Source of the DNA: Heteronotia binoei
Lineage: Eukaryota
Length of the DNA stretch: 64,000 bases
Reading direction: 5' to 3'
NCBI RefSeq assembly: GCF_032191835.1
Contig: NC_083235.1
Span: 61,814,001-61,878,000, forward strand
Part shown: positions 1 to 64,000 of the stretch, one piece after another
How the letters are laid out: every line of letters begins with the position of its first letter
Numbering within the stretch: position 1 is the first letter of the stretch
The notes under the pieces: model-generated
The model's input: the letters and a program-made list of their open reading frames with translations, nothing else
What the model was told of the DNA's origin: nothing
The model's database searches: none
Made by a program: the position numbers and the translations under genes

Positions 1-433
1 GGAGGGAAATGTCTACTCTATTATTCCCTATGGAGAACGATTCCCATAGGGAATAATAGGGAATTGATCCGTGGGTATTGGGGGCTCTGGGGGGGCTATT
101 TTTTGAGGTAGAGGCACCAGATTTTCAGTATAGCATCTAGTGCCTCTCCCCAAAATACCCCCCAAGTTTCAAAACGATTGGACCAGAGGGTCCAATTCTA
201 TGAGCCCCAAAGATGGTGCCCCTATCCTTAATTATTTCCTATGGAAGAAAGGCATTTAAAAAGGCGTGCTGTCCCTTTATATGTGATGGCCAGAACTCCC
301 TTGGAGTTCAATTATGCTTGTCACATCCTTGTTCCTGGCTCCACCCCCAAAGTCTCCTGGCTCTACCCCCAAAGTCTCCTGGCTCCGCCCCCAAAGTCCC
401 CAGATTTTTCTTTAATTGGACTTGGCAACCCTA
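1..433. mobile_element. hAT MITE family A (TAGGGTTGCCAA-type TIR), left end outside the window
   Basis: Same body as the five complete copies; ends TTGGCAACCCTA at 433. Confidence 0.9.
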
Positions 434-486
434 CTTTGCCCTATGACACACTGAATTACACCCAGATTATGACTCAAGGCACTCAC

Positions 487-3400
487 CAAAACACAGCAGC
501 AGTCACTGTAGTAGCTGGACCAAATGGGCCCCATGCATCCTCCCAGTTCCCGAACTGTGATCCTTTTTCCAATCACAAGATCAGTAAGGTTCGTGCCCAC
601 CTGCAAAATGACAACAGTTTATCAGACTTTTAAACTAGTGTGCTGCTGAAGCTGCTAAAGCAGTGCTAAAGTGAGCACTGCTGACCCTGCCTGCTGCTTT
701 TGTTGAGGATGTGGCAAGCCTCAAAAAGAGTGCAGAATCCCATGGCAAGCTCCTCCCTACATCCAAGATGGAAAAGGCTTAGAGAAGTGCATCTACTTAT
801 GAATATACAAAGCTACCTCTATGGCAGGGGTGTCAAACTCATTTATTAGGAGGACCAGATCTGACACAAATGGGACTTTGTTGGGCCAGGTCATGTGTGT
901 CATAAATGTAATGTAACGTAGCAGAGATATAAACGTTATAAAGGACACAGACAAACACAATTAAAGATATTATGTTTTAACTTAAACAAGACAGAAAGAG
1001 CAGGGAACTTCAGCAGCCTCAGAGCTTCAAAGGGCACGGACAGGAGGGGGTGGGGGAAGAAAAGAACCCGGGGGGGGGCCTGATTAAAGCCCTGGGTGGG
1101 CCAGTTCTGGCCCACAGGCCAGACATTTGACATTCTTGCTCTATGGCATTCAGCTCAGTATTAACTACTCTGGCTAATATTAAGCATCCAAGGTCTCATA
1201 CAGAATTTTTACCCAACCTGTAATCTAAGATGTTTTCAAATGCCAAGGTTAGAACTTGGAACCTTCCGCTATGATGATCTCCAGGACAGAGATGAAGCCC
1301 TGAGGACACTGGACAAAACATTCATACAAATGCAGCACATACTTTCAGATAAACATATAACAAACCTTTGCTTTCTTTCAGTCTTCATCAGGCTTACTAG
1401 TAGCCATTTGGTATTCACAATTAGGGAAGCGAACAGGTATTTTCTTATATTTTTAGACACCCAAAATATACCAATGAGTGTATCTGAACATTGTTCTGGG
1501 TAAGGGTTAACGCAGAATATAGGCAGCTGAAAGCAGGATGCGGAAGTGATAGATTTCAAGGGCAACAATGATAACGGAGTACTTTATAGTTGTCCTTTAA
1601 TTATACCAGAGAACATCTGCCATGGTAGCTTTTATGAGCTTTTGTGAGTCACTGCTCACTTCTTCAGATACAGCTAGAATGTATCTGAAGAAATGAGCAG
1701 TCACTCATAAAAGCTCATACCCTACCACAACTTTTGTTACTTTAAGGTGCTACTGGATTCTTACTATTTTCCCCTCTACATATAGTTCCCCACTTTGTAA
1801 CGACATGCACTTTTCTTGAGATCTGATAAAGGGTATGGAATGTCTTGGGGGATGGGGGGGGGGAAGTGTGAGCAACATTACATCCCTGAACTGATCAGTT
1901 CTCAAAAAAAGGCTAATAGGGAAGGAATAGTTTTTCAATATGCAACAGATACTGTAATTAGGTCAACACCTTACTGCAGAGTTAGACCACGTACACTATC
2001 CATGTATACTCACAAGGAAAAATAAGGAACAGCAGCCAGTAATCAGCATATAGACACAGGCATAAGCATCTCAACATAGCTGGTCTCCATCAAAAGGCAA
2101 TTCTCCAAAATAAATTAATCCACACAAACACAGGCATGACTAGCAATGTTGTTTGATTTCTATGGGTCTAAACTGTTATTTACACAAACTAAGACTTCAG
2201 CAACATTTCTTATACCTTGCTTTAGATTTAACAATAAACTCAGAAAGGCCAGATTAATTTGGGTACTGAGGCCATCCTGCACAAGTCAGAACCACTCAGT
2301 CTGACACTGAAGGGCCATACCGTAGGCAGCGTGGGGGGTGGCTCTCCAAGGTCCTTGGCACCATCCCTGGAGCTCAGCTGTTAAAAGAGTTTGTTAAGGA
2401 AGATAGGAAAAGGATGACTCGATTCAGTAGACAGCAAAGGTAGGCACTGGCCAGATTTTTCAGACAAGAATAAACTGTGAACAAGAATGTATTGCGGCAT
2501 AAACATAAGCGCATTAGAGGTGTCCTGTTAGATTAGGCTAGTGGTTCATCTAATCCAGTATCCTCTTTTAGGTAGTGGCCGAATAGCTTTCAACAACAAA
2601 CAGGCCACAGAGGACAAGGTCTCTGCCTGATGTTGTATACCAGCACTGCTGTTCAATAACGTGAACTGGCTCCGGATTCAAGTTCAGTAGGAAGTTAGAA
2701 ACCAACAAGGTTTTCGGGGCATGAGCTTTGGAGAGCCAAAGTTCCCTTCGTCAGTTGGATGTGGGCGGTAGGCTTTCCAATCTCCAGGTCCCAGCGGGGG
2801 ATCCCCCGGTTTTACAGGCTTCCCCCCTTCCCCAGCCAGCTGGTCGGTGGGGGAAGCCCCTCCCCCACAGTCATTATGCACCTCCATGAACGATTCCCAT
2901 AGGGAATGATGGGGAATTGATCCGTGCGTATCGGGGGCTCTGGGGGGGGGCTGTTTTTTGAGCTAGAGGTGCCACATTTTCAGTATAGCATCTAGTGCCT
3001 CTCCCCAAAATACCTCCTAAGTTTCAAAAGGATTGGACCAGGGGGTCCAATTCTATGAGCCCCAAAAGAAGGTGCCCCTATCCTTCATTATTTTCTATGG
3101 AAGGAAGGCATTTTAAAATGTGTGCTGTCCCTTTAAATGTGATGGCAAGAACTCCCTTTGAAGCAGTTCAATTCTGCTTGTCACACCCTTGCTCCTGGCT
3201 CCACCCCCAACGTCTCCTGGCTCCACCCCCAAAGTCCCCAGATATTTCTTGAATTGGACTTGGCAACCCTAGTGGGCGGGCGCCTTAATTATCACGACGA
3301 GTAACCACCGACGGAGCAAATCTCCCACGAATCGCCCTAGTGGCATTTTAAGCACCAGCCGCGGCAAACCTGCTTGCATACCGCGTGTCTGTTGTGACAG

Positions 3401-3663
3401 ACTCTCCTCCAATTTGACAAGCCTGGTTAACGACGACAACCGACACAAGGGTTCAAGCCATTCCCTCCTACCACCCGCAGCCACCCAACAGAGCAGATCA
3501 GCCAGCCTTGGCTTAAACGACCCTTCATTCACACACCCAATTCAGCCCCCCGCTTTCTTCCCCCGGGGAGGATATTCTGCAGCCGCTTGACCAGCAGAGT
3601 CTTGCCAGCGCCCGAACAGCCCAGCAGGAGGAACGTGGAACCACCGCGGCCAGCCGTTGCCAT
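487..3663 (-). CDS. ARL16: ADP-ribosylation factor-like GTPase 16, coding exons 1-3 (3' exons lie left of the window)
   Basis: Exons 3663-3576 (MATAGRGGSTFLLLGCSGAGKTLLVKRLQ, P-loop), 2379-2321 (KLSSRDGAKDLGEPPPTLPT) and 600-487 (VGTNLTDLVIGKRITVRELGGCMGPIWSSYYSDCCCVL) join in frame and match recalled human ARL16. Intron 1 is AT-AC, intron 2 GT-AG. Head-to-head with HGS as in mammals. Confidence 0.95.
825..1138. mobile_element. hAT (Charlie-like) MITE family B
   Basis: CAGGGGTGTCAAAC...TTTGACATTCTTG; TSD CTCTATGG. Confidence 0.88.
1633..1775. mobile_element. Penelope-type inverted terminal-repeat remnant
   Basis: 40-bp inverted repeat (1633-1672 and 1680-1719) followed by TTTTGTTACTTTAAGGTGCTACTGGATTC; related remnants near 30420-30540 and 51266-51372. 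Confidence 0.65.
2769..3271. mobile_element. hAT MITE family A in ARL16 intron 1
   Basis: TAGGCTTTCCAA...TTGGCAACCCTA with perfect 8-bp TSD GTGGGCGG (2761-2768 and 3272-3279). Confidence 0.95.
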
Positions 3664-3960
3664 GACAACTCCGCGCACTCCTTCTCCTTTCCCAAAACCA
3701 ATAAGCCACGAAAAAGACCGGAAGGACGTCAAGGCCGCTCCAATGACAAGCCGGCCAATCGTCAGTCACCGGCACGTGGAAACCCGCCTCCCTGCTAAGC
3801 GGAAGCCGGAAGTAGGGCCTAGGCTGCGGAAACGGATCCGAAGCGAAACATCAATCTGCGGTCTGTCCAGTCTGGTTTTGAGAAGAGGAGCACAATGGGG
3901 CGAGGCGGAGGAACTTTCGAGCGGCTTCTAGGTACTGGATAAGAGGGAGGGAGGGAGCGG
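3280..3960. promoter_or_regulatory. CpG-island bidirectional promoter shared by ARL16 and HGS
   Basis: CpG-rich; start codons are 231 bp apart. CCAAT at 3698, 3740 and 3755; E-box CACGTG 3773-3778; tandem ETS/GABP-type sites CGGAAG-CCGGAAGT 3800-3813. Confidence 0.85.
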
Positions 3961-6900
3961 ACGAGTAAGCCCCAGATGGAGACCCTCTTGATCCGCCCCT
4001 TAACCTGTGACCTTTGTTTTAATTCCCCAGTGAGGAAGGAAAGCAATTGAGATCTCATTCCCACCCCCGATCCTGCCTTTATTAAGACAGTTACTGCATG
4101 AGAAAGATCCACGCCCATAACCCCTATGTGCTCCAGCATATGTGTTTTTTCGCAAGCTGCTCTGTTTAAATGCCCTCGCCCTATTGAATGGAGGGCTCGA
4201 CTCTGATTCAGGGCTGTTGTTTCTTTTGTTTTGCATGGGGAAAACTGTCAGACTTCAATAACTTAGCCTGTGGAGTAGAGGAAAGTAACGAGATGGAGAG
4301 GGGGAATCTTTTTTTGCCAACATATAGGAGCTTATTCAGTGTTGTTGACTTTGCTGTCACGCTAACGTCCAAGCTCTGTAAGGTGACTAACAACTAGAAA
4401 GTCACAAGGGTAGATGCTGAAATCAAGACTGAGTCAAGAGGAAACATGATAATGCATTAAGGTAAATGTTGGATAGTAAAATATAGGAGATCTGCAGTGA
4501 AGTGCAAACTGCTTGTTATTTTATGAAAGGGGACAAATATGGGACGAATGGGTTTGGTTACTATTACATAACACTATCAACAAGCAGGAACCTGCAAGGG
4601 CTTGTAGGGGTGAATTTCCCTTTCCCACACTATTTTCTCTTTCTCTTCCTTGAAACCCCTCATAACTAGTCCCTTTTTCCTGTTTCCTGTCCTTTCCATC
4701 CTCCAGTCAGCTTATCTCTAATTTATCCCTAACTTGTTTTCTGCCCTTCTATACCCTTTACCTGGGAAAACTATGATCCACTTTTATGGTACTGGTTTCC
4801 AGGGTGGGTCCAGTTACAGAGTGGCAAATCAACAAGATCTTGCAAAGAGCACCCATTTTGCCCAGTTTCAACTTTCCATACTATTTTGTTTTTCTCACCA
4901 CTTGGCAACCTCTGTATCCTCAACCTTCTCGGCTTCCCCTCCATTTTTATCTGCTCCTCCATCTTCAGTTATTTTTATTGTTTATTTACTTCAGTTACAG
5001 CTCATCTTTCACTACAGTGGGGATTCAAAGCATCTTGCTGCATTTTCCTCTCCACCATTTTATCCTGAAAACGACCTTATGAGCAGGAGCAGATTGGGAA
5101 CAAAAAGCCCTGGGAAAGGGCCCTTCTCCCAGCCTGTCTCAGCCGTACACCAAAGAAGGAGGAGGTTGTCTGTCTGACCATGGTGTCCCCTCCCAAAAGA
5201 GGAGGGGTGGAGCAAAGAAAAGATACAAGCTGTGTGGTATCAAGTCATTGAGTGGTTCCTGCTCGGTCTGGCTCCAGTGAATCCTCTGCAAAGGCCAAAA
5301 CGACCCTGGAAAGGTCCCTGTCACCTCCCCTGCCCTTTTACTGAAAGAAACCAAGCTTCTCATGGTTGCTTAGCAACAGCCACCAAGGGCATCTGTTTCT
5401 TAAAGTTACAGATGTTCCCTTTATCATTTTGTGTTTTTTTAAACACCCCAGTATTTTGTTTAGATTTCATTTTTTTCTGCAAAACTGGGACACTGTTCAG
5501 GTTCATAAAAAGATCTGTCTTGTCCATTTATTGGTCCAAATTTAAGTATATTCAGATTTGGCTGACTTTGCTATTAGAATATACAAGTTGGGAACACGCA
5601 ACAACTTGCAGTGGTATGTATGTCTCATTACCTTTTCTCAGCTGTTTCCTCTTTACCTTCCCTGAAAGCCCCTATAGCCTCTCCTCTTTTCCTGCCTCCT
5701 TCTCACCTAACAGGCAACCTACCTCTATCTGCTCCTCTTTCTTCACCTCCTCCCACCCTCAGTGGTCTCTACCTAGAAAACTGTGGGCCAGTTATGTGGT
5801 GCTGGCCACTGGGCCAGGCCCTCTTGCATTGTAGGAAACTCATAAGAACCTGTGGGGAGGCACATCATTTCCACCTGTATCCCTCTTCCCACACTATTTC
5901 CCCTTTCCCTCTTCTTGGCAATTCCTATATATTATCTCCTTTCCCTGCCTCATTTTCTCCTTCTCAGCCATTTACCAACCTTCTTATCAAGTGAACCAGT
6001 GGCTGTTGCCAGACCCATGCCTGACCTCTATGAGTCTTTTCTCAGATGCCAAAACAGCCCTTGAAAAGGTCCTGCCCCCTCCCCTTGCCTTTTACTGACA
6101 AACTAAACCTAGAATGCTCTAGTTGCCTAGCAGCATCCATGGAAGGCTTCCATTTCTTAAAGCCACAGGTGATCCTTTTATAATGTGGGGTTTTTTTAGC
6201 CCCCAGTGTAATTTTTTTTTTTTTTTTAAGATTTCAGATTTTTCTGCCAGTCTGAGGCATTTTTTAGATTTGTAGAAAGACCTGCCTTGTCCATTCACGG
6301 GGCTAGTTGCTGGATTTAAGCATCCCCAGATTTGGTCAGTTTCACTATTAGACAATACAAGAAACTTTCAGGAGCAGCTATCCCATTCCACCCATCTTTG
6401 CTTCCTCCCTCAGCCATATTTTTTTTCAGTCTCTCCCTCTTTCTTCCTCCTGCCACCTTTTTCATACCTTTTCATTCCCTGATGTCTGTCACTTTCTTTT
6501 TCTGCTCCCCCACCTCAGCACACTCTTTCTCTTTCTACCTCCCCACTTCATCACTCTTTCACTCTCTTTCTGCCCCCACCTCATCACTCTTTCTCTTTCT
6601 TTTTGGCCCCATGCATGCTATCACTCTTTCTTACTTGCCCCATCACACTCTTGGCCATCTGCCTACTGTCCTTCCACAGCAGCAACAGTGGGGGCTCTCA
6701 GAGACACCCATCTGCTTCTCCTCCCCTCAAGCAACAGCAGCAGCTCTCCAAGGCACTTGCTGACTTCTTCCTGCCCCCAAAGCAGTGTTGGCAAGAACCC
6801 CTGGGAGCCTCTGCACCAGTTGCAGGCCCCCTTCCAGTAAGTTCCCTGTGTGTGCGCAGATAATGTTTTTGTTGGGGGGGGATTTAATCCCCCCAGAGTA

Positions 6901-9900
6901 TTTTAAAATGTTTTTTCTGCAAACGTGGGTTTCCCCCCAAATTTGGAGGAAAATATTTTTCTCAGTCTGAACCCAATCCACAGATTTAGATATCTATAGA
7001 TCTGCCCACACTTGAGAAATAGGTATATAGATGGATGATGATGATGTCCTTGCTGCTCTAGAGGAATGTAAAGAAAAAAGAGGTGTTCCAAGGTGTGTAT
7101 AATCCATGTTTCTCCAGTGTGTGGGTCACTTGAGGGAAAAGGAGAGGCTAGGATAACAGGATGAATAAGCACAAATACGGTTTCTAGTAATGACCCTTTG
7201 TTTCAGTTATGGATGAAGAAAATGGAGCTAAGCCAAAGGCTCTATGGGTGCTTGGGGAAAGGGCATTCTGGGAGTGGAGCCATTTGAGGTTGTAGATGAT
7301 TGTTGAACAGCAGAGAGACTACAGCACTGCAGGAATACTGTTTGAGGGACATAGAGCTGCTAAACTGCTAAAGCTTGGGAGACTCATACAGGCAGCTGAT
7401 CACATAGCAAAATGGACTTAGTTCTGAATAATTACTATGGAGAACTGCAAGTAAATTTCAAACAGGCCAAGTCATAGCTGTCCTGAACTCTTAGCAGCAA
7501 ATGGTTTGATCATTTCTAGAAGTCCTAATGATTATTTCTATGTCTTGCAGATAAAGCTACTAGTCAGCTTCTGCTGGAGACAGACTGGGAGTCCATCCTG
7601 CAGATCTGTGATATGATTCGCCAGGGCGACACTCAGTAAGTGCCGTAATCTACGCCAACCTTTGTGTTCTTCACTCTCAGCCCATCAAGAACACCTTGTG
7701 GTCATAGTTGTATCCGGGCCAAAAGGCTAGGAAGGTGTATCTCATTTTTTCTTGACAACCAAACTGTCCAATAGGTTAGCCTAAGGGGCTGTGGTGATTA
7801 TCCATGAATTAAGAATCTGAATTTGTTTTGTTTTAAATCCACTTCTTCAGCCATTGTATCACAGTGGCACTCTATAAAACTAGGCATCCAAGGATGCCCT
7901 GCAGTTAGTGAAACACTAGTGTTAACAGAAAAACTGTCACTACCAAGTGCTAATGCTAACGATAACGTCTATTCTTGGTAGTTTGCTTTGCATATGGAAT
8001 TGTAGGGTTTTCAGAAACTCGTTACAAGGTGTTAGCAAATAGGATTCACTCTAGGCATTTCCCACAGCTCCTAAGAGTAGAAAGCCTTAATAGGATATGA
8101 AGCATATTTTTCTTAACTACATAGCAGTTCCTGCATTTGAATACAACATCCATATGTGCAGAATATGTTCAGTAATGCAGTGTGGCTAATTTTGACTAGT
8201 TCACTGATTCTTTTAGCCTAGAGCAATGATAGGTCTGCAAACTTAAAATATGGCACCTGTCTTTCTTGCCTCCTCCACAAAGTTTGCGTGCATTGTGAAT
8301 GTTCATGATCTCTTCACTGGTACAGGGATTCTGGAATGGCTTACAAATAACTGGCTTTCATTGCAGGCTCATTTTAGGCTAAGCTAGTATTCTGTCTGCT
8401 TTTTATTGTGCAGGGCTAAATATGCTGTGGGTGCAGTAAAGAAGAAGGTCAATGACAAGAATCCTCATGTGGCTCTGTATGCACTAGAGGTAACCTGAAG
8501 GGAATACTTTCTCTGATTGTTGTCACTCTCCCTTGGTATCTGGGGAAATTGCCCTCCCCCATTCTTCTAACAGGTGAAGCCAGCACACTTAAAGAAGAAC
8601 TAGGCCTTATGTTGCTATCATTCTTTTAAATAAATTCCTTGAATTGCAGTCAGGGACTGTACATATTCTTGCATATTTTCATTGTAGGTTTTGGAATCTG
8701 TGGTAAAGAACTGTGGTCAGACGGTCCACGATGAAGTGGCTAACAAACAGACCATGGAGGAACTGAAGGAATTGCTAAAGGTAGTAATATTTGGCCATGT
8801 CTCTTTTGATGGTTGTCAGGGAAAGCCTCAGGAGAATAGAAAACATCAGGCACCAGCGTGTAGTTTAAAAAATCCAAACGGGGTCATCTGTGAATTTCCA
8901 GGCCATCTCTATCACATTTCCAGCCATCTGATAGATGGAGCTTCAAAATGAAAATGCATCTATCATCTGGCTGAGGGGGGAGCAATTTGGGGTAGTAAGC
9001 ATATCCATTTGTGTTGCTTCCCCCCACTTTTTATACTGTTAAAAATGAAGTATGTTGCCTGATAACATTCTCATCTAGGGTAAATTCCAGCTTCTTCAGA
9101 TGACTTGAAAATGGCTGATCCTGGTCTATGCAAAAGGAATGTCATCTCATTCATGTGAATGCTATTCCTCACATCTGACTTGTAATAATAATAATAATAA
9201 TAATTTTATTCTTATATCCCGCCCTCCCCCGCCAAGGCAGGCTATAGCTATACTTTTTAAAAAATTGTTTTGCTATTAATATTTTAACTGCCTGAGTAAA
9301 TCTGGTATGACTCTCAATAATCTCATCCATGTGTTCTCTCAGTAATCTCCAAAGAATTGCTGCCTGGAAAAAAAGTTCTGCATCAAGTGATTATGTATAT
9401 ATTATCCATCATTTTTACCCTGCACATTGAAATCTTGGTCTCCCACCACCAAATAGTTTGCACTGTGTTCAGCCTAATTGGAACTTTATACCAAGAACTT
9501 TATGTATATTTATTTACATACGGCTCTTAGGAAGACAAAAACCACCAGTTTGCACTGCTTTCATTCCGTTTTCCACTAATATTAGAGTGCTGTTTTGTGT
9601 AGCTTAACTGATACTTGATACAAGAAATCATCTCTTGATGTACTGCTCCTATGAAAACAAAAACATTCATTGTTAGTAATGTTATATACACCTTCTTCCC
9701 ATGGTTTTAGTTCTTGACCCATCTAAAGGTGAAGTCAGTGTTTGAGCCCACTATGCAGAAGTCACTTGAGAGAAAGTCAGGGGAAGGAGATACTCTTCCA
9801 TCCCTCATCAGTAACTCAAAGAGATGCTAATTGGCAATGAAAGTTCTTTAAATAAAAATAAGCCAGTGCCTTGACTAGCATATCTTTGATATTCTTTTTG

Positions 9901-12900
9901 TGTGCTACATTTGACTATTTATGTAGTCTGATGAGGTAAGGACAGTGTTTTCGGTCACTGAAATACCTCTTAGGTCAAACTTCAAGTTCCTTCCCAGTGA
10001 AAGTAGATTTGAGTAGAAAAACTTGTCTTTGTTACTTGTAAAATATTTAATATAGAGGTGTTGAGGAGGGGAAGTCTAGTACAAGATAGAATGGGAGACA
10101 ATTCTGAATGTTATTTCCCAAATAGATATTTTATGTGGTCATCTTTGCTCCCATTGGGCCTAGTGCATGATCCTGATTGTTCCCATTTCTACAGAAACAA
10201 GTTGAGGCCAATGTTCGTAATAAAATCCTCTACCTGATCCAAGCCTGGGCTCATGCCTTCCGCAATGAGCCCAAGTACAAGGTGGTACAAGACACCTATC
10301 AAATCATGAAGGTGGAAGGTAAGGAATGATGGGTCCCTCTGTTGTGTGGGTGGGGCACATAGTAGGCTGCAGATGTCTGGCTAGGGATTATGAAGAACCA
10401 GAGGGGGTTCTCCATAGAGTTGTTGATGCTGGGGGTAGTCTTAGTGGCTACATTTCCCAGTCTCAGTGGTAGCAGCTGCCTCACTTCTTGGGCCTTCAGC
10501 TGAGGTTGCAAATTAGCAGCCAGTCCCTTAATGACATCCTGACCTGGATAGCCCTCTCTCATAAGAACTTGGAAGCTAAGCAGGGTGGTAGTATTTGGAT
10601 GGGAAAACTTCAAGGAAGTCCAGGCTCGTGACACAGAAGCAAGCAATATGTAATCTCTGTAAGTGTCTCTTGCCTTGAATACACAGGGTTGTCATAAGTC
10701 AGTTGCGACTTGTACTAGTTTAAAATTTTTGTTAGGTTTCAGTATAAAGGGAAAGGAGTAATGCAGGGATACAGAAGCAAAAAATGAGAAGGGTTAGGGG
10801 AGGGACAAAACAGAAAAAAAACCCAAAGAGAAGCAGCAAATATAGCACTTACTTTTCTACCTCCAAACATAGCACCAAATTCTTTCTACCTGCAAGTTTT
10901 AAATTTTAACCCAGTATAACCATTAAAATCCTACAGTCTTATTATTTTATTATATACTTTTTACTATTCTATTACTTATGATATAAATCTAAATTGTTGA
11001 CCAATTACATGAAAGAGCAACAGTTTATAATCCCTTCTTTCTGAAAGCTTTCCGAGTCTTGATCTTCTTGAAGTAGTCTTTAATCCATACAAATGAGAAA
11101 AGCGAAGAAACCAACCACAAAACAAAACCCACCGGTTAATTTGAACAGTATTAGAGATAAGCACTAACTTTAACAATATTGACAATAGGCATAAGCAGAG
11201 AAGATGAATATCATTTCTTTATCCTTAATACTACCTTAATTGCTTCCAACAGAGAAAAAAGGGGAAAAATTAAAAACAAAACAAAATAAAACCTAGCAAT
11301 ACTTTATCTATTTCAATATAAATAGATTCTAATGCTAAAAAACAACAACCAGGAGTAGATCTTTAAAATTTTCAAATACCTGTGTTGTATACCTTGTTAT
11401 AAATTGACCCAAATTAATTGTTTGTCTAGGTTGAATGTTTAAGTTTCATTAAACTTTTTGGAGACTATATCTATTTTCATATTACTCTAAGAAGCATAAG
11501 TTTAATAAACAGTGACAGCCTCATTTCCCATACTAATTATTTTTACCTAAGTAAGAAATCATACAATCTCTATAAATTGCTCTATTTAACTTATTTTAAA
11601 AAGTAGGATCCCTAGATGAAAACGGCCCCCTCTCTCACACTTATTTATTTTTGCCTATGGAAAAAAATCATCTACCTCTATAACCCACTCTCTATTAAAT
11701 TGCTTTATATAGCTTTGAAAATGTATGATCATAGATAAAAATAACAAACAGAAGAGAAGCATTCAGATTCTAAAAGTCTCATTTGCCATTTCAAAGCCAC
11801 ATGCCTCTAGAAGTCTCGCTTGCCATTTCAAAGCCGTTTCAAGGCCGCACACCAGTTTCCTTTTATTAATTCCATGTTGACCAATTACGTGAAAGAGCAA
11901 CAGTTTATAATCCCTTCTTTCTGAAAGCTTTCCAAATCTTGATCTTCTTGAAGTAGTCTGCCTTTTCTCCCTTTAGCACATAGATCCGTTTTATTAAAAG
12001 TGGTGAGGCCTCCACGCCGTCGCTTCCTCCTGTAAATAATCAGGCTTGATTTCCACCTCCTTTTTGTAACTGCGCACAATGTCTCCATTTTGATTTCTTT
12101 CAATTCCTTTCCCACCGGATCTTTACCCACTTTTCTCGATTCCATAGTAGGCTTCCCAAGCCTCCCACTCTGCCGGGGGCCCTCCGGAGTAGTCCCATCC
12201 TCCCCCGGTCTCCAAATATCTGGAAGCGGGGGGGAGGGGGACCGGCGCGTCTCTTTTCCTGCCTGTCTCCCTGGAAGGCTTCAGCCTCCTCCCTTCCTCT
12301 GGGTCACAAAGACCCACCCACTGCCGGCCTGCTATTTGCTGCAATCTGGCCTCCCTTCGCGAGATGCATGCTGGGACTCGTAGTCCTTGCGTCCTCTTTG
12401 GCTGCCTGGTGGCATCTCCTCCTCGGGGAATCTGGGGGGGGAGGGCTCCGCCCCCAGAGGACCATGTGCGTTTCTACCTCGGGAGGCTTCAGTCGCTGAT
12501 TGAAAGGCTTCCTCTTGGGATGGTGTGTCTGTGTTACTTTGAAGAAGTTGGCAGCAACTCGTGAGTAGAGAGGCCCAGCCCCCTTCAGAATCGCCAGAAA
12601 TGGGGGGGGGGAGAGTCTGCTGAGCACTTCATTATTCCCTATGTGGAGATTCTCATAGGGTATAATGGGAAATTGATCTGGAGGTTTCGGGGGCTCTGGG
12701 GGAGCTGTTTTTGAGGTAGAGGCACCAGATTTTTAGTATAGTATCTAGTGACTCTCCCCAAAGTATCCCCCAAGTTTCAAAACGATTGGACCAGGGGGTC
12801 CAATTCTATGAGCCCCAAAAGAAGGTGCCCCTATCCTTCATTATTTCCTATGGAAGGAAGACATTTAAAAAGGTGTGCGGTCCCTTTAAATGTGAAGGCC

Positions 12901-15900
12901 AGAACTCCCTTTGGAGTTCAATTATGCTTGCCACAACCTTGTTCCTGGCTCTGCCCCGATGTCTCCTGGCTCCACCCCCAAAGTCTCCTGGCTCCACCCC
13001 CAAAGTCCCCAGATATTTCTTGGACTTGGCAACCCTATTCCATAGACATCACTGGGATCTCTTCACCACTCTGCTCATGTAAATTTTCAGTTTCGCTGTA
13101 TTTTAAAATAAAGATTTCCACCTTGTCTTGTATCAACTCTGTCAACATACCAATTTCCTGCTTTAAGGAGAATATGGTAATGATAATGTCTTTTTTATCA
13201 AGCACTTCAAGTTGAATCACCATCTCCACAGTATAACTCAGTCTGATAATCAAAGTTAAAAAGTATCTCAAAGTCCCAGATAGTCTATCTTTCTAAATCT
13301 CCTCCAGCCATGTGCTTTCCTCTTACATTCTTGTTGTAATCGTTTCAGTCCCGATCAGGTATCAAAAACATTTCTCTTAAAGATATATCCAACTTTTATT
13401 CAGACCGTATTGTAATAAAATAATGTTCTCATTATAGCTTGCTTAACTGTAAGCCAAATCCATTCGAATATCTATGTTCAATCCAATTTAAGTTACTGAG
13501 AGTTCTTGAGTTTGTTCTTTTTCTTTTTGAAGCCTCCCTTGGGGGAAAAAAGGGGGGAATTCCTCCTCTTCCCCTTTTTTTTTTTTGAACAGTCCCAATT
13601 GGTGTTATAGTAAAAGATCCATTAATTGGTAGTAGTAAAAAGAAAGATTTACGTGCACGATAGCATTTCAGTGATTAAGGTAGAAATATGGTGTGATAGA
13701 AGCTTGTTAAAAGAAGAAAGCAGTCGGGGTTCATCTCTTGCTGCCATCATGGCGACCGCAACGGTGGAGCATCAGGGCAGACAGGAGGAACAGGGACCAG
13801 CCACCTCTGTTTCCCTGGCTCCTATAAAGACCCTTGCTGTCAGAAGGCCCCTCCCTGCCTCACTCCGGCTGTTCATCTGATGGTGTCTCACCACGGATCC
13901 TAGACGTGGCTGCCGCTGCACCCGGCGTATAAGACGACCCCCCCACTTGGAGGCATGTTTTTCTGGGCAAAAAAATCGTCTTATACGCCGGCAAATACGG
14001 TAAATTCTTTGCTTTTTGTTTCAAGGACTGTGATTACTTGCGAAGGAATAAGCCCCAAAGGAACAATGGTTGCCCCCTGATTAGAAAGAAGCCACATGCA
14101 ACTTTACAGCATCACATATTATGTCAAAAGTCCCATAAGATTGCATTCTAGAAGGCGCTCTCGGCCAGGGGTGTCAAACTCATTTGTTATGAGGGCTGGA
14201 TCTAACCTAAATGAGACCTTGTCGGGACGGGCCGTGTGTGTCATAAAATGTAATGCCAAGTAGCAGAGATATAAACTTTATAAAGGACACAGACAAACAC
14301 AAAGATTTTTTAAAAGCTTAAAATAAAACATGCTTGAAACATTAACACTTGTTGGTCTTAATGGTGCTTTCTTTGTATCTCTCCCGTGTGATCCAGGGAA
14401 CTGGGCAAAGGATGCTCTGGCTCTTTCTTTCCAGGGGAAAAGGAGGGGGAGGACCTTCAGTCACTTAAAAGAAAAGAGGCTTGGCTGAGTAGCTCTGCTG
14501 TGCAAATGAGAGAGCCTGGCAAAGCAAGCTATCCCCTCCCCCCCTTCCTCTCAGAGGGAGGAGCTTCAGCCAATGGAGAAAATAGAGGCTTTTGCTCTGT
14601 AGCTGCTGAGTGATTGAGCAAGCCTGGCAAGGCAAGATGTGATGCAGAAGGAAGCAAGAGAGAGGGAGAAGGAAGCAGACGGCAGCCTGTTGCTTGGGAG
14701 CCTGATAGGAGCCCTCTGGGGGCCTGATTTGGTCCCCGGGCCGCATGTTTGACACCCCTGCTCTAGGCTATGTCAGGCGTCTTAATCCCATCTCGCTGAT
14801 ATAACATGATGTCACACTGAATTTGGTTAGAAAAAAGAGAGAGTGGGATAGGTTAATAGTTTGCATTTATTTGACAGTAGAAGCAGAGCTAAGGATTGAA
14901 CTTGTGCGATCCATCAGATCTGTTGTGCAAGTACCCAGGCTACAGTGGTTGCACTCAGAATGACAATGTTAATCTTGCAGGTCATGTTTTCCCAGAATTC
15001 AAGGAGAGCGATGCAATGTTTGCAGCAGAAAGGGTGAGTGTTTGGAGTGGGGGAGGGGGAGAGTCTGTAAAGGGAAATTGCTTTGATTTTTCTAGTAGCA
15101 GTTTTGATCTGTCAGTACTGTTACTACGGTAATACCGTATTTCTCTGAGAGCTGTGAGTATTCCAGCTGGACCATCCCCCACTGAGATGCATTGACTGCA
15201 GCTGCAGACAGCAAAAAATATCGAGTATCATACTGTATTTGTGACATTGGGACTGTGAAGTCGGGCATGAGAACAGCTCATTTCCCTTCCAACTCCTTTC
15301 TCCCTCTCCACCACCAATTACTTTGTAGTGCTCATGGGGTATTCTGCTCCTGCAGTTGTTATTTATTGGCACCCAGCAGAATACCCCACCTACTCCCTTC
15401 GCCAGCGCCTACAATTTTGGGGATAAAAACTGCAGATCGGGAAGAACTTTCTCTTTTTAACCGCCTCTTAAACAATATACATTGAGCTAATATGTGCAGT
15501 TCTCCTCTATCTGTGACCTATACATCGCTATGTTTTATGATGGTTGTTTCGTTGCCTCAAATCACTTTTGGTTTCTTTATGATAGGCTCCAGACTGGGTG
15601 GATGCAGAGGAGTGTCACCGGTGCCGAGTCCAGTTTGGAGTGGTGACTCGCAAGGTGGGTGGTGTAGCTCCCTGGCCTGGGCACCCTTTGCTGTGGTGAC
15701 GTGACAAAGGCCACGTTGTGGCGGCAGGAGGGTCCGGGAGCCATAAGGTGGTGTTTCTGTAGCATGATCTGCTGCCGCTTTGACCTGTCTGCTGTGTTCA
15801 CAGCATCACTGCCGGGCGTGTGGGCAGATCTTTTGTGGAAAGTGCTCATCCAAGTACTCTACCATTCCCAAGTTTGGCATAGAGAAGGAGGTGCGGGTGT

Positions 15901-18900
15901 GTGAGCCCTGCTACGAGCATCTCAACAAGTGAGTATTGGGGCTTGGCTACAACAACAACAACAACTTTTATTTGTATCCCGCCCTCCCCGCCGAAGCAGG
16001 CTCAGGGCGGCTAACAACATAATTCATACATTAATTAGACAAATGGAATAAAACTACATTTAACAATTTAATTAAAATTCTGATTAAATTTAAAACTAAT
16101 AAAAGTGCTAATAGGGAGCAATCTTGGTATAGAACTTGTGAGAAGAGTGACATGCTGGCATTCTTCTTTTGTGCTTATGTGTTATTGTGTAGTCCACCCT
16201 TCCTCAGAGAACATGGCTTATAACAAATCATCAAATGCCACAGTTTAGTTTATTTGATTTATATCCCGCCCTCCCCGCCGAAGCAGGCTCAGGCCGGCTC
16301 ACAAACACAATAGAATAACAATAAAAACGGTTAAATTAAATATTAAAATAAACAATTTAAAACAGTTTAAACAATTTGGTGCTAATTCCGTATGATTTAG
16401 GATGTTTAGGAGCTGTTGACCATTTTTCTCCCACACATCCCCACACAAGCGCCCTCTGCGTTCCCACCCGAAGACGTCGCCCTGGTTCAACCAGGGGCTG
16501 CGGCAACAAAAGCGGGGACTCAGAAGGCTAGAGAGGCAATGGCGGCGTACTCGAGACGAAGTGACCCGAACATCTTATAGAGAGAGTTTGAAGGCCTATG
16601 AGATGGCAATCAAAGCCGCAAAGAAAGCGTTCTTTGCGGCTAAGATTGCGTCCGCAACTTCGCGCCCGGCCCAATTGTTCGACATAATTAGAGGACTTAC
16701 AACACTGCCGCAAGGCAGACCAAATTCTATTGAATTGGAAATAGGCTGTGAGGCTTTTGCGAAATTTTTTGTGGATAAAATCGCGTCACTCCGCCCCGAC
16801 TCCTCTGCCAATTTTGAGACAGTTAGCGAACTCGAGGCTCCGAGCCTGTCTTCGGATTATATGCTGGATGACTTCGACCCCCTCAGCCTGGAGGAAGTTG
16901 ACAGGATCCTCTTAGCTGCTCGCCCAACTACCTGTAAATTGGACCCATGCCCTTCCTGGCTTATTAAATCTTGCCAGGGTGACCTTAGATATCCTATACG
17001 GGATATCATAAATAGATCCCTGAGGGAAGGGCACTTTCCAACGCCGCTCAAAGAGGCTGTGGTCCGTCCCCTCTTAAAGAAACCATCTTTAGACCCGGCC
17101 CAATTGGCACACTATCGGCCGGTCTCAAATTTGCCCTTTTTGGGCAAACTTATTGAGAGGGCAGTGGCGATGCAGCTGCAGACTTTCCTGGAGGATGCTT
17201 CCATCCTTGACCCATTTCAGTCCGGCTTTCGCCCGGGACATGGGACGGAGACGGTGCTGGTCGCCCTAGTGGATGACCTTCAACGGCATCTGGATCGGGG
17301 CGGCTCGGCGGTGCTGATGCTGTTAGACCTGTCGGCTGCGTTCGACACGGTCGACCATCGGCTACTGAAGGGTCGCCTCGCCGACGCAGGGATTCAGGGG
17401 TTGGCTTTACAGTGTCTTTCCTCTTTCCTTGAAGGTCGGGGACAAAGGGTCGCAGTTGGGGGGGAGCTGTCCCGGAGGTGCACACTTGACTGTGGTGTGC
17501 CCCAAGGGGCGGTTCTCTCCCCGATGTTATTTAACATCTATATGCGACCTCTTGCCCAGATTGCCCGAAGGTACGGGCTAGGGTGTCATCAGTATGCTGA
17601 TGACACCCAGCTCTATCTACTGATGGACGACCAGCCGACCTGCGTCCCGGAAAATCTAGATCGGGCACTATATGCCGTGGCTGAATGGCTCAGACTGAGC
17701 GGACTGAAGCTTAACCCTGCGAAGACAGAGGTCCTTTGCTTGGGTCGCCGCGGTCCGAAAAGGGGAATCCCCCTACCAGCCTTTGACGGTGCGCTGCTGA
17801 TAGCGGCGGACAGGGTCAGGAGCTTGGGGGTGCTTTTGGAGCCTTCCTTAAAGATGGAGGCTCAGATAGCAGCCGCTGCCAAGTCCGCGTTTTTTCATCT
17901 TAGGCGGGCAAGGCAGTTGGCCCCCTTTTTGGAGCGCGACGACCTAGCAACAGTGATCCATGCCACGGTCACCTCGAGGTTAGACTACTGTAATGCCCTC
18001 TACATGGGGCTGCCCCTGTCCCGAATTCGGAAATTGCAGCTGGTGCAGAATGCCGCGGCCCGGCTGTTATTGGGTCTCCCAAAGTGGGAACACATTCAGC
18101 CGGGTCTTCGGACCCTGCACTGGCTTCCAGTAATATACCGAGTCCGGTACAAGGTGCTGGTTATCACCTTTAAAGCCCTATATGGCTTGGGACCTGTCTA
18201 CCTGAAGGACCGCCTTTCCCCGCACGTTCCCCAGAGAGTACTGAGGTCGGGAACACAAAATCTCCTTACTATCCCTGGGCCGAAGGAAGCCCGTTTGAAA
18301 TCCACCAGAGAAAGGGCTTTCTCTGTTATGGCCCCTACATGGTGGAATCAGCTGCCGGAAGAGGTGAGGGCCCTGCGGGACCTTGTACAGTTCCGCAGGG
18401 CCTGTAAGACAACCCTCTTCCGGCTAGCCTATACCTAGCTTGAGAATTTTAATGTAACTTGCCGGATTTCTTTTATATACAGTTGAAATATTTATTATTA
18501 TTTATTGATAACCATGGTTTTATCTGTTTTTATCTGTTTTAAATGCTGATCCCTTTATATGTTTAAATACTGTAATTTTGTTGGATCTATCACTGGAAGC
18601 CGCCCTGAGCCACTTGTGGGAAGGGCGGGATATAAATCCCAAATAAATAAATAAAAATAAATAAATAAATGGTGGGATTAGGAAGCCAGCCGCTGTGCTC
18701 TGGTCACAACCTTGGTGCCCCTCCCCCCCCCTCTCTCCCTCCCATGCAGAAAAACAGAAGGGAAAGGAACTGGCACCACAGAGCTCCCCCCTGAGTACTT
18801 GACCAGCCCTCTTTCCCAGCAGTCTCAGGTAAGCACTTGGCTATGTCAGAGAGATAGGGGGTTCCTTGATGTACCAGTCAATTCCTCTTTCTGGTTTACA

Positions 18901-21900
18901 CTGATTACTGCCTGTTCTGGCCACAGCTGCCCCCAAAGCGTGATGAAACAGCACTGCAGGAGGAGGAGGAACTCCAGCTGGCAATTGCACTATCCCAGTC
19001 AGAAGCAGAGGAGAAGGAGAGGATGGTTTGTTTCGGGAGAACAGTGGGAGGATTCCATGGCATGATTGCTCTTGAATCTTTTTGGCTGCTTAGAACATTT
19101 CTGGGGCTGGGTATTGTGTCATGTTCTGTAAACTATGACCCATTGCTTGTAACTGACCCAGAAACCCAACTCAGAATTGGGACTGTGAAGTGGGGTGTTA
19201 AAATAATTTAAAAGTTATACTGGTTTTTACATGTGGTAGCCTAATTAAAAATAATAGACCATATGAAATCATGATGAACCAATTTCAGCTCTAATTGCAA
19301 ACTTGCCTGCCACATATTATATTGAGATGCAGAATAGTGTGGCTGCGGATATAATGAGGCCTGGCTGAATGCCCATACCCACTCCTTCCATGTTCCTGTC
19401 TAGCTGTGGCAGGCTGGGGATCAAAATCCAGTCCCATACTCTCTTGTGGTTTCCTCTTCAGAGGCAGAAAACTACATTTTCCACATACCCTAAGGCTGAG
19501 CCAACCCCTGTCACTTCATCTGCTCCTCCGGTCAATACCCTGTATTCCTCACCTGTGGTAAGTATCCACCTAACTGGCGAGATTCACCAGAAAGGAAATG
19601 TTTTTTATCTCCATAAGCTCCAAAAAGGATATTATAGCATTGGAGAAAGTTCAGAAAAGGGCAACTAGAATGATTAAAGGGCTGGAACACCTTCCTTATG
19701 AAGAAAGGTTGAAACGCTTAGGGCTCTTTAGCTTGGAGAAACGTCGACTGAGGGGTGACATGATGGAGGTTTACAAGATAATGCATGGGATGGAGAAAGT
19801 AGAGAAAGAAGTACTTTTCTCCCTTTCTCACAATACGAGAACTCGTGGGCATTCGATGAAATTGCTGAGCAGACAGGTTAAAACGGATAAAAGGAAGTAC
19901 TTCTTCACCCAAAGGGTGATTAACATGTGGAATTCACTGCCACAGGAGGTGGTGGCGGCCACAAGCATGGCCACCTTCAAGAGGGGGTTAGATAAAAATA
20001 TGGAGCAGAGGTCCATCANNNNNNNNNNNNNNNNNNNNNNNNNNNNNNNNNNNNNNNNNNNNNNNNNNNNNNNNNNNNNNNNNNNNNNNNNNNNNNNNNN
20101 NNNNNNNNNNNNNNNNNNNNNNNNNNNNNNNNNNNNNNNNNNNNNNNNNNNNNNNNNNNNNNNNNNNNNNNNNNNNNNNNNNNNNNNNNNNNNNAATTCT
20201 CCCTGCTATGGTTCAAACAGTTTTGCCATCACTCATAAAAATTCTGTGGTGCTTTGGCAAATCTTGTCTCAGGCCACTTAAAGGATGGGGGGGGGCGGTG
20301 TTCCCATTGCTTTCACCCCACAAGTGAAGCCAATCTGGCTTCCCATGCCTTCAGGTTCAGAAAAATAAATCGTGTTCTCTCCCATTGCCACTGTTTCTAA
20401 TGGCTCCTAATGAAGCAGGGGTGGGGGTGCTCTTGATTTTTGCAATTGTGATGAATTCCATGTGTGTCATTTCAGAATTCCTCTGCACCTCTGGCTGAGG
20501 ACATTGATCCAGAGGTAAGGTCCTAGCTCCCTAAACCATTTTGTAACTAGCCTTAGTGAAATGCCAACATCTCAGTTGTTTTCTGTTTCCCAATGCTTTC
20601 TGATAGTTGGCTCGTTACCTGAACCGCAATTACTGGGAAAAGAAGCAGGAGGAAGTCCGCAAGAGCCCCACTCCATCAGCCCCGCTGTCCATGGGAGAAC
20701 CAGCTGCCCAGACCACAGAGATCCAAACTGCTCCAATCACTGTGGTGGAAGTAAATATCAGCTTTCTCTCTTACTATATGAATGGATGTTGCTCAGTAAA
20801 GAGAAAGTAGTTCTGTCTGCTTCTTTTTTTGAAGTAGCGCCTCTTGTTTATTGTATCCCAAAATAGCTCCCAAAGTTTTAGACATACCAAGTCCATTGTT
20901 CTGTTCTTACAGGGGTAGGATTTCAGACTTTAAAGGAGACACGTCCACTGAACAGTCAAGGCAAGGGTGACATTGGCTAGGCAAAATCCACTTTGGAGAC
21001 GTTCTATACTAGAATGGCAGGCATAGTTGAACTAGGAACTGAGGCTTCCAGTTGATCATCTCCCATCTCTCCACAGCAGCAATATCAAAATGGTGAGACG
21101 GATGAGAGCCACGAGCAGTTTCTTAAGGCCCTCCAGAATGCTGTCACCACCTTTGTCAACCGCATGAAAAGCAACCACCTGCGGGGCCGGAGCATCACCA
21201 ACGACTCGGCAGTGCTCTCGCTCTTTCAGTCCATCAACAGCATGCATCCCCAGCTCCTGGAGCTGCTCAACCAGCTGGATGAGCGTCGCTGTATGTCACA
21301 GGGCCCCAGTTGACACTACAGGCGGGAGGGTTGTGGCAGGGCTGGGATCCTCTGTCTCTCCCCCTCCTCCTTGTAGAATCATGGGAGCAGCTTTCACGTG
21401 TGCTTCCAAGGGCAATGTCTAGTAATGTGGTTTTTTAGGTTTTGGATGGGGAGATAGTCCAAGGCCTTTGGCCTTTGCCAGCCTTTCTGTCTGTTCCTGT
21501 AACAGCTACAAATTTGTGGGCCCAAATTTGAACTTAAATCCTAAGGGAAATGTGGGTACACATGGGTCATGAATAGGAACTCTGACAGTGGTCTTCCCAT
21601 CAGTGTACTATGAGGGACTTCAGGATAAACTTGCTCAGATCCGGGATGCACGGGGAGCCCTGAACGCTCTGCGGGAGGAGCACAGAGAGAAGCTGCGCCG
21701 TGCTGCTGAAGAGGCGGAGCGTCAGCGGCAGATTCAGCTCGCCCAGAAGCTGGAGATCATGCGGCAGAAGAAACAGGTGAGGCTCATTGTCGGCGCATGC
21801 TCCGAGGAAAACTAGTGTCAAGATTGAGCTTGCCATTCCTCGTGACTGGTTGGCAAGTGGTGGTGCCTAGAAGAGCTTCTGAGACCAGAGGGCTGTGGTG

Positions 21901-24236
21901 GCTGATTCTGTGTGTCCTTTCCATCATGTATAGGAATACCTGGAGATGCAACGGCAGCTGGCCATCCAGCGCCTTCAGGAGCAAGAAAAGGAGCGCCAGT
22001 TACGGCTGGAGCAACAAAAGCAAACAATCCAGATGAGGGCACAGATGCCTGCTTTCTCTCTGCCTTATGCTCAGGTTTGAGAGGTGGAGAGGCCGGGGAT
22101 TACACTCTTCCCCTCCTTATTATACTGATGCAATAACGTGTGTGTGTGGGGGGGGGGAACTGCAGTGATTTAATGAAAACTGCAGTTTGGGTGGGATGTA
22201 TTGGACAGAGAATGGAAATTCTCCCAGATGTATCTTCTGCAAGCCATCTTGGGAACCCTTTCAGATCACATGGTGAGATAGAAATGAAGCAGCTGTGTTG
22301 GCGCCCCTCTAACACTGCTCAATATCACTTTTAGCTCCAGGCCATGCCTGCTGCTGGCGGGGTGATCTACCAGCCATCGGGCCCCACCAGCTTCCCAGGC
22401 ACTTTCAGCCCCGCAGGCTCCGTGGAAGGGTCTCCTATGCACACAGTGTACATGAGCCAGCCAGCCCAGGGCAACACCGGCCCCTACACTGCCATGCCTG
22501 TGGCAGGAACAGGTGAGACGGTTGGGAGGAAGTGCTATGCAAGTTCAACTAAAGCCTCTGAAACCTATGAACATATGAAGCTGCCTTATACTGAATCAGA
22601 CCCTCGGTCCATCAAAGTCAGTATTGTCTTCTCAGACTGGCAGCAGCTCTCCAGGGTCTCAAGCGGAGGTTTTTCACACCTATTTGCCTGGACCCTTTTT
22701 TGGAGATGCCGGGGATTGAACCTGGGACCTTCTGCTTCCCAAGCAGATGCTCTACCACTAAGCCACCATCCCTCCCTATGAACATATGAAGCTGCCTTAT
22801 ACTGAATCAGACCCTTGGTCCATCAAAGTCAGTATTGTCTTCTCAGACTGGCAGCGGCTCTCCAGGGTCTCAAGCGGAGGCTTTTCACACCTATTTGCCT
22901 GGACCCTTTTTTGGAGATGCTGGGGATTGAACCTGGGACCTTCTGCTTCCCAAGCAGATGCTCTACCACTGAGCCACCGTCCCTCTAGTAGAGCAGTTGT
23001 TGAGCCAACACCCCCCTCCCCAAGCTGTTCTTGTGTCACTCTATGCTCTTTTTTCAGATCCCAACATGGTGAACACCTACATGTACCCAGCAGGCACTAA
23101 TAGTGCTCAAACAGCTGCACAGGGGCAGGCTGTGCCCACCACTAATCCTGCCTATTCCTCTTACCAGCCTACACCAACGCAGGGCTATCAGGCAAGTTGG
23201 TTCACTTCTGCCCCAGAGCAGGAACGTATACCCCAGCACTGGGTAAGCTGTTGTGGAAGGCAATGGTGGGGTGGGGAGTGCTAACTTTGCTGGCTTTTGA
23301 GAAGCCAAAGATCCCACCCTGACGCATTGTCTGGCTTGTGAGTTAAGTCATGTCCACAGTGTCCTGGGAAATTGGAGTCACATGCCATTTCTCTGCTGCC
23401 CAGCTGCTGTGTGCACAGGGATTCCGCCTCCTTACCTATGCCTGTCTTCTCTACCGTGCAGAATGCAGCTGCCCCCTCACAGACCCAGGCTATCCCTGCC
23501 ATGACACAGGCTCCACAGTCTGGGGGCACAATTGGTTACATGGGCAGTCAGTCTGTCTCTATGGGCTACCAGCCCTACAACATGCAGGTAAGGAAGCACT
23601 TCGTATCGCTGTGGACATGAGGGTGACTGGCAAGAAGGGGTTAGGGGGTAAATTTCTTGCCAGGCTTGTACAGAGGCAAGGGGATCTCGCCTGGGATTAA
23701 AACTGGAGAGGGCTGGAGAGCGAGGAGTGTGGTGGGGGGAGTGCTTTTGTGCTGATGCCAGCTCTGCTTCTGCTCCCCTCTCTTCCCGACAGAACCTCAT
23801 GTCAACCCTCCCTGGTCAGGATCCCGCTTTGAGTAGTCTGCCACCCCAGCAGCCTTACCTATCAGGACAGCAGCCCATGTATCAGCAGGTTAGTCTGGAC
23901 ACTGAGGAAATGGCTCCTTACTCCATTCAGCCCTGCTGATTTCTGTTTTTGCTGCAGTCGCGTTAAGGGTGGGGTGCTCTGAATTTCTGTATAGTTCCTG
24001 TCCGCCAGCTCTGAGGGCTGAGAGATCGGGCAGGAACCCTTTGCTTACAGTGATTTTGTGTAGACCGGGAACGTTTATTGAGTGTGGCCTATTTGCTAAC
24101 CTTTGCGGTTGTCTCCTTGCAGATGGCACCCCCAGGAGGACCTCCCCAGCAGCAGCCCCCTCCCCAGCAGACTCCAGCCCAGGTGCAACAGGCACAGGGG
24201 GGCAGCGGAGAGGCTCAGCTAATTTCCTTTGACTAA
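3895..24236 (+). CDS. HGS: Hepatocyte growth factor-regulated tyrosine kinase substrate (Hrs, ESCRT-0; VHS-FYVE-UIM-coiled coil), 21 coding exons, 764 aa
   Basis: Exons: 3895-3931, 7551-7635, 8414-8489, 8688-8780, 10195-10318, 14981-15033, 15586-15654, 15804-15928, 18750-18828, 18927-19025, 19462-19557, 20476-20514, 20607-20750, 21077-21290, 21604-21776, 21934-22074, 22335-22512, 23058-23191 (GC donor), 23462-23587, 23793-23888, 24123-24236. Total 2295 nt, in frame. Starts MGRGGGTFERLLDKATSQLLLETDW, has FYVE RKHHCRACG and UIM EEEELQLAIALSQSE, ends with clathrin box LISFD*. Confidence 0.98.
10538..10712 (+). mobile_element. 5S rRNA-derived SINE
   Basis: GGAAGCTAAGCAGGG...AGTATTTGGATGGGA (5S internal control region) plus tail GGGTTGTCATAAGTCAGTTGCGACTTG. 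Confidence 0.7.
10716..13760 (-). mobile_element. Degenerate L1-like retroelement, about 2.1 kb after removing the nested MITE, HGS intron 5
   Basis: A charged, coiled-coil-like frame continues across the MITE TSD (EIPVMS|MESRKVGKDP); AT-rich 3' region ends like the 42737 L1 tail; internal 85-bp duplication. Boundaries are approximate and no TSD was found. Confidence 0.45.
12148..13037. mobile_element. hAT MITE family A, long (890 bp) variant nested in an older retroelement
   Basis: TAGGCTTCCCAA...TTGGCAACCCTA with TSD TTCCATAG (12140-12147 and 13038-13045). Confidence 0.93.
13921..14002. mobile_element. Tc1/mariner (Tc2-like) MITE right end
   Basis: CGTCTTATACGCCGGCAAATACGG followed by TA; internal inverted CCGGCGTATAAGACG. 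Left end not found. Confidence 0.5.
14166..14760. mobile_element. hAT (Charlie-like) MITE family B
   Basis: TIR CAGGGGTGTCAAAC / GTTTGACACCCCTG; TSD CTCTCGGC/CTCTAGGC. Confidence 0.92.
15949..16430 (-). mobile_element. Two adjacent short L2-type 3' ends
   Basis: Two copies of TCCCGCCCTCCCCGCCGAAGCAGGCTCAGG (near 15977 and 16264) with microsatellite tails; similar short ends near 9184-9240, 35460-35545 and 50290-50365. Confidence 0.7.
16441..18670 (+). mobile_element. 5'-truncated L2-clade LINE with an uninterrupted reverse-transcriptase frame, HGS intron 8
   Basis: Frame is open from about 16420 to TAG at 18436-18438. Motifs PWFNQGLR, YRPVSNLPFLGK, DPFQSGFR, LDLSAAFDTVDH, GVPQGAVLSPMLFNIY, YADDTQLYL. 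3' UTR ends GGGCGGGATATAAAT followed by (AAAT)n. No endonuclease domain seen. Confidence 0.95.
19612..20018 (+). mobile_element. CR1 LINE 3' fragment running into an assembly gap
   Basis: DIIALEKVQKRATRMIKGLEHLPYEERLKRLGLFSLEKRRLRGDM...WNSLPQEVV is a typical CR1 ORF2 C-terminus. Confidence 0.92.
20019..20194. other. Assembly gap (N run) in HGS intron 11
   Basis: Run of N directly after a CR1 3' fragment. Confidence 0.99.
22565..22985 (-). mobile_element. Tandem dimer (211-bp period) of a tRNA-head SINE with CR1-type tail, HGS intron 17
   Basis: Two near-identical units; minus-strand head TGGCTCAGTGGTAGAGC...GGTTCAATCCC, tail GGTCTGATTCAGTATAAGGCAGCTTCATATGTTC. Confidence 0.88.
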
Positions 24237-24970
24237 TCTCTCATCTTAAAAGGAGAGGGAGGGGTGGGTTTCTAAGACATTGAACACTACTATCTCTTGG
24301 TCACTGCTGTATTTGCGACACCGTGGCTGTTACCCTGCACCATCCCCTTAGGGGAATGGAGAACTGAGCCTCTGTTGTTAGGTAGTCTCCCACCGGCTAC
24401 CTACTCCCCCCCCCCCTTTCTCCCTCCATCCCTGTCTGAAATGCTATTTAAGAGCCTTCTTGGCAGGGCAGAAGCTAGGGCTAGCGGTATTCAAATTTCG
24501 TTTGAGCTTCTCTTTGGCTGGGAAGCGATGGTGACCCCTAGCTTCGCTGGAGCTGGGTAGCAGACCAGAGAGCTTTTAAGCCACTCACTCCTGTGTGCAC
24601 TACTACGGAGCAAGAGACCTTCCATCTCTTCTGGAATTACAGCATTTAAGCATGCTCCAAAGCCTAAGTAAATGGGGTCCAACTTGCAGCATGGCCCGAG
24701 TCCGCATCTCTCCCCCACCCTCTTACTGCCCTGTATGGTTGTATCCTGCCAATCAAGTGGCCTTCACTCTAACTATCCCTTCCCACCCCACACACACACT
24801 TGGAACCCTTCACGTTTCCCATAATACTTTTAACAACCAATTCAGCCTCCTCCAGGACCATTATTTCTTCTGTTCCCTGTGTTCTCTCCCAAGCCCTTCT
24901 CGACCCTCTCCGCTTTTGAAGACTCGTCTCTCGTATTTAGTGCTGCCATAGACAGAATGGAATCAGTGAC

Positions 24971-25186
24971 AATAAAGTATTTAAAACCTTTTCGGTCTGT
25001 GCTTTCTCGTGAGCTCTGTATGAAGTTTTAGTTCCGCCTGTCGAGAGAGGCGTTCGACAGAGCCAGCTGCCGTGATGTGTGACTGTGGCACTTCGCATGG
25101 GATATGAAAGAAGGAGCCCTTCGGCAAGTTTGGGCTGGGGGAGCAGTTCCCCCCAAACCATTAACAGAACCCCATCTGTGAATAAA
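24971..25186 (+). terminator. Candidate HGS polyadenylation signals
   Basis: AATAAA at 24971-24976 and 25181-25186; the second is followed by a GU/U-rich tract (TTTTTGTGTGTGTGTTT). Confidence 0.6.
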
Positions 25187-25214
25187 CAGCAGGAACATCC
25201 TTTTTGTGTGTGTG

Positions 25215-25220
25215 TTTAAT
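25215..25220 (-). terminator. Candidate polyadenylation signal (ATTAAA) of the METTL26-like gene
   Basis: Minus-strand ATTAAA about 60 nt after the stop codon, followed by a GU-rich GGATGTTCCTGCTGTTT. Confidence 0.5.
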
Positions 25221-25278
25221 TTTTTATATTCTTCCTGTAAATATTGTTATATTTTCTTCTGCTCCTGCTATCCAATAT

Positions 25279-28152
25279 CTAGCCAGATAACTGCCTCCGG
25301 CGAAAGATCAGGCATTTGGTATATTCAGGCATCTCCTCCTGAAGAAGAAAAATAACCTGTTCAGCTGTAGAAGAGGGGATTAGTGCAAGCAAGACAGGGG
25401 GGAAAAGCATCACAGAGACCATCAAGTACAAGGCATGGGGTTCTTTGCCGTTGTAGCGCATCGTTTCTGTGACAGTCTGGGCTGGCTTCTGCCTCTTACC
25501 ATCCGTTCAAGCCATAATGCATTGGTGTTGGCCATCTGACGAAGTTCCTCCACATCTCTCAGCCCCCACTCAGGGTTCCTGCCATTGAAAAAAGTACAGT
25601 GAGCAGAGCTTCCTTCCTTGAATCCAGTCCTTAGGCCTTATTCCTAAGGAGAGGGAAAACCAGACCTGATGGTTGAATAAATTCTCATTTTCTATCACCT
25701 CTGCTGTTATGTTACGAGTCGAATGTTTGGCTTCTAAACAACGAAACATTGCACGTAGTCTTTGCGCTCCCCTCCTGGCTGGTCTCGCTAGGGGTTTGGT
25801 GGTTCTAAAGAGGTAAGATCCAGTCCTTCAGCTCTAATTTACCTGGCTTGAAGCATTTTGTCTAGCTGCACGTTGCATTCTGGTAGGATGATCCCATTGG
25901 TGGCAAAAGGCTGTGGAGTGGAAACAATCAGAATTACGTCGGCTGCTACAGACAGGAGTGACCTGCGGTGTTCTTAGGCCAGTGGTGTAGTATGAAGGCA
26001 CGTCAAGATGAGGGCTAACTAACAGCTTTTGAAAATGGTTAAATTTCTTGACATTTGCAAGTGGAATTCAACTTTTCTGCCTTACTCCATGCTCCGGTGC
26101 CTCTGGGGTACAACCTGACCTGGATAGCCCGGGCAACCCAGATCTCAGAAGCTAAGCAGGGCCAACCCTGGCAAGTGCTTGAAGGGGAGACCTCCTTGGA
26201 ATACCAGGAGCAGAAGGCAGAGGAAGGCTGTATCAAGCCACTTCTCTGAACATCCTCCATGCCCCAGTAAGGGTTGCCAGAAGTTGCCATGACTTACACA
26301 TATGACTACAAGCCCCTCCCCCTGCAATGGCATTAAATGCAACGTGGGGCTCTACAATGATCGAATTAAACTGGACAGACCCATCGCCACTGGGAAGTAC
26401 CTTTTTGTATACAGATATAGACCACCAATTCTAGTCTCTTGGAATAGTGCTGAATCATACTGTTTCCTTGACAGTGGAATAGAAATGGCCTCCCTTGTTT
26501 TTGAGCAAGAAAGCTTGAAGTGATGTCAGTTTTTTAGATCTTTATAGGCACAGAAAATTCTGGATATTAAGTCCCTGAGGTGTTTTACTGGTTTAGTTTG
26601 TTATTGCTACATGCTCCCCCCCTCCTTTAACAACGCATGCAGATTATATACTTCTTGATATATAAATAAACGGTGTAGAAGGATCACTGGAAATAAATAC
26701 ATGGTTCAGAGCGACGGATTCTATTGTAACTGTTGGTAACGGATGTTTTTATAAGAAAGGTTTTCTATACTCACCCCATAGGCCAGGCAAATGCCTCCAG
26801 GTTTCAGTAGTTGTCCTATACCTTTAAACATCCCCTATAACATAAAACACGGAGTCAGAAAAAGCTCTGCCCTGTTCCTCTGATTCTAGGCAATCCACAG
26901 CGTCCCAATTAGTAACCCTGTCGAGAGGGTCAGTTCCCACCATTGTTTCCCACTTCCCCGTCGCACCTCCAGGCCTTGTTCAGTCACGTGTAGTAGATTG
27001 ATGATCACAACAAAGTCACAGCAGCCCTTCCCCAGGCCAGCCCACTCATTCCACGGCTGTAACACATCTATTGTCAGCGGTTCTCGGACATTGGTCACTT
27101 TGGTGGCATGGATGTAAGCACGGATGCTGTAGACAAATGCGAAAGTCATACATTTCTCTAGCATGCTGCTACCAAATGGTTTTTCCCAGTCTCCCAAAAA
27201 GGCTTCAGATACCGTAAGACAATATAATAGGATAGCAAGAATCCCTCCGATAGTGGGTTTTTGTCTTTTTTTTAACTTCCTTGTCCTACATTGACAGGAG
27301 TTGGGACTAGAAACATAAGTTGGTACTTACATTGGTTGGCTGTCTGAAAAAATCCTTATGGCTTGCCCCCAAATTAAAACCGACCATCGGTCCTTATTTC
27401 ACACTGAATGCAATATAGTCAATCTCCCTTTGTTCCTATATCACAAACTGCTGCTAATGGTTTGTATTCTAGTCTGACCCACAACACCCATGTTTTAACA
27501 GTATGCAGAACCGGACTAAATAGTCTTAGCGATACTAGGTATGGAAGCCCAAAGTGCATCTCCCTGAATTGCCCTCTGTGTTATGCTACAAGGAGGGCTC
27601 ATTCCTCTGGACATATAGCAACAGGCACCCCCTTCAACAACATACCACTTCCTTTTGCTTGCCCAAAAGATATGCCAAGTTGGACTCTAGTCATCACAGA
27701 ACAGAATGACCTAGCTGTTTTTCCAAGTCAGAACACCAGTATTTTACACAGTTCTTAATTTTTTTCTTTCTGCTCTGCTACAAACTGAGACCCAAAAGAG
27801 CCACCCCTCTCAGTTGCTACTCACCAGCGAGCTCTGAGACAGAACTAGGTAATAAAGAAAGTGAAGATTTTGTATTTAACACAATTCTATCTCATGGCAA
27901 TAAGGAAAAGGGTGAAAAGAGTCCATCCCTCTTGGCAGCACCAAGCCCCACAATGTACCTCTGTTGAGAAGCTGGACTGATTTCGGAAGGTTGCCAGGTC
28001 ACGCTGGGTAAAGCCTTGGCAAAGTGCACTATGTGCTGACCAGTCCCAGATCCTAGTTCCAGCCCAAAAGCTGAACTTGTTTCATCTACATAGTCAGCCA
28101 GAACCTCCAGGATAGGTTCTTTGTTCCTCTCTGCCACAGGAGAAACCAGCAT
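25279..28152 (-). CDS. METTL26-like (UPF0585/DUF938 family) class I SAM-dependent methyltransferase, 6 coding exons, 206 aa; probable paralog rather than ortholog of mammalian METTL26
   Basis: Exons 28152-27959, 27126-26967, 26834-26775, 25910-25843, 25578-25500, 25338-25279, all GT-AG, 621 nt with no internal stop. Protein: MLVSPVAERNKEPILEVLADYVDETSSAFGLELGSGTGQHIVHFAKALPSVTWQPSEISPASQQSIRAYIHATKVTNVREPLTIDVLQPWNEWAGLGKGCCDFVVIINLLHVTEQGLEGMFKGIGQLLKPGGICLAYGPFATNGIILPECNVQLDKMLQARNPEWGLRDVEELRQMANTNALWLERMEEMPEYTKCLIFRRRQLSG. Motifs AERNKxPIL, ELGSGTGQH, WQPS, YGP, NPEWGLRD and KCLIFR match the recalled METTL26 family. Confidence 0.92.
26113..26300 (+). mobile_element. 5S rRNA-derived SINE in METTL26-like intron 3
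   Basis: GATCTCAGAAGCTAAGCAGGG...GGGAGACC...GGAATACCAGG is 5S-like; tail GGGTTGCCAGAAGTTGCCATGACTT. Confidence 0.72.
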
Positions 28153-29327
28153 CTTGGCAACAGCTGCTGCAGGAGATGGGCCGCCTCCTATTCTGCCTGG
28201 GCTGCCGTCTACTTTCGGATGTCCTCCAGCCCTGCACAAATGGACTAAGCTAGATTTATTAAAGCAAAGGAGATTATGCTGAGATACTCTGGTCTGGAGA
28301 AGGCATGTGCTGTATCCGCAATTCAGACCCTTCCTGCTAACCACATTTATTCTCACGAGAGCATCCTACTATATTCTGATCAGCTGACTGTCGTCTTCCT
28401 ACTTCTGATGTAATAGGGTCATATACAAAAACTCATACCACAATAAAAGTTGTTGTTGGCCTTTAAATGCCACCTCAACTTTTTAAAATTCAATTTTCTG
28501 ATGTCTTTGGAATCTTGGCTGGGATTTCCCTAAAATGAAAAGACTCTGCAAATTCATAATTCTGTAATTATTTAATGTTGGGACTGGTATGGTATAGTGT
28601 ATGTCTCCACTGTCTATTGAAGAACAAGTGAAGGAAATTAGTAGGTTAAAAAAAAATCCCATTTTCTTTTGTCGCGAACTATCGCATTAAACATTTGAGC
28701 ACTTTCTGACTTGTTACAGTTGGAATCAATGAGCCGTGCCAATTAACAGGGAAAATTGAAAATGGCAACATTTTAAATGTATCCAAATTAAACCTAAAGA
28801 ATGTTATGTATTAGTGGTGCCATTGTATGCATTTTAGAATTGATACTTGACCTTAATAATTCAATCAGAAGAATGTATGCTAGGACTAAAAGATCAGGTT
28901 AATGTAATTACTTGCTTTATGGCTGTGCCATGTTGGTGTACCACACGGCACAACAAAGTCTGGCATATTATCGTATCGTTGATGAAGTCTGCAGGTGCTC
29001 ACTAAGGTCTCTGGTAAAGTGGGGCTAATCTCAGATATTCAACATTCCACAGAAGCTTTGTTGGGTTCCTGTGTGGTGTTTAAACTGCATCTCCCTCCCC
29101 ATTTATTTCTTATTAGCAGCTAATGCAGACCAAGCACAAGGTGATCCAAGCTTCTGGTTGTGGACCTAGTGGAAGAAATCCTTTGTTAAGGAGAAGGCAG
29201 ATCAGATCAGCCTATAAACAGAGCACTAGAAAGCTATTTCTGTCATCGGGCCGGATTAGACTGTAGCTAAAAAGGGCATCACTTATGTGCTCTGTACAGA
29301 TGCTAGCTTGCTCACAGTGCTAAACAC

Positions 29328-29837
29328 TAGGGTTGCCAATCCCCAGGTGGGGGCAGGGGATCCCCCAGTTTGGACACCCTCCCCTCCGCTTCAGGGTTGT
29401 CAGAGAACGGGGGGGGGGGGGAGGGAAATGTCTGCTGGGAACTCTGTTATTCCCTATGGAGATTTATTCCCATATAAAATCATGAATTGATCCGTGGGTA
29501 TCTGGGGCTCTGGAGGGGCTGTTTTTTGGGGTAGAGGGACCAAATTTTCAGTATAGCATCTAGTACCTCTCCCCAAAACACTCCCCAAGTTTAAAAAAGC
29601 TTGGACCAGGGGGTCCAATTCTATGAGCCCCAAAAGAAGGTGTCCCTTTCCCTCATTATTTCCTATGGAAGGAAGGAATTGAAAAGGTGTGCGGTCCCTT
29701 TAAATGTGATGGCCAGAACTCCCTTTGGAGCTCAGTTATGCTTGTCACAGCCTTGATCTTCTGGCTCCACCCCCAAAGTCTCCTTGCTCCACCCCCAAAG
29801 TCCCCAGGTATTTCTTGAATTGGACTTGGCAACCCTA
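29328..29837. mobile_element. hAT MITE family A
   Basis: Perfect 12-bp TIR TAGGGTTGCCAA; TSD CTAAACAC on both sides. Confidence 0.95.
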
Positions 29838-30934
29838 CTAAACACATCAAACATCAATAATCATAAAGGTCACCACTAACCTTGAACATGGACAAAAAAT
29901 CCTTTCAGAAAAATTTAATGTGGTTTCATTTCCTGAGAGTTTGCTAGGTGGCAACAGTAAGGCTGCGATCACACACACTAAAGAATGCACTTTCCAACTG
30001 GATTTTGCCAGTTCACACAGTAAAACCCAGCTGGAAAGTGCACTGAAAGTGGATTGAATTATTTGTGTGATTGCAGCCTTCTGAGGTGTAACAAATAATT
30101 TCCATGCACATTCAGTGTACTTTGAAGCACTGTTTTCAGGGCAACAAAACCACCTACACCACACTTACAGCGTCTTCATTTCAGATGCAGTCCAATCCTG
30201 TGAATGTTTTAAAAGCTATTTGACTCAAAAATTAGCCCCACTGAATCCCAAGAGATTTGTTCCCAAATAAATGGTCATAGGATTGCAGCTCCCGAGGACA
30301 TTAAAAAATCTTACAAGTTGATGCATTTTCCTCTTATGCCTGGATGGTTTCACGACTAGGGAACTCTGCTGAGCAGGATTTCAACATAAAACTAAATAAA
30401 GCAGGAGTATTTTGTTTCAGCAAAAGCTTCCATGGCTCAGGGCTCACTTCATCAGATGTTTACACTAGGATAAATGTAAGTCTTTAAGGCACCACCAGAC
30501 AACTGTTTTATATTGCTGCTACAGACAAGTACTACTCTTGTGGAATTCACATGCAGGTACATAACCCAGCAGACAACCCATGAAGAGCTCAGTATGTTTC
30601 AAGAATACATGCAGATTTTCTCCACTCTGTAAGATTCATGTACTTTCTTCTCACAAAACACAACCATCCTATCAACCCAACCCTTGTCTATTTCCCATTA
30701 CTAACATTATTTCTCTTGTTGCGAACCCCAGTGCCAGCTGCTCAGGCAACAAGTTATTTAGTTATTTGGTTAGTGCCAGCGATTAAACCATAGAGCCAGG
30801 GGAACTGGCTGGGAATGAACCCAACTGAATAGTTCTGAGTAGACCAGAGTTTATTCTAAAATCCCCCCCATTGCACAAGAAGACAGTGCTAGCATAAAAT
30901 CTGCAATCCTGTGAGCGCTGGCTAATTAAAAAAA

Positions 30935-31660
30935 ACTGGCTAATTACTAGGAAACAGAGAGTGAGCATAAATGGGCAATTTTCTCAGTGGAGGATGGTAA
31001 GCAGTGGGGTCCATACTGGGTCTGATGCTTTTTAACTTGTTCATTAATAATTTGGAGTTGGGAGTAAGGAATGAAGTGGCTAAGTTTGCGGATGACACTA
31101 AATTGTTCAGGGTGGTGAGCAGTGTTCCATCTAAGCCATGGAGTCTTGTGAGTAAAAATTCTTCTTTGTAAGCTGCTGGCATTAAAGTTGTGTGCTACTG
31201 CATAAATTAATTTTCTCTAGGGCTATTTTTCCTGAGCAAAGACAAAAATGTGTGAGCCGGAGACCAAAAATCTGTGAGCTAGGTCATGCTAACTCAGCTT
31301 AGAGGGAACACTGGTGGTGAGAACCAGAGGGGATTGTGAGGCACTCCAAAGGGATCTGTCGAGGCTGGGTGAGTTGGCATCAACATGGCAAATAAGGTTC
31401 AACCTGGCCAAGTGCAAAGTAATGCACATCAGGCCAAAAATCTTAACTATAAATACAAGTTGATGGGGTATGAACTGGCAGAGACTGACCAAGAGAGAGA
31501 TCTTGGGGTCATGGTTGATAACTCACTGAAAATGTCGAGACAGTGTGCGATTGCAATAAAAAAGGCCAACGCCATGCTGGGAATTATTAGGAAGGGAACT
31601 GAAAACAAATCAGCCAGTATCGTAATGTCCCTGTACAAATGATGGTGTGGTCTCATTCGG
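30935..31660 (+). mobile_element. Degenerate CR1 RT fragment, interrupted by MITE C
   Basis: RKQRVSINGQFSQW, KFADDTKLFRVV and ERDLGVMVDNSLKMSRQCAIAIKKANAMLGII remnants. Confidence 0.88.
31120..31313. mobile_element. hAT MITE family C (194 bp) nested in a CR1 RT fragment
   Basis: TIR CAGTGTTCCATCTAAG / CTTAGAGGGAACACTG; TSD GTGGTGAG. Confidence 0.9.
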
Positions 31661-32881
31661 AATATGAAGCTCACTGATGAAGCTCACAAGACGTCGCATT
31701 TGATCAGTTTTCTTGCAGCTGAGTTTCGTAAGTGCTTATATTGACTGACTCATCAGTACAAGTGTCACAGTGATGTCCATAAACAGTAACAGTCTTTGTT
31801 GAGTCAGTAAATTAATACCTCTATTTCTATCATAATATGCTGTCACTGAGTAAATGGGATCCAAGGGTATCAAAGCTTCTATGGATAAGTAGACAAGAGC
31901 ACAAAATGAAAGATATGAAGCAAAAGGGCTGGTGTGGTTTAAAGGAATTTTCTAAGAGGATGGCACGCAACATTGCTCATCTCACCAAGTCCCAGGAGGT
32001 GATAATCCAATTCATCATGAAAGAAAGGAAATTTTGACATGGCATAATGAGGGGGGTTTCTTTGCTGCATTTGTATTGCTATGTAACTCTAGCATGTATA
32101 AATTACTTTTGACTAGAGTCAAGTAGTTGATCCCAATTATGTACCATTATTATGGTACGTAATAGTTGATCCCAATTATGTACCATTAAGAAGTTAAGTA
32201 AAGTTATGACTGAATTTTCTATTTCTTTATCTTTGTTCTCTCCACCTGTTTTATAATCTTGTTCCTTTTTAAAGCTCATATTGCCAACTGAACAAAAAAT
32301 GATTTCCTACTGCACATTTTTTTTTTCGTATTGCTCATAATGTGTCCTCCTGTATGTTAGAATGGTTAAGATTGCTCTCTAGAGCATCATCCAGTTTGCC
32401 ATTTGATTTAGAATCTTAAATTTCACGCTTTCTGAAATGCCGTGCATCTACATGAGACAGCGGAGCACGAGGCGTCTACATTCAGCGCAGCGCTACCTTT
32501 GGGTTTGGAGCGAAAACTGAGGCGGCGATGGGAACGAAGGTTTAACTAATCTGGCATCCTGCGTACTTTCGAAAAGGCAAAACAGCTACCAGTAGGAAAC
32601 GATCAGAAACGCAACTTCCATTGTCAAAGCACAGTTTTGACTGTCGTACAGAAGGACAGCTTCGAAGTATCAGATGCTTATAAATTATAATTAAGCTATA
32701 ATATTCTATAATACAGTACTGCTTTGTAGGGTTGTCATAGACTAACTCCGCATCAAGCCACTCTCCCCTTCGGTGCTTTGGGAATAATTCCAGACTGCAG
32801 TTAGGTTGTATGCCACTTTCAGCCCCGCCACCCATACACAAGACCCCCGCAGTATAGGGATGGTAACAGAGCTTATGTGTC

Positions 32882-33377
32882 TAGGCTTCCCAATCCCCAG
32901 GTCCCAGCGGGGGATCCCCTGGTTTTACAGACTTCCCCCCTCCCCCAGCCAGCTGGCTGGTGGGGGAAGCCCCCTCCCCCACAGCCATCATGCACCTCCA
33001 TGAACGATTCCCATAGAGAATGATGGGGAATTGATCCATGGGCATCGGGGGCTCTGGAGGGGGGCTGTTTTTTGAGGTAGAGGTGCCAAATTTTCAGTAT
33101 AGCATCTAGTACCTCTCCCCAAAATACCTTCCAAGTTTCAAAAGGATTGGACCAGGGGGTCCAATTCTATGAGCCCCAAAAGAAGGTGCCCCTATCCATT
33201 ATTTCCTATGGAAGGAAGGCATTTAAAAAGGTGTGCTGTCCCTTTAAATGTGATGGCCAGAACTCCCTTGGAGTTCAATTATGCTTGTTACACCCTTGTT
33301 CCTGGCTCCGCCCCAATGTCTCCTGGCTCCACCCCCAAAGTCCCCAGATATTTCTTGATTTGGACTTGGCAACCCTA
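32882..33377. mobile_element. hAT MITE family A upstream of MRPL12
   Basis: TAGGCTTCCCAA...TTGGCAACCCTA; TSD TATGTGTC/TATGTGTG (7 of 8). Confidence 0.93.
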
Positions 33378-33539
33378 TATGTGTGTATTTTTAAATCGAA
33401 TAAAAGCCACATATTTTGCTGAGAAATAAGAGCAGAGAGCGCAGACTTCTGCCATTGTTTCTGGCTACTGAGGGAACAAAAGACAATCAATTCTATATTT
33501 AAGTACTGCATTCCTCCCCTCCCGCATAAACAATTGCCA

Positions 33540-34230
33540 CTCTCAACCCCGGAAGTATGCAAAAGTACAGCACCAAAAGCAACCTAGAAAAAAAAAATAA
33601 TCACATCCAAACAATGGCCATGTCGGTCTAGGACTTGGAAATTTAAATCTATGGATTCAGCCCTCGGTCAAACCCACCGCCGCAAAGTTCCAAGGCTCGA
33701 GACGTCACGTCCGTCAAGACCGGCGCCGCGACGGTTATCGGCGGTGATTGGACGGCTTCGAGAAACCACCGAGATGCTACGGCTAGAGCGCTCTCTTGGC
33801 GCCCGCGGCGGCTCGCATGCTTGAGAGAGACTGGAGGCCGCCGGTGTCTCCTTCGTGCCGCCTCTTGCAGCTCCCGCCATGGCCATGTTGCCCACGGGGC
33901 GGCTAGGGATTGCAATCCGCCTTCTCCTGCGGTATGAGGAGCGGGAGGGAAGGGGGGACGTTGCGGGGCGCAAAGACCCAAAGGAGGGCTAGAGGTCACC
34001 CTGGTTGGGGATCCTCTCGTGAGCCATAGGCCGAGCGAAATCCCCACAACCCGTGCAGTGTTATCGCAGGAGCGCCCATCTCCGCGGTGGTTTGGGCGGT
34101 AGCATCCTATGGAAGAGCAGTGGTTTGGCCAAGCTCCAGGACAGCGTACTGTGCTTGACTTCGGGAAATCCCTGCGGGCTGAGGAATTGTCGCTGAGATG
34201 CTCGAGGCGATGCTTGCCTTTTCTGAGGCA
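33540..34230. promoter_or_regulatory. CpG-island promoter of MRPL12
   Basis: CpG-dense around exon 1; CCGGAAGT 33549-33556, CRE-like ACGTCACGT near 33702, ATTGG near 33746. Confidence 0.8.
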
Positions 34231-37200
34231 CGCGTGGCCTTCTGATTTGCTTTTAGTAAAAAAGCACCTCTGCGTATTGTTTTAGTATTCGAAAAATTTG
34301 TATGTATGGCTAGCTCTTATATTTCAAAGTGGGAGGTAGTTGTGGAAAGGTAGGTGCATGGTTAGCGCCACCTACTAATTTCATGGCTAAAGTGACCTTT
34401 CCGTTGGAAACTTCCTGGTCATGCCTCACAAATGCTGTTTCAGGAATTAGCAGAGGAGTGAATGTAGTCTACTGGTTAGCCAATGAGCAGTTTCTGATGG
34501 ACTACCTAAGCCCTTCTGTTTGTTGGGGGTGGTGTAAAAAAAAGGCAGTGTTGCACATTTTAAAATTTAATTTATACCGTGCTTTTTTCTACAATGAGGA
34601 CCCAAAATGGCTTACAACATTCTTCCTTTCTCCATTCTGATCCAACAGCTCTGCGGGGTAGATTAGTCTGAGTGTATAACTGGCCCAAGATCACTGAGCA
34701 AGTTTCCACAAGAGAGTGTGGATTTGACTGTTATTGTCCTAGTCTCTCTAACCCAGGGGTGCCAAGCGTGCAGCCCAAGGGCCAAATCGGCCCCTGGAGG
34801 GCTCTTATCAGGCCTGCGAGCAACTCACTGGCATCTGCTTTCTCTCTCGCTTTTTTCTGCATCACTGCTCGCTATGCCAGGCTTGCCCAATCACACAGGA
34901 GCTACACAGCAACGTCTCTGTTTTCTCCATTGGCTGACCAGCACATGAAGCGACACGTACAAAAGCTTGCAATATCCAGCCATTTCATGTTTTCCCCTGG
35001 GTCTTCGGCTCAAAGCATTGACCATGAGATTTCTGTAATGAATGTCAGTAAATCAAAAGTAGGTTTGCAACTTACAGATATACACCTGAGCAACACCTGA
35101 ATAGGATACTCAAGATTGCTGCAGCGCAGACGTTGCTAGATTTTGATGCAGTAATTCAGAACTAAATAAACAAAATAAACAAAATATTGCAAAAGTGCTA
35201 ATCTTTTAAGCATGTTTTATTTTTAAGGGTTTTTTTTTTAAAAAAACCCTTTAATTGTGTTTGTCTGTGTCCTCTATAATGTTTACATCTCCGCTACCTG
35301 GCATTACAATCTATGACACACATGGCCCGGCCCAACAAGGTCTCATTTATGTCAGATCCGGCCCTCATAACAAATGAGTTCAACACCCCCTGCTCTAACC
35401 GTTGGACCTGACTGGTTCTGCTAGAATTTGCTCTGATCCAGGGTACTTCTTTGCTCTTAAATTTATGTTATTTTATTTATATCCCATCCTCCCCACCGAA
35501 GCAGGCTCAGGGCGGCTTACAGCATAAAAGCACTACAGTTAAAACAATACATATTGCTGGACTATCCTAAGGAGTGTGTGCTTATGTTCAGCTTACACGG
35601 TCATTGTACCTACCATTGAGAGATCTCAACTGTCTACTTTTGCTTTGCATTTTTAAAATGTATAGGTGGAGGTGGAGTACAGTAAAAAAAAAAAGCACTT
35701 AATGCAATGCATGAATGAAGTCATTCCTCCTCTCTTTGTCATCACATTCTCATTCTTTACTTCCTTTTGTGACCAGGACAACATATATGATTCTATCCCC
35801 CATTTGGCTACCCCCTAACACTTCATTGAGTGTTTATCCCAGTGTGTATCTACTAGCGTGAAGCAAATCCCTATCTGCCTCATGCTAGGATAGTTTCTAG
35901 CCATCTAAAAATGCCTTCTAGTTCTATGTGGGTAATTTGTCAAACTGGATGTTAAAACTGCAGCCTTACCTCTCTTGGGAGTTGAATCCCCTGCTCCTTC
36001 GATAACATTTGCTGTTACTTATGTTGTCCAAAGGTGAGAGGCCTGTCCTGGTTCAGTGTTTCCCCTTAAGGCAGTAGTCTATGGCCATCTGAACTTGTAT
36101 GTATTTGCTGCACAAATATTTTTGTCTTGGGATGTGTAATGCTCCATTTTTCCCCGTTTGTGTAGGCAGCATCAACCACGAGCCTGTGCTGTAAGGATGC
36201 TGAAGACTACATGCTCCTGGCAAAGTGGAGCCTTGGCCAACCCTCCTCTGGACAATGCTCCCAAAGAATACTCACCCAAGATTCATCAGCTAGTTCAGGA
36301 TATTGCTAGCTTGACGCTGCTGGAGATCTCTGACCTCAATGAGCTGTTGAAGGTACAGTATTTGCGCACTGAGCAGAGTAGCTTCCTTACCAAGGAAAGA
36401 CAATATACATAGAGAGCAGAGGCAGGAAGGGCACAGTTCACACTATTGATTTGTAAGAAGGGGGGGGGGGTATATAGGTGGGGGGTGGGGGGTGGGGTGC
36501 AGTGGCTTTCCCGGCTTCTTGGGTATAAGGAACACATGAAGAATGGTCTGTTCATATTTCCTATGCCTTCTTTTTCAGAAAACCTTGAAGATACAAGATA
36601 TGGGACTCATGCCAATGGCAGGGATGATGCCATCAGCGCAACCTGCAGCTCCGGTAAGGGACCAGCCTTGTAACTTGCCATTCCCTTGGGCTGAATAGCA
36701 ATTACCTCAGGCCAGTAACTTGCATTTAATCCACCAAAGGAACATGCCAGAAGTGTATTTGGCTTGAAATTTGCCTGCATACCCCACAGCACTGTATTGT
36801 ATAAACACAGTGCTATGACAACTGCTCATTGACCCTACAGGAGGAAGCAGCAGAGCCAAAGATGCTCATTGTTTCCTAGTGATTAACACAGACAGTAGCA
36901 AGTGAGTTTTTTTATGGGAGAAGTGGAGCTAAAGTGATGGCAGTGTTAGGGACAGATGATTCTCCCTCCACCCTCAAGCTAACATGATGGCCCAGAAAAA
37001 ATCATGGTGGAAAAAACACGTTTTTTCCTCTTGTGAGGCCTTTTATTCAGTTTTTCCAATGGAAAATGGGGAACTTCTGGACAGCACTGCCAACACCCTT
37101 CTGTTAAATATTTTCTCTTTTAGATTAAACAAAATGCTTCTTAAGGCAAGGTTTTTTACACTAATAATGTATAGCTTGAAAAAGCCTAAAGACTCTATCA

Positions 37201-40200
37201 GTTTTTCCAGTGGAAAACTGGGAAATTTTGAGGCGTGCTAGAGGAAAAAACACATTTATGCTACTTAAATATATATTCAAAAATTTTATATCCGTATAAT
37301 AGACTATCTTTTGTTTACTATAGAATTTATTTTCGGCTTTCAACTTACTATTTTTTCCTACCTCTCAGAAGGCAGAAAGCAAAGATACATTTGTCAGAGT
37401 AGCAGTTAGCTAGTATTCGGAGCCTAAGTATAACATATATTTCAGTTTTTCCTGAAAATACATGGGGGCTTTCTGTGGCTTCAGAAGTTCCAGAAATTTT
37501 ACATATCTGCTCTAAACAGTTATTGGGAAATGCAACAGATATATGGTTGAAAACAGCTGCTCAGACAGAATTAAAAAGGCCATTTTGTCTCTGGAGGACG
37601 ATGGTCACTTAAATGAGACATGCCAAACACTTTATGGAACCATATTTTCAACAACTTGCTCAGTTGGAAAACACCAGACTTTATCAGGTGTCAGGAAAGT
37701 CGGGGGTAAGGATGGGGGGGCCTATGATTGAGGAACAGGAGACAGATGTGGCTGTCTGGACAAGCACTTTAAATCCATTGAGAAGCAGTGACAACAGATC
37801 AAAGTGCTCATCTGATCACAGCCATATAACAGCTAACAGTTGAGTAATTCGTATACATAAGGAACAAAACTACTGATAAAACCAATCCTAGAAGTTACAC
37901 CAATCCCTTAAAACTTTTCTTTTAAAATGTGTTTTAAAAATGTTTGGGTCAATATTAACAAATTCTTGTAGTGGGTTCCAGTGGGCTCAGTGTCAGGGTG
38001 CTTTAACATAGTGAACCATCCATAATTAAGCCAAAATATAATGCATGGATACAAGGCTGATGGAGAAGAAAACTGCTTTACTGCAGTGGCATAGTCTTTT
38101 TAATGGGCTGGCTGGCATGTTCAGTCAGCTTGCTCCTTCTGCTCCTTGAATTTTTGACGCATACTACCTCAGAGTCTTAAGCTCCTTAGTGAGTCCAGAA
38201 AGCAAGCCTTTGACAAAGAAGTGCAAGAAACACCAACCTTTCAGTCCAGGGATCCCAGTTGTTTGCATAGCCTTAGATCAGCAACCACATTATGCGGAAA
38301 GTGCCTGCAGAAACTACATTCAGGAGAACATCCAGTCTTATCCCAAAGTCCCCAAATTTATGAGGGCACCGGTGAGAGAGCAGTTGCCTGTGACCCATCA
38401 CCTTAAAGCCCAAACCAGCAGTTTTGTGCCTGAACATTAACGGAACCTTACACATTTTTATTTTATTTATTCATTTATTTATTGATTTGATTTGATTTAT
38501 ACCCTGCCCTACCCCACCGAAGCGGGCTCAGGGCGGCTCACAACACAAAAGTTCTAACAATAAAATTTGAAATTATAAATACAATAACAATTTACATAAT
38601 TAAAACATTAAAAACATTAAAAAACATTAAAATAAGTACATCAATCCAACAGTGTGCTATCTATAAGCTTCCCTCAGTATTTTGGTAGTTTGGTGACGGT
38701 CAGTTATAGGCCAACCGGAAGGGGACTGTCTTACAGGCCCTGCGGAACTGTCCAATATCCCGCAGGGCCCTGACCTCTTCCGGTAGCTGGTTCTACCAGC
38801 AAGGGGCTGTTATTGAGAAGGCCCTGTCCCTGGTTGACTTCAACCGGGCCTCCTTTAGCCCGGGGATTACGAGCAGATTTTGGGAGCCAGATCGCAGTAC
38901 TCTCTGGGGAACATATGGGAACAGACGGTCCCTAAGGTAGGCAGGTCCTAGACCATACCACACAACTACAGTATATCCCACCTTGGTCATAGTGTGATCA
39001 AAACAAGCCAGTCAGTACTGTCCATCTAGGTTGTGTGTGTGTGTAAAGTGCCATCAAGTCACAACAGACTTATGGTGACCTCGTAGGTTTTTCAAGGCAA
39101 GAGGCATTCAGAGGTGGTTTGCCATTGCCTGCCTCTGTGTAATTCTTTAGTGGTCTCCCATCCAAATACTGACCAGGGCTGACCCTGCTTAGCTTCCAAG
39201 AGCTGATTAGATTAGACTAGCCTTTGAGAAAGCGCAAGAAACATCAACCTTTCAGTCCAGGGATCCCGGTTGTTTGCATAGCCCCAGATCCAGGACAGGG
39301 CTTTATCTCAAGACTGATGCTGCATTTAGAACCAAGCTGAAATCAGTGTGGTCAAAACAAGCCAATCTACGCTGTCCAGCTATGCCTTAGTATATGAAAG
39401 TGAGATATCTCATCCAGAATTAGATTATAGGTGTCTGGTTTTTTGATCACTTTGTTTCTGCAAAGATCTTCATCGCCCAGACTGGTGAGAGAGCAGGTTG
39501 GAGCAAGAGTTGCTTGTGAGCCACAACCCTGATTGAGCTTCTCTACCCAGCATTACATTGTCCAGCAATTCCACACACATACAGGGGAGGCAGTAATGGA
39601 AAGGCAGGCCAAAATCTAAGTCTGGCTGTTATTTGGCTCCAACTTGAGTGAAAGTGCCCCTCCTTTGGCTACCAAAACTCTATGAAACCTCTGGGATGGG
39701 AAGGGAGGTTATACCCAAAGATGATGAATGAATTTCGCCCCCCCCCCCCCCCAGGCAGCAGACGAGGAAGATGTCCCTAAGAAACCAGAGAAGGTCATTT
39801 TTACTGTCAAGTTGACCGATGTGAAGGCTGCGGAGAAAGTGAAGCTCATCAAGGAGGTGAAGAACTGTATGCAGGGTCTGAACCTTGTCCAGGTAAGAAG
39901 ATAGCTCTGACCTCCGCAGGACTTGCTTATCAGATAAAGGCCTGAAGGAGGCAAGACTGTTTCTGCATGTGGTGCACACAAGATAAATAAGCATAATGCG
40001 CTCCCAAAATAGCCAGGCTCTCAAGGTGCAGTTAGTGGACCTGCAAATGCTTCTTTGCAACTTGACAAACCAGTGAGACCCAGGTTTTAATCCCCACTCT
40101 GCCATTAAGTTCACTGGGTGGCCAATCACTCTCTCAGCCCAGCGTATTGCACAGAGTTGTGATGATAAAGTGCAGTAGTGGAGATCAATGTATGGCATTC

Positions 40201-41114
40201 TGAGTTCCTTGGAAAAAAGGCAGGATTAAAAGAAAAGTAATGAATTCCAGCCTTGTTGTTACTACTCACTCTTGACAAATGGGGACAGCAAACTCTTAAG
40301 TAGAGGGAGAAACTGAGCTGAAAAGTTTTACTGTGAAGGAAATCTGAGGGGGTAGTTTGGCATGTGTTCTCTTCTGCCAAAGCTGGGGAAAAATGAATTA
40401 GTATTCTAGGAATAGTAACAATAAGTATAGCAAGAGCCCTCGTGAACTGTGGTACTCTAAAAGGGATTTCTGTAGTTATTTGGTTCATCAGAACTGGCTC
40501 ACAGAACTTCTGGTTAGCAAAATAAATGCTGTCGTTTCAGCTCAAGAAGTGCCTGTTCTGAGGGCCAGTCTCTGGGCGTGGGATAAAGGGATGTGTGCAA
40601 ACATCAGGAGCAGGCGGGGCTAGACCGTCCATTAAGCAGCCCTGGGCGGTTGCTTAGGGCATGGCCTTGTGGGGGTGCTGGGTTGGCTCCTCCCCTCCCT
40701 TGCCTCTTCAGTGAGAGAAATGGGTGAGGGTGGCAACACCTGCACCCAGAGTTCACGTGTTACCTGGCCACAGTCACTTCCAGAAGCAACAACAGCTGGG
40801 CGGTGTGTGTACTCTGAGGTGCCGCTGCCGTGGCACTCACCCTTAATGGGAGTGAGAGGAAGGGCGTGGGCAGCAGGGGGGCGGGGCCTCGCCTCAGGTA
40901 CCAGATGCCCTGTGGCCAGCCCTGGGAACAGGCAGTGGCTCAAGTCCAGCATTTCCCCTTTTTGTTACTCAACTAAGTTGTTCTCCATTTTTGGCAGGCA
41001 AAGAAGTTGGTAGAATCTCTTCCTCAAGAGATCAAGGCGAACCTCTCGAAGGATGAAGCGGAGAAGATGAAAGCTGCGCTAGAGGCAGCAGGAGGGACTG
41101 TGGTTCTGGAGTAA
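33879..41114 (+). CDS. MRPL12: Mitochondrial ribosomal protein bL12m, 5 exons, 189 aa
   Basis: Exons 33879-33931, 36166-36352, 36579-36653, 39755-39892, 40998-41114 (570 nt, GT-AG). Contains [43 protein letters not shown] and ends [41 protein letters not shown] in Kozak context CCGCCATGG. Confidence 0.96.
34754..35392. mobile_element. hAT (Charlie-like) MITE family B, opposite orientation, MRPL12 intron 1
   Basis: CAGGGGTGCCAA...CAACACCCCCTG; TSD CTCTAACC; right part is the reverse complement of the 825 and 14166 copies. Confidence 0.9.
38456..38957 (-). mobile_element. L2 3' fragment
   Basis: Encodes [29 protein letters not shown]; same 3' tail as the 16441 element. Confidence 0.9.
39032..39222 (-). 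mobile_element. 5S rRNA-derived SINE with (CA)n end
   Basis: Reverse complement reads GGAAGCTAAGCAGGGTCAGCCCTGGTCAGTATTTGGATGGGAGACC. Confidence 0.8.
40615..40924. mobile_element. Older hAT (Tip100-like) MITE in MRPL12 intron 4
   Basis: Degenerate TIR CGGGGCTAGAC / GGCCAGCCCTG; flanks GGAGCAGG/GGAACAGG (7 of 8). Confidence 0.55.
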
Positions 41115-41492
41115 CTGCATCAGCCTCACTGTCAAAGGACTACAGCAGAGCAGAGGCTAGCCTTCTGATCTGTCTTGCCCACCCTTGGCATTTTACTGCC
41201 TGCTGGCTGGTGGGGAGTGCTGTGCGATCCCAGGAAGCTGTGCCCCACTTTGTTTCCTCTGCAATGGGGGGTTTCTGCTGGGATAGTCCAGTTTGTGGTG
41301 AATGCCTTTGGTACCACAAGGTTTGCTGTTTGTACTAGCATTGCAAAGAACTGAGTATAAAGGCTATATGAGGGAGAACACCTTGGAACAAGTGATGTGT
41401 AAGAATGCTTTTTTTCATGCACCATGCTCTCCTCCCCAGTTTGTGTGTGTTTATGTTCATAACTCACCACAGGCACATGCCAGAACAACTCT

Positions 41493-41771
41493 GAGAGCCA
41501 GTTTGGTGTAGTGGTTAAGTGTGCGGACTCTTATCTGGGAGAACCGGGTTTGATTCCCCACTCCTCCACTTGCACCTGCTGGAATGGCCTTGGGTCAGCC
41601 ATAGCTCTGGCAGAGGTTGTCCTTGAAAGGGCAGCTGCTGTGAGAGCCCTCTCCAGCCCCACCCACCTCACAGGGTGTCTGTTGCGAGGGAGGAAGGGAA
41701 AGGAGATTGTGAGCCGCTCTGAGACTCTTCGGAGTGGAGGGCGGGATATAAATCCAATATCTTCTTCTTCT
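41493..41771 (+). mobile_element. tRNA-derived SINE with L2-type tail (Squam3-like, gecko type)
   Basis: A box TGGTGTAGTGG, B-box-like GGTTTGATTCC, tail GGGCGGGATATAAATC followed by (CTT)n; near-identical to the copy at 54191. Confidence 0.85.
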
Positions 41772-42736
41772 ATTCAAAGTAACTGTCTTAGGCTGCCATT
41801 TCTAATAGGACTTACTAGGAGATGGATGGTTCAGGGAAAGGGGCATTGTATCAGAAAAGAGGTGTCCATGTATTGTGGTATATACCAACTGTCACCAGAT
41901 TAGTTCTCCCTCCCCACAGAAGAGGGAGCTGAGATGAGTACCCCTCATCATTTTATGACGCAGACCATGCTCAAAACTTACGTTGCCTGTCCTAGAGGTG
42001 TGCAGTCTAGTCTAGAGCTTTGTGCTGAATATCAGAGGCAAGTGCCTTTGAAGTACATGGCAAAAGTGAAAATTCTCTGCCACCTTCCTCTATCGAGTTC
42101 AGAAACAGATCATCTGTATGCTGCTGTTCTTGAGAGGTGCATCTGAAAATGTAATGCCACATAGAAAATCCCCATTCTCTGCCTTCTCTCCAGTTTTGCT
42201 GCTGAGGAGGGGACCCCCCTATTGCTGTTTCTTCTTCCTTATATCTGTCTCTCCAGCTACCATTACTGCATTTGCTTCCCCGCTTCCCCACCAGCTTCCT
42301 GGTGGTGCTGAACAGGCTATCCTTCTCCTCATGTCTAGTGGCCAACATGCAGATGACACCAGACAGTATCTCTGCTTTGATCTGCCCAGGCTGGAAGGCA
42401 TTGGCATGGGCAGCTTGTGCACCATTAGCACTTGACGTGGGTTGGAGCTAAGTGGGACAGAAGGGAGGAGCGGAATGAATGAGCAGTGAGTGACACTTTC
42501 CAAAGACGGGAGGAAATAGTTGCCCTCTTGAGTAGGTTTGTGGACCCTTAAATTTTTTTTAAAATTCCTTTTGGTATTTGTCTTGTGTCATGAGCCTTGC
42601 TGGCCCTGGTTAAGCCTAGGTGGGGTTAATGAATTTTGCAGGTTTCCATAACATATAATTATTTTTGCCTACCCTGATCACTGTTCCTCGACATGTCAGT
42701 CTGTTTCAGCCCGTTTTCTATCCCGTGAATCTGAGT

Positions 42737-43235
42737 TTTTTTAAAATACAATTTTATTGAAAGCATATGGTAACAATATCCATTAATACCTTCTTATTAT
42801 CTATCCCATATGCTATTTTCTAGTCCCCCTCCCCCCGTTACTTGACTCCCGCCGAAGTTATATACTTAAAATACTAACATTTAAAGGTACCCTTAAACCA
42901 TAAGAACCTATATTCATATTCTACTTTTTTCTAGTACTTGATCATTATTAAAAAAAATTGTCCAATATCCTTTTATATTCCATTCTTCTTCTACAAAACA
43001 TCTAAACTTTTCCCACTCCTTTTTATACACTTCCAAATCATAGTCTCTTAAGATTCTTGTCAGTTTATCCATCTCACTCCATGTTATAACTTTTACAATC
43101 CAATCCCATTTTTCTGGTATTTTTTCTTGCTTCCGTAACTGCGCACACAATGTCCTAGCCTCTGAAAGCAAGTACCAGATCAAAGTTCTATCTTCTTTTG
43201 GAAATTTTTCCATTTGTAATCCCAATAAGAAAGTT
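42737..43235 (-). mobile_element. 5'-truncated L1-type LINE insertion
   Basis: ORF2 C-terminus-like peptide (ARTLCAQLRKQEKIPEKWDWIVKVITWSEMDKLT), A-rich tail, 12-bp TSD GTGAATCTGAGT (42725-42736 and 43236-43247). Confidence 0.85.
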
Positions 43236-44893
43236 GTGAATCTGAGTCTTGTGGGAAAGTGTCTTTGGGTTCTTTCCAGAATAATGGGCTACGCTCAACT
43301 GGAAGCAGACAGTTATGATCTTTCCTTCCCCTGAGTGAGATAATTTACAGCCTACAACTCACCTCTTCCCAGTGTTGCTTGTTGAGCTACAGCTTCTCAA
43401 AGTAGATGCCGGTTGCTGAATCTACCCAAGAGGAAGCTTTTGTTTCAATGGTGGATGGGAGCCTGTAATGAGTACCCCAAATTAGAAGAGTTAAGGAGGC
43501 CTATTTGGAAATGAAGGGTTGGTTCCAGGGAAAGGGGTCAGTGGGTTATAGTCCACTGTTTTCTCTAGCCTGGCCTGTTCGGTGCAGAAGTAATAATGTG
43601 TCCCTCTTTAGATTGCTGTGCTAAGCTGCCCACAATAAATACCCTCTGCTTGTATTTAGTAGGCCCATCAATGGAACAAGCTCAGCCAACCTCTGTAATA
43701 TTGCACCTGTCCCCTTAATGTGGCTTGTGTTCATATGGGCAGATACAGTGTAGGATGGTGTCCCATGGCAGCTTTTGAGGCAAGGCTGATGGCAGGGAAG
43801 ACTGTTCTGTCTTTACCTAGCTCAGAGCAGGAGGCTGCAGTGGAGAAATTTAGGGTTGGACAGTTACCCAGTGCCCTCTTGCCTGGGCAATGAAAGGCAC
43901 CTGTGGCTTAAGGCAGGGCAGAGTTTCTAACCCAACTGCATTGCAGCTGCTAAGAGAGTACCTAACAGCTTGGCTTATTTCACTTCCCTCGTCATTCCTT
44001 GTCTCTGTGCAGAGGATCCAGCATCCCAGGCTTTGCAAACCCAGCTGCTGAGCTGGGGACTGAGGCAGACACAAGGCATGGATGGTACCCCAAGTGAATT
44101 TCTAGCTTTCATGGTTTGAATGTCTGTCCCTTTCCCTTACAGTATTGGAAAGAAAATGAGTAAATCAGTTTTTCTCTCTTGCCTTGCAAGTTATGGGGGA
44201 AGGGAAGCTGCAAGACTGCTCCCTAGAGCTGACTCTTGTCCTGATTTAGTTAATCACTTTACTCACCAGACTCATTCTTATATGACCGTTTCCTCCTTTA
44301 CTTCCTTATTAGCTTTCTGCTGTAACGGCAGCAGTGACAAATGAGAGGGCTGAGCAGAGAGCAAGAGTGAGTTGTACGGTGTCTGGGGGTTGCTTCACCT
44401 GTTTGTGATGAGTAGGCGGGGAGACACAGAAAAATGAACATCTAGTTTCATTCAACCTGTTGCCTCTTTTGAAGCCTCAGCTGCAATCCACGTTGCTGCG
44501 GCTTGCTGGTATGAAAGAACATGTGCCGTGGTCAGCATGTGCAGAGTGCCCCTTCCTCACCTATGAATGACCACTGTTAAAAGCCTTACCTCCCCCCAGA
44601 TCTGAGATTATGGCCTTAATATTCAGACTGGCTTAGAACTATAGAAACTTTTTTTTTTTGCAGAAAATCTCACTGGTGTGTAAAGTCTAGGCAATTTTAA
44701 GCTCCACCATGTCTCATGGCAGAAATGTAAGCTGCAATGTATTTTCATGCTCTTCCACAGTGGTATACCATCAAAATGCAAACAGATTTTCACAATGTGA
44801 CTGTGGTCAGACAGCTATCCAGGCCTTCTTTCTGCCACACACACAGACTGCTGTGCCAGTTGCCATGATGTTAGGGCTGCATTTCATGTGCCC

Positions 44894-45070
44894 TGGCCTG
44901 GATAACACAGGCTAACCTGATCTCATCAGAAGCTAAGCAGGGCCTGCCCTGGTTAGTAACTGGATGGGAGACCATCAAGGAAGTCCAGGGTTGCTACCCA
45001 GAGTCAGGTGATAGCAAACCACCTCTGAAGCTCTGAGGTCACCTTGAGTCAGCTGCAACTTGACAGCACT
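44894..45070 (+). mobile_element. 5S rRNA-derived SINE
   Basis: GAAGCTAAGCAGGGCCTGCCCTGGTTAGTAACTGGATGGGAGACC plus tail GGTCACCTTGAGTCAGCTGCAACTTGACAGCAC. Confidence 0.8.
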
Positions 45071-45697
45071 TCCCACCTCCAAGTCTGCTGAAATTCTGTT
45101 GCGATCCTGTGTGGTCCCAGCAATAATGTAAGAAGCATGAAATGAGATGATGTAGTAGTACCACTGACCACAGCATCTCTGCCAATGGCAGCACCCATAT
45201 TAGTTGTACATGGAAGATATCAGTCAACCTGTGATAGAAAATATATGTTGAATTCAAAGGCGTGGAGTGGCAATAATTGGAGTAGAGTCTTAAGCTTATC
45301 AAAAGAAACAAAGTTTACTAGAAAAGATCAGGATGGGATACTTGGGATAAAAAGAAAAAGAACTCAGCTTACCAGCTAGTCTAACGATGTCTGTCCTTTC
45401 CATGGCTACATTCTACAACAACCCTTTGTCTAACTTCTTGTTCCCCGAAAGCAGTTGCAAACAGGAAGACAGGCTATTCATTTTGCATATAAGATCAAAG
45501 CATTTCACACCTAACATCCTTTCTGACCAATGTTGTGTTTGTATGCTTCCCGGGCTTAGAAGACTCGGTTTTCTATTGGGTTTAGGTTACAATACATCAT
45601 TTTCTCTTTCAGGTAAACAGTTAACTCTATAATGTCTGAAATGTGCATAGCTTGTATTCTAACAACCTGTTGTGATGGCACAAGCATTGTGGTGATG

Positions 45698-46170
45698 TCA
45701 TAACATAAGAAGAGCCCTGCTGGATCAAACCAGTGGTCCATCTAGTCCAGCATCCTGTCTCACACAGTGGCCAACTAGTTCCTCAGAAGGCCCACCATCA
45801 GAGGCTGAGACCTTCCAGATGTTGCCTCCTGGCATTAGTATTCAGAAGATGGCTAATATTAGTCATTAGTATTCAGTCACCATGGCTAATAGACCTATCC
45901 TCGTTAATCTAATCTCTTTTTAAAGTTGCCTATGCTTGTGCCGTCACTCTGCACAAAATTTCACATTTTAATCACTTGTTTAAAGGAGTATTCTTTTGTC
46001 TGTCCTGAATCTACTGGCCATCAGCTTCATTCGTGCCCCTGAGTTCTAGTATTTTGGGAGAGGGAGACAAAGTTCTCTTGTCAACTCTGTTCACCCCCCA
46101 GGCACAGTTTTATAAACATCTATCTTGCCCCCCCCCATTAGTTGTCTCTTCCAAAGTGAAACTTACTCTT
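45698..46170 (-). mobile_element. Old CR1 3' end
   Basis: CATAAGAAGAGCCCTGCTGGATCAAACCAGTGGTCCATCTAGTCCAGCATC is the reverse complement of a CR1 3' terminus; similar old ends near 2503-2680 (-) and 49810-50045 (+). Confidence 0.75.
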
Positions 46171-47259
46171 CTGTTTTCTAAACTGTCATCCTATCTGCAT
46201 CTTTCCTTTCCACACTTACTGCACAAATATGCTCACAAGAAGAGTCCACAGGGCTTTTCTTATCAGATCTCATCCTTCGGAGTGCAATGACTGACAGTAA
46301 CAGCCAGTGTAGTGTAGCAGTTAGAATGTTGGAGTAGGATCTGGAGAACCAAATTTGAATCTTCACTCTGCCATAGAAGTTTGCTAGGTAACCTAGGGCC
46401 AATCATTGTCAGTTTGACCTACTCCACGGGGTTGTTGTGAAGATAAAATTCCCAAGAAGAATTATGTTAGCTGTTTTGGGTTCCTGTGGTTGTGGGGAAG
46501 AAGTGTATAAATATCTAAAAATGTCTAACCAGGAATAGGCAGGTGAGAAAGGACTGTTATTCCAAACACAACTGGGTAGGTAAGGGAAAACCTGCATGTA
46601 TTGCATGCTGCTCAGAAGAGCTTACAATGGGTTCAAGGGTCGTAGCATATTTGCAGTGGTGTCTGTGTACAGGAAACAAGCTTTTGACAAGGGCAAATGC
46701 TAGCAGTATCTGCAAAGCAGTTCTGGTGTACACGCTACTTTGCACAGAAGCCAGCGTAGTTTGTACTGAATCAGGAGCTTAGAAACACACAGGTAAGCTG
46801 TTTGTCAAAGCAGCATCACATTACAAACAGACTTTATCTTTTGGGTCTGCTGCTACAACAATACGTCGCAATGGAACAGAGCTGGTGTGAAAGTAACTTA
46901 AATTTACTGGTTTTGAAACATCTGTTTCAGGCTTTGAGTAGATGATGGGAGGGGAGGGCCACTTTCTTTCATTAGTTTGTATTGGCTTACTTTGTGCTCA
47001 CGTCAGCAGCACATATTCCAAAACTGGAACCATACAGAGACTTTCTCCCATGGAAAAAGATGCAGGGGACTCCCATTCCTCTAACAGCTGCTTTGGCAGA
47101 TGTATACTACACTCGCTTTCGTGTGGGGTTTCTTCATATGAAAGCCCAGACCCTACCTCCTCCAAGCGTCCATCCAGTACTTTCTGCTAAATGCAATGCA
47201 CGTGTTTCCAAACATGTGGTTTTCTCTGATATTTTAGGAGCATTAAAAACACCTAATGC

Positions 47260-48780
47260 GCCAGCCTCCAGTCAAGAACCGCGTTCATGCAAATCAACGG
47301 GAGTTCCACTTCTCGCTTTAACGGGAGCCGAGGTTTGCTGACCCATCAGCGCTGAACCGGGAAGCGGCGCTCCCGGATGCCTCGCGCCGGCATTCCACCG
47401 AAAGAGAGCCGTTAAGAGCAGCAGCGATCTATGGGCGGGGCGTTCCTGGGACGATCCCTCGCTATGGGGAAAGATCTGGCTGCCGGGGCCGGCTCCTCCG
47501 TGGCGCACCTCTGCTTCCCTGCACCGTTGCTCTTTTAAGGTCTCCCTCTATCGCCGGCTGGTGTTGCCTGTTTAAGGCCTCGACGGTTCATGCGGCTCCT
47601 GCCCGGGGGTGGGAAAGCGGCCGTGAGCTTGTGCTGCTGCTGCTGCCGCCGCCGCGATCCCCAGCGCAGAGGGGCTGAAGGCCGCGCAGAGGCGAGGCGA
47701 TGGCGGAGAAACGCGTGTCCCGCTGGTACTTCGGAGGCCTGGCCTCGTGCGCGGCGGCCTGCTGCACCCACCCGCTGGACCTGATCAAGGTGCGCCGCTA
47801 GGGTTGCCAATCCCCAGGTGGGGGCAGGGGATCCTGCTTCAGGGTCGTCAGAAAGCGGGGGGAGGGGAGGGAAATGTCTGCTGGGAACTCTTATTATTCC
47901 CTACGGAGATTTATTCCCATAGAAAATCATAGAGAATTGATCTGCGGGTATCTGGGGGCTCTGGGGAGCTGTTTTTGGGGGTAGAGGCACCAAATTTTCA
48001 GTATAGCATCTAGTGCCTCTCCCCAAAATGCCCACCAAGTTTCAAAAAGATTGGACCAGGGGGTCCAATTCTATGAGTCCCAAAAGAAGGGGCCCCTATC
48101 CTTCATTATTTCCTATGGAAGGAAGGAAATGAAAAGGTGTGCCGTCCCTTTAAATGCGATGGCCAGAACTCCCTTTGGAGTTCAATGATGCTTGTCACAG
48201 CCTTGATCTTGGCTCCACCCATATTGTCTCCTGGCTCCACCCCCAAAGTCTCCTGGCTCCACCCCCAAAGTCCCCAGATATTTCTTGAATTGGACTTGGC
48301 AGCCCTATGCGCCGCTAGGGAGCCTTCGGGCGGGAAAGGGCCCGGGTGGGGGGGGAGCCGGGGGTCGGTGCTCCGCGTGCGCGCCTCGCCCCCTTGCCCC
48401 GCGCGTCCCTTTGCTCTTTCACGTGCGCCTTTCAGCGAATAAACCCTTCGGGGCTGGAGGCCGCTCTTGCTCTTTGCAGCAGGTTGCTTGGCAAAGGGGC
48501 CCGGGCATATCCAGGTTCCTGCCATTTGTCTCGAAAGCAGGTGAAATAACCTGCCAGGAGTTTCTAGATCGAGGACGTGCGCATGTGGCGACTTGCCCGC
48601 TGGTGGTAGAAAACGACCCCTGTGGTTGCTAATCCCTCTCGCTGCCATGTTGGCTGTGTGTATCCTGGCCTGTCAAGCCCCGCCCCCCCTCCAGAAGAGC
48701 TTTGCTTCAGACACGTGTACAGAAGCCCCCTGTTGCCCAGGCAAGAGACATGGGCAGCGGTTGGCATTGAGCTCCTGGCA
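47260..48780. promoter_or_regulatory. CpG-island promoter and first exon of SLC25A10, interrupted by a MITE
   Basis: High CpG density from about 47260 to 47800, resuming after the MITE at 48308; GC box GGGCGGGG near 47433. Confidence 0.8.
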
Positions 48781-51700
48781 CCTCCTGGTGTCTCGTTTCC
48801 TAGCAATATGCAGCTACTGCTGTACCATACAGTGGTTCCCTCCAGCCTGGAGACAGTGGCTCCTTTCCAATACACAGTGCCCGTAGGAGTCTGTGCCAGT
48901 TATTACCATAAGGCTGGGCACTAGGCAAAGAGATCAGAGCTAGCTTAACTTGTTCAGTCTGTTTTCAGGAGTTTGGCACCATTTTCTTTGTCCAAGTTAG
49001 CTAAAATTGGATTTTTTAGTTAGCTACTGATGTTCAGCAGCCTCATCTTCTGGGATTTATGTAGATTTGTAGAACCATTAACTCACGATACTGCATAAAA
49101 CCGGCATAAAACTAGTCACTTTTATTGTTCTAAAGGGGAGGGACATAAAGAGATGAAGTAGTCTGCCCAAGGTCATCTGGATAAGCTTGATAATTGATTC
49201 TCAATCCTTGGTACCCAGTTCTGATCAATACAGAAGTAAGGAACAGATCCTGATAAATGGTTTTCCTGGTTTTTAAATTGTTACCCTCTTCCACCTCTCC
49301 CTAATTGATGCTGTCAGCCTCACTGCTGTTTATTTTGAAGCCAAGGATTTTCAAAAATAGTTATAGAGGGCCACCTCCAATCCAAGAAAGTAACTGCCCA
49401 AGCCTCCGCAAATGTAAGGGAAAATGAGAACTCAGCTTGCAGCCTTCTGTTTGACAAAGGAGATGACAAATAAAAGAAGCAGAGGTTGAGTAATCCACAG
49501 CAAGCTAACAGTGACTGTGCTTTAAAGTGTACCCTCCCACAGAGGTTTGCCTAGCATCAAAATGGAAAAGATATTTTTATTTTCCCAAGCTTTATAAAAC
49601 TCCCTGTTATAGCAGATTCCTTTTTTTATCCATCAGGATTTTAAAGACAGTTTCATGCTGTCCTTCAGAACATTGAAAGATTTAATTTGATGTTTCAGCT
49701 ATATTTTTATCTTGTGGTTTCTGCTTTTTAATATTTTATGTTATTTATTATGCTTGATGTTTTATTATTTGTATCATGAGCCATTCTGTAGTGATGCCTA
49801 CTTGTTTAGCTGACTAAAAGTGGACAAATTCATGGAGAAATCCATCAATGGCTGTTAGTCATCATAACTAAATGGAATTTGCTGTTTCAGAGGCAGTAAC
49901 TCTCTGAGCACCAGCACTAGAAAAAACAATAAGAGAGGCTTTTGCCCTGTTTATAGGCCTTCCAGGGGCATCTGGTTGGTCACTGTGAAACTGGATGCCA
50001 GACAATTGGCTGATTTAGCATGATTGCTTGTGTGTTCTTGTAGCTGTTCACAGATAGCAAAGTGGGGCACAAATATTGCTAATAAATGCTTCAGAGCAAG
50101 ACAAAATGTATGGGGGGAAATAAATGGCTGCCTTATTGATTCCTTTCAGTGAGAGTCAACGTGTGTACTGGGATTACTTAATTGTGCCCTAGGAAGAGGT
50201 CAGTATTAGCAAGTAGTTTGGTCATTCTGTGATGGGAGCATCACAGAATGACCAAACTACTTGTTTCTGGTCTAAGCCCTTCTGCTCCCCCTTCTATTTA
50301 TTTCTATTTACTTATTTATTAGTTAAATTTATATCCCATCCTTCCCACAAACAAGCTCAGGGCGCATAGTTGATACACTAAATTCTTAAAACATTTACTT
50401 CTTTGAACTTCAAGCACCAGTGATCAGAGTGGTGGAATTTGGCCTTGCTTATAATGGTTACCATGTCTCCTGAGCTCTGGCACTATCTGATTAAAGTTGA
50501 GCAACAGAGAGCCTGTTTGCTAGCTTAGAACTGGAGGGGGTGGATTGGTCAGAGTGAAGAAACCAGAAAGCCAGCTTGCGTAGAACAACAATGTACTGTT
50601 ATCTGAAATTTCCAAGTTTCTAATGATGAATTGCAAGACAAAGCCTGTTCTACAATTCCCCCTCCCTTCTTCCCTAGGACATTAGGCATGTTTAGCTTAG
50701 TCCTCTGTGGGTGAAATTCCTTCCCTGTACAATATTCTGGCACATTAATGCTAGGATGAAGCTGCTAACTCCATAGACTCCTGCAGATTTCAGCCTCTGT
50801 CATTGTTCCCCCTCTGAATCCCTGGCTGCCAGTAGCATGATGAGCAAATTCTTGCCTCAGCCTCTGCAATGGATTTTTGAGCTGCCCCTGGCTGTCTGGG
50901 AATAGTGCCCATCCAAGCTACACAGCTCTCACTTCACTACTGTCTCCTGACATCCAGTACCTCTGCGCTCTTAACTAATATGCACTGTATTTTCATCAGG
51001 GCCAATTTGGACCACTTGCTTGTTAAAGGAAACGGGCGTGGACTGCCTTTTCCTCAGTTAACCAAATCTGTAGAAATCCCTGGCAGCACATTTAGGTGTC
51101 TCTTGCCTTTTACTCTCTTGGAGTCCCGCCTTTGGAAGCATTCTACACAATACAGGGCATGTTCCTGGGGGCACAAGGCTGGCATATGGGTGTGTTTTGT
51201 ATCTTCCTCCTTGTGTCCATTTCAGGACCCCATATAGATTGTCGCATCCTTACAAAGATTTAGGTGGGTAGCCTGTTGGTCTGAAGGAACAGAACAAAAT
51301 TTGAATCCAGTGGCACCTTTAAGACTAACAAAAGTTTTATTCAAGGTTTCATGTGCATGCATACTTCCTCAGATAGATTGTAACGGAAATTACCAGTCCA
51401 TATGTATAGGTAGAGGGTGAGCAGCAAATTAGCATACAGCATAATGAAGATGTTTAACTGATGCAAAACAGGAATAACAAGCTAAGTTTATAGGGTCAGC
51501 ATTTGTTTGGATTTAATTCAATAGTGAAGCAAATAAATATATCAAAATTGGAGACTGATGTGTAAATCTGCCCTTAATTATGGAATGCTGAAAGTAATTA
51601 ACTGAGACCCTGTCTTCTCTCAAGCATGGCAGTAACTAACAGTATCCTTTTAAGGTAGGGTGATTGGTTGGGCTGTGTTATGTCCCCTCGGTCACCAGAC

Positions 51701-54700
51701 CAGAGAAATACATTCTAATCTGCCATTCCAGATTGCATTACATTCTGGTATTAATTGCATTACATTACAATCAGTATTCCAATCTACTATTTCAAATAAG
51801 AAATACAATAAAATAAAGAGGGTGTATGACCCTTCTTGGTGAGAATACAGATGTAAAGACTGAATGACGTTAGCACGGTCCTCTTCATGTTATACCCTTG
51901 CCCTATTACAGGAGGAGGAATGGTTAGCTGACCAATGGCCCTAACAGTGGTTTAATTTTTTATCAGTTTGTGGGCCTTTTACCCAGATTTCCCATGCTGC
52001 TGTCTCATGAACACAAGCAGGTCCACAGAAAGGCCAGGCCATTTAGACATTTGATGGTTGTTTGGAACGACATTAGGATGAGTTTACAATCAGAACTTCA
52101 GGCATGTGGGGTAGGGAACGCAGATCTTTTGGGTCCTGCTGTGCTTTTGTTGAAGTGGAGAATAGTATTAGGGAGACAGAGCATGGGTGAAAGCGGATTG
52201 GGGAAGTGTTTGGGAATCAGGGCTTGTCTTTTCGGAAGGTTCTGTTAGGTGATCTTGTTATCTCGAAGGACAAAGGATTTCGCTGAACAAGGCAGCCTGA
52301 AGTCAAGAGGTGGGATGTGTGATAAGAAGAGGCCTAAAACCAAATAGCAAAAACTTAAAACCGTTTACAACAATCAAGGGCCAAGCGGGTTTATAGTATT
52401 TCCTGAAAATAATGGAAAATAAGTTATCATTAATCGAAAAAATAAAAAAGGATAAAGGGAGTAATAATGACTTAAAATGTGAGAGGAGGCACCACTTTAA
52501 AAAATCATGCTTGTATATAATTCTGAGCCAACCCACAAAGAAGGCGATGTCCTTCACCAGTTATTCTGTGGAAAAGAAGCCTTGCCTTCATTCAGAGTGC
52601 TCCTTAAGCCTGTTCCTGACTTCAGGGTGTGGGGTAGAAGCTACAGTAGATTCTGGAAGACTTGCTGATGTATGGGTTGTAACTTCATGGGTTTTCTGCA
52701 CCAGGTATACAAGCGCTACAAATGCCAGGATAACCCCACTCCAGCCACCCTGGGCTGTCCTACAGAGCATGAAATACTCAACAAATTCTAGCCTGACCCA
52801 TTTGCTATCTGCTCTTCCTGCCTAGGTCCATCTGCAAACCCAGCAGGAAGTGAAGCTGCGCATGACAGGGATGGCGCTACATGTGATTCGCTGTGATGGC
52901 TTTCTAGCACTCTACAATGGGCTTAGTGCCTCACTCTGCCGACAGGTGAATGCTGGGCCACTGCAAAGATTGCTTACAATAGCCGGTTCTCACCTAAATG
53001 ATCCTGTTGTAGGGCCTTCATATGCTAGCTGCTTGGTTCATCATTCATTTTAACAGTTCTGCAGCTCCTCCCAGCATCTTCCAAAGGCCTGGACAAATTA
53101 TGCACTGAAATTCTACTCAGCCTCATGACCTATATGAACTCTGTCGTTCTGCACCCTCGTAATCTGTCATGGTAGTGCCGTAGCCGCAGAACGTGGCATT
53201 TGTAGTAAAATGTAAGACCACAGGGATCCAATAACCATTGTCATTTGGGAGCATCAAGGTTCTAGGACCAGTTTTCTAGGCTGTAGCATCTCTATTCTGC
53301 AGCTTTGAGGTACACAGCCTATGTGGAGGACAAACTGGGAACAGCAACAGTCTGTTGAATTGCTTCCACCTTGCCTCTTAATATCCTGTTCGTATAGTTG
53401 CTTCCAACGGTCACAATGGCTTTTCCTTTTTTTGCACCAGCATATCTGCTGCTGCACCTCCCATAACTGCGCATGAGCATCCATGCAAGAAAAAAAGATG
53501 AAGGCTCACAACAGGATTATGCAGTTTCTGTAGCTACTATCAAGCATTCTTGAATATAATTCTTGTTTCAAAAGTTGGGCTGTGAGGAGAGGTGGGGGGG
53601 GGGAAGGAGGCTTCAATTGGGCCCGTGCCTCTTGCATTTCAGAGGCGGTGCCAGTTCACTGTTGAAGAGGAACATGCTGTGACTGTTGAGAGCATATCGT
53701 GAGCTCAATAACACAAGGACAGTGGCCACACCTGAGCAGAGGCTGGGCAGTTGCAAGGCTGGCGTTATGGCTGTGTTGTGATTGTGATGAGCAGTTGCCA
53801 TGTGCTGAGGCGGCCGGGGGGGGGGGGGTGAGACACTGCTGTCATCCTCCTGTGACTCTTTCTGCTTCCTCAGATGACGTACTCCCTCACCCGCTTTGCC
53901 ATCTATGAGACTGTGAGGGACCACTTGACCCAGGGTGCCCAAGGCCCAATGCCCTTCTACCAGAAGGTGTTGCTAGGTGCAGTAGGAGGTGAGCTGGAAT
54001 TTGGCAAGCACAGTTGATGGGCCATATGGGCAGGTTACACAGTCCTCTTTCACCTGCTGTTATCTGGTTGCAGGTTTCGCTGGTGGGTTCGTGGGGACCC
54101 CAGCTGACATGGTAAATGTCAGGTCAGTGTTTCCTTCCCCTTTTCCCACAGCTATTCTGATCTTTCCCCTATGTTGGTTCCCCTATGTTGGAGAGCCAGT
54201 TTGGTGTAGTGGTTAAGTGTGCGGACTCTTATCTGGAAGAACCGGGTTTGATTCCCCACTCCTCCACTTGCACCTGCTGGCATGGCCTTGGGTCAGCCAT
54301 AGCTCTGGCAGAGGTTGTCCTTGAAAGGGCAGCTGCTGTGAGAGCCCTCTCCAGCCCCACCCACCTCACAGGGTGTCTGTTGTGGGGGAGGAAGGTAAAG
54401 GAGATTGTGAGCCGCTCTGAGACTCTTCGGAGTGGAGGGCGGGATATAAATCCAATATCATCATCCTCATCCTCTAATCTGCCAGCTAATCTTTGCAAAA
54501 AACCACAGTACTTGGAGGGGAGGGTTATTGGTAATATCCCTAACTAAAATCCAATGAGATGGGTAAATCCCAACATCTCTTGCTCTTTCCTTCCTGTTAA
54601 GCACCTCCTGTAATATATTCTGGAGCCAATACAGGGTGGCTTTTATCTTTCCCCATTGCCCTTAATGCTGCATTGACTCTCTTCCAGGATGCAGAATGAT

Positions 54701-57700
54701 GTGAAGCTCCCTCTACATCAGAGGCGCAAGTGAGTGTCAAGCTTCCAACGAATGGGGTTCAAGTCTGGGGGAGACAGATGAAGGGAGAGACAGCCTTTAT
54801 CCTCCCAAGAGGGCTATATTGAAACTGTATGGCCTCGGGGAGGAAACATTGTTCCTGAAATACCCGGTTGTTTTTTTTAAGCTTAGTACCTATGTAAGAG
54901 TCCTGCGGAGATCAAACCCCAGAGCTGTTGGTGTGCCAGTCAGTGCCATAAGAGTGAAGGATTGTGACTGAAGCCTGTAGTGTGGGTGCCGATGTGATGA
55001 GCGAAAGCAAAGTTTGCACTAATACGGGTTCAGGCTGCTGATGGTTTCTCTTTGCTTTGCAGTTACTCACATGCTCTGGATGGGTTATATCGCGTGTTTC
55101 GTGAAGGTAAGAACTTGGTCAACGCATGATTGGGTTACATCTGAAGTTTTGAGAGGCTTCCAAGGGGTAGCCAGGATTTAAAGTTTGGTGGGGCACTTAG
55201 GCAAGTTTTTGTGTTGGGGGAGGGGGCCAGGGGATTGCCCAGATTGGTGGTCCTGGTCAGGCTCTCGGCTCTGGAACGCAGGGAGGGATGCCTTCAAGAG
55301 TGCGGCCTTCTGCCCAGGAGCCAGGGGAAGGATCCATGTCACCCTTCCCCTCCCATAGTAGACAGGCATCTCAAGCGTCCAAAATGGCATTCCCTATGCC
55401 GAAATGGGAAGAGGAGGGCACTCTGCGTGGGCCCAGAGTCTGCAGATGGTAGCACCTACCGGGGGGGGCGGTCTCCACTGGATGGAGAGGGTAAGGGACA
55501 GGGAAGTGGCGGGGGGGGGGGGCTGGCAGGGAAGTGGCACTCAGCACAAGCCCAGCGGGGACTGAGGCAGGGACTCTTGGCTACCTTGGCAGTCCTCCTC
55601 AGGAAAATGGTCCCAGATCTGCTGCTGCCTTTGGGCTCAGCCAGCAGCCTTCAGGCATCTGTATGGGCCAAGCCACGAGGTTGTGATGCCAAACTGTGCC
55701 CTGGCTGGGGGGGAAGCCTCTCCCTCCCAGCTGGCTGGCTGGCTCTCCACTGGGACTCTTGAAGGCGAGGCAGGTGCGGCTGCCCCTTTGCTGGCAGCTC
55801 TGCACTGACCCCCCCCCCCCCCCGACTGAGCTGCTCATTTGCCACCTCGGGTGGCATGCCCTGCACCTCCGCAGTCCCCGCTATCACAGTCCACCAGCTG
55901 GAGCGGCTAGGTGAGGAGAGCCCCAGGCCTGCTCGGGGGAGGACTGCAACACAGACTCACCAGCAGAGTCATTAGCTCCTGCTGCAGCCTGCAGGGCAGA
56001 GAAGGACCCCCGTTAGGCAGAGAACTGGACTCGAGGTGAAAGCAGCAGCTGCCTTGCCCGCCTGAGAAAGCAGTGGCGGCAACCATGAGAAAGTGTCAGC
56101 AGCTGTAAGTGGTGGGGCCAGATGGTTTCCAGGAGGGTATGGGTGGAGGGCTCCACCATAGCTACAGGCCTGAGTCTCCTTGACTATGGCTTGTGGAAAG
56201 TAAGGAGAATCCACGAAAAGATTTGCCTTTAGCGCATAGGTGTCGGGAGGCACTAGGTTTGGTGGCTAGTCCCGGGCTACAGACAGCAGGTGGCAACATT
56301 AGTGCCAGCAGGAATGGGCAGATCTGTCCATGGCAAGTTCCTTGAAAGTGTAGGTTGGTGTAGGTGGAGACACACAAGAATAATGAGAAAAGGCCTTCCT
56401 GAATCACCCACACTGTGATCAGTAGCTTAAGGCGTTTGCAAGCTGCTTGTACGTGTGGTCTAGGAGTGGCTACTGGACTTTGGCAGGGAGGGGGAGGAGT
56501 AAATTGTCTGGAGAAGTGAAGGAATCTATAAATCTGGCATTGTAAAATTAAAATGGTAGAAGATAGGACCACATTCTTAGATTATAGATCTTCGGAGAGA
56601 AAGAACGCACATAATATGAAAAGGGTAAAAGCGTTATTGTGCCATAGCAAAAAAGAGGAGTGAAAGGAACCTGTTACCCAGTACTAGAATGATTAATGTT
56701 AGCTTCCTCCTTCCTGATGATGCTCTGGGAAGTACTGCTGACTAAGGAGTCCATAAGACATGCAGCTCCATTTGCTGTACATGCAACATGTCTTACTACC
56801 AGGAAATGTGCATGCAAATCCAAGCTGCCCAGGACACCAGTTGCCAGTCTCACTTATGCAGACTTCTAGTCTGAGCAACCAAACCTACTGGGTAGCAAGC
56901 CACACACCCCCATGGGAATGTAATGGATGGGGAGGCCTTACTGACTGGGTAACAGTAGGGTTGGCCACCCATTAATTATATCTGACAGCGTTTCCCCCCT
57001 CCTCACAAAATTGTTGACATGTTTGGGGTCAACTGAAAGCTTAAGAAATGAGAATACTAGAGTTTCTGAAGAACATTCCTTTCTTGATACTGTTAATTGA
57101 AAGTTAGCTGTCATCTCAGCCACATTCTGTCTTTGCTGACTAACTCTAAAACTGCAGCTCTTCCACAGATATCTAAAAAGAGATCTTGACTCCGCTAGTG
57201 CTTTAATATCTGCCAACAGAGTGTGTTTTTTTCAAACACTTTATTTGATTGAGGCATCAGTCTCTCTGATCATTATGCTCTGTCAGGGTTTCTGGTCTTC
57301 TAACTGTGGCTAGATTATGAACTCTTTCAGATCTATTAAAACCAATCTGTGATTAGAATTCAGTCAGGTCATTTATTGATCTGCTTTCTCATTTTCTTCT
57401 TAAATAAGAACTTAACAGAACTTGAAAAGAGCAATGGAGAATACCTGTTCTTGAACAGTACCCTTGGGCTAGGAAAGTAGAAGCTGCAGAGATGGATTTA
57501 ATGAAAATGCAGATTTTTTTTTTACTAGTCAAGCCAAGTTATATGGGTGGGAGGAGCTTGGGGAGTTGTCATTGAATGATCTGATGGGAATCCCTGCTTT
57601 AAGAACATATATATGAAGCTGCCTTATACTGAATCAGACCCTTGGTTCATCAAAGTCAGTATTGTCTACTCAGACTGGCAGCAGTTTTCCAGGGTCTCAA

Positions 57701-60700
57701 GCTGAGGTTTTTCATGCCTACTTGCCTGGACCCTTTTAAGTTGGAGATGCCGGGGATTGAACCTGGGACCTTCTGCTTACCAGGAAGATGCTCTACCACT
57801 GAGCCACCATCCCTCCCCTTAAGGGTATAAATCCCATCCACTAATCCCTTTTGTCATTGCAGAGGGAGTGAAGAAATTGTTCTCTGGAGCAACAATGGCA
57901 TCCAGTCGAGGAGCCCTGGTTACTGTTGGACAGGTAGGAATTCAGCAGAGATTTTTAGCTGCCTGAGTATGTGCATCAATATACACATGTGTTGAACTAG
58001 GCACATCCCCATGATGTGCACCTAGATCTCATTACCTACCATCTTTTCAGCATGTAAATGCAACTTACTGATTCATAGGATACATTCACACGTATTAAAA
58101 TCCAATGAACCTGTGAAGTTTCTGGTTTCCTGAGAAATTGTAGTATTTAAGTAGGACAAAAAAGCAACTCTGATTTGTTCTCTAGCATACAAATATGAAG
58201 CCCAAATCCATATTTTAACCCAGGTTTGGAGGAGAAAACAGACCACGAGTTTTCATGTCATCTAATTATGATGCCATGTCATGATTTGTCGGGAACTCCA
58301 GTACTTTGATATATGACCTCCATGTGAGAGAAAGAGGGAAAGGGATGGTTTGTGTAACTCCAAAAGGTCGAGATACTTGTTTTCATATGAAATTGGTTTT
58401 GCTTGTTATATCAGAAGGCTCAAGTATACTTGTATATAAGCACCAATTGTTTCCGACTCTGGGGTGTCGTCGCATCTCAACGTTTTCACGGCAGACTTTT
58501 TACAGGGTGGTTTGCCATTGCCTTCCCCAGTCATCTACACTTTCCCCCTAGCAAGCTGGGTACTCATTTTACCGACCTCAGAAAGATGGAAGGCTGAGTC
58601 AACCTTGAGCCGGCTGCCTGAACCCAGCTTCCGCAGGGATCGAACTCAGGTTGTGAGCAGAGAGCTTCGACTGCAGTACTGCAGCTTTACCACTCTGCGC
58701 CACGGGGCTGTACTCGTTACTTGGGGAAGAAAAATATGACTTAATGGAAATAGTGTTCTGACACCAGGAAACATAAAGAAAGAGTTATCCCTCTGCAAGA
58801 ACCGTAGGGTAAGATGTAGAATCCAGGCATGATTTCCTGCAGTCCATCTGTTCAAAGCCACTGTTGGCATTTGGGTGCTATTTATTTATTTATATTGGGA
58901 TTTATACCCCGCCCTTCGCACCGAAGTGTCTCAGGGCGGCTTACAACATGATAATTCAAATACTACAATTTAAAACACAAGTAAAATTAAAACCATAAAT
59001 TAATAAAAGCAAGATAGATAAAAACCGGCGGTCTACAGATGCATTTTGTTCCATCCAAAAGATTTCCTTGTCAGTCAGTATTATAGGCCTGCCGGAAGAG
59101 GGCTGTCTTACAGGCCCTGCGGAACTGCCCTAGGTCCCGCAGGGCCCGCACCTCCTCCGGCAGCTGGTTCCACCAATAAGGTGCCGTTACTGAGAAGGCC
59201 CGATCCCTGGTGGATTTTAGACGGGCCTCCTTTGGCCCGGGGACTACCAACAGGTTTTGTGAACCCGAGCGTAGTACTCTCTGGGGAACGTGTGGGGAAA
59301 GACGGTCCCTAAGGTAGACAGGTCCTAGGCCATATAGGGCTATTGGTAGCTGCCTTAGGACAAGAGTGTGCAAAAGGCAGCATGTATTGCTATGGAGATA
59401 TAATCTGCAGGCAGCACTTGTGAACAGAGCAAGAGAGAACACTATAGACATATTGTATGTCAGATCATTTCAGCAGTGTGTGGCGGGGTTTGCTTTTGTC
59501 TCTCTAAAGTCAGACAGTCCCAAACAGGCTGAACATTGTACCGTATCTCTCCCATGTAGCAGAGATAAGTCGGAAAGGGGGTAGGTTAGGCATTATGGCT
59601 GAGCATCTAGTGATCACTTTGTTGGGACAGGGGTCTGCATTATGATAGCACACCTCTGTAATAGTACATGAGACCAGCTATGGGGTATAGATTGCAAGCC
59701 TATCATGAAACCCTTAGCAGGTTGACTAAGGACTCATTTACCAGGTCAGGCCTCTAACTTCCTTATCTCGCTAGAAGCCCAGTAGGATCTATCTTCTTCC
59801 TAGGCTGTCTTGAGGAGACTGAGGATTAGTTGCAGTCCTGCAGCCTGTCCTTCACAGATTTGGGGCTAGTCTCACAACTTGTTTCCTTCCCCACAGCTCG
59901 CCTGCTACGATCAAGCCAAGCAGTTGGTTCTTGGGACCGGTTTGCTCTCTGACAATATTTTCACCCACTTTCTGGCCAGCTTTATTGCTGTAAGTATATA
60001 TTATCTGCGGGTAGATGCAAAATTAGTGAAGAGTATGTGTGCGTATTGGAGACCAAATCTGAATGAAATTCCTTGCACGTGAATTATGAGTTTGTCAGGG
60101 AGAGAGATGAAGACCATGAAATCCTTCGCTCCTTTAAGGATCACAGTCTTCACTGCAGAATTGGGAAGGCTTGTGATTTTAAACTAGAATTGTCCGGTGT
60201 TTGAGTCTCAAGCAAAAAATAATTCTGTTTTTGCTTTGAACTTGGATTGCAAAAAATGAGGGGAAAGGTTGTGGCTGTCAGTTTACTGTACCTAGCTGTG
60301 GGGGCTGTAAATTTAGCAGTATCAAAACAAGTAAAGAACAAGCAATAAAAATGGCATAAAACTACATTGTGTGTTTGTGTGTGTTAAATGCTGTGAAGTT
60401 GCTTCTGACTTATGGCAACCCTGTGAATTAATGACCTCCAAAACGTCCTGTCGTTAAGTAGCCAAAAACGCTGTTCATAACAGCCTTCAGGTTAGAAATA
60501 GGCCATAAAAAGGCTGTTAAAAACTTGAGTAAAGATAACGCTTTGGCCTGGCGCTTTAAGGACAATAAATTAGTTGCCAGCAAGTCTCACGGAGGAGGGT
60601 ATTCCAAAGGTGAAGCACCACCACTGCAAAAACTGTCTCTAATTGCCACCCACTTGCTTCAGTCCGCAGGGTCATGGAGAACAAGGCTTGGGATCTTAAC

Positions 60701-62255
60701 TGGCAGGGTGGACAGTACAGGAGGAGCAAGACTTGTATTCAGCACCAGTTTACTCCTAGGCTAGCTATGTATTCATTGCTATAGAGAAGTGACATAGACG
60801 GTGAGGTGCCTGGATAAAGGTTTAATGGAGAAAGAAAGGATCGGAGTAAAGGGAAATGGCAAAGTTTGATAAAATAACAGCAAGGGTGGAGGAGAGGTGG
60901 AACCAGTCGCTTACGCAGCAGAAAAAGAGTTAAAGGGCTTTTCAGAAAAAAAAGACATTTGTGGAAGAGGTTGTAGGAAGATGGATGGATTGAGACGGGT
61001 TATGCCAAGTCTAGGGATCTGTGATTCTTTGGTACACTTTCTTCCAATGTGAATCAAAAACGAAATTCCTACGGCCTCTTCCCACACGCCGCCCTCCCTG
61101 GATGAATACAGATGACTGTTTGCTCTGTGCCAAGTTTAAGAAACAGCTTGATGATTCTCACCACTTGGTATTATCCAGATGTGGAAAATTATCACTTGGT
61201 AGATGGTCATCTGTATCCACCCTAAGCATATGCAATACATACTGACTGGAACTCTCTACAGCCAGATTCTCTTTTTCCCTCTGTAACACAGGGTGGGTGT
61301 GCCACATTCCTGTGTCAGCCATTGGATGTACTAAAGACACGGCTTATGAATTCCCAGGGGGAGTATCAGGTGAGTGACCAGATCTCTAGCTGCTTGATTC
61401 CATCACCAGACTACATCATATATGCACAAGGGCCTTGTGTTTCTTGCTCTGGTTTGACACAGTTCCCCTGAATTCTGGGCTTTACCCTTGTACTGCAAGT
61501 GCATGTTGATTTGACATTGAGTCTGGTAGAATGGGGTTTGAGCTCTGCACATGGAGCCCAGTGTACCTGATGAGATACTGACTTTGTCGTATTTTGTTCC
61601 AGGGTGTTATGCACTGTGCAGTCGAGACTGCCAGGCTTGGACCATTGGCTTTTTATAAGGTAATATGGATGGGATGGGAGCAGAAATGGACAATTATAGC
61701 AAGTAGATAGGCCTGGCGTGCAAATTGCCTGAATTCCAGCTTTGGTATAGCTTTTGGTGCCTCCTAGGTTCCTGTTGCACCAAGCCTCGTCGGCCGGGCT
61801 AGACTGCTTCCCTCCGACCACCCAAAATGGATGGAAAGGGGTACTGTGGCCACCCTCATTGCTTTCTGTCTCTGGCCCCAGTGCTGCAGCAACATGCCAT
61901 GCTACTTAACCCATAGGCAGTGGGCACATCTGAGGATAATTGCTTCAAATCCTGGTACATGGCAGATTCCTACCCATTCCCAGGCTGGACACATGGGATT
62001 AAATGTTTCAGAAGCTGACATTGTACTTAGCTTTGGGATCCTGTACACTGCTTTCCTGTCCAGCCTACTCTTCCCAGTTCAGTGCTTCTCAGAGTAGGCA
62101 TGAGCTCTGTCTCCAGATTGGCAGAAAATGACCATATTCATCTCTTCTTCTAGGGCCTTGTTCCTGCTGGCATCCGTTTGGTCCCACACACTGTGCTCAC
62201 CTTCATCTTTTTGGAGCAGCTGAGAAAATACTTTGGGATTGTAGTGTTGACCTAA
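47700..62255 (+). CDS. SLC25A10: Mitochondrial dicarboxylate carrier, 11 exons, 286 aa
   Basis: Exons 47700-47789, 52826-52945, 53874-53988, 54074-54122, 54688-54729, 55063-55106, 57863-57933, 59897-59989, 61292-61369, 61603-61659, 62154-62255 (861 nt). Starts MAEKRVSRWYFGGLASCAAACCTHPLDLIK; the three carrier motifs PLDLIK, PADMVNVR and PLDVLKTR are present. Confidence 0.97.
47799..48307. mobile_element. hAT MITE family A at position +10 of SLC25A10 intron 1
   Basis: TAGGGTTGCCAA...TTGGCAGCCCTA; TSD TGCGCCGC (47791-47798 and 48308-48315). Confidence 0.95.
50210..50263. repeat. Perfect 25-bp inverted repeat with 4-nt loop
   Basis: CAAGTAGTTTGGTCATTCTGTGATG-GGAG-CATCACAGAATGACCAAACTACTTG. Confidence 0.95.
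54191..54475 (+). mobile_element. tRNA-derived SINE with L2-type tail (Squam3-like)
   Basis: Near-identical to 41493-41771; an older relative lies near 46297-46525. Confidence 0.85.
57603..57817 (-). mobile_element. Monomer of the same tRNA-head, CR1-tail SINE
   Basis: Collinear with the 22565 units; ends about 45 nt before SLC25A10 exon 7. Confidence 0.88.
58412..58709 (-). mobile_element. Sauria SINE
   Basis: tRNA-like head on the minus strand (GCCCCGTGGCGCAGAGTGGT...GTTCGATCCC); body GGTACTCATTTTACCGACCTC...GAAGGCTGAGTCAACCTTGAGCC matches the recalled Sauria SINE consensus. Confidence 0.85.
58880..59341 (-). mobile_element. L2 3' fragment
   Basis: Encodes [26 protein letters not shown]...TALFRQAY; (AAAT)n tail. 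Confidence 0.9.
60366..60490 (-). mobile_element. Vingi-like LINE 3' terminus
   Basis: (TG)n then AAATGCTGTGAAGTTGCTTCTGACTTATGGCAACCCTGTGAAT...CCTCCAAAACGTCCT; family assignment is from recall only. Confidence 0.5.
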
Positions 62256-62902
62256 GGAAGGCCCATCTAGCTGGAGACATGAAAGGAAGGAAATGGGCCT
62301 GAAAATTGGGACCCTGCCATGCTCAGGCACCATACACAAGCTCTTGTCAAAATGCAGCAATCTTAACAGTGCCCTTCTTAGTGCCATAGCCAATAGCTGT
62401 CCTTTCCTAGAATGACCCCTTCTTAGTGCCTGACAGTCATGTTGGCTAATCATGAGCCAGCCCTTTAGTATTGTTTGGTGCTTAATGGTATAAGCCAGCC
62501 AGCCAACTGTAGAATTTCCTCATCCAGCACCCAGCGTCAGTCCTCAAATACCTTTCTTCCATGCCCACCAATCCATTGATGACTCTGTCTACTGCCCGCC
62601 AGTGCTACAATGCTGCCTTTAGTGCTATACCCTTGCTGATCCCTCAGTATTCTTATTTAATGCCCAACAATTTCACAGTGCTTGTTTAGCGCCCAGCATT
62701 CTCTCAACTGCATCTGCTTCACTTCCAACCAACATGCTTGTCAGCTGTGCCCTGCAGTGCCGTAGTACTCCTTTCCAGTGTCGTGGAAAGTAAACCACTA
62801 TTCGCACAATGTCATCTTCTTTTGTGACCCTATTCTGATTTGTTCCCATCCTGCTATTGCACCAGTAGCTTTCTTCCCAGTCATCCCATCACGGTGGGCC
62901 TG

Positions 62903-62908
62903 AATAAA
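62903..62908 (+). terminator. Candidate SLC25A10 polyadenylation signal
   Basis: AATAAA about 650 nt after the stop codon. Confidence 0.5.
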
Positions 62909-64000
62909 TTATAAAATAATACGTAGAGTCTTAAGATGGTCATATCTGTGGCCCTTTTAAATGTTTACAGCAGTGAACAGCTAGCTCCTCGTGAAAGATT
63001 TTTTGCTGGCTGCTAGGACCTCATAATAGCAACATGCAAAACTGAGCAAAGGACTCTCCCCCCCCTCTTCTTGCCCTTCAGGATCCTAGTTTAAGTGTTT
63101 TTTGAAAGACATCATTTCTCTCACTGCTTCCGACTTGCTCCCTTGTTCCTACCTCAGTCTTCCTTTACCTTCAGGGCTACAGTCTAAGGAGCAGGTGGCT
63201 CCTTGTACTTATCACCCGTGTCTGGAAGAAATCTGCAAGCCACACACACAGACCAGCCCCCAAAGAAGCTTAGCATCCCTTGCCTTTATTTTGTCTCTCG
63301 CTTCAGCATTCAAGCCCTCCTCAGCCAAAGCCTCCTGAAACCAAAGGGCCCTGTTGGCATCTCGAACCAATGACAGAGGGGAGCAGGTTTGTGAAGTACT
63401 GGTGAAAATAAAGTGTAATTTTAGCTGGCCTGCAGGGAGTGGGGACAACCTCTCACCTTGTTCCTGTATGCTAAGTAGATAACTGGCCTGCTCCAAGCTG
63501 AGGGAAGGAGTGGGGAAAGGGGAGAGTATAGTGGCCAAAGTCTCATGGGACAGTGTTTGTCCAAATACCTACAGTTTTTCATTATCATACTTGGCCTCTC
63601 CTTGGGACAATGTCGTCTGTATTGTGGTCTAGAGGATGGGCCTTAACTGCAAGGTGGGAGCTCTCTATTTACTATAGTTACTTTAGGACAAGTATCAGAG
63701 TAAAACCCCTAATTACCTCCAGGCCTCTTCCTTTCCATGCTGCCTGTCCCAGCTCTGCTGTATCAGAGCCTTTTCTGGTAGCGCAGAAGGAAGCCTTTTC
63801 CGATAGCACTGAAGGAAGCCTAGAAGGCTATGGAGTTTCTCCAGGTTGCCTTTGTTGTAGCATTGATTTTTTTAAAAAATGGCTCTGGTTCTGACCCACC
63901 CCAGGCGTTGTTTAATTAAATACGTTTTGTCTGTTTTGTTGTATTCCTTCTCACTACTGGTTCTTAAAACCCATTTATCCACCCACCAGCAAGTGGATGG

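Follow-up and report, generated by a model that had tools for sequence, protein, structure and literature searches.

Does the interval between HGS and MRPL12 in Bynoe's gecko (Heteronotia binoei) hold an intact gene distinct from METTL26, and if so, where did that gene come from? An earlier note on this DNA had proposed a METTL26-like methyltransferase gene here, an ancient paralog kept in reptiles and lost from mammals. We followed up this proposal in a window of 64,000 nucleotides of contig NC_083235.1, the whole stretch of DNA that was analysed, and in other sequenced animals.

A six-exon gene in a fixed position

On the minus strand, the gene assembles from 28152 to 25279 as six exons separated by introns that all have GT-AG ends, giving a spliced coding sequence of 621 nt (206 codons) without an internal stop. 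An exact splice mapping, done independently against the public contig, returned the identical six exons, and the spliced protein equals, at every residue, the NCBI protein 'methyltransferase-like 26 B' [Heteronotia binoei] (P0001), whose gene is placed on chromosome record CM063337.1. Assembly, mapping and database protein therefore agree on the stop-free, 206-residue product of six GT-AG exons that had been described earlier, and the list of open reading frames does hold mere fragments of it. The METTL26B gene is thus real and intact, and RefSeq already annotates it in the H. binoei genome; because it is annotated under that name, its presence there is no discovery.

Exon 1 (27959 to 28152, minus strand, as are all six; 194 nt) opens with the ATG at 28152-28150, covers codons 1-64 and ends two bases into codon 65. 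It contains the SAM-binding motif I (LELGSGTG, residues 31-38) and by itself matches the Pfam family DUF938 (E = 6.8e-18). Exon 2 (26967 to 27126; 160 nt), entered in phase 2, encodes residues 65-118, including IINLLH at residues 106-111, and matches DUF938 profile positions 65-113. It is followed by exon 3 (26775 to 26834; 60 nt, phase 0, residues 119-138) and exon 4 (25843 to 25910; 68 nt). Exon 5 (25500 to 25578; 79 nt) carries the family-wide NPEWGLRD motif and matches DUF938 profile positions 163-188, and exon 6 (25279 to 25338; 60 nt), made up of 57 coding nt and the TAG stop at 25281-25279, encodes EEMPEYTKCLIFRRRQLSG. The three segments quoted in the earlier note, LELGSGTG, IINLLH and EEMPEYTK (residues 188-195), all occur in the spliced protein as quoted.

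METTL26B lies head to head with MRPL12 (33879 to 38152, plus strand), recognized by its Ribosomal_L12_N and Ribosomal_L12 domains, with 5.7 kb between the MRPL12 ATG and that of METTL26B at 28152; the far end at 38152 is the edge of the fetched locus, and open reading frames with MRPL12-like peptides reach about 39900. Tail to tail with METTL26B is the 3' part of HGS (15279 to 24236, plus strand; VHS, FYVE and Hrs_helical domains, 764-aa product), which starts upstream of 15279 and whose coding end is about 1.0 kb from the METTL26B stop codon. Coordinates of both neighbours were converted from the fetched locus (L001), and the domain matches bear out the flanks that had been named.

The order and orientation of MRPL12, METTL26B and HGS were identical in each of the seven species that we compared: three geckos (Heteronotia, Gekko and Paroedura), an anguid lizard (Elgaria), a turtle (Emys), a teleost (Chanos) and the elephant shark (Callorhinchus). 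The expected linkage of this gene to HGS and MRPL12 therefore held throughout, from elephant shark to geckos. The elephant shark has 1.6 kb between the METTL26B and MRPL12 coding starts, and the turtle and milkfish each have less than 1 kb. Wherever the fetched locus extended far enough, a mitochondrial-carrier gene was found beyond MRPL12, which from its position we take to be SLC25A10.

METTL26B is the sister of METTL26

The H. binoei assembly contains a second gene, METTL26 proper (P0156), on CM063344.1, so that a separate true METTL26 does exist elsewhere in the genome, as had been predicted. Pairs of METTL26 (hereafter A) and METTL26B (B) were also found in Paroedura, Elgaria, Anolis, Salvator, Latimeria, Chanos and Alosa. 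In Paroedura and Elgaria one neighbour of the A copy is a FAM195 gene and the other is of WFIKKN type.

Gene trees resolved two well-supported jawed-vertebrate clades. Clade A comprises mammals, birds, amphibians, reptiles, fishes and sharks (support 91/86 and 97/90 in two trees), and clade B, apart from METTL26, comprises chimaera, ray-finned fishes, coelacanth, lungfish, turtles and squamates (100/99); each includes both cartilaginous and bony fishes. The window protein nests among gecko B proteins. Lampreys fell outside A and B with moderate support (91/80), in trees rooted with amphioxus, a mollusc and a mite. At 0.36-0.42 substitutions per site, amniote B has a long stem branch. An AU test rejected joining the window gene to clade A (p = 2.1e-13, log-likelihood difference 210).

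METTL26 (C16orf13; human Q96S19) resembles METTL26B in its DUF938 assignment, length, fold, and intron positions and phases. Both genes have six exons, of 194/160/60/68/79/60-63 nt in B and 197/160-163/60/68/79/48 nt in A, and comparison with H. binoei's own METTL26 upheld the claim that boundaries and phases match. Their 53 shared conserved positions include motif I, WQPS, INxxH, YGP, NPxWGL and a C-terminal KCLxFR. However, the two proteins are only 46-48% identical, as diverged as had been claimed, with a split that predates the jawed-vertebrate radiation, and positions 94, 154, 168 and 189 are fixed differently between the clades. METTL26 also lies on another chromosome, beside FAM195 and WFIKKN-type genes rather than MRPL12 and HGS, and is kept in every vertebrate class, whereas METTL26B was not found in several.

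Other B proteins are much closer to the window gene. Zebrafish zgc:103625 (Swiss-Prot Q66I74) and the RefSeq METTL26B proteins of fishes, turtles and squamates belong to the same clade, with identities of 50-59% for fishes and 75-92% for reptiles, and have the same six exons and neighbours. Amniote METTL26B, on its long stem branch, has R at 168 (GLRD), whereas a fish-dominated B set has P.

Transcription and selective constraint

Searching RNA runs with the whole gene gave no H. binoei run among those listed, and with exon 1 only runs of relatives and DNA or capture-type contigs were listed; evidence of expression was therefore taken from a related gecko. All five METTL26B splice joints were present in this gecko's raw RNA-seq reads and transcript contigs, four of them exactly as predicted (27126/27959, 26834/26967, 25910/26775 and 25578/25843). 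The exon 5/6 joint was reported at 25336/25498 rather than the predicted 25338/25500, a two-base offset with an equal 161 nt skipped, because the relative has a Val-for-Glu codon at the junction, as does the Gekko protein P0003. The reads are 90-95% identical to the window gene and encode this Val codon and the '...SEC' C-terminus of P0003. The related gecko thus splices its METTL26B ortholog at the predicted junctions, with spliced transcripts at moderate depth, and lack of expression, which the earlier note had named as a ground for rejecting its proposal, was not what we found.

Pairwise dN/dS (NG86) for B was 0.21 to 0.26 among geckos, 0.11 between gecko and Elgaria, and 0.10 between gecko and turtle, this last value being rough since dS exceeds 1. 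For A, pairs that were also scored for B gave 0.19 and 0.15. The range for B (0.10-0.26) is thus far from 1 and level with METTL26 in the same lizards. The METTL26B frame is intact in seven species across cartilaginous and bony jawed vertebrates, and the window protein keeps 53 of the 53 positions that are conserved in at least 90% of sequences in both clades.

These results bear on two alternatives, one being that the window gene is simply a METTL26 ortholog that moved to a new site. Such a gene would show family similarity, and nothing beyond that similarity (47-48% identity to METTL26 proteins) speaks for it; the separate P0156 in the same assembly, the B clade and AU test, and a position next to MRPL12 and HGS that goes back to the elephant shark leave it with virtually no probability. 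The specific case of a gene that is the genome's only METTL26 and groups with mammalian METTL26 is ruled out by P0156, the trees and the AU test.

The other alternative is a relic, decaying or already non-functional, or else a retrocopy, whose frame happens to be still open. Several tetrapod lineages yielded no copy of the gene, which is therefore dispensable in some contexts, the amniote B stem branch is long, and the RNA evidence comes from a related gecko rather than H. binoei, all of which would fit a relic. Yet its dN/dS equals that of METTL26, the frame has stayed open in seven jawed-vertebrate species, the related gecko's ortholog yields spliced transcripts, and every family-wide conserved residue is retained; as five introns occupy conserved positions, a retrocopy is ruled out. 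We therefore regard decay as very improbable.

A predicted class I methyltransferase

The window protein matches DUF938 (Pfam PF06080) over its full length, covering profile positions 3-202 of 202 with a score of 203.6 bits (E = 3.7e-60), above the cut-off of 27, and G36, G38 and H40 are invariant across 84 family members. An AlphaFold2 model (pLDDT 96) has a Rossmann-like core of alternating strands and helices, in the order expected of class I enzymes. A sequence search of solved structures gave no match to any chain. In Foldseek searches the closest solved folds were all SAM methyltransferases (E about 1e-11 to 1e-12, query-relative TM 0.7-0.8), and the best match among Swiss-Prot models was zebrafish METTL26 B (TM 0.96). 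The class I Rossmann-like core is common to METTL26B and the small-molecule methyltransferases 2o57 (a putative sarcosine/dimethylglycine N-methyltransferase), DnrK (1tw3), NovO (5mgz), CouO (5m58) and MitM (8zc7). However, these are only 12-19% identical to METTL26B and have extra dimerisation or substrate-lid domains that it does not have, so that the likeness is one of methyltransferase fold and not of common substrate.

We conclude with high confidence that the window gene is the H. binoei ortholog of METTL26B, an intact, constrained gene, expressed as judged by a relative's RNA, that encodes a single-domain protein of 206 aa, a predicted SAM-dependent methyltransferase of class I (seven-beta-strand, Rossmann-like) and of the DUF938 family, and is an ancient sister of METTL26. 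SAM would be bound by motif I (E32-x-G-S-G-x-G-Q-H40) together with the acidic residue that follows strand 2 (WQPSE57), and the enzyme would then pass the methyl group from SAM to a substrate. Judging from structural analogy, a nucleic acid is a less likely candidate for this putative substrate than a small molecule or short peptide end. Because METTL26B keeps all residues conserved across both paralogs, its chemistry is probably that of METTL26, combined with a different substrate preference or different expression. We found no enzyme assay of any DUF938 protein in the literature.

Origin and distribution

METTL26 and METTL26B descend from one ancestral gene, whose duplication is older than the common ancestor of the jawed vertebrates, and METTL26B has since stayed head to head with MRPL12 and tail to tail with HGS. 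In the tree, the A/B split falls after the lamprey split, for which support is moderate, and before the split of cartilaginous and bony fishes, which fits the second round of genome duplication. We infer that the cause was most likely an early vertebrate whole-genome duplication, and such an origin of the A/B pair is likely. Human 16p13.3 and 17q25.3 share many paralog pairs (RAB40C/RAB40B, METRN/METRNL, MCRIP2/MCRIP1, ARHGDIG/ARHGDIA, PDIA2/P4HB and CIAO3/NARF), and the FAM195 gene beside the A copy is presumably MCRIP2.

The pair could instead have arisen by a small-scale duplication on the jawed-vertebrate stem, either segmental or tandem with later dispersal. Within the fetched 10-kb flanks, no paralogous neighbour pairs were found between the A and B loci, FAM195 and WFIKKN-type genes not being paralogs of MRPL12, HGS or the mitochondrial carrier. 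Comparing the window with the FAM195 and WFIKKN-type neighbours by tblastx gave nothing but short, repeat-like matches on both strands, and no FAM195- or WFIKKN-like exon. In milkfish, moreover, A and B lie 5.6 Mb apart on one chromosome (LR697118.1, at 11.05 and 16.69 Mb). All three observations suit a small-scale event, but chromosome sharing in one teleost can arise by later fusions, the timing matches the second vertebrate genome duplication, and the human paralog pairs, MCRIP2/MCRIP1 among them, argue for duplication of a whole region. We consider a small-scale event unlikely, though deserving of some weight beside the whole-genome duplication that we favor.

METTL26B is present in chimaera, ray-finned fishes, coelacanth, lungfish, turtles, tuatara and squamates. 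Among annotated proteins in the protein databases, none was found in mammals, birds, crocodilians or amphibians, and Swiss-Prot has one METTL26 each for Xenopus laevis and X. tropicalis, the B name being the zebrafish's; the A/B names thus do not go back to X. laevis duplicates. Since the search covered protein databases, 'lost' here means not found among annotated proteins, and with that meaning the claimed absence from mammals stands. Loss of a paralog in mammals is a frequent pattern, and bird assemblies often lack GC-rich regions. The trees and synteny thus support the claim of an ancient METTL26 paralog; its retention in reptiles is also supported, but fishes and chimaera carry B as well. 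A bolder reading, in which B is a second-round ohnolog with its own substrate or regulation that was lost at least three times independently in tetrapods (in amphibians, mammals and archosaurs), seems to us doubtful. One option for such regulation would be co-regulation with MRPL12 through a shared head-to-head promoter.

Significance

METTL26B is not new as a gene, given the RefSeq annotation and the reviewed Swiss-Prot entry for its zebrafish ortholog. Our literature search on METTL26B and zgc:103625 found no paper on the paralog, on its losses or on the constancy of its synteny, and a paper on evolution of the METTL family covers METTL26 as one gene whose function is unknown. A short evolutionary note on METTL26B would therefore be new to the literature, though implied by the databases.

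Few human METTL proteins are as poorly understood as METTL26, which has a sister gene that has kept one position since before cartilaginous and bony fishes split. Comparing the two is informative: the catalytic core that they share can be read from the residues conserved in both, and specificity may lie in the four positions that switch between the clades. If B were indeed an ohnolog with its own substrate or regulation that was lost at least three times, reptiles and fishes would be the sole models for an ancestral two-enzyme system. Zebrafish has both METTL26 genes and is thus suited to knockouts.

METTL26B is an intact gene between HGS and MRPL12

Six exons on the minus strand (28152-27959, 27126-26967, 26834-26775, 25910-25843, 25578-25500, and 25338-25279), defined by reading and by scripted assembly, splice into 621 nt comprising 206 codons and a TAG stop, with GT...AG borders at all five introns. 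As an earlier note had read from the DNA alone, the frame is stop-free, the motif LELGSGTG is present (residues 31-38), as are the divergent stretches IINLLH (106-111) and EEMPEYTK (188-195), and the ORF list holds only fragments of the gene. Single exon pieces matched Pfam DUF938, each without the rest of the protein; the full-length protein scored 203.6 bits (cut-off 27). A search seeded with exon 1 identified the 206-aa NCBI protein 'methyltransferase-like 26 B [Heteronotia binoei]' (P0001), to which our spliced translation is identical. The window thus comes from Bynoe's gecko, and the gene is already annotated by RefSeq under exactly that name.

On the public contig (CM063337.1, about 61.83-61.85 Mb), METTL26B (28152-25279, minus strand) lies between two plus-strand genes: HGS (coding end about 24236), encoding a 764-aa protein with VHS, FYVE, and Hrs_helical domains, and MRPL12 (coding start 33879), encoding a 189-aa protein with Ribosomal_L12 domains. 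METTL26B therefore converges with HGS (tail-to-tail) and diverges from MRPL12 (head-to-head). We found the identical order and orientation in all six further species compared (Gekko kuhli, Paroedura picta, Elgaria multicarinata, the turtle Emys orbicularis, the teleost Chanos chanos, and the elephant shark Callorhinchus milii), the constant linkage to HGS and MRPL12 that the note expected of a paralog. Every METTL26B locus reaching that far also has a mitochondrial-carrier gene beyond MRPL12, SLC25A10 by position. In Paroedura and Elgaria, METTL26 itself is flanked by a FAM195 gene and a WAP/Ig/Kunitz/NTR (WFIKKN-type) gene, the arrangement also found around METTL26 at human 16p13.3 (WFIKKN1, METTL26, MCRIP2).

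The spacer between the METTL26B and MRPL12 start codons is 5.7 kb in the window (28153-33878) and contains reverse-transcriptase-like ORF fragments at about 31004-31642. The corresponding distance is about 0.75 kb in Emys, 0.87 kb in Chanos, and 1.6 kb in Callorhinchus, and in Gekko and Paroedura it reaches about 8 kb or more. The ancestral state seems to have been a compact bidirectional promoter that repeats later expanded in geckos. At the other end, the METTL26B stop codon (25281-25279, minus strand) is less than 100 bp from a plus-strand AATAAA at 25181-25186 that probably serves as the poly(A) signal of HGS, so the two 3' ends must nearly abut or overlap; reads from a related gecko are too diverged there to mark the transcript ends.

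METTL26B is an ancient paralog of METTL26

The H. binoei assembly also contains a second gene, 'methyltransferase-like 26' (P0156, 203 aa), on a different chromosome record (CM063344.1), as the earlier note had anticipated. Both genes are likewise present in Paroedura, Elgaria, Anolis, Salvator, coelacanth, milkfish, and shad. In a maximum-likelihood tree of 51 proteins with bacterial outgroups, the window gene falls within a METTL26B clade (support 100/99) of chimaera, ray-finned fishes, coelacanth, lungfish, turtle, and squamates, and METTL26 forms a clade (91/86) of sharks, skate, fishes, coelacanth, amphibians, birds, mammals, and reptiles. With amphioxus, mollusc, and mite outgroups, support was 97/90 for METTL26 and 100/99 for METTL26B, with lampreys outside the two clades combined at moderate support (91/80). 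A relocated METTL26 ortholog, the only one in its genome and grouping with mammalian METTL26, is rejected both by the separate P0156 and by an AU test of placement with the METTL26 clade (p = 2.1e-13).

We also mapped database proteins onto their own loci by exact splicing. Exon lengths are 194/160/60/68/79/60-63 nt for reptile METTL26B and 200/163/60/68/79/48 for milkfish METTL26B, compared with 197/160-163/60/68/79/48 for gecko and Elgaria METTL26 and 260/163/60/68/79/57 for milkfish METTL26. Intron positions and phases are identical between the paralogs, which rules out a retrocopy; the match in exon boundaries and phases with METTL26 that the note had stated was borne out with H. binoei's own genome data. 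Without tools, the note had both read the sequence correctly and reached the right evolutionary conclusion, a paralog rather than a moved ortholog. The annotated Elgaria METTL26B model (260 aa; 14287-14587 of its locus, L007) reads through the exon 5 donor and skips the conserved last exon, and the C-terminus of Anolis isoform X1 (P0004) is unrelated too; each is either an artefact of annotation or a genuine alternative 3' end that lacks the conserved MPxxxKCLxFR tail.

Because cartilaginous and bony fishes occur in both clades, the duplication is older than the jawed-vertebrate ancestor. Its timing, after the lamprey split and before that of cartilaginous and bony fishes, fits the second vertebrate genome duplication. 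Human 16p13.3 and 17q25.3 are rich in paralog pairs, MCRIP2/MCRIP1 among them. No paralogous neighbour pairs were found within the 10-kb flanks of the two genes, and the window has no FAM195- or WFIKKN-like exon. We consider a whole-genome duplication the probable origin, and a small-scale duplication an unlikely one, though one with an appreciable chance. Milkfish METTL26 and METTL26B lie on one chromosome (LR697118.1, at 11.05 Mb and 16.69 Mb, 5.6 Mb apart), unlike the gecko genes, which are on different chromosomes.

METTL26B is constrained, and its ortholog is expressed in a related gecko

Pairwise Nei-Gojobori dN/dS for METTL26B was 0.21 for Heteronotia-Paroedura, 0.21 for Heteronotia-Gekko, 0.26 for Paroedura-Gekko, 0.11 for Heteronotia-Elgaria, and about 0.10 for the comparison with turtle, which has a saturated dS. 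METTL26 gave 0.19 and 0.15 for the same species pairs. METTL26B is therefore constrained as strongly as METTL26, and its values (0.10-0.26) are not near 1, which the note had named as part of a refutation.

A search of RNA runs with the window gene listed none from H. binoei itself, and two RNA-seq runs and two transcript assemblies of a related gecko were mapped to the window. Reads over METTL26B pile up on the six exons only and span all five joints (27126|27959, 26834|26967, 25910|26775, 25578|25843, and 25336|25498). The last is shifted two bases from the prediction with the skipped length unchanged: at the exon 5/6 junction the related gecko encodes Val in place of the window's Glu, which lets two intron bases align to the read just as well. 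This Val and the '...SEC stop' C-terminus spelled by the read ends both match the Gekko protein P0003. The junction reads show that the ortholog is expressed and spliced in the related gecko, which is not evidence for H. binoei itself.

A repeat within intron 3 (26016-26387; core 26102-26215, plus strand) had very high depth in all four related-gecko datasets, up to about 2000x summed contig depth. The sequence resembles 5S rRNA (Rfam RF00001) at 21.6 bits (E = 0.05), under the gathering score, and is probably a 5S-derived SINE copy. Both Rfam and ARAGORN detected two tRNA-Pro(GGG)-like elements 211 bp apart within the HGS range (22701-22773 and 22912-22984) and a tRNA-Thr(GGT)-like element at 57742-57814, all on the minus strand. 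Vertebrate tRNA genes do not usually carry GGG or GGT anticodons, so the three elements may instead be the heads of tRNA-derived SINEs.

METTL26B is a predicted SAM-dependent methyltransferase

A confident AlphaFold2 model built with 84 family members (pLDDT 96, pTM 0.91) shows strands and helices alternating in the core, as in class I methyltransferases. A sequence search of solved structures found no match. The solved chains closest in fold are SAM-dependent methyltransferases with small-molecule substrates, including a putative sarcosine/dimethylglycine N-methyltransferase, DnrK, NovO, CouO, and MitM, at 12-19% identity. The Swiss-Prot model that fits best is that of zebrafish 'Methyltransferase-like 26 B' (Q66I74, TM 0.96), followed by METTL26 of zebrafish, human, rodents, cow, and Xenopus and by Drosophila CG18661. 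Over 114 METTL26 and 84 METTL26B proteins, 53 positions are conserved at ≥90% in both groups, and the window protein keeps all 53. Four positions (94, 154, 168, and 189) are fixed differently, with reptile METTL26B proteins resembling METTL26 at 168. We infer that METTL26B is an active SAM-dependent methyltransferase with METTL26 chemistry, possibly differing in substrate or expression. Papers up to October 2026 describe METTL26 as uncharacterised.

METTL26B appears to have been lost repeatedly in tetrapods

In a search of a 5.8-billion-protein database, every match above the lungfish protein (59% identity) came from squamates, turtles, or tuatara. No METTL26B-like protein was found among the annotated proteins of mammals, birds, crocodilians, or amphibians; the proteins of these groups all fall in the METTL26 clade. 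An exhaustive HMMER search of cluster representatives agreed, with METTL26B-like representatives from chimaera, turtles, and fishes, and Swiss-Prot has a single METTL26 for each of human, mouse, rat, cow, and the two Xenopus species. On the basis of annotated proteins, then, tetrapods seem to have lost METTL26B on at least three occasions, one of them the loss from mammals that the note had suggested. GC-rich regions are known to be missing from bird assemblies.

Retention in fishes and reptiles with loss in mammals is a common pattern, and METTL26B is already known, being annotated under the same name in H. binoei and curated in Swiss-Prot for zebrafish. Since our literature search found no published description of it, its fixed synteny and its pattern of loss would make a small note, new for the literature, though modest.
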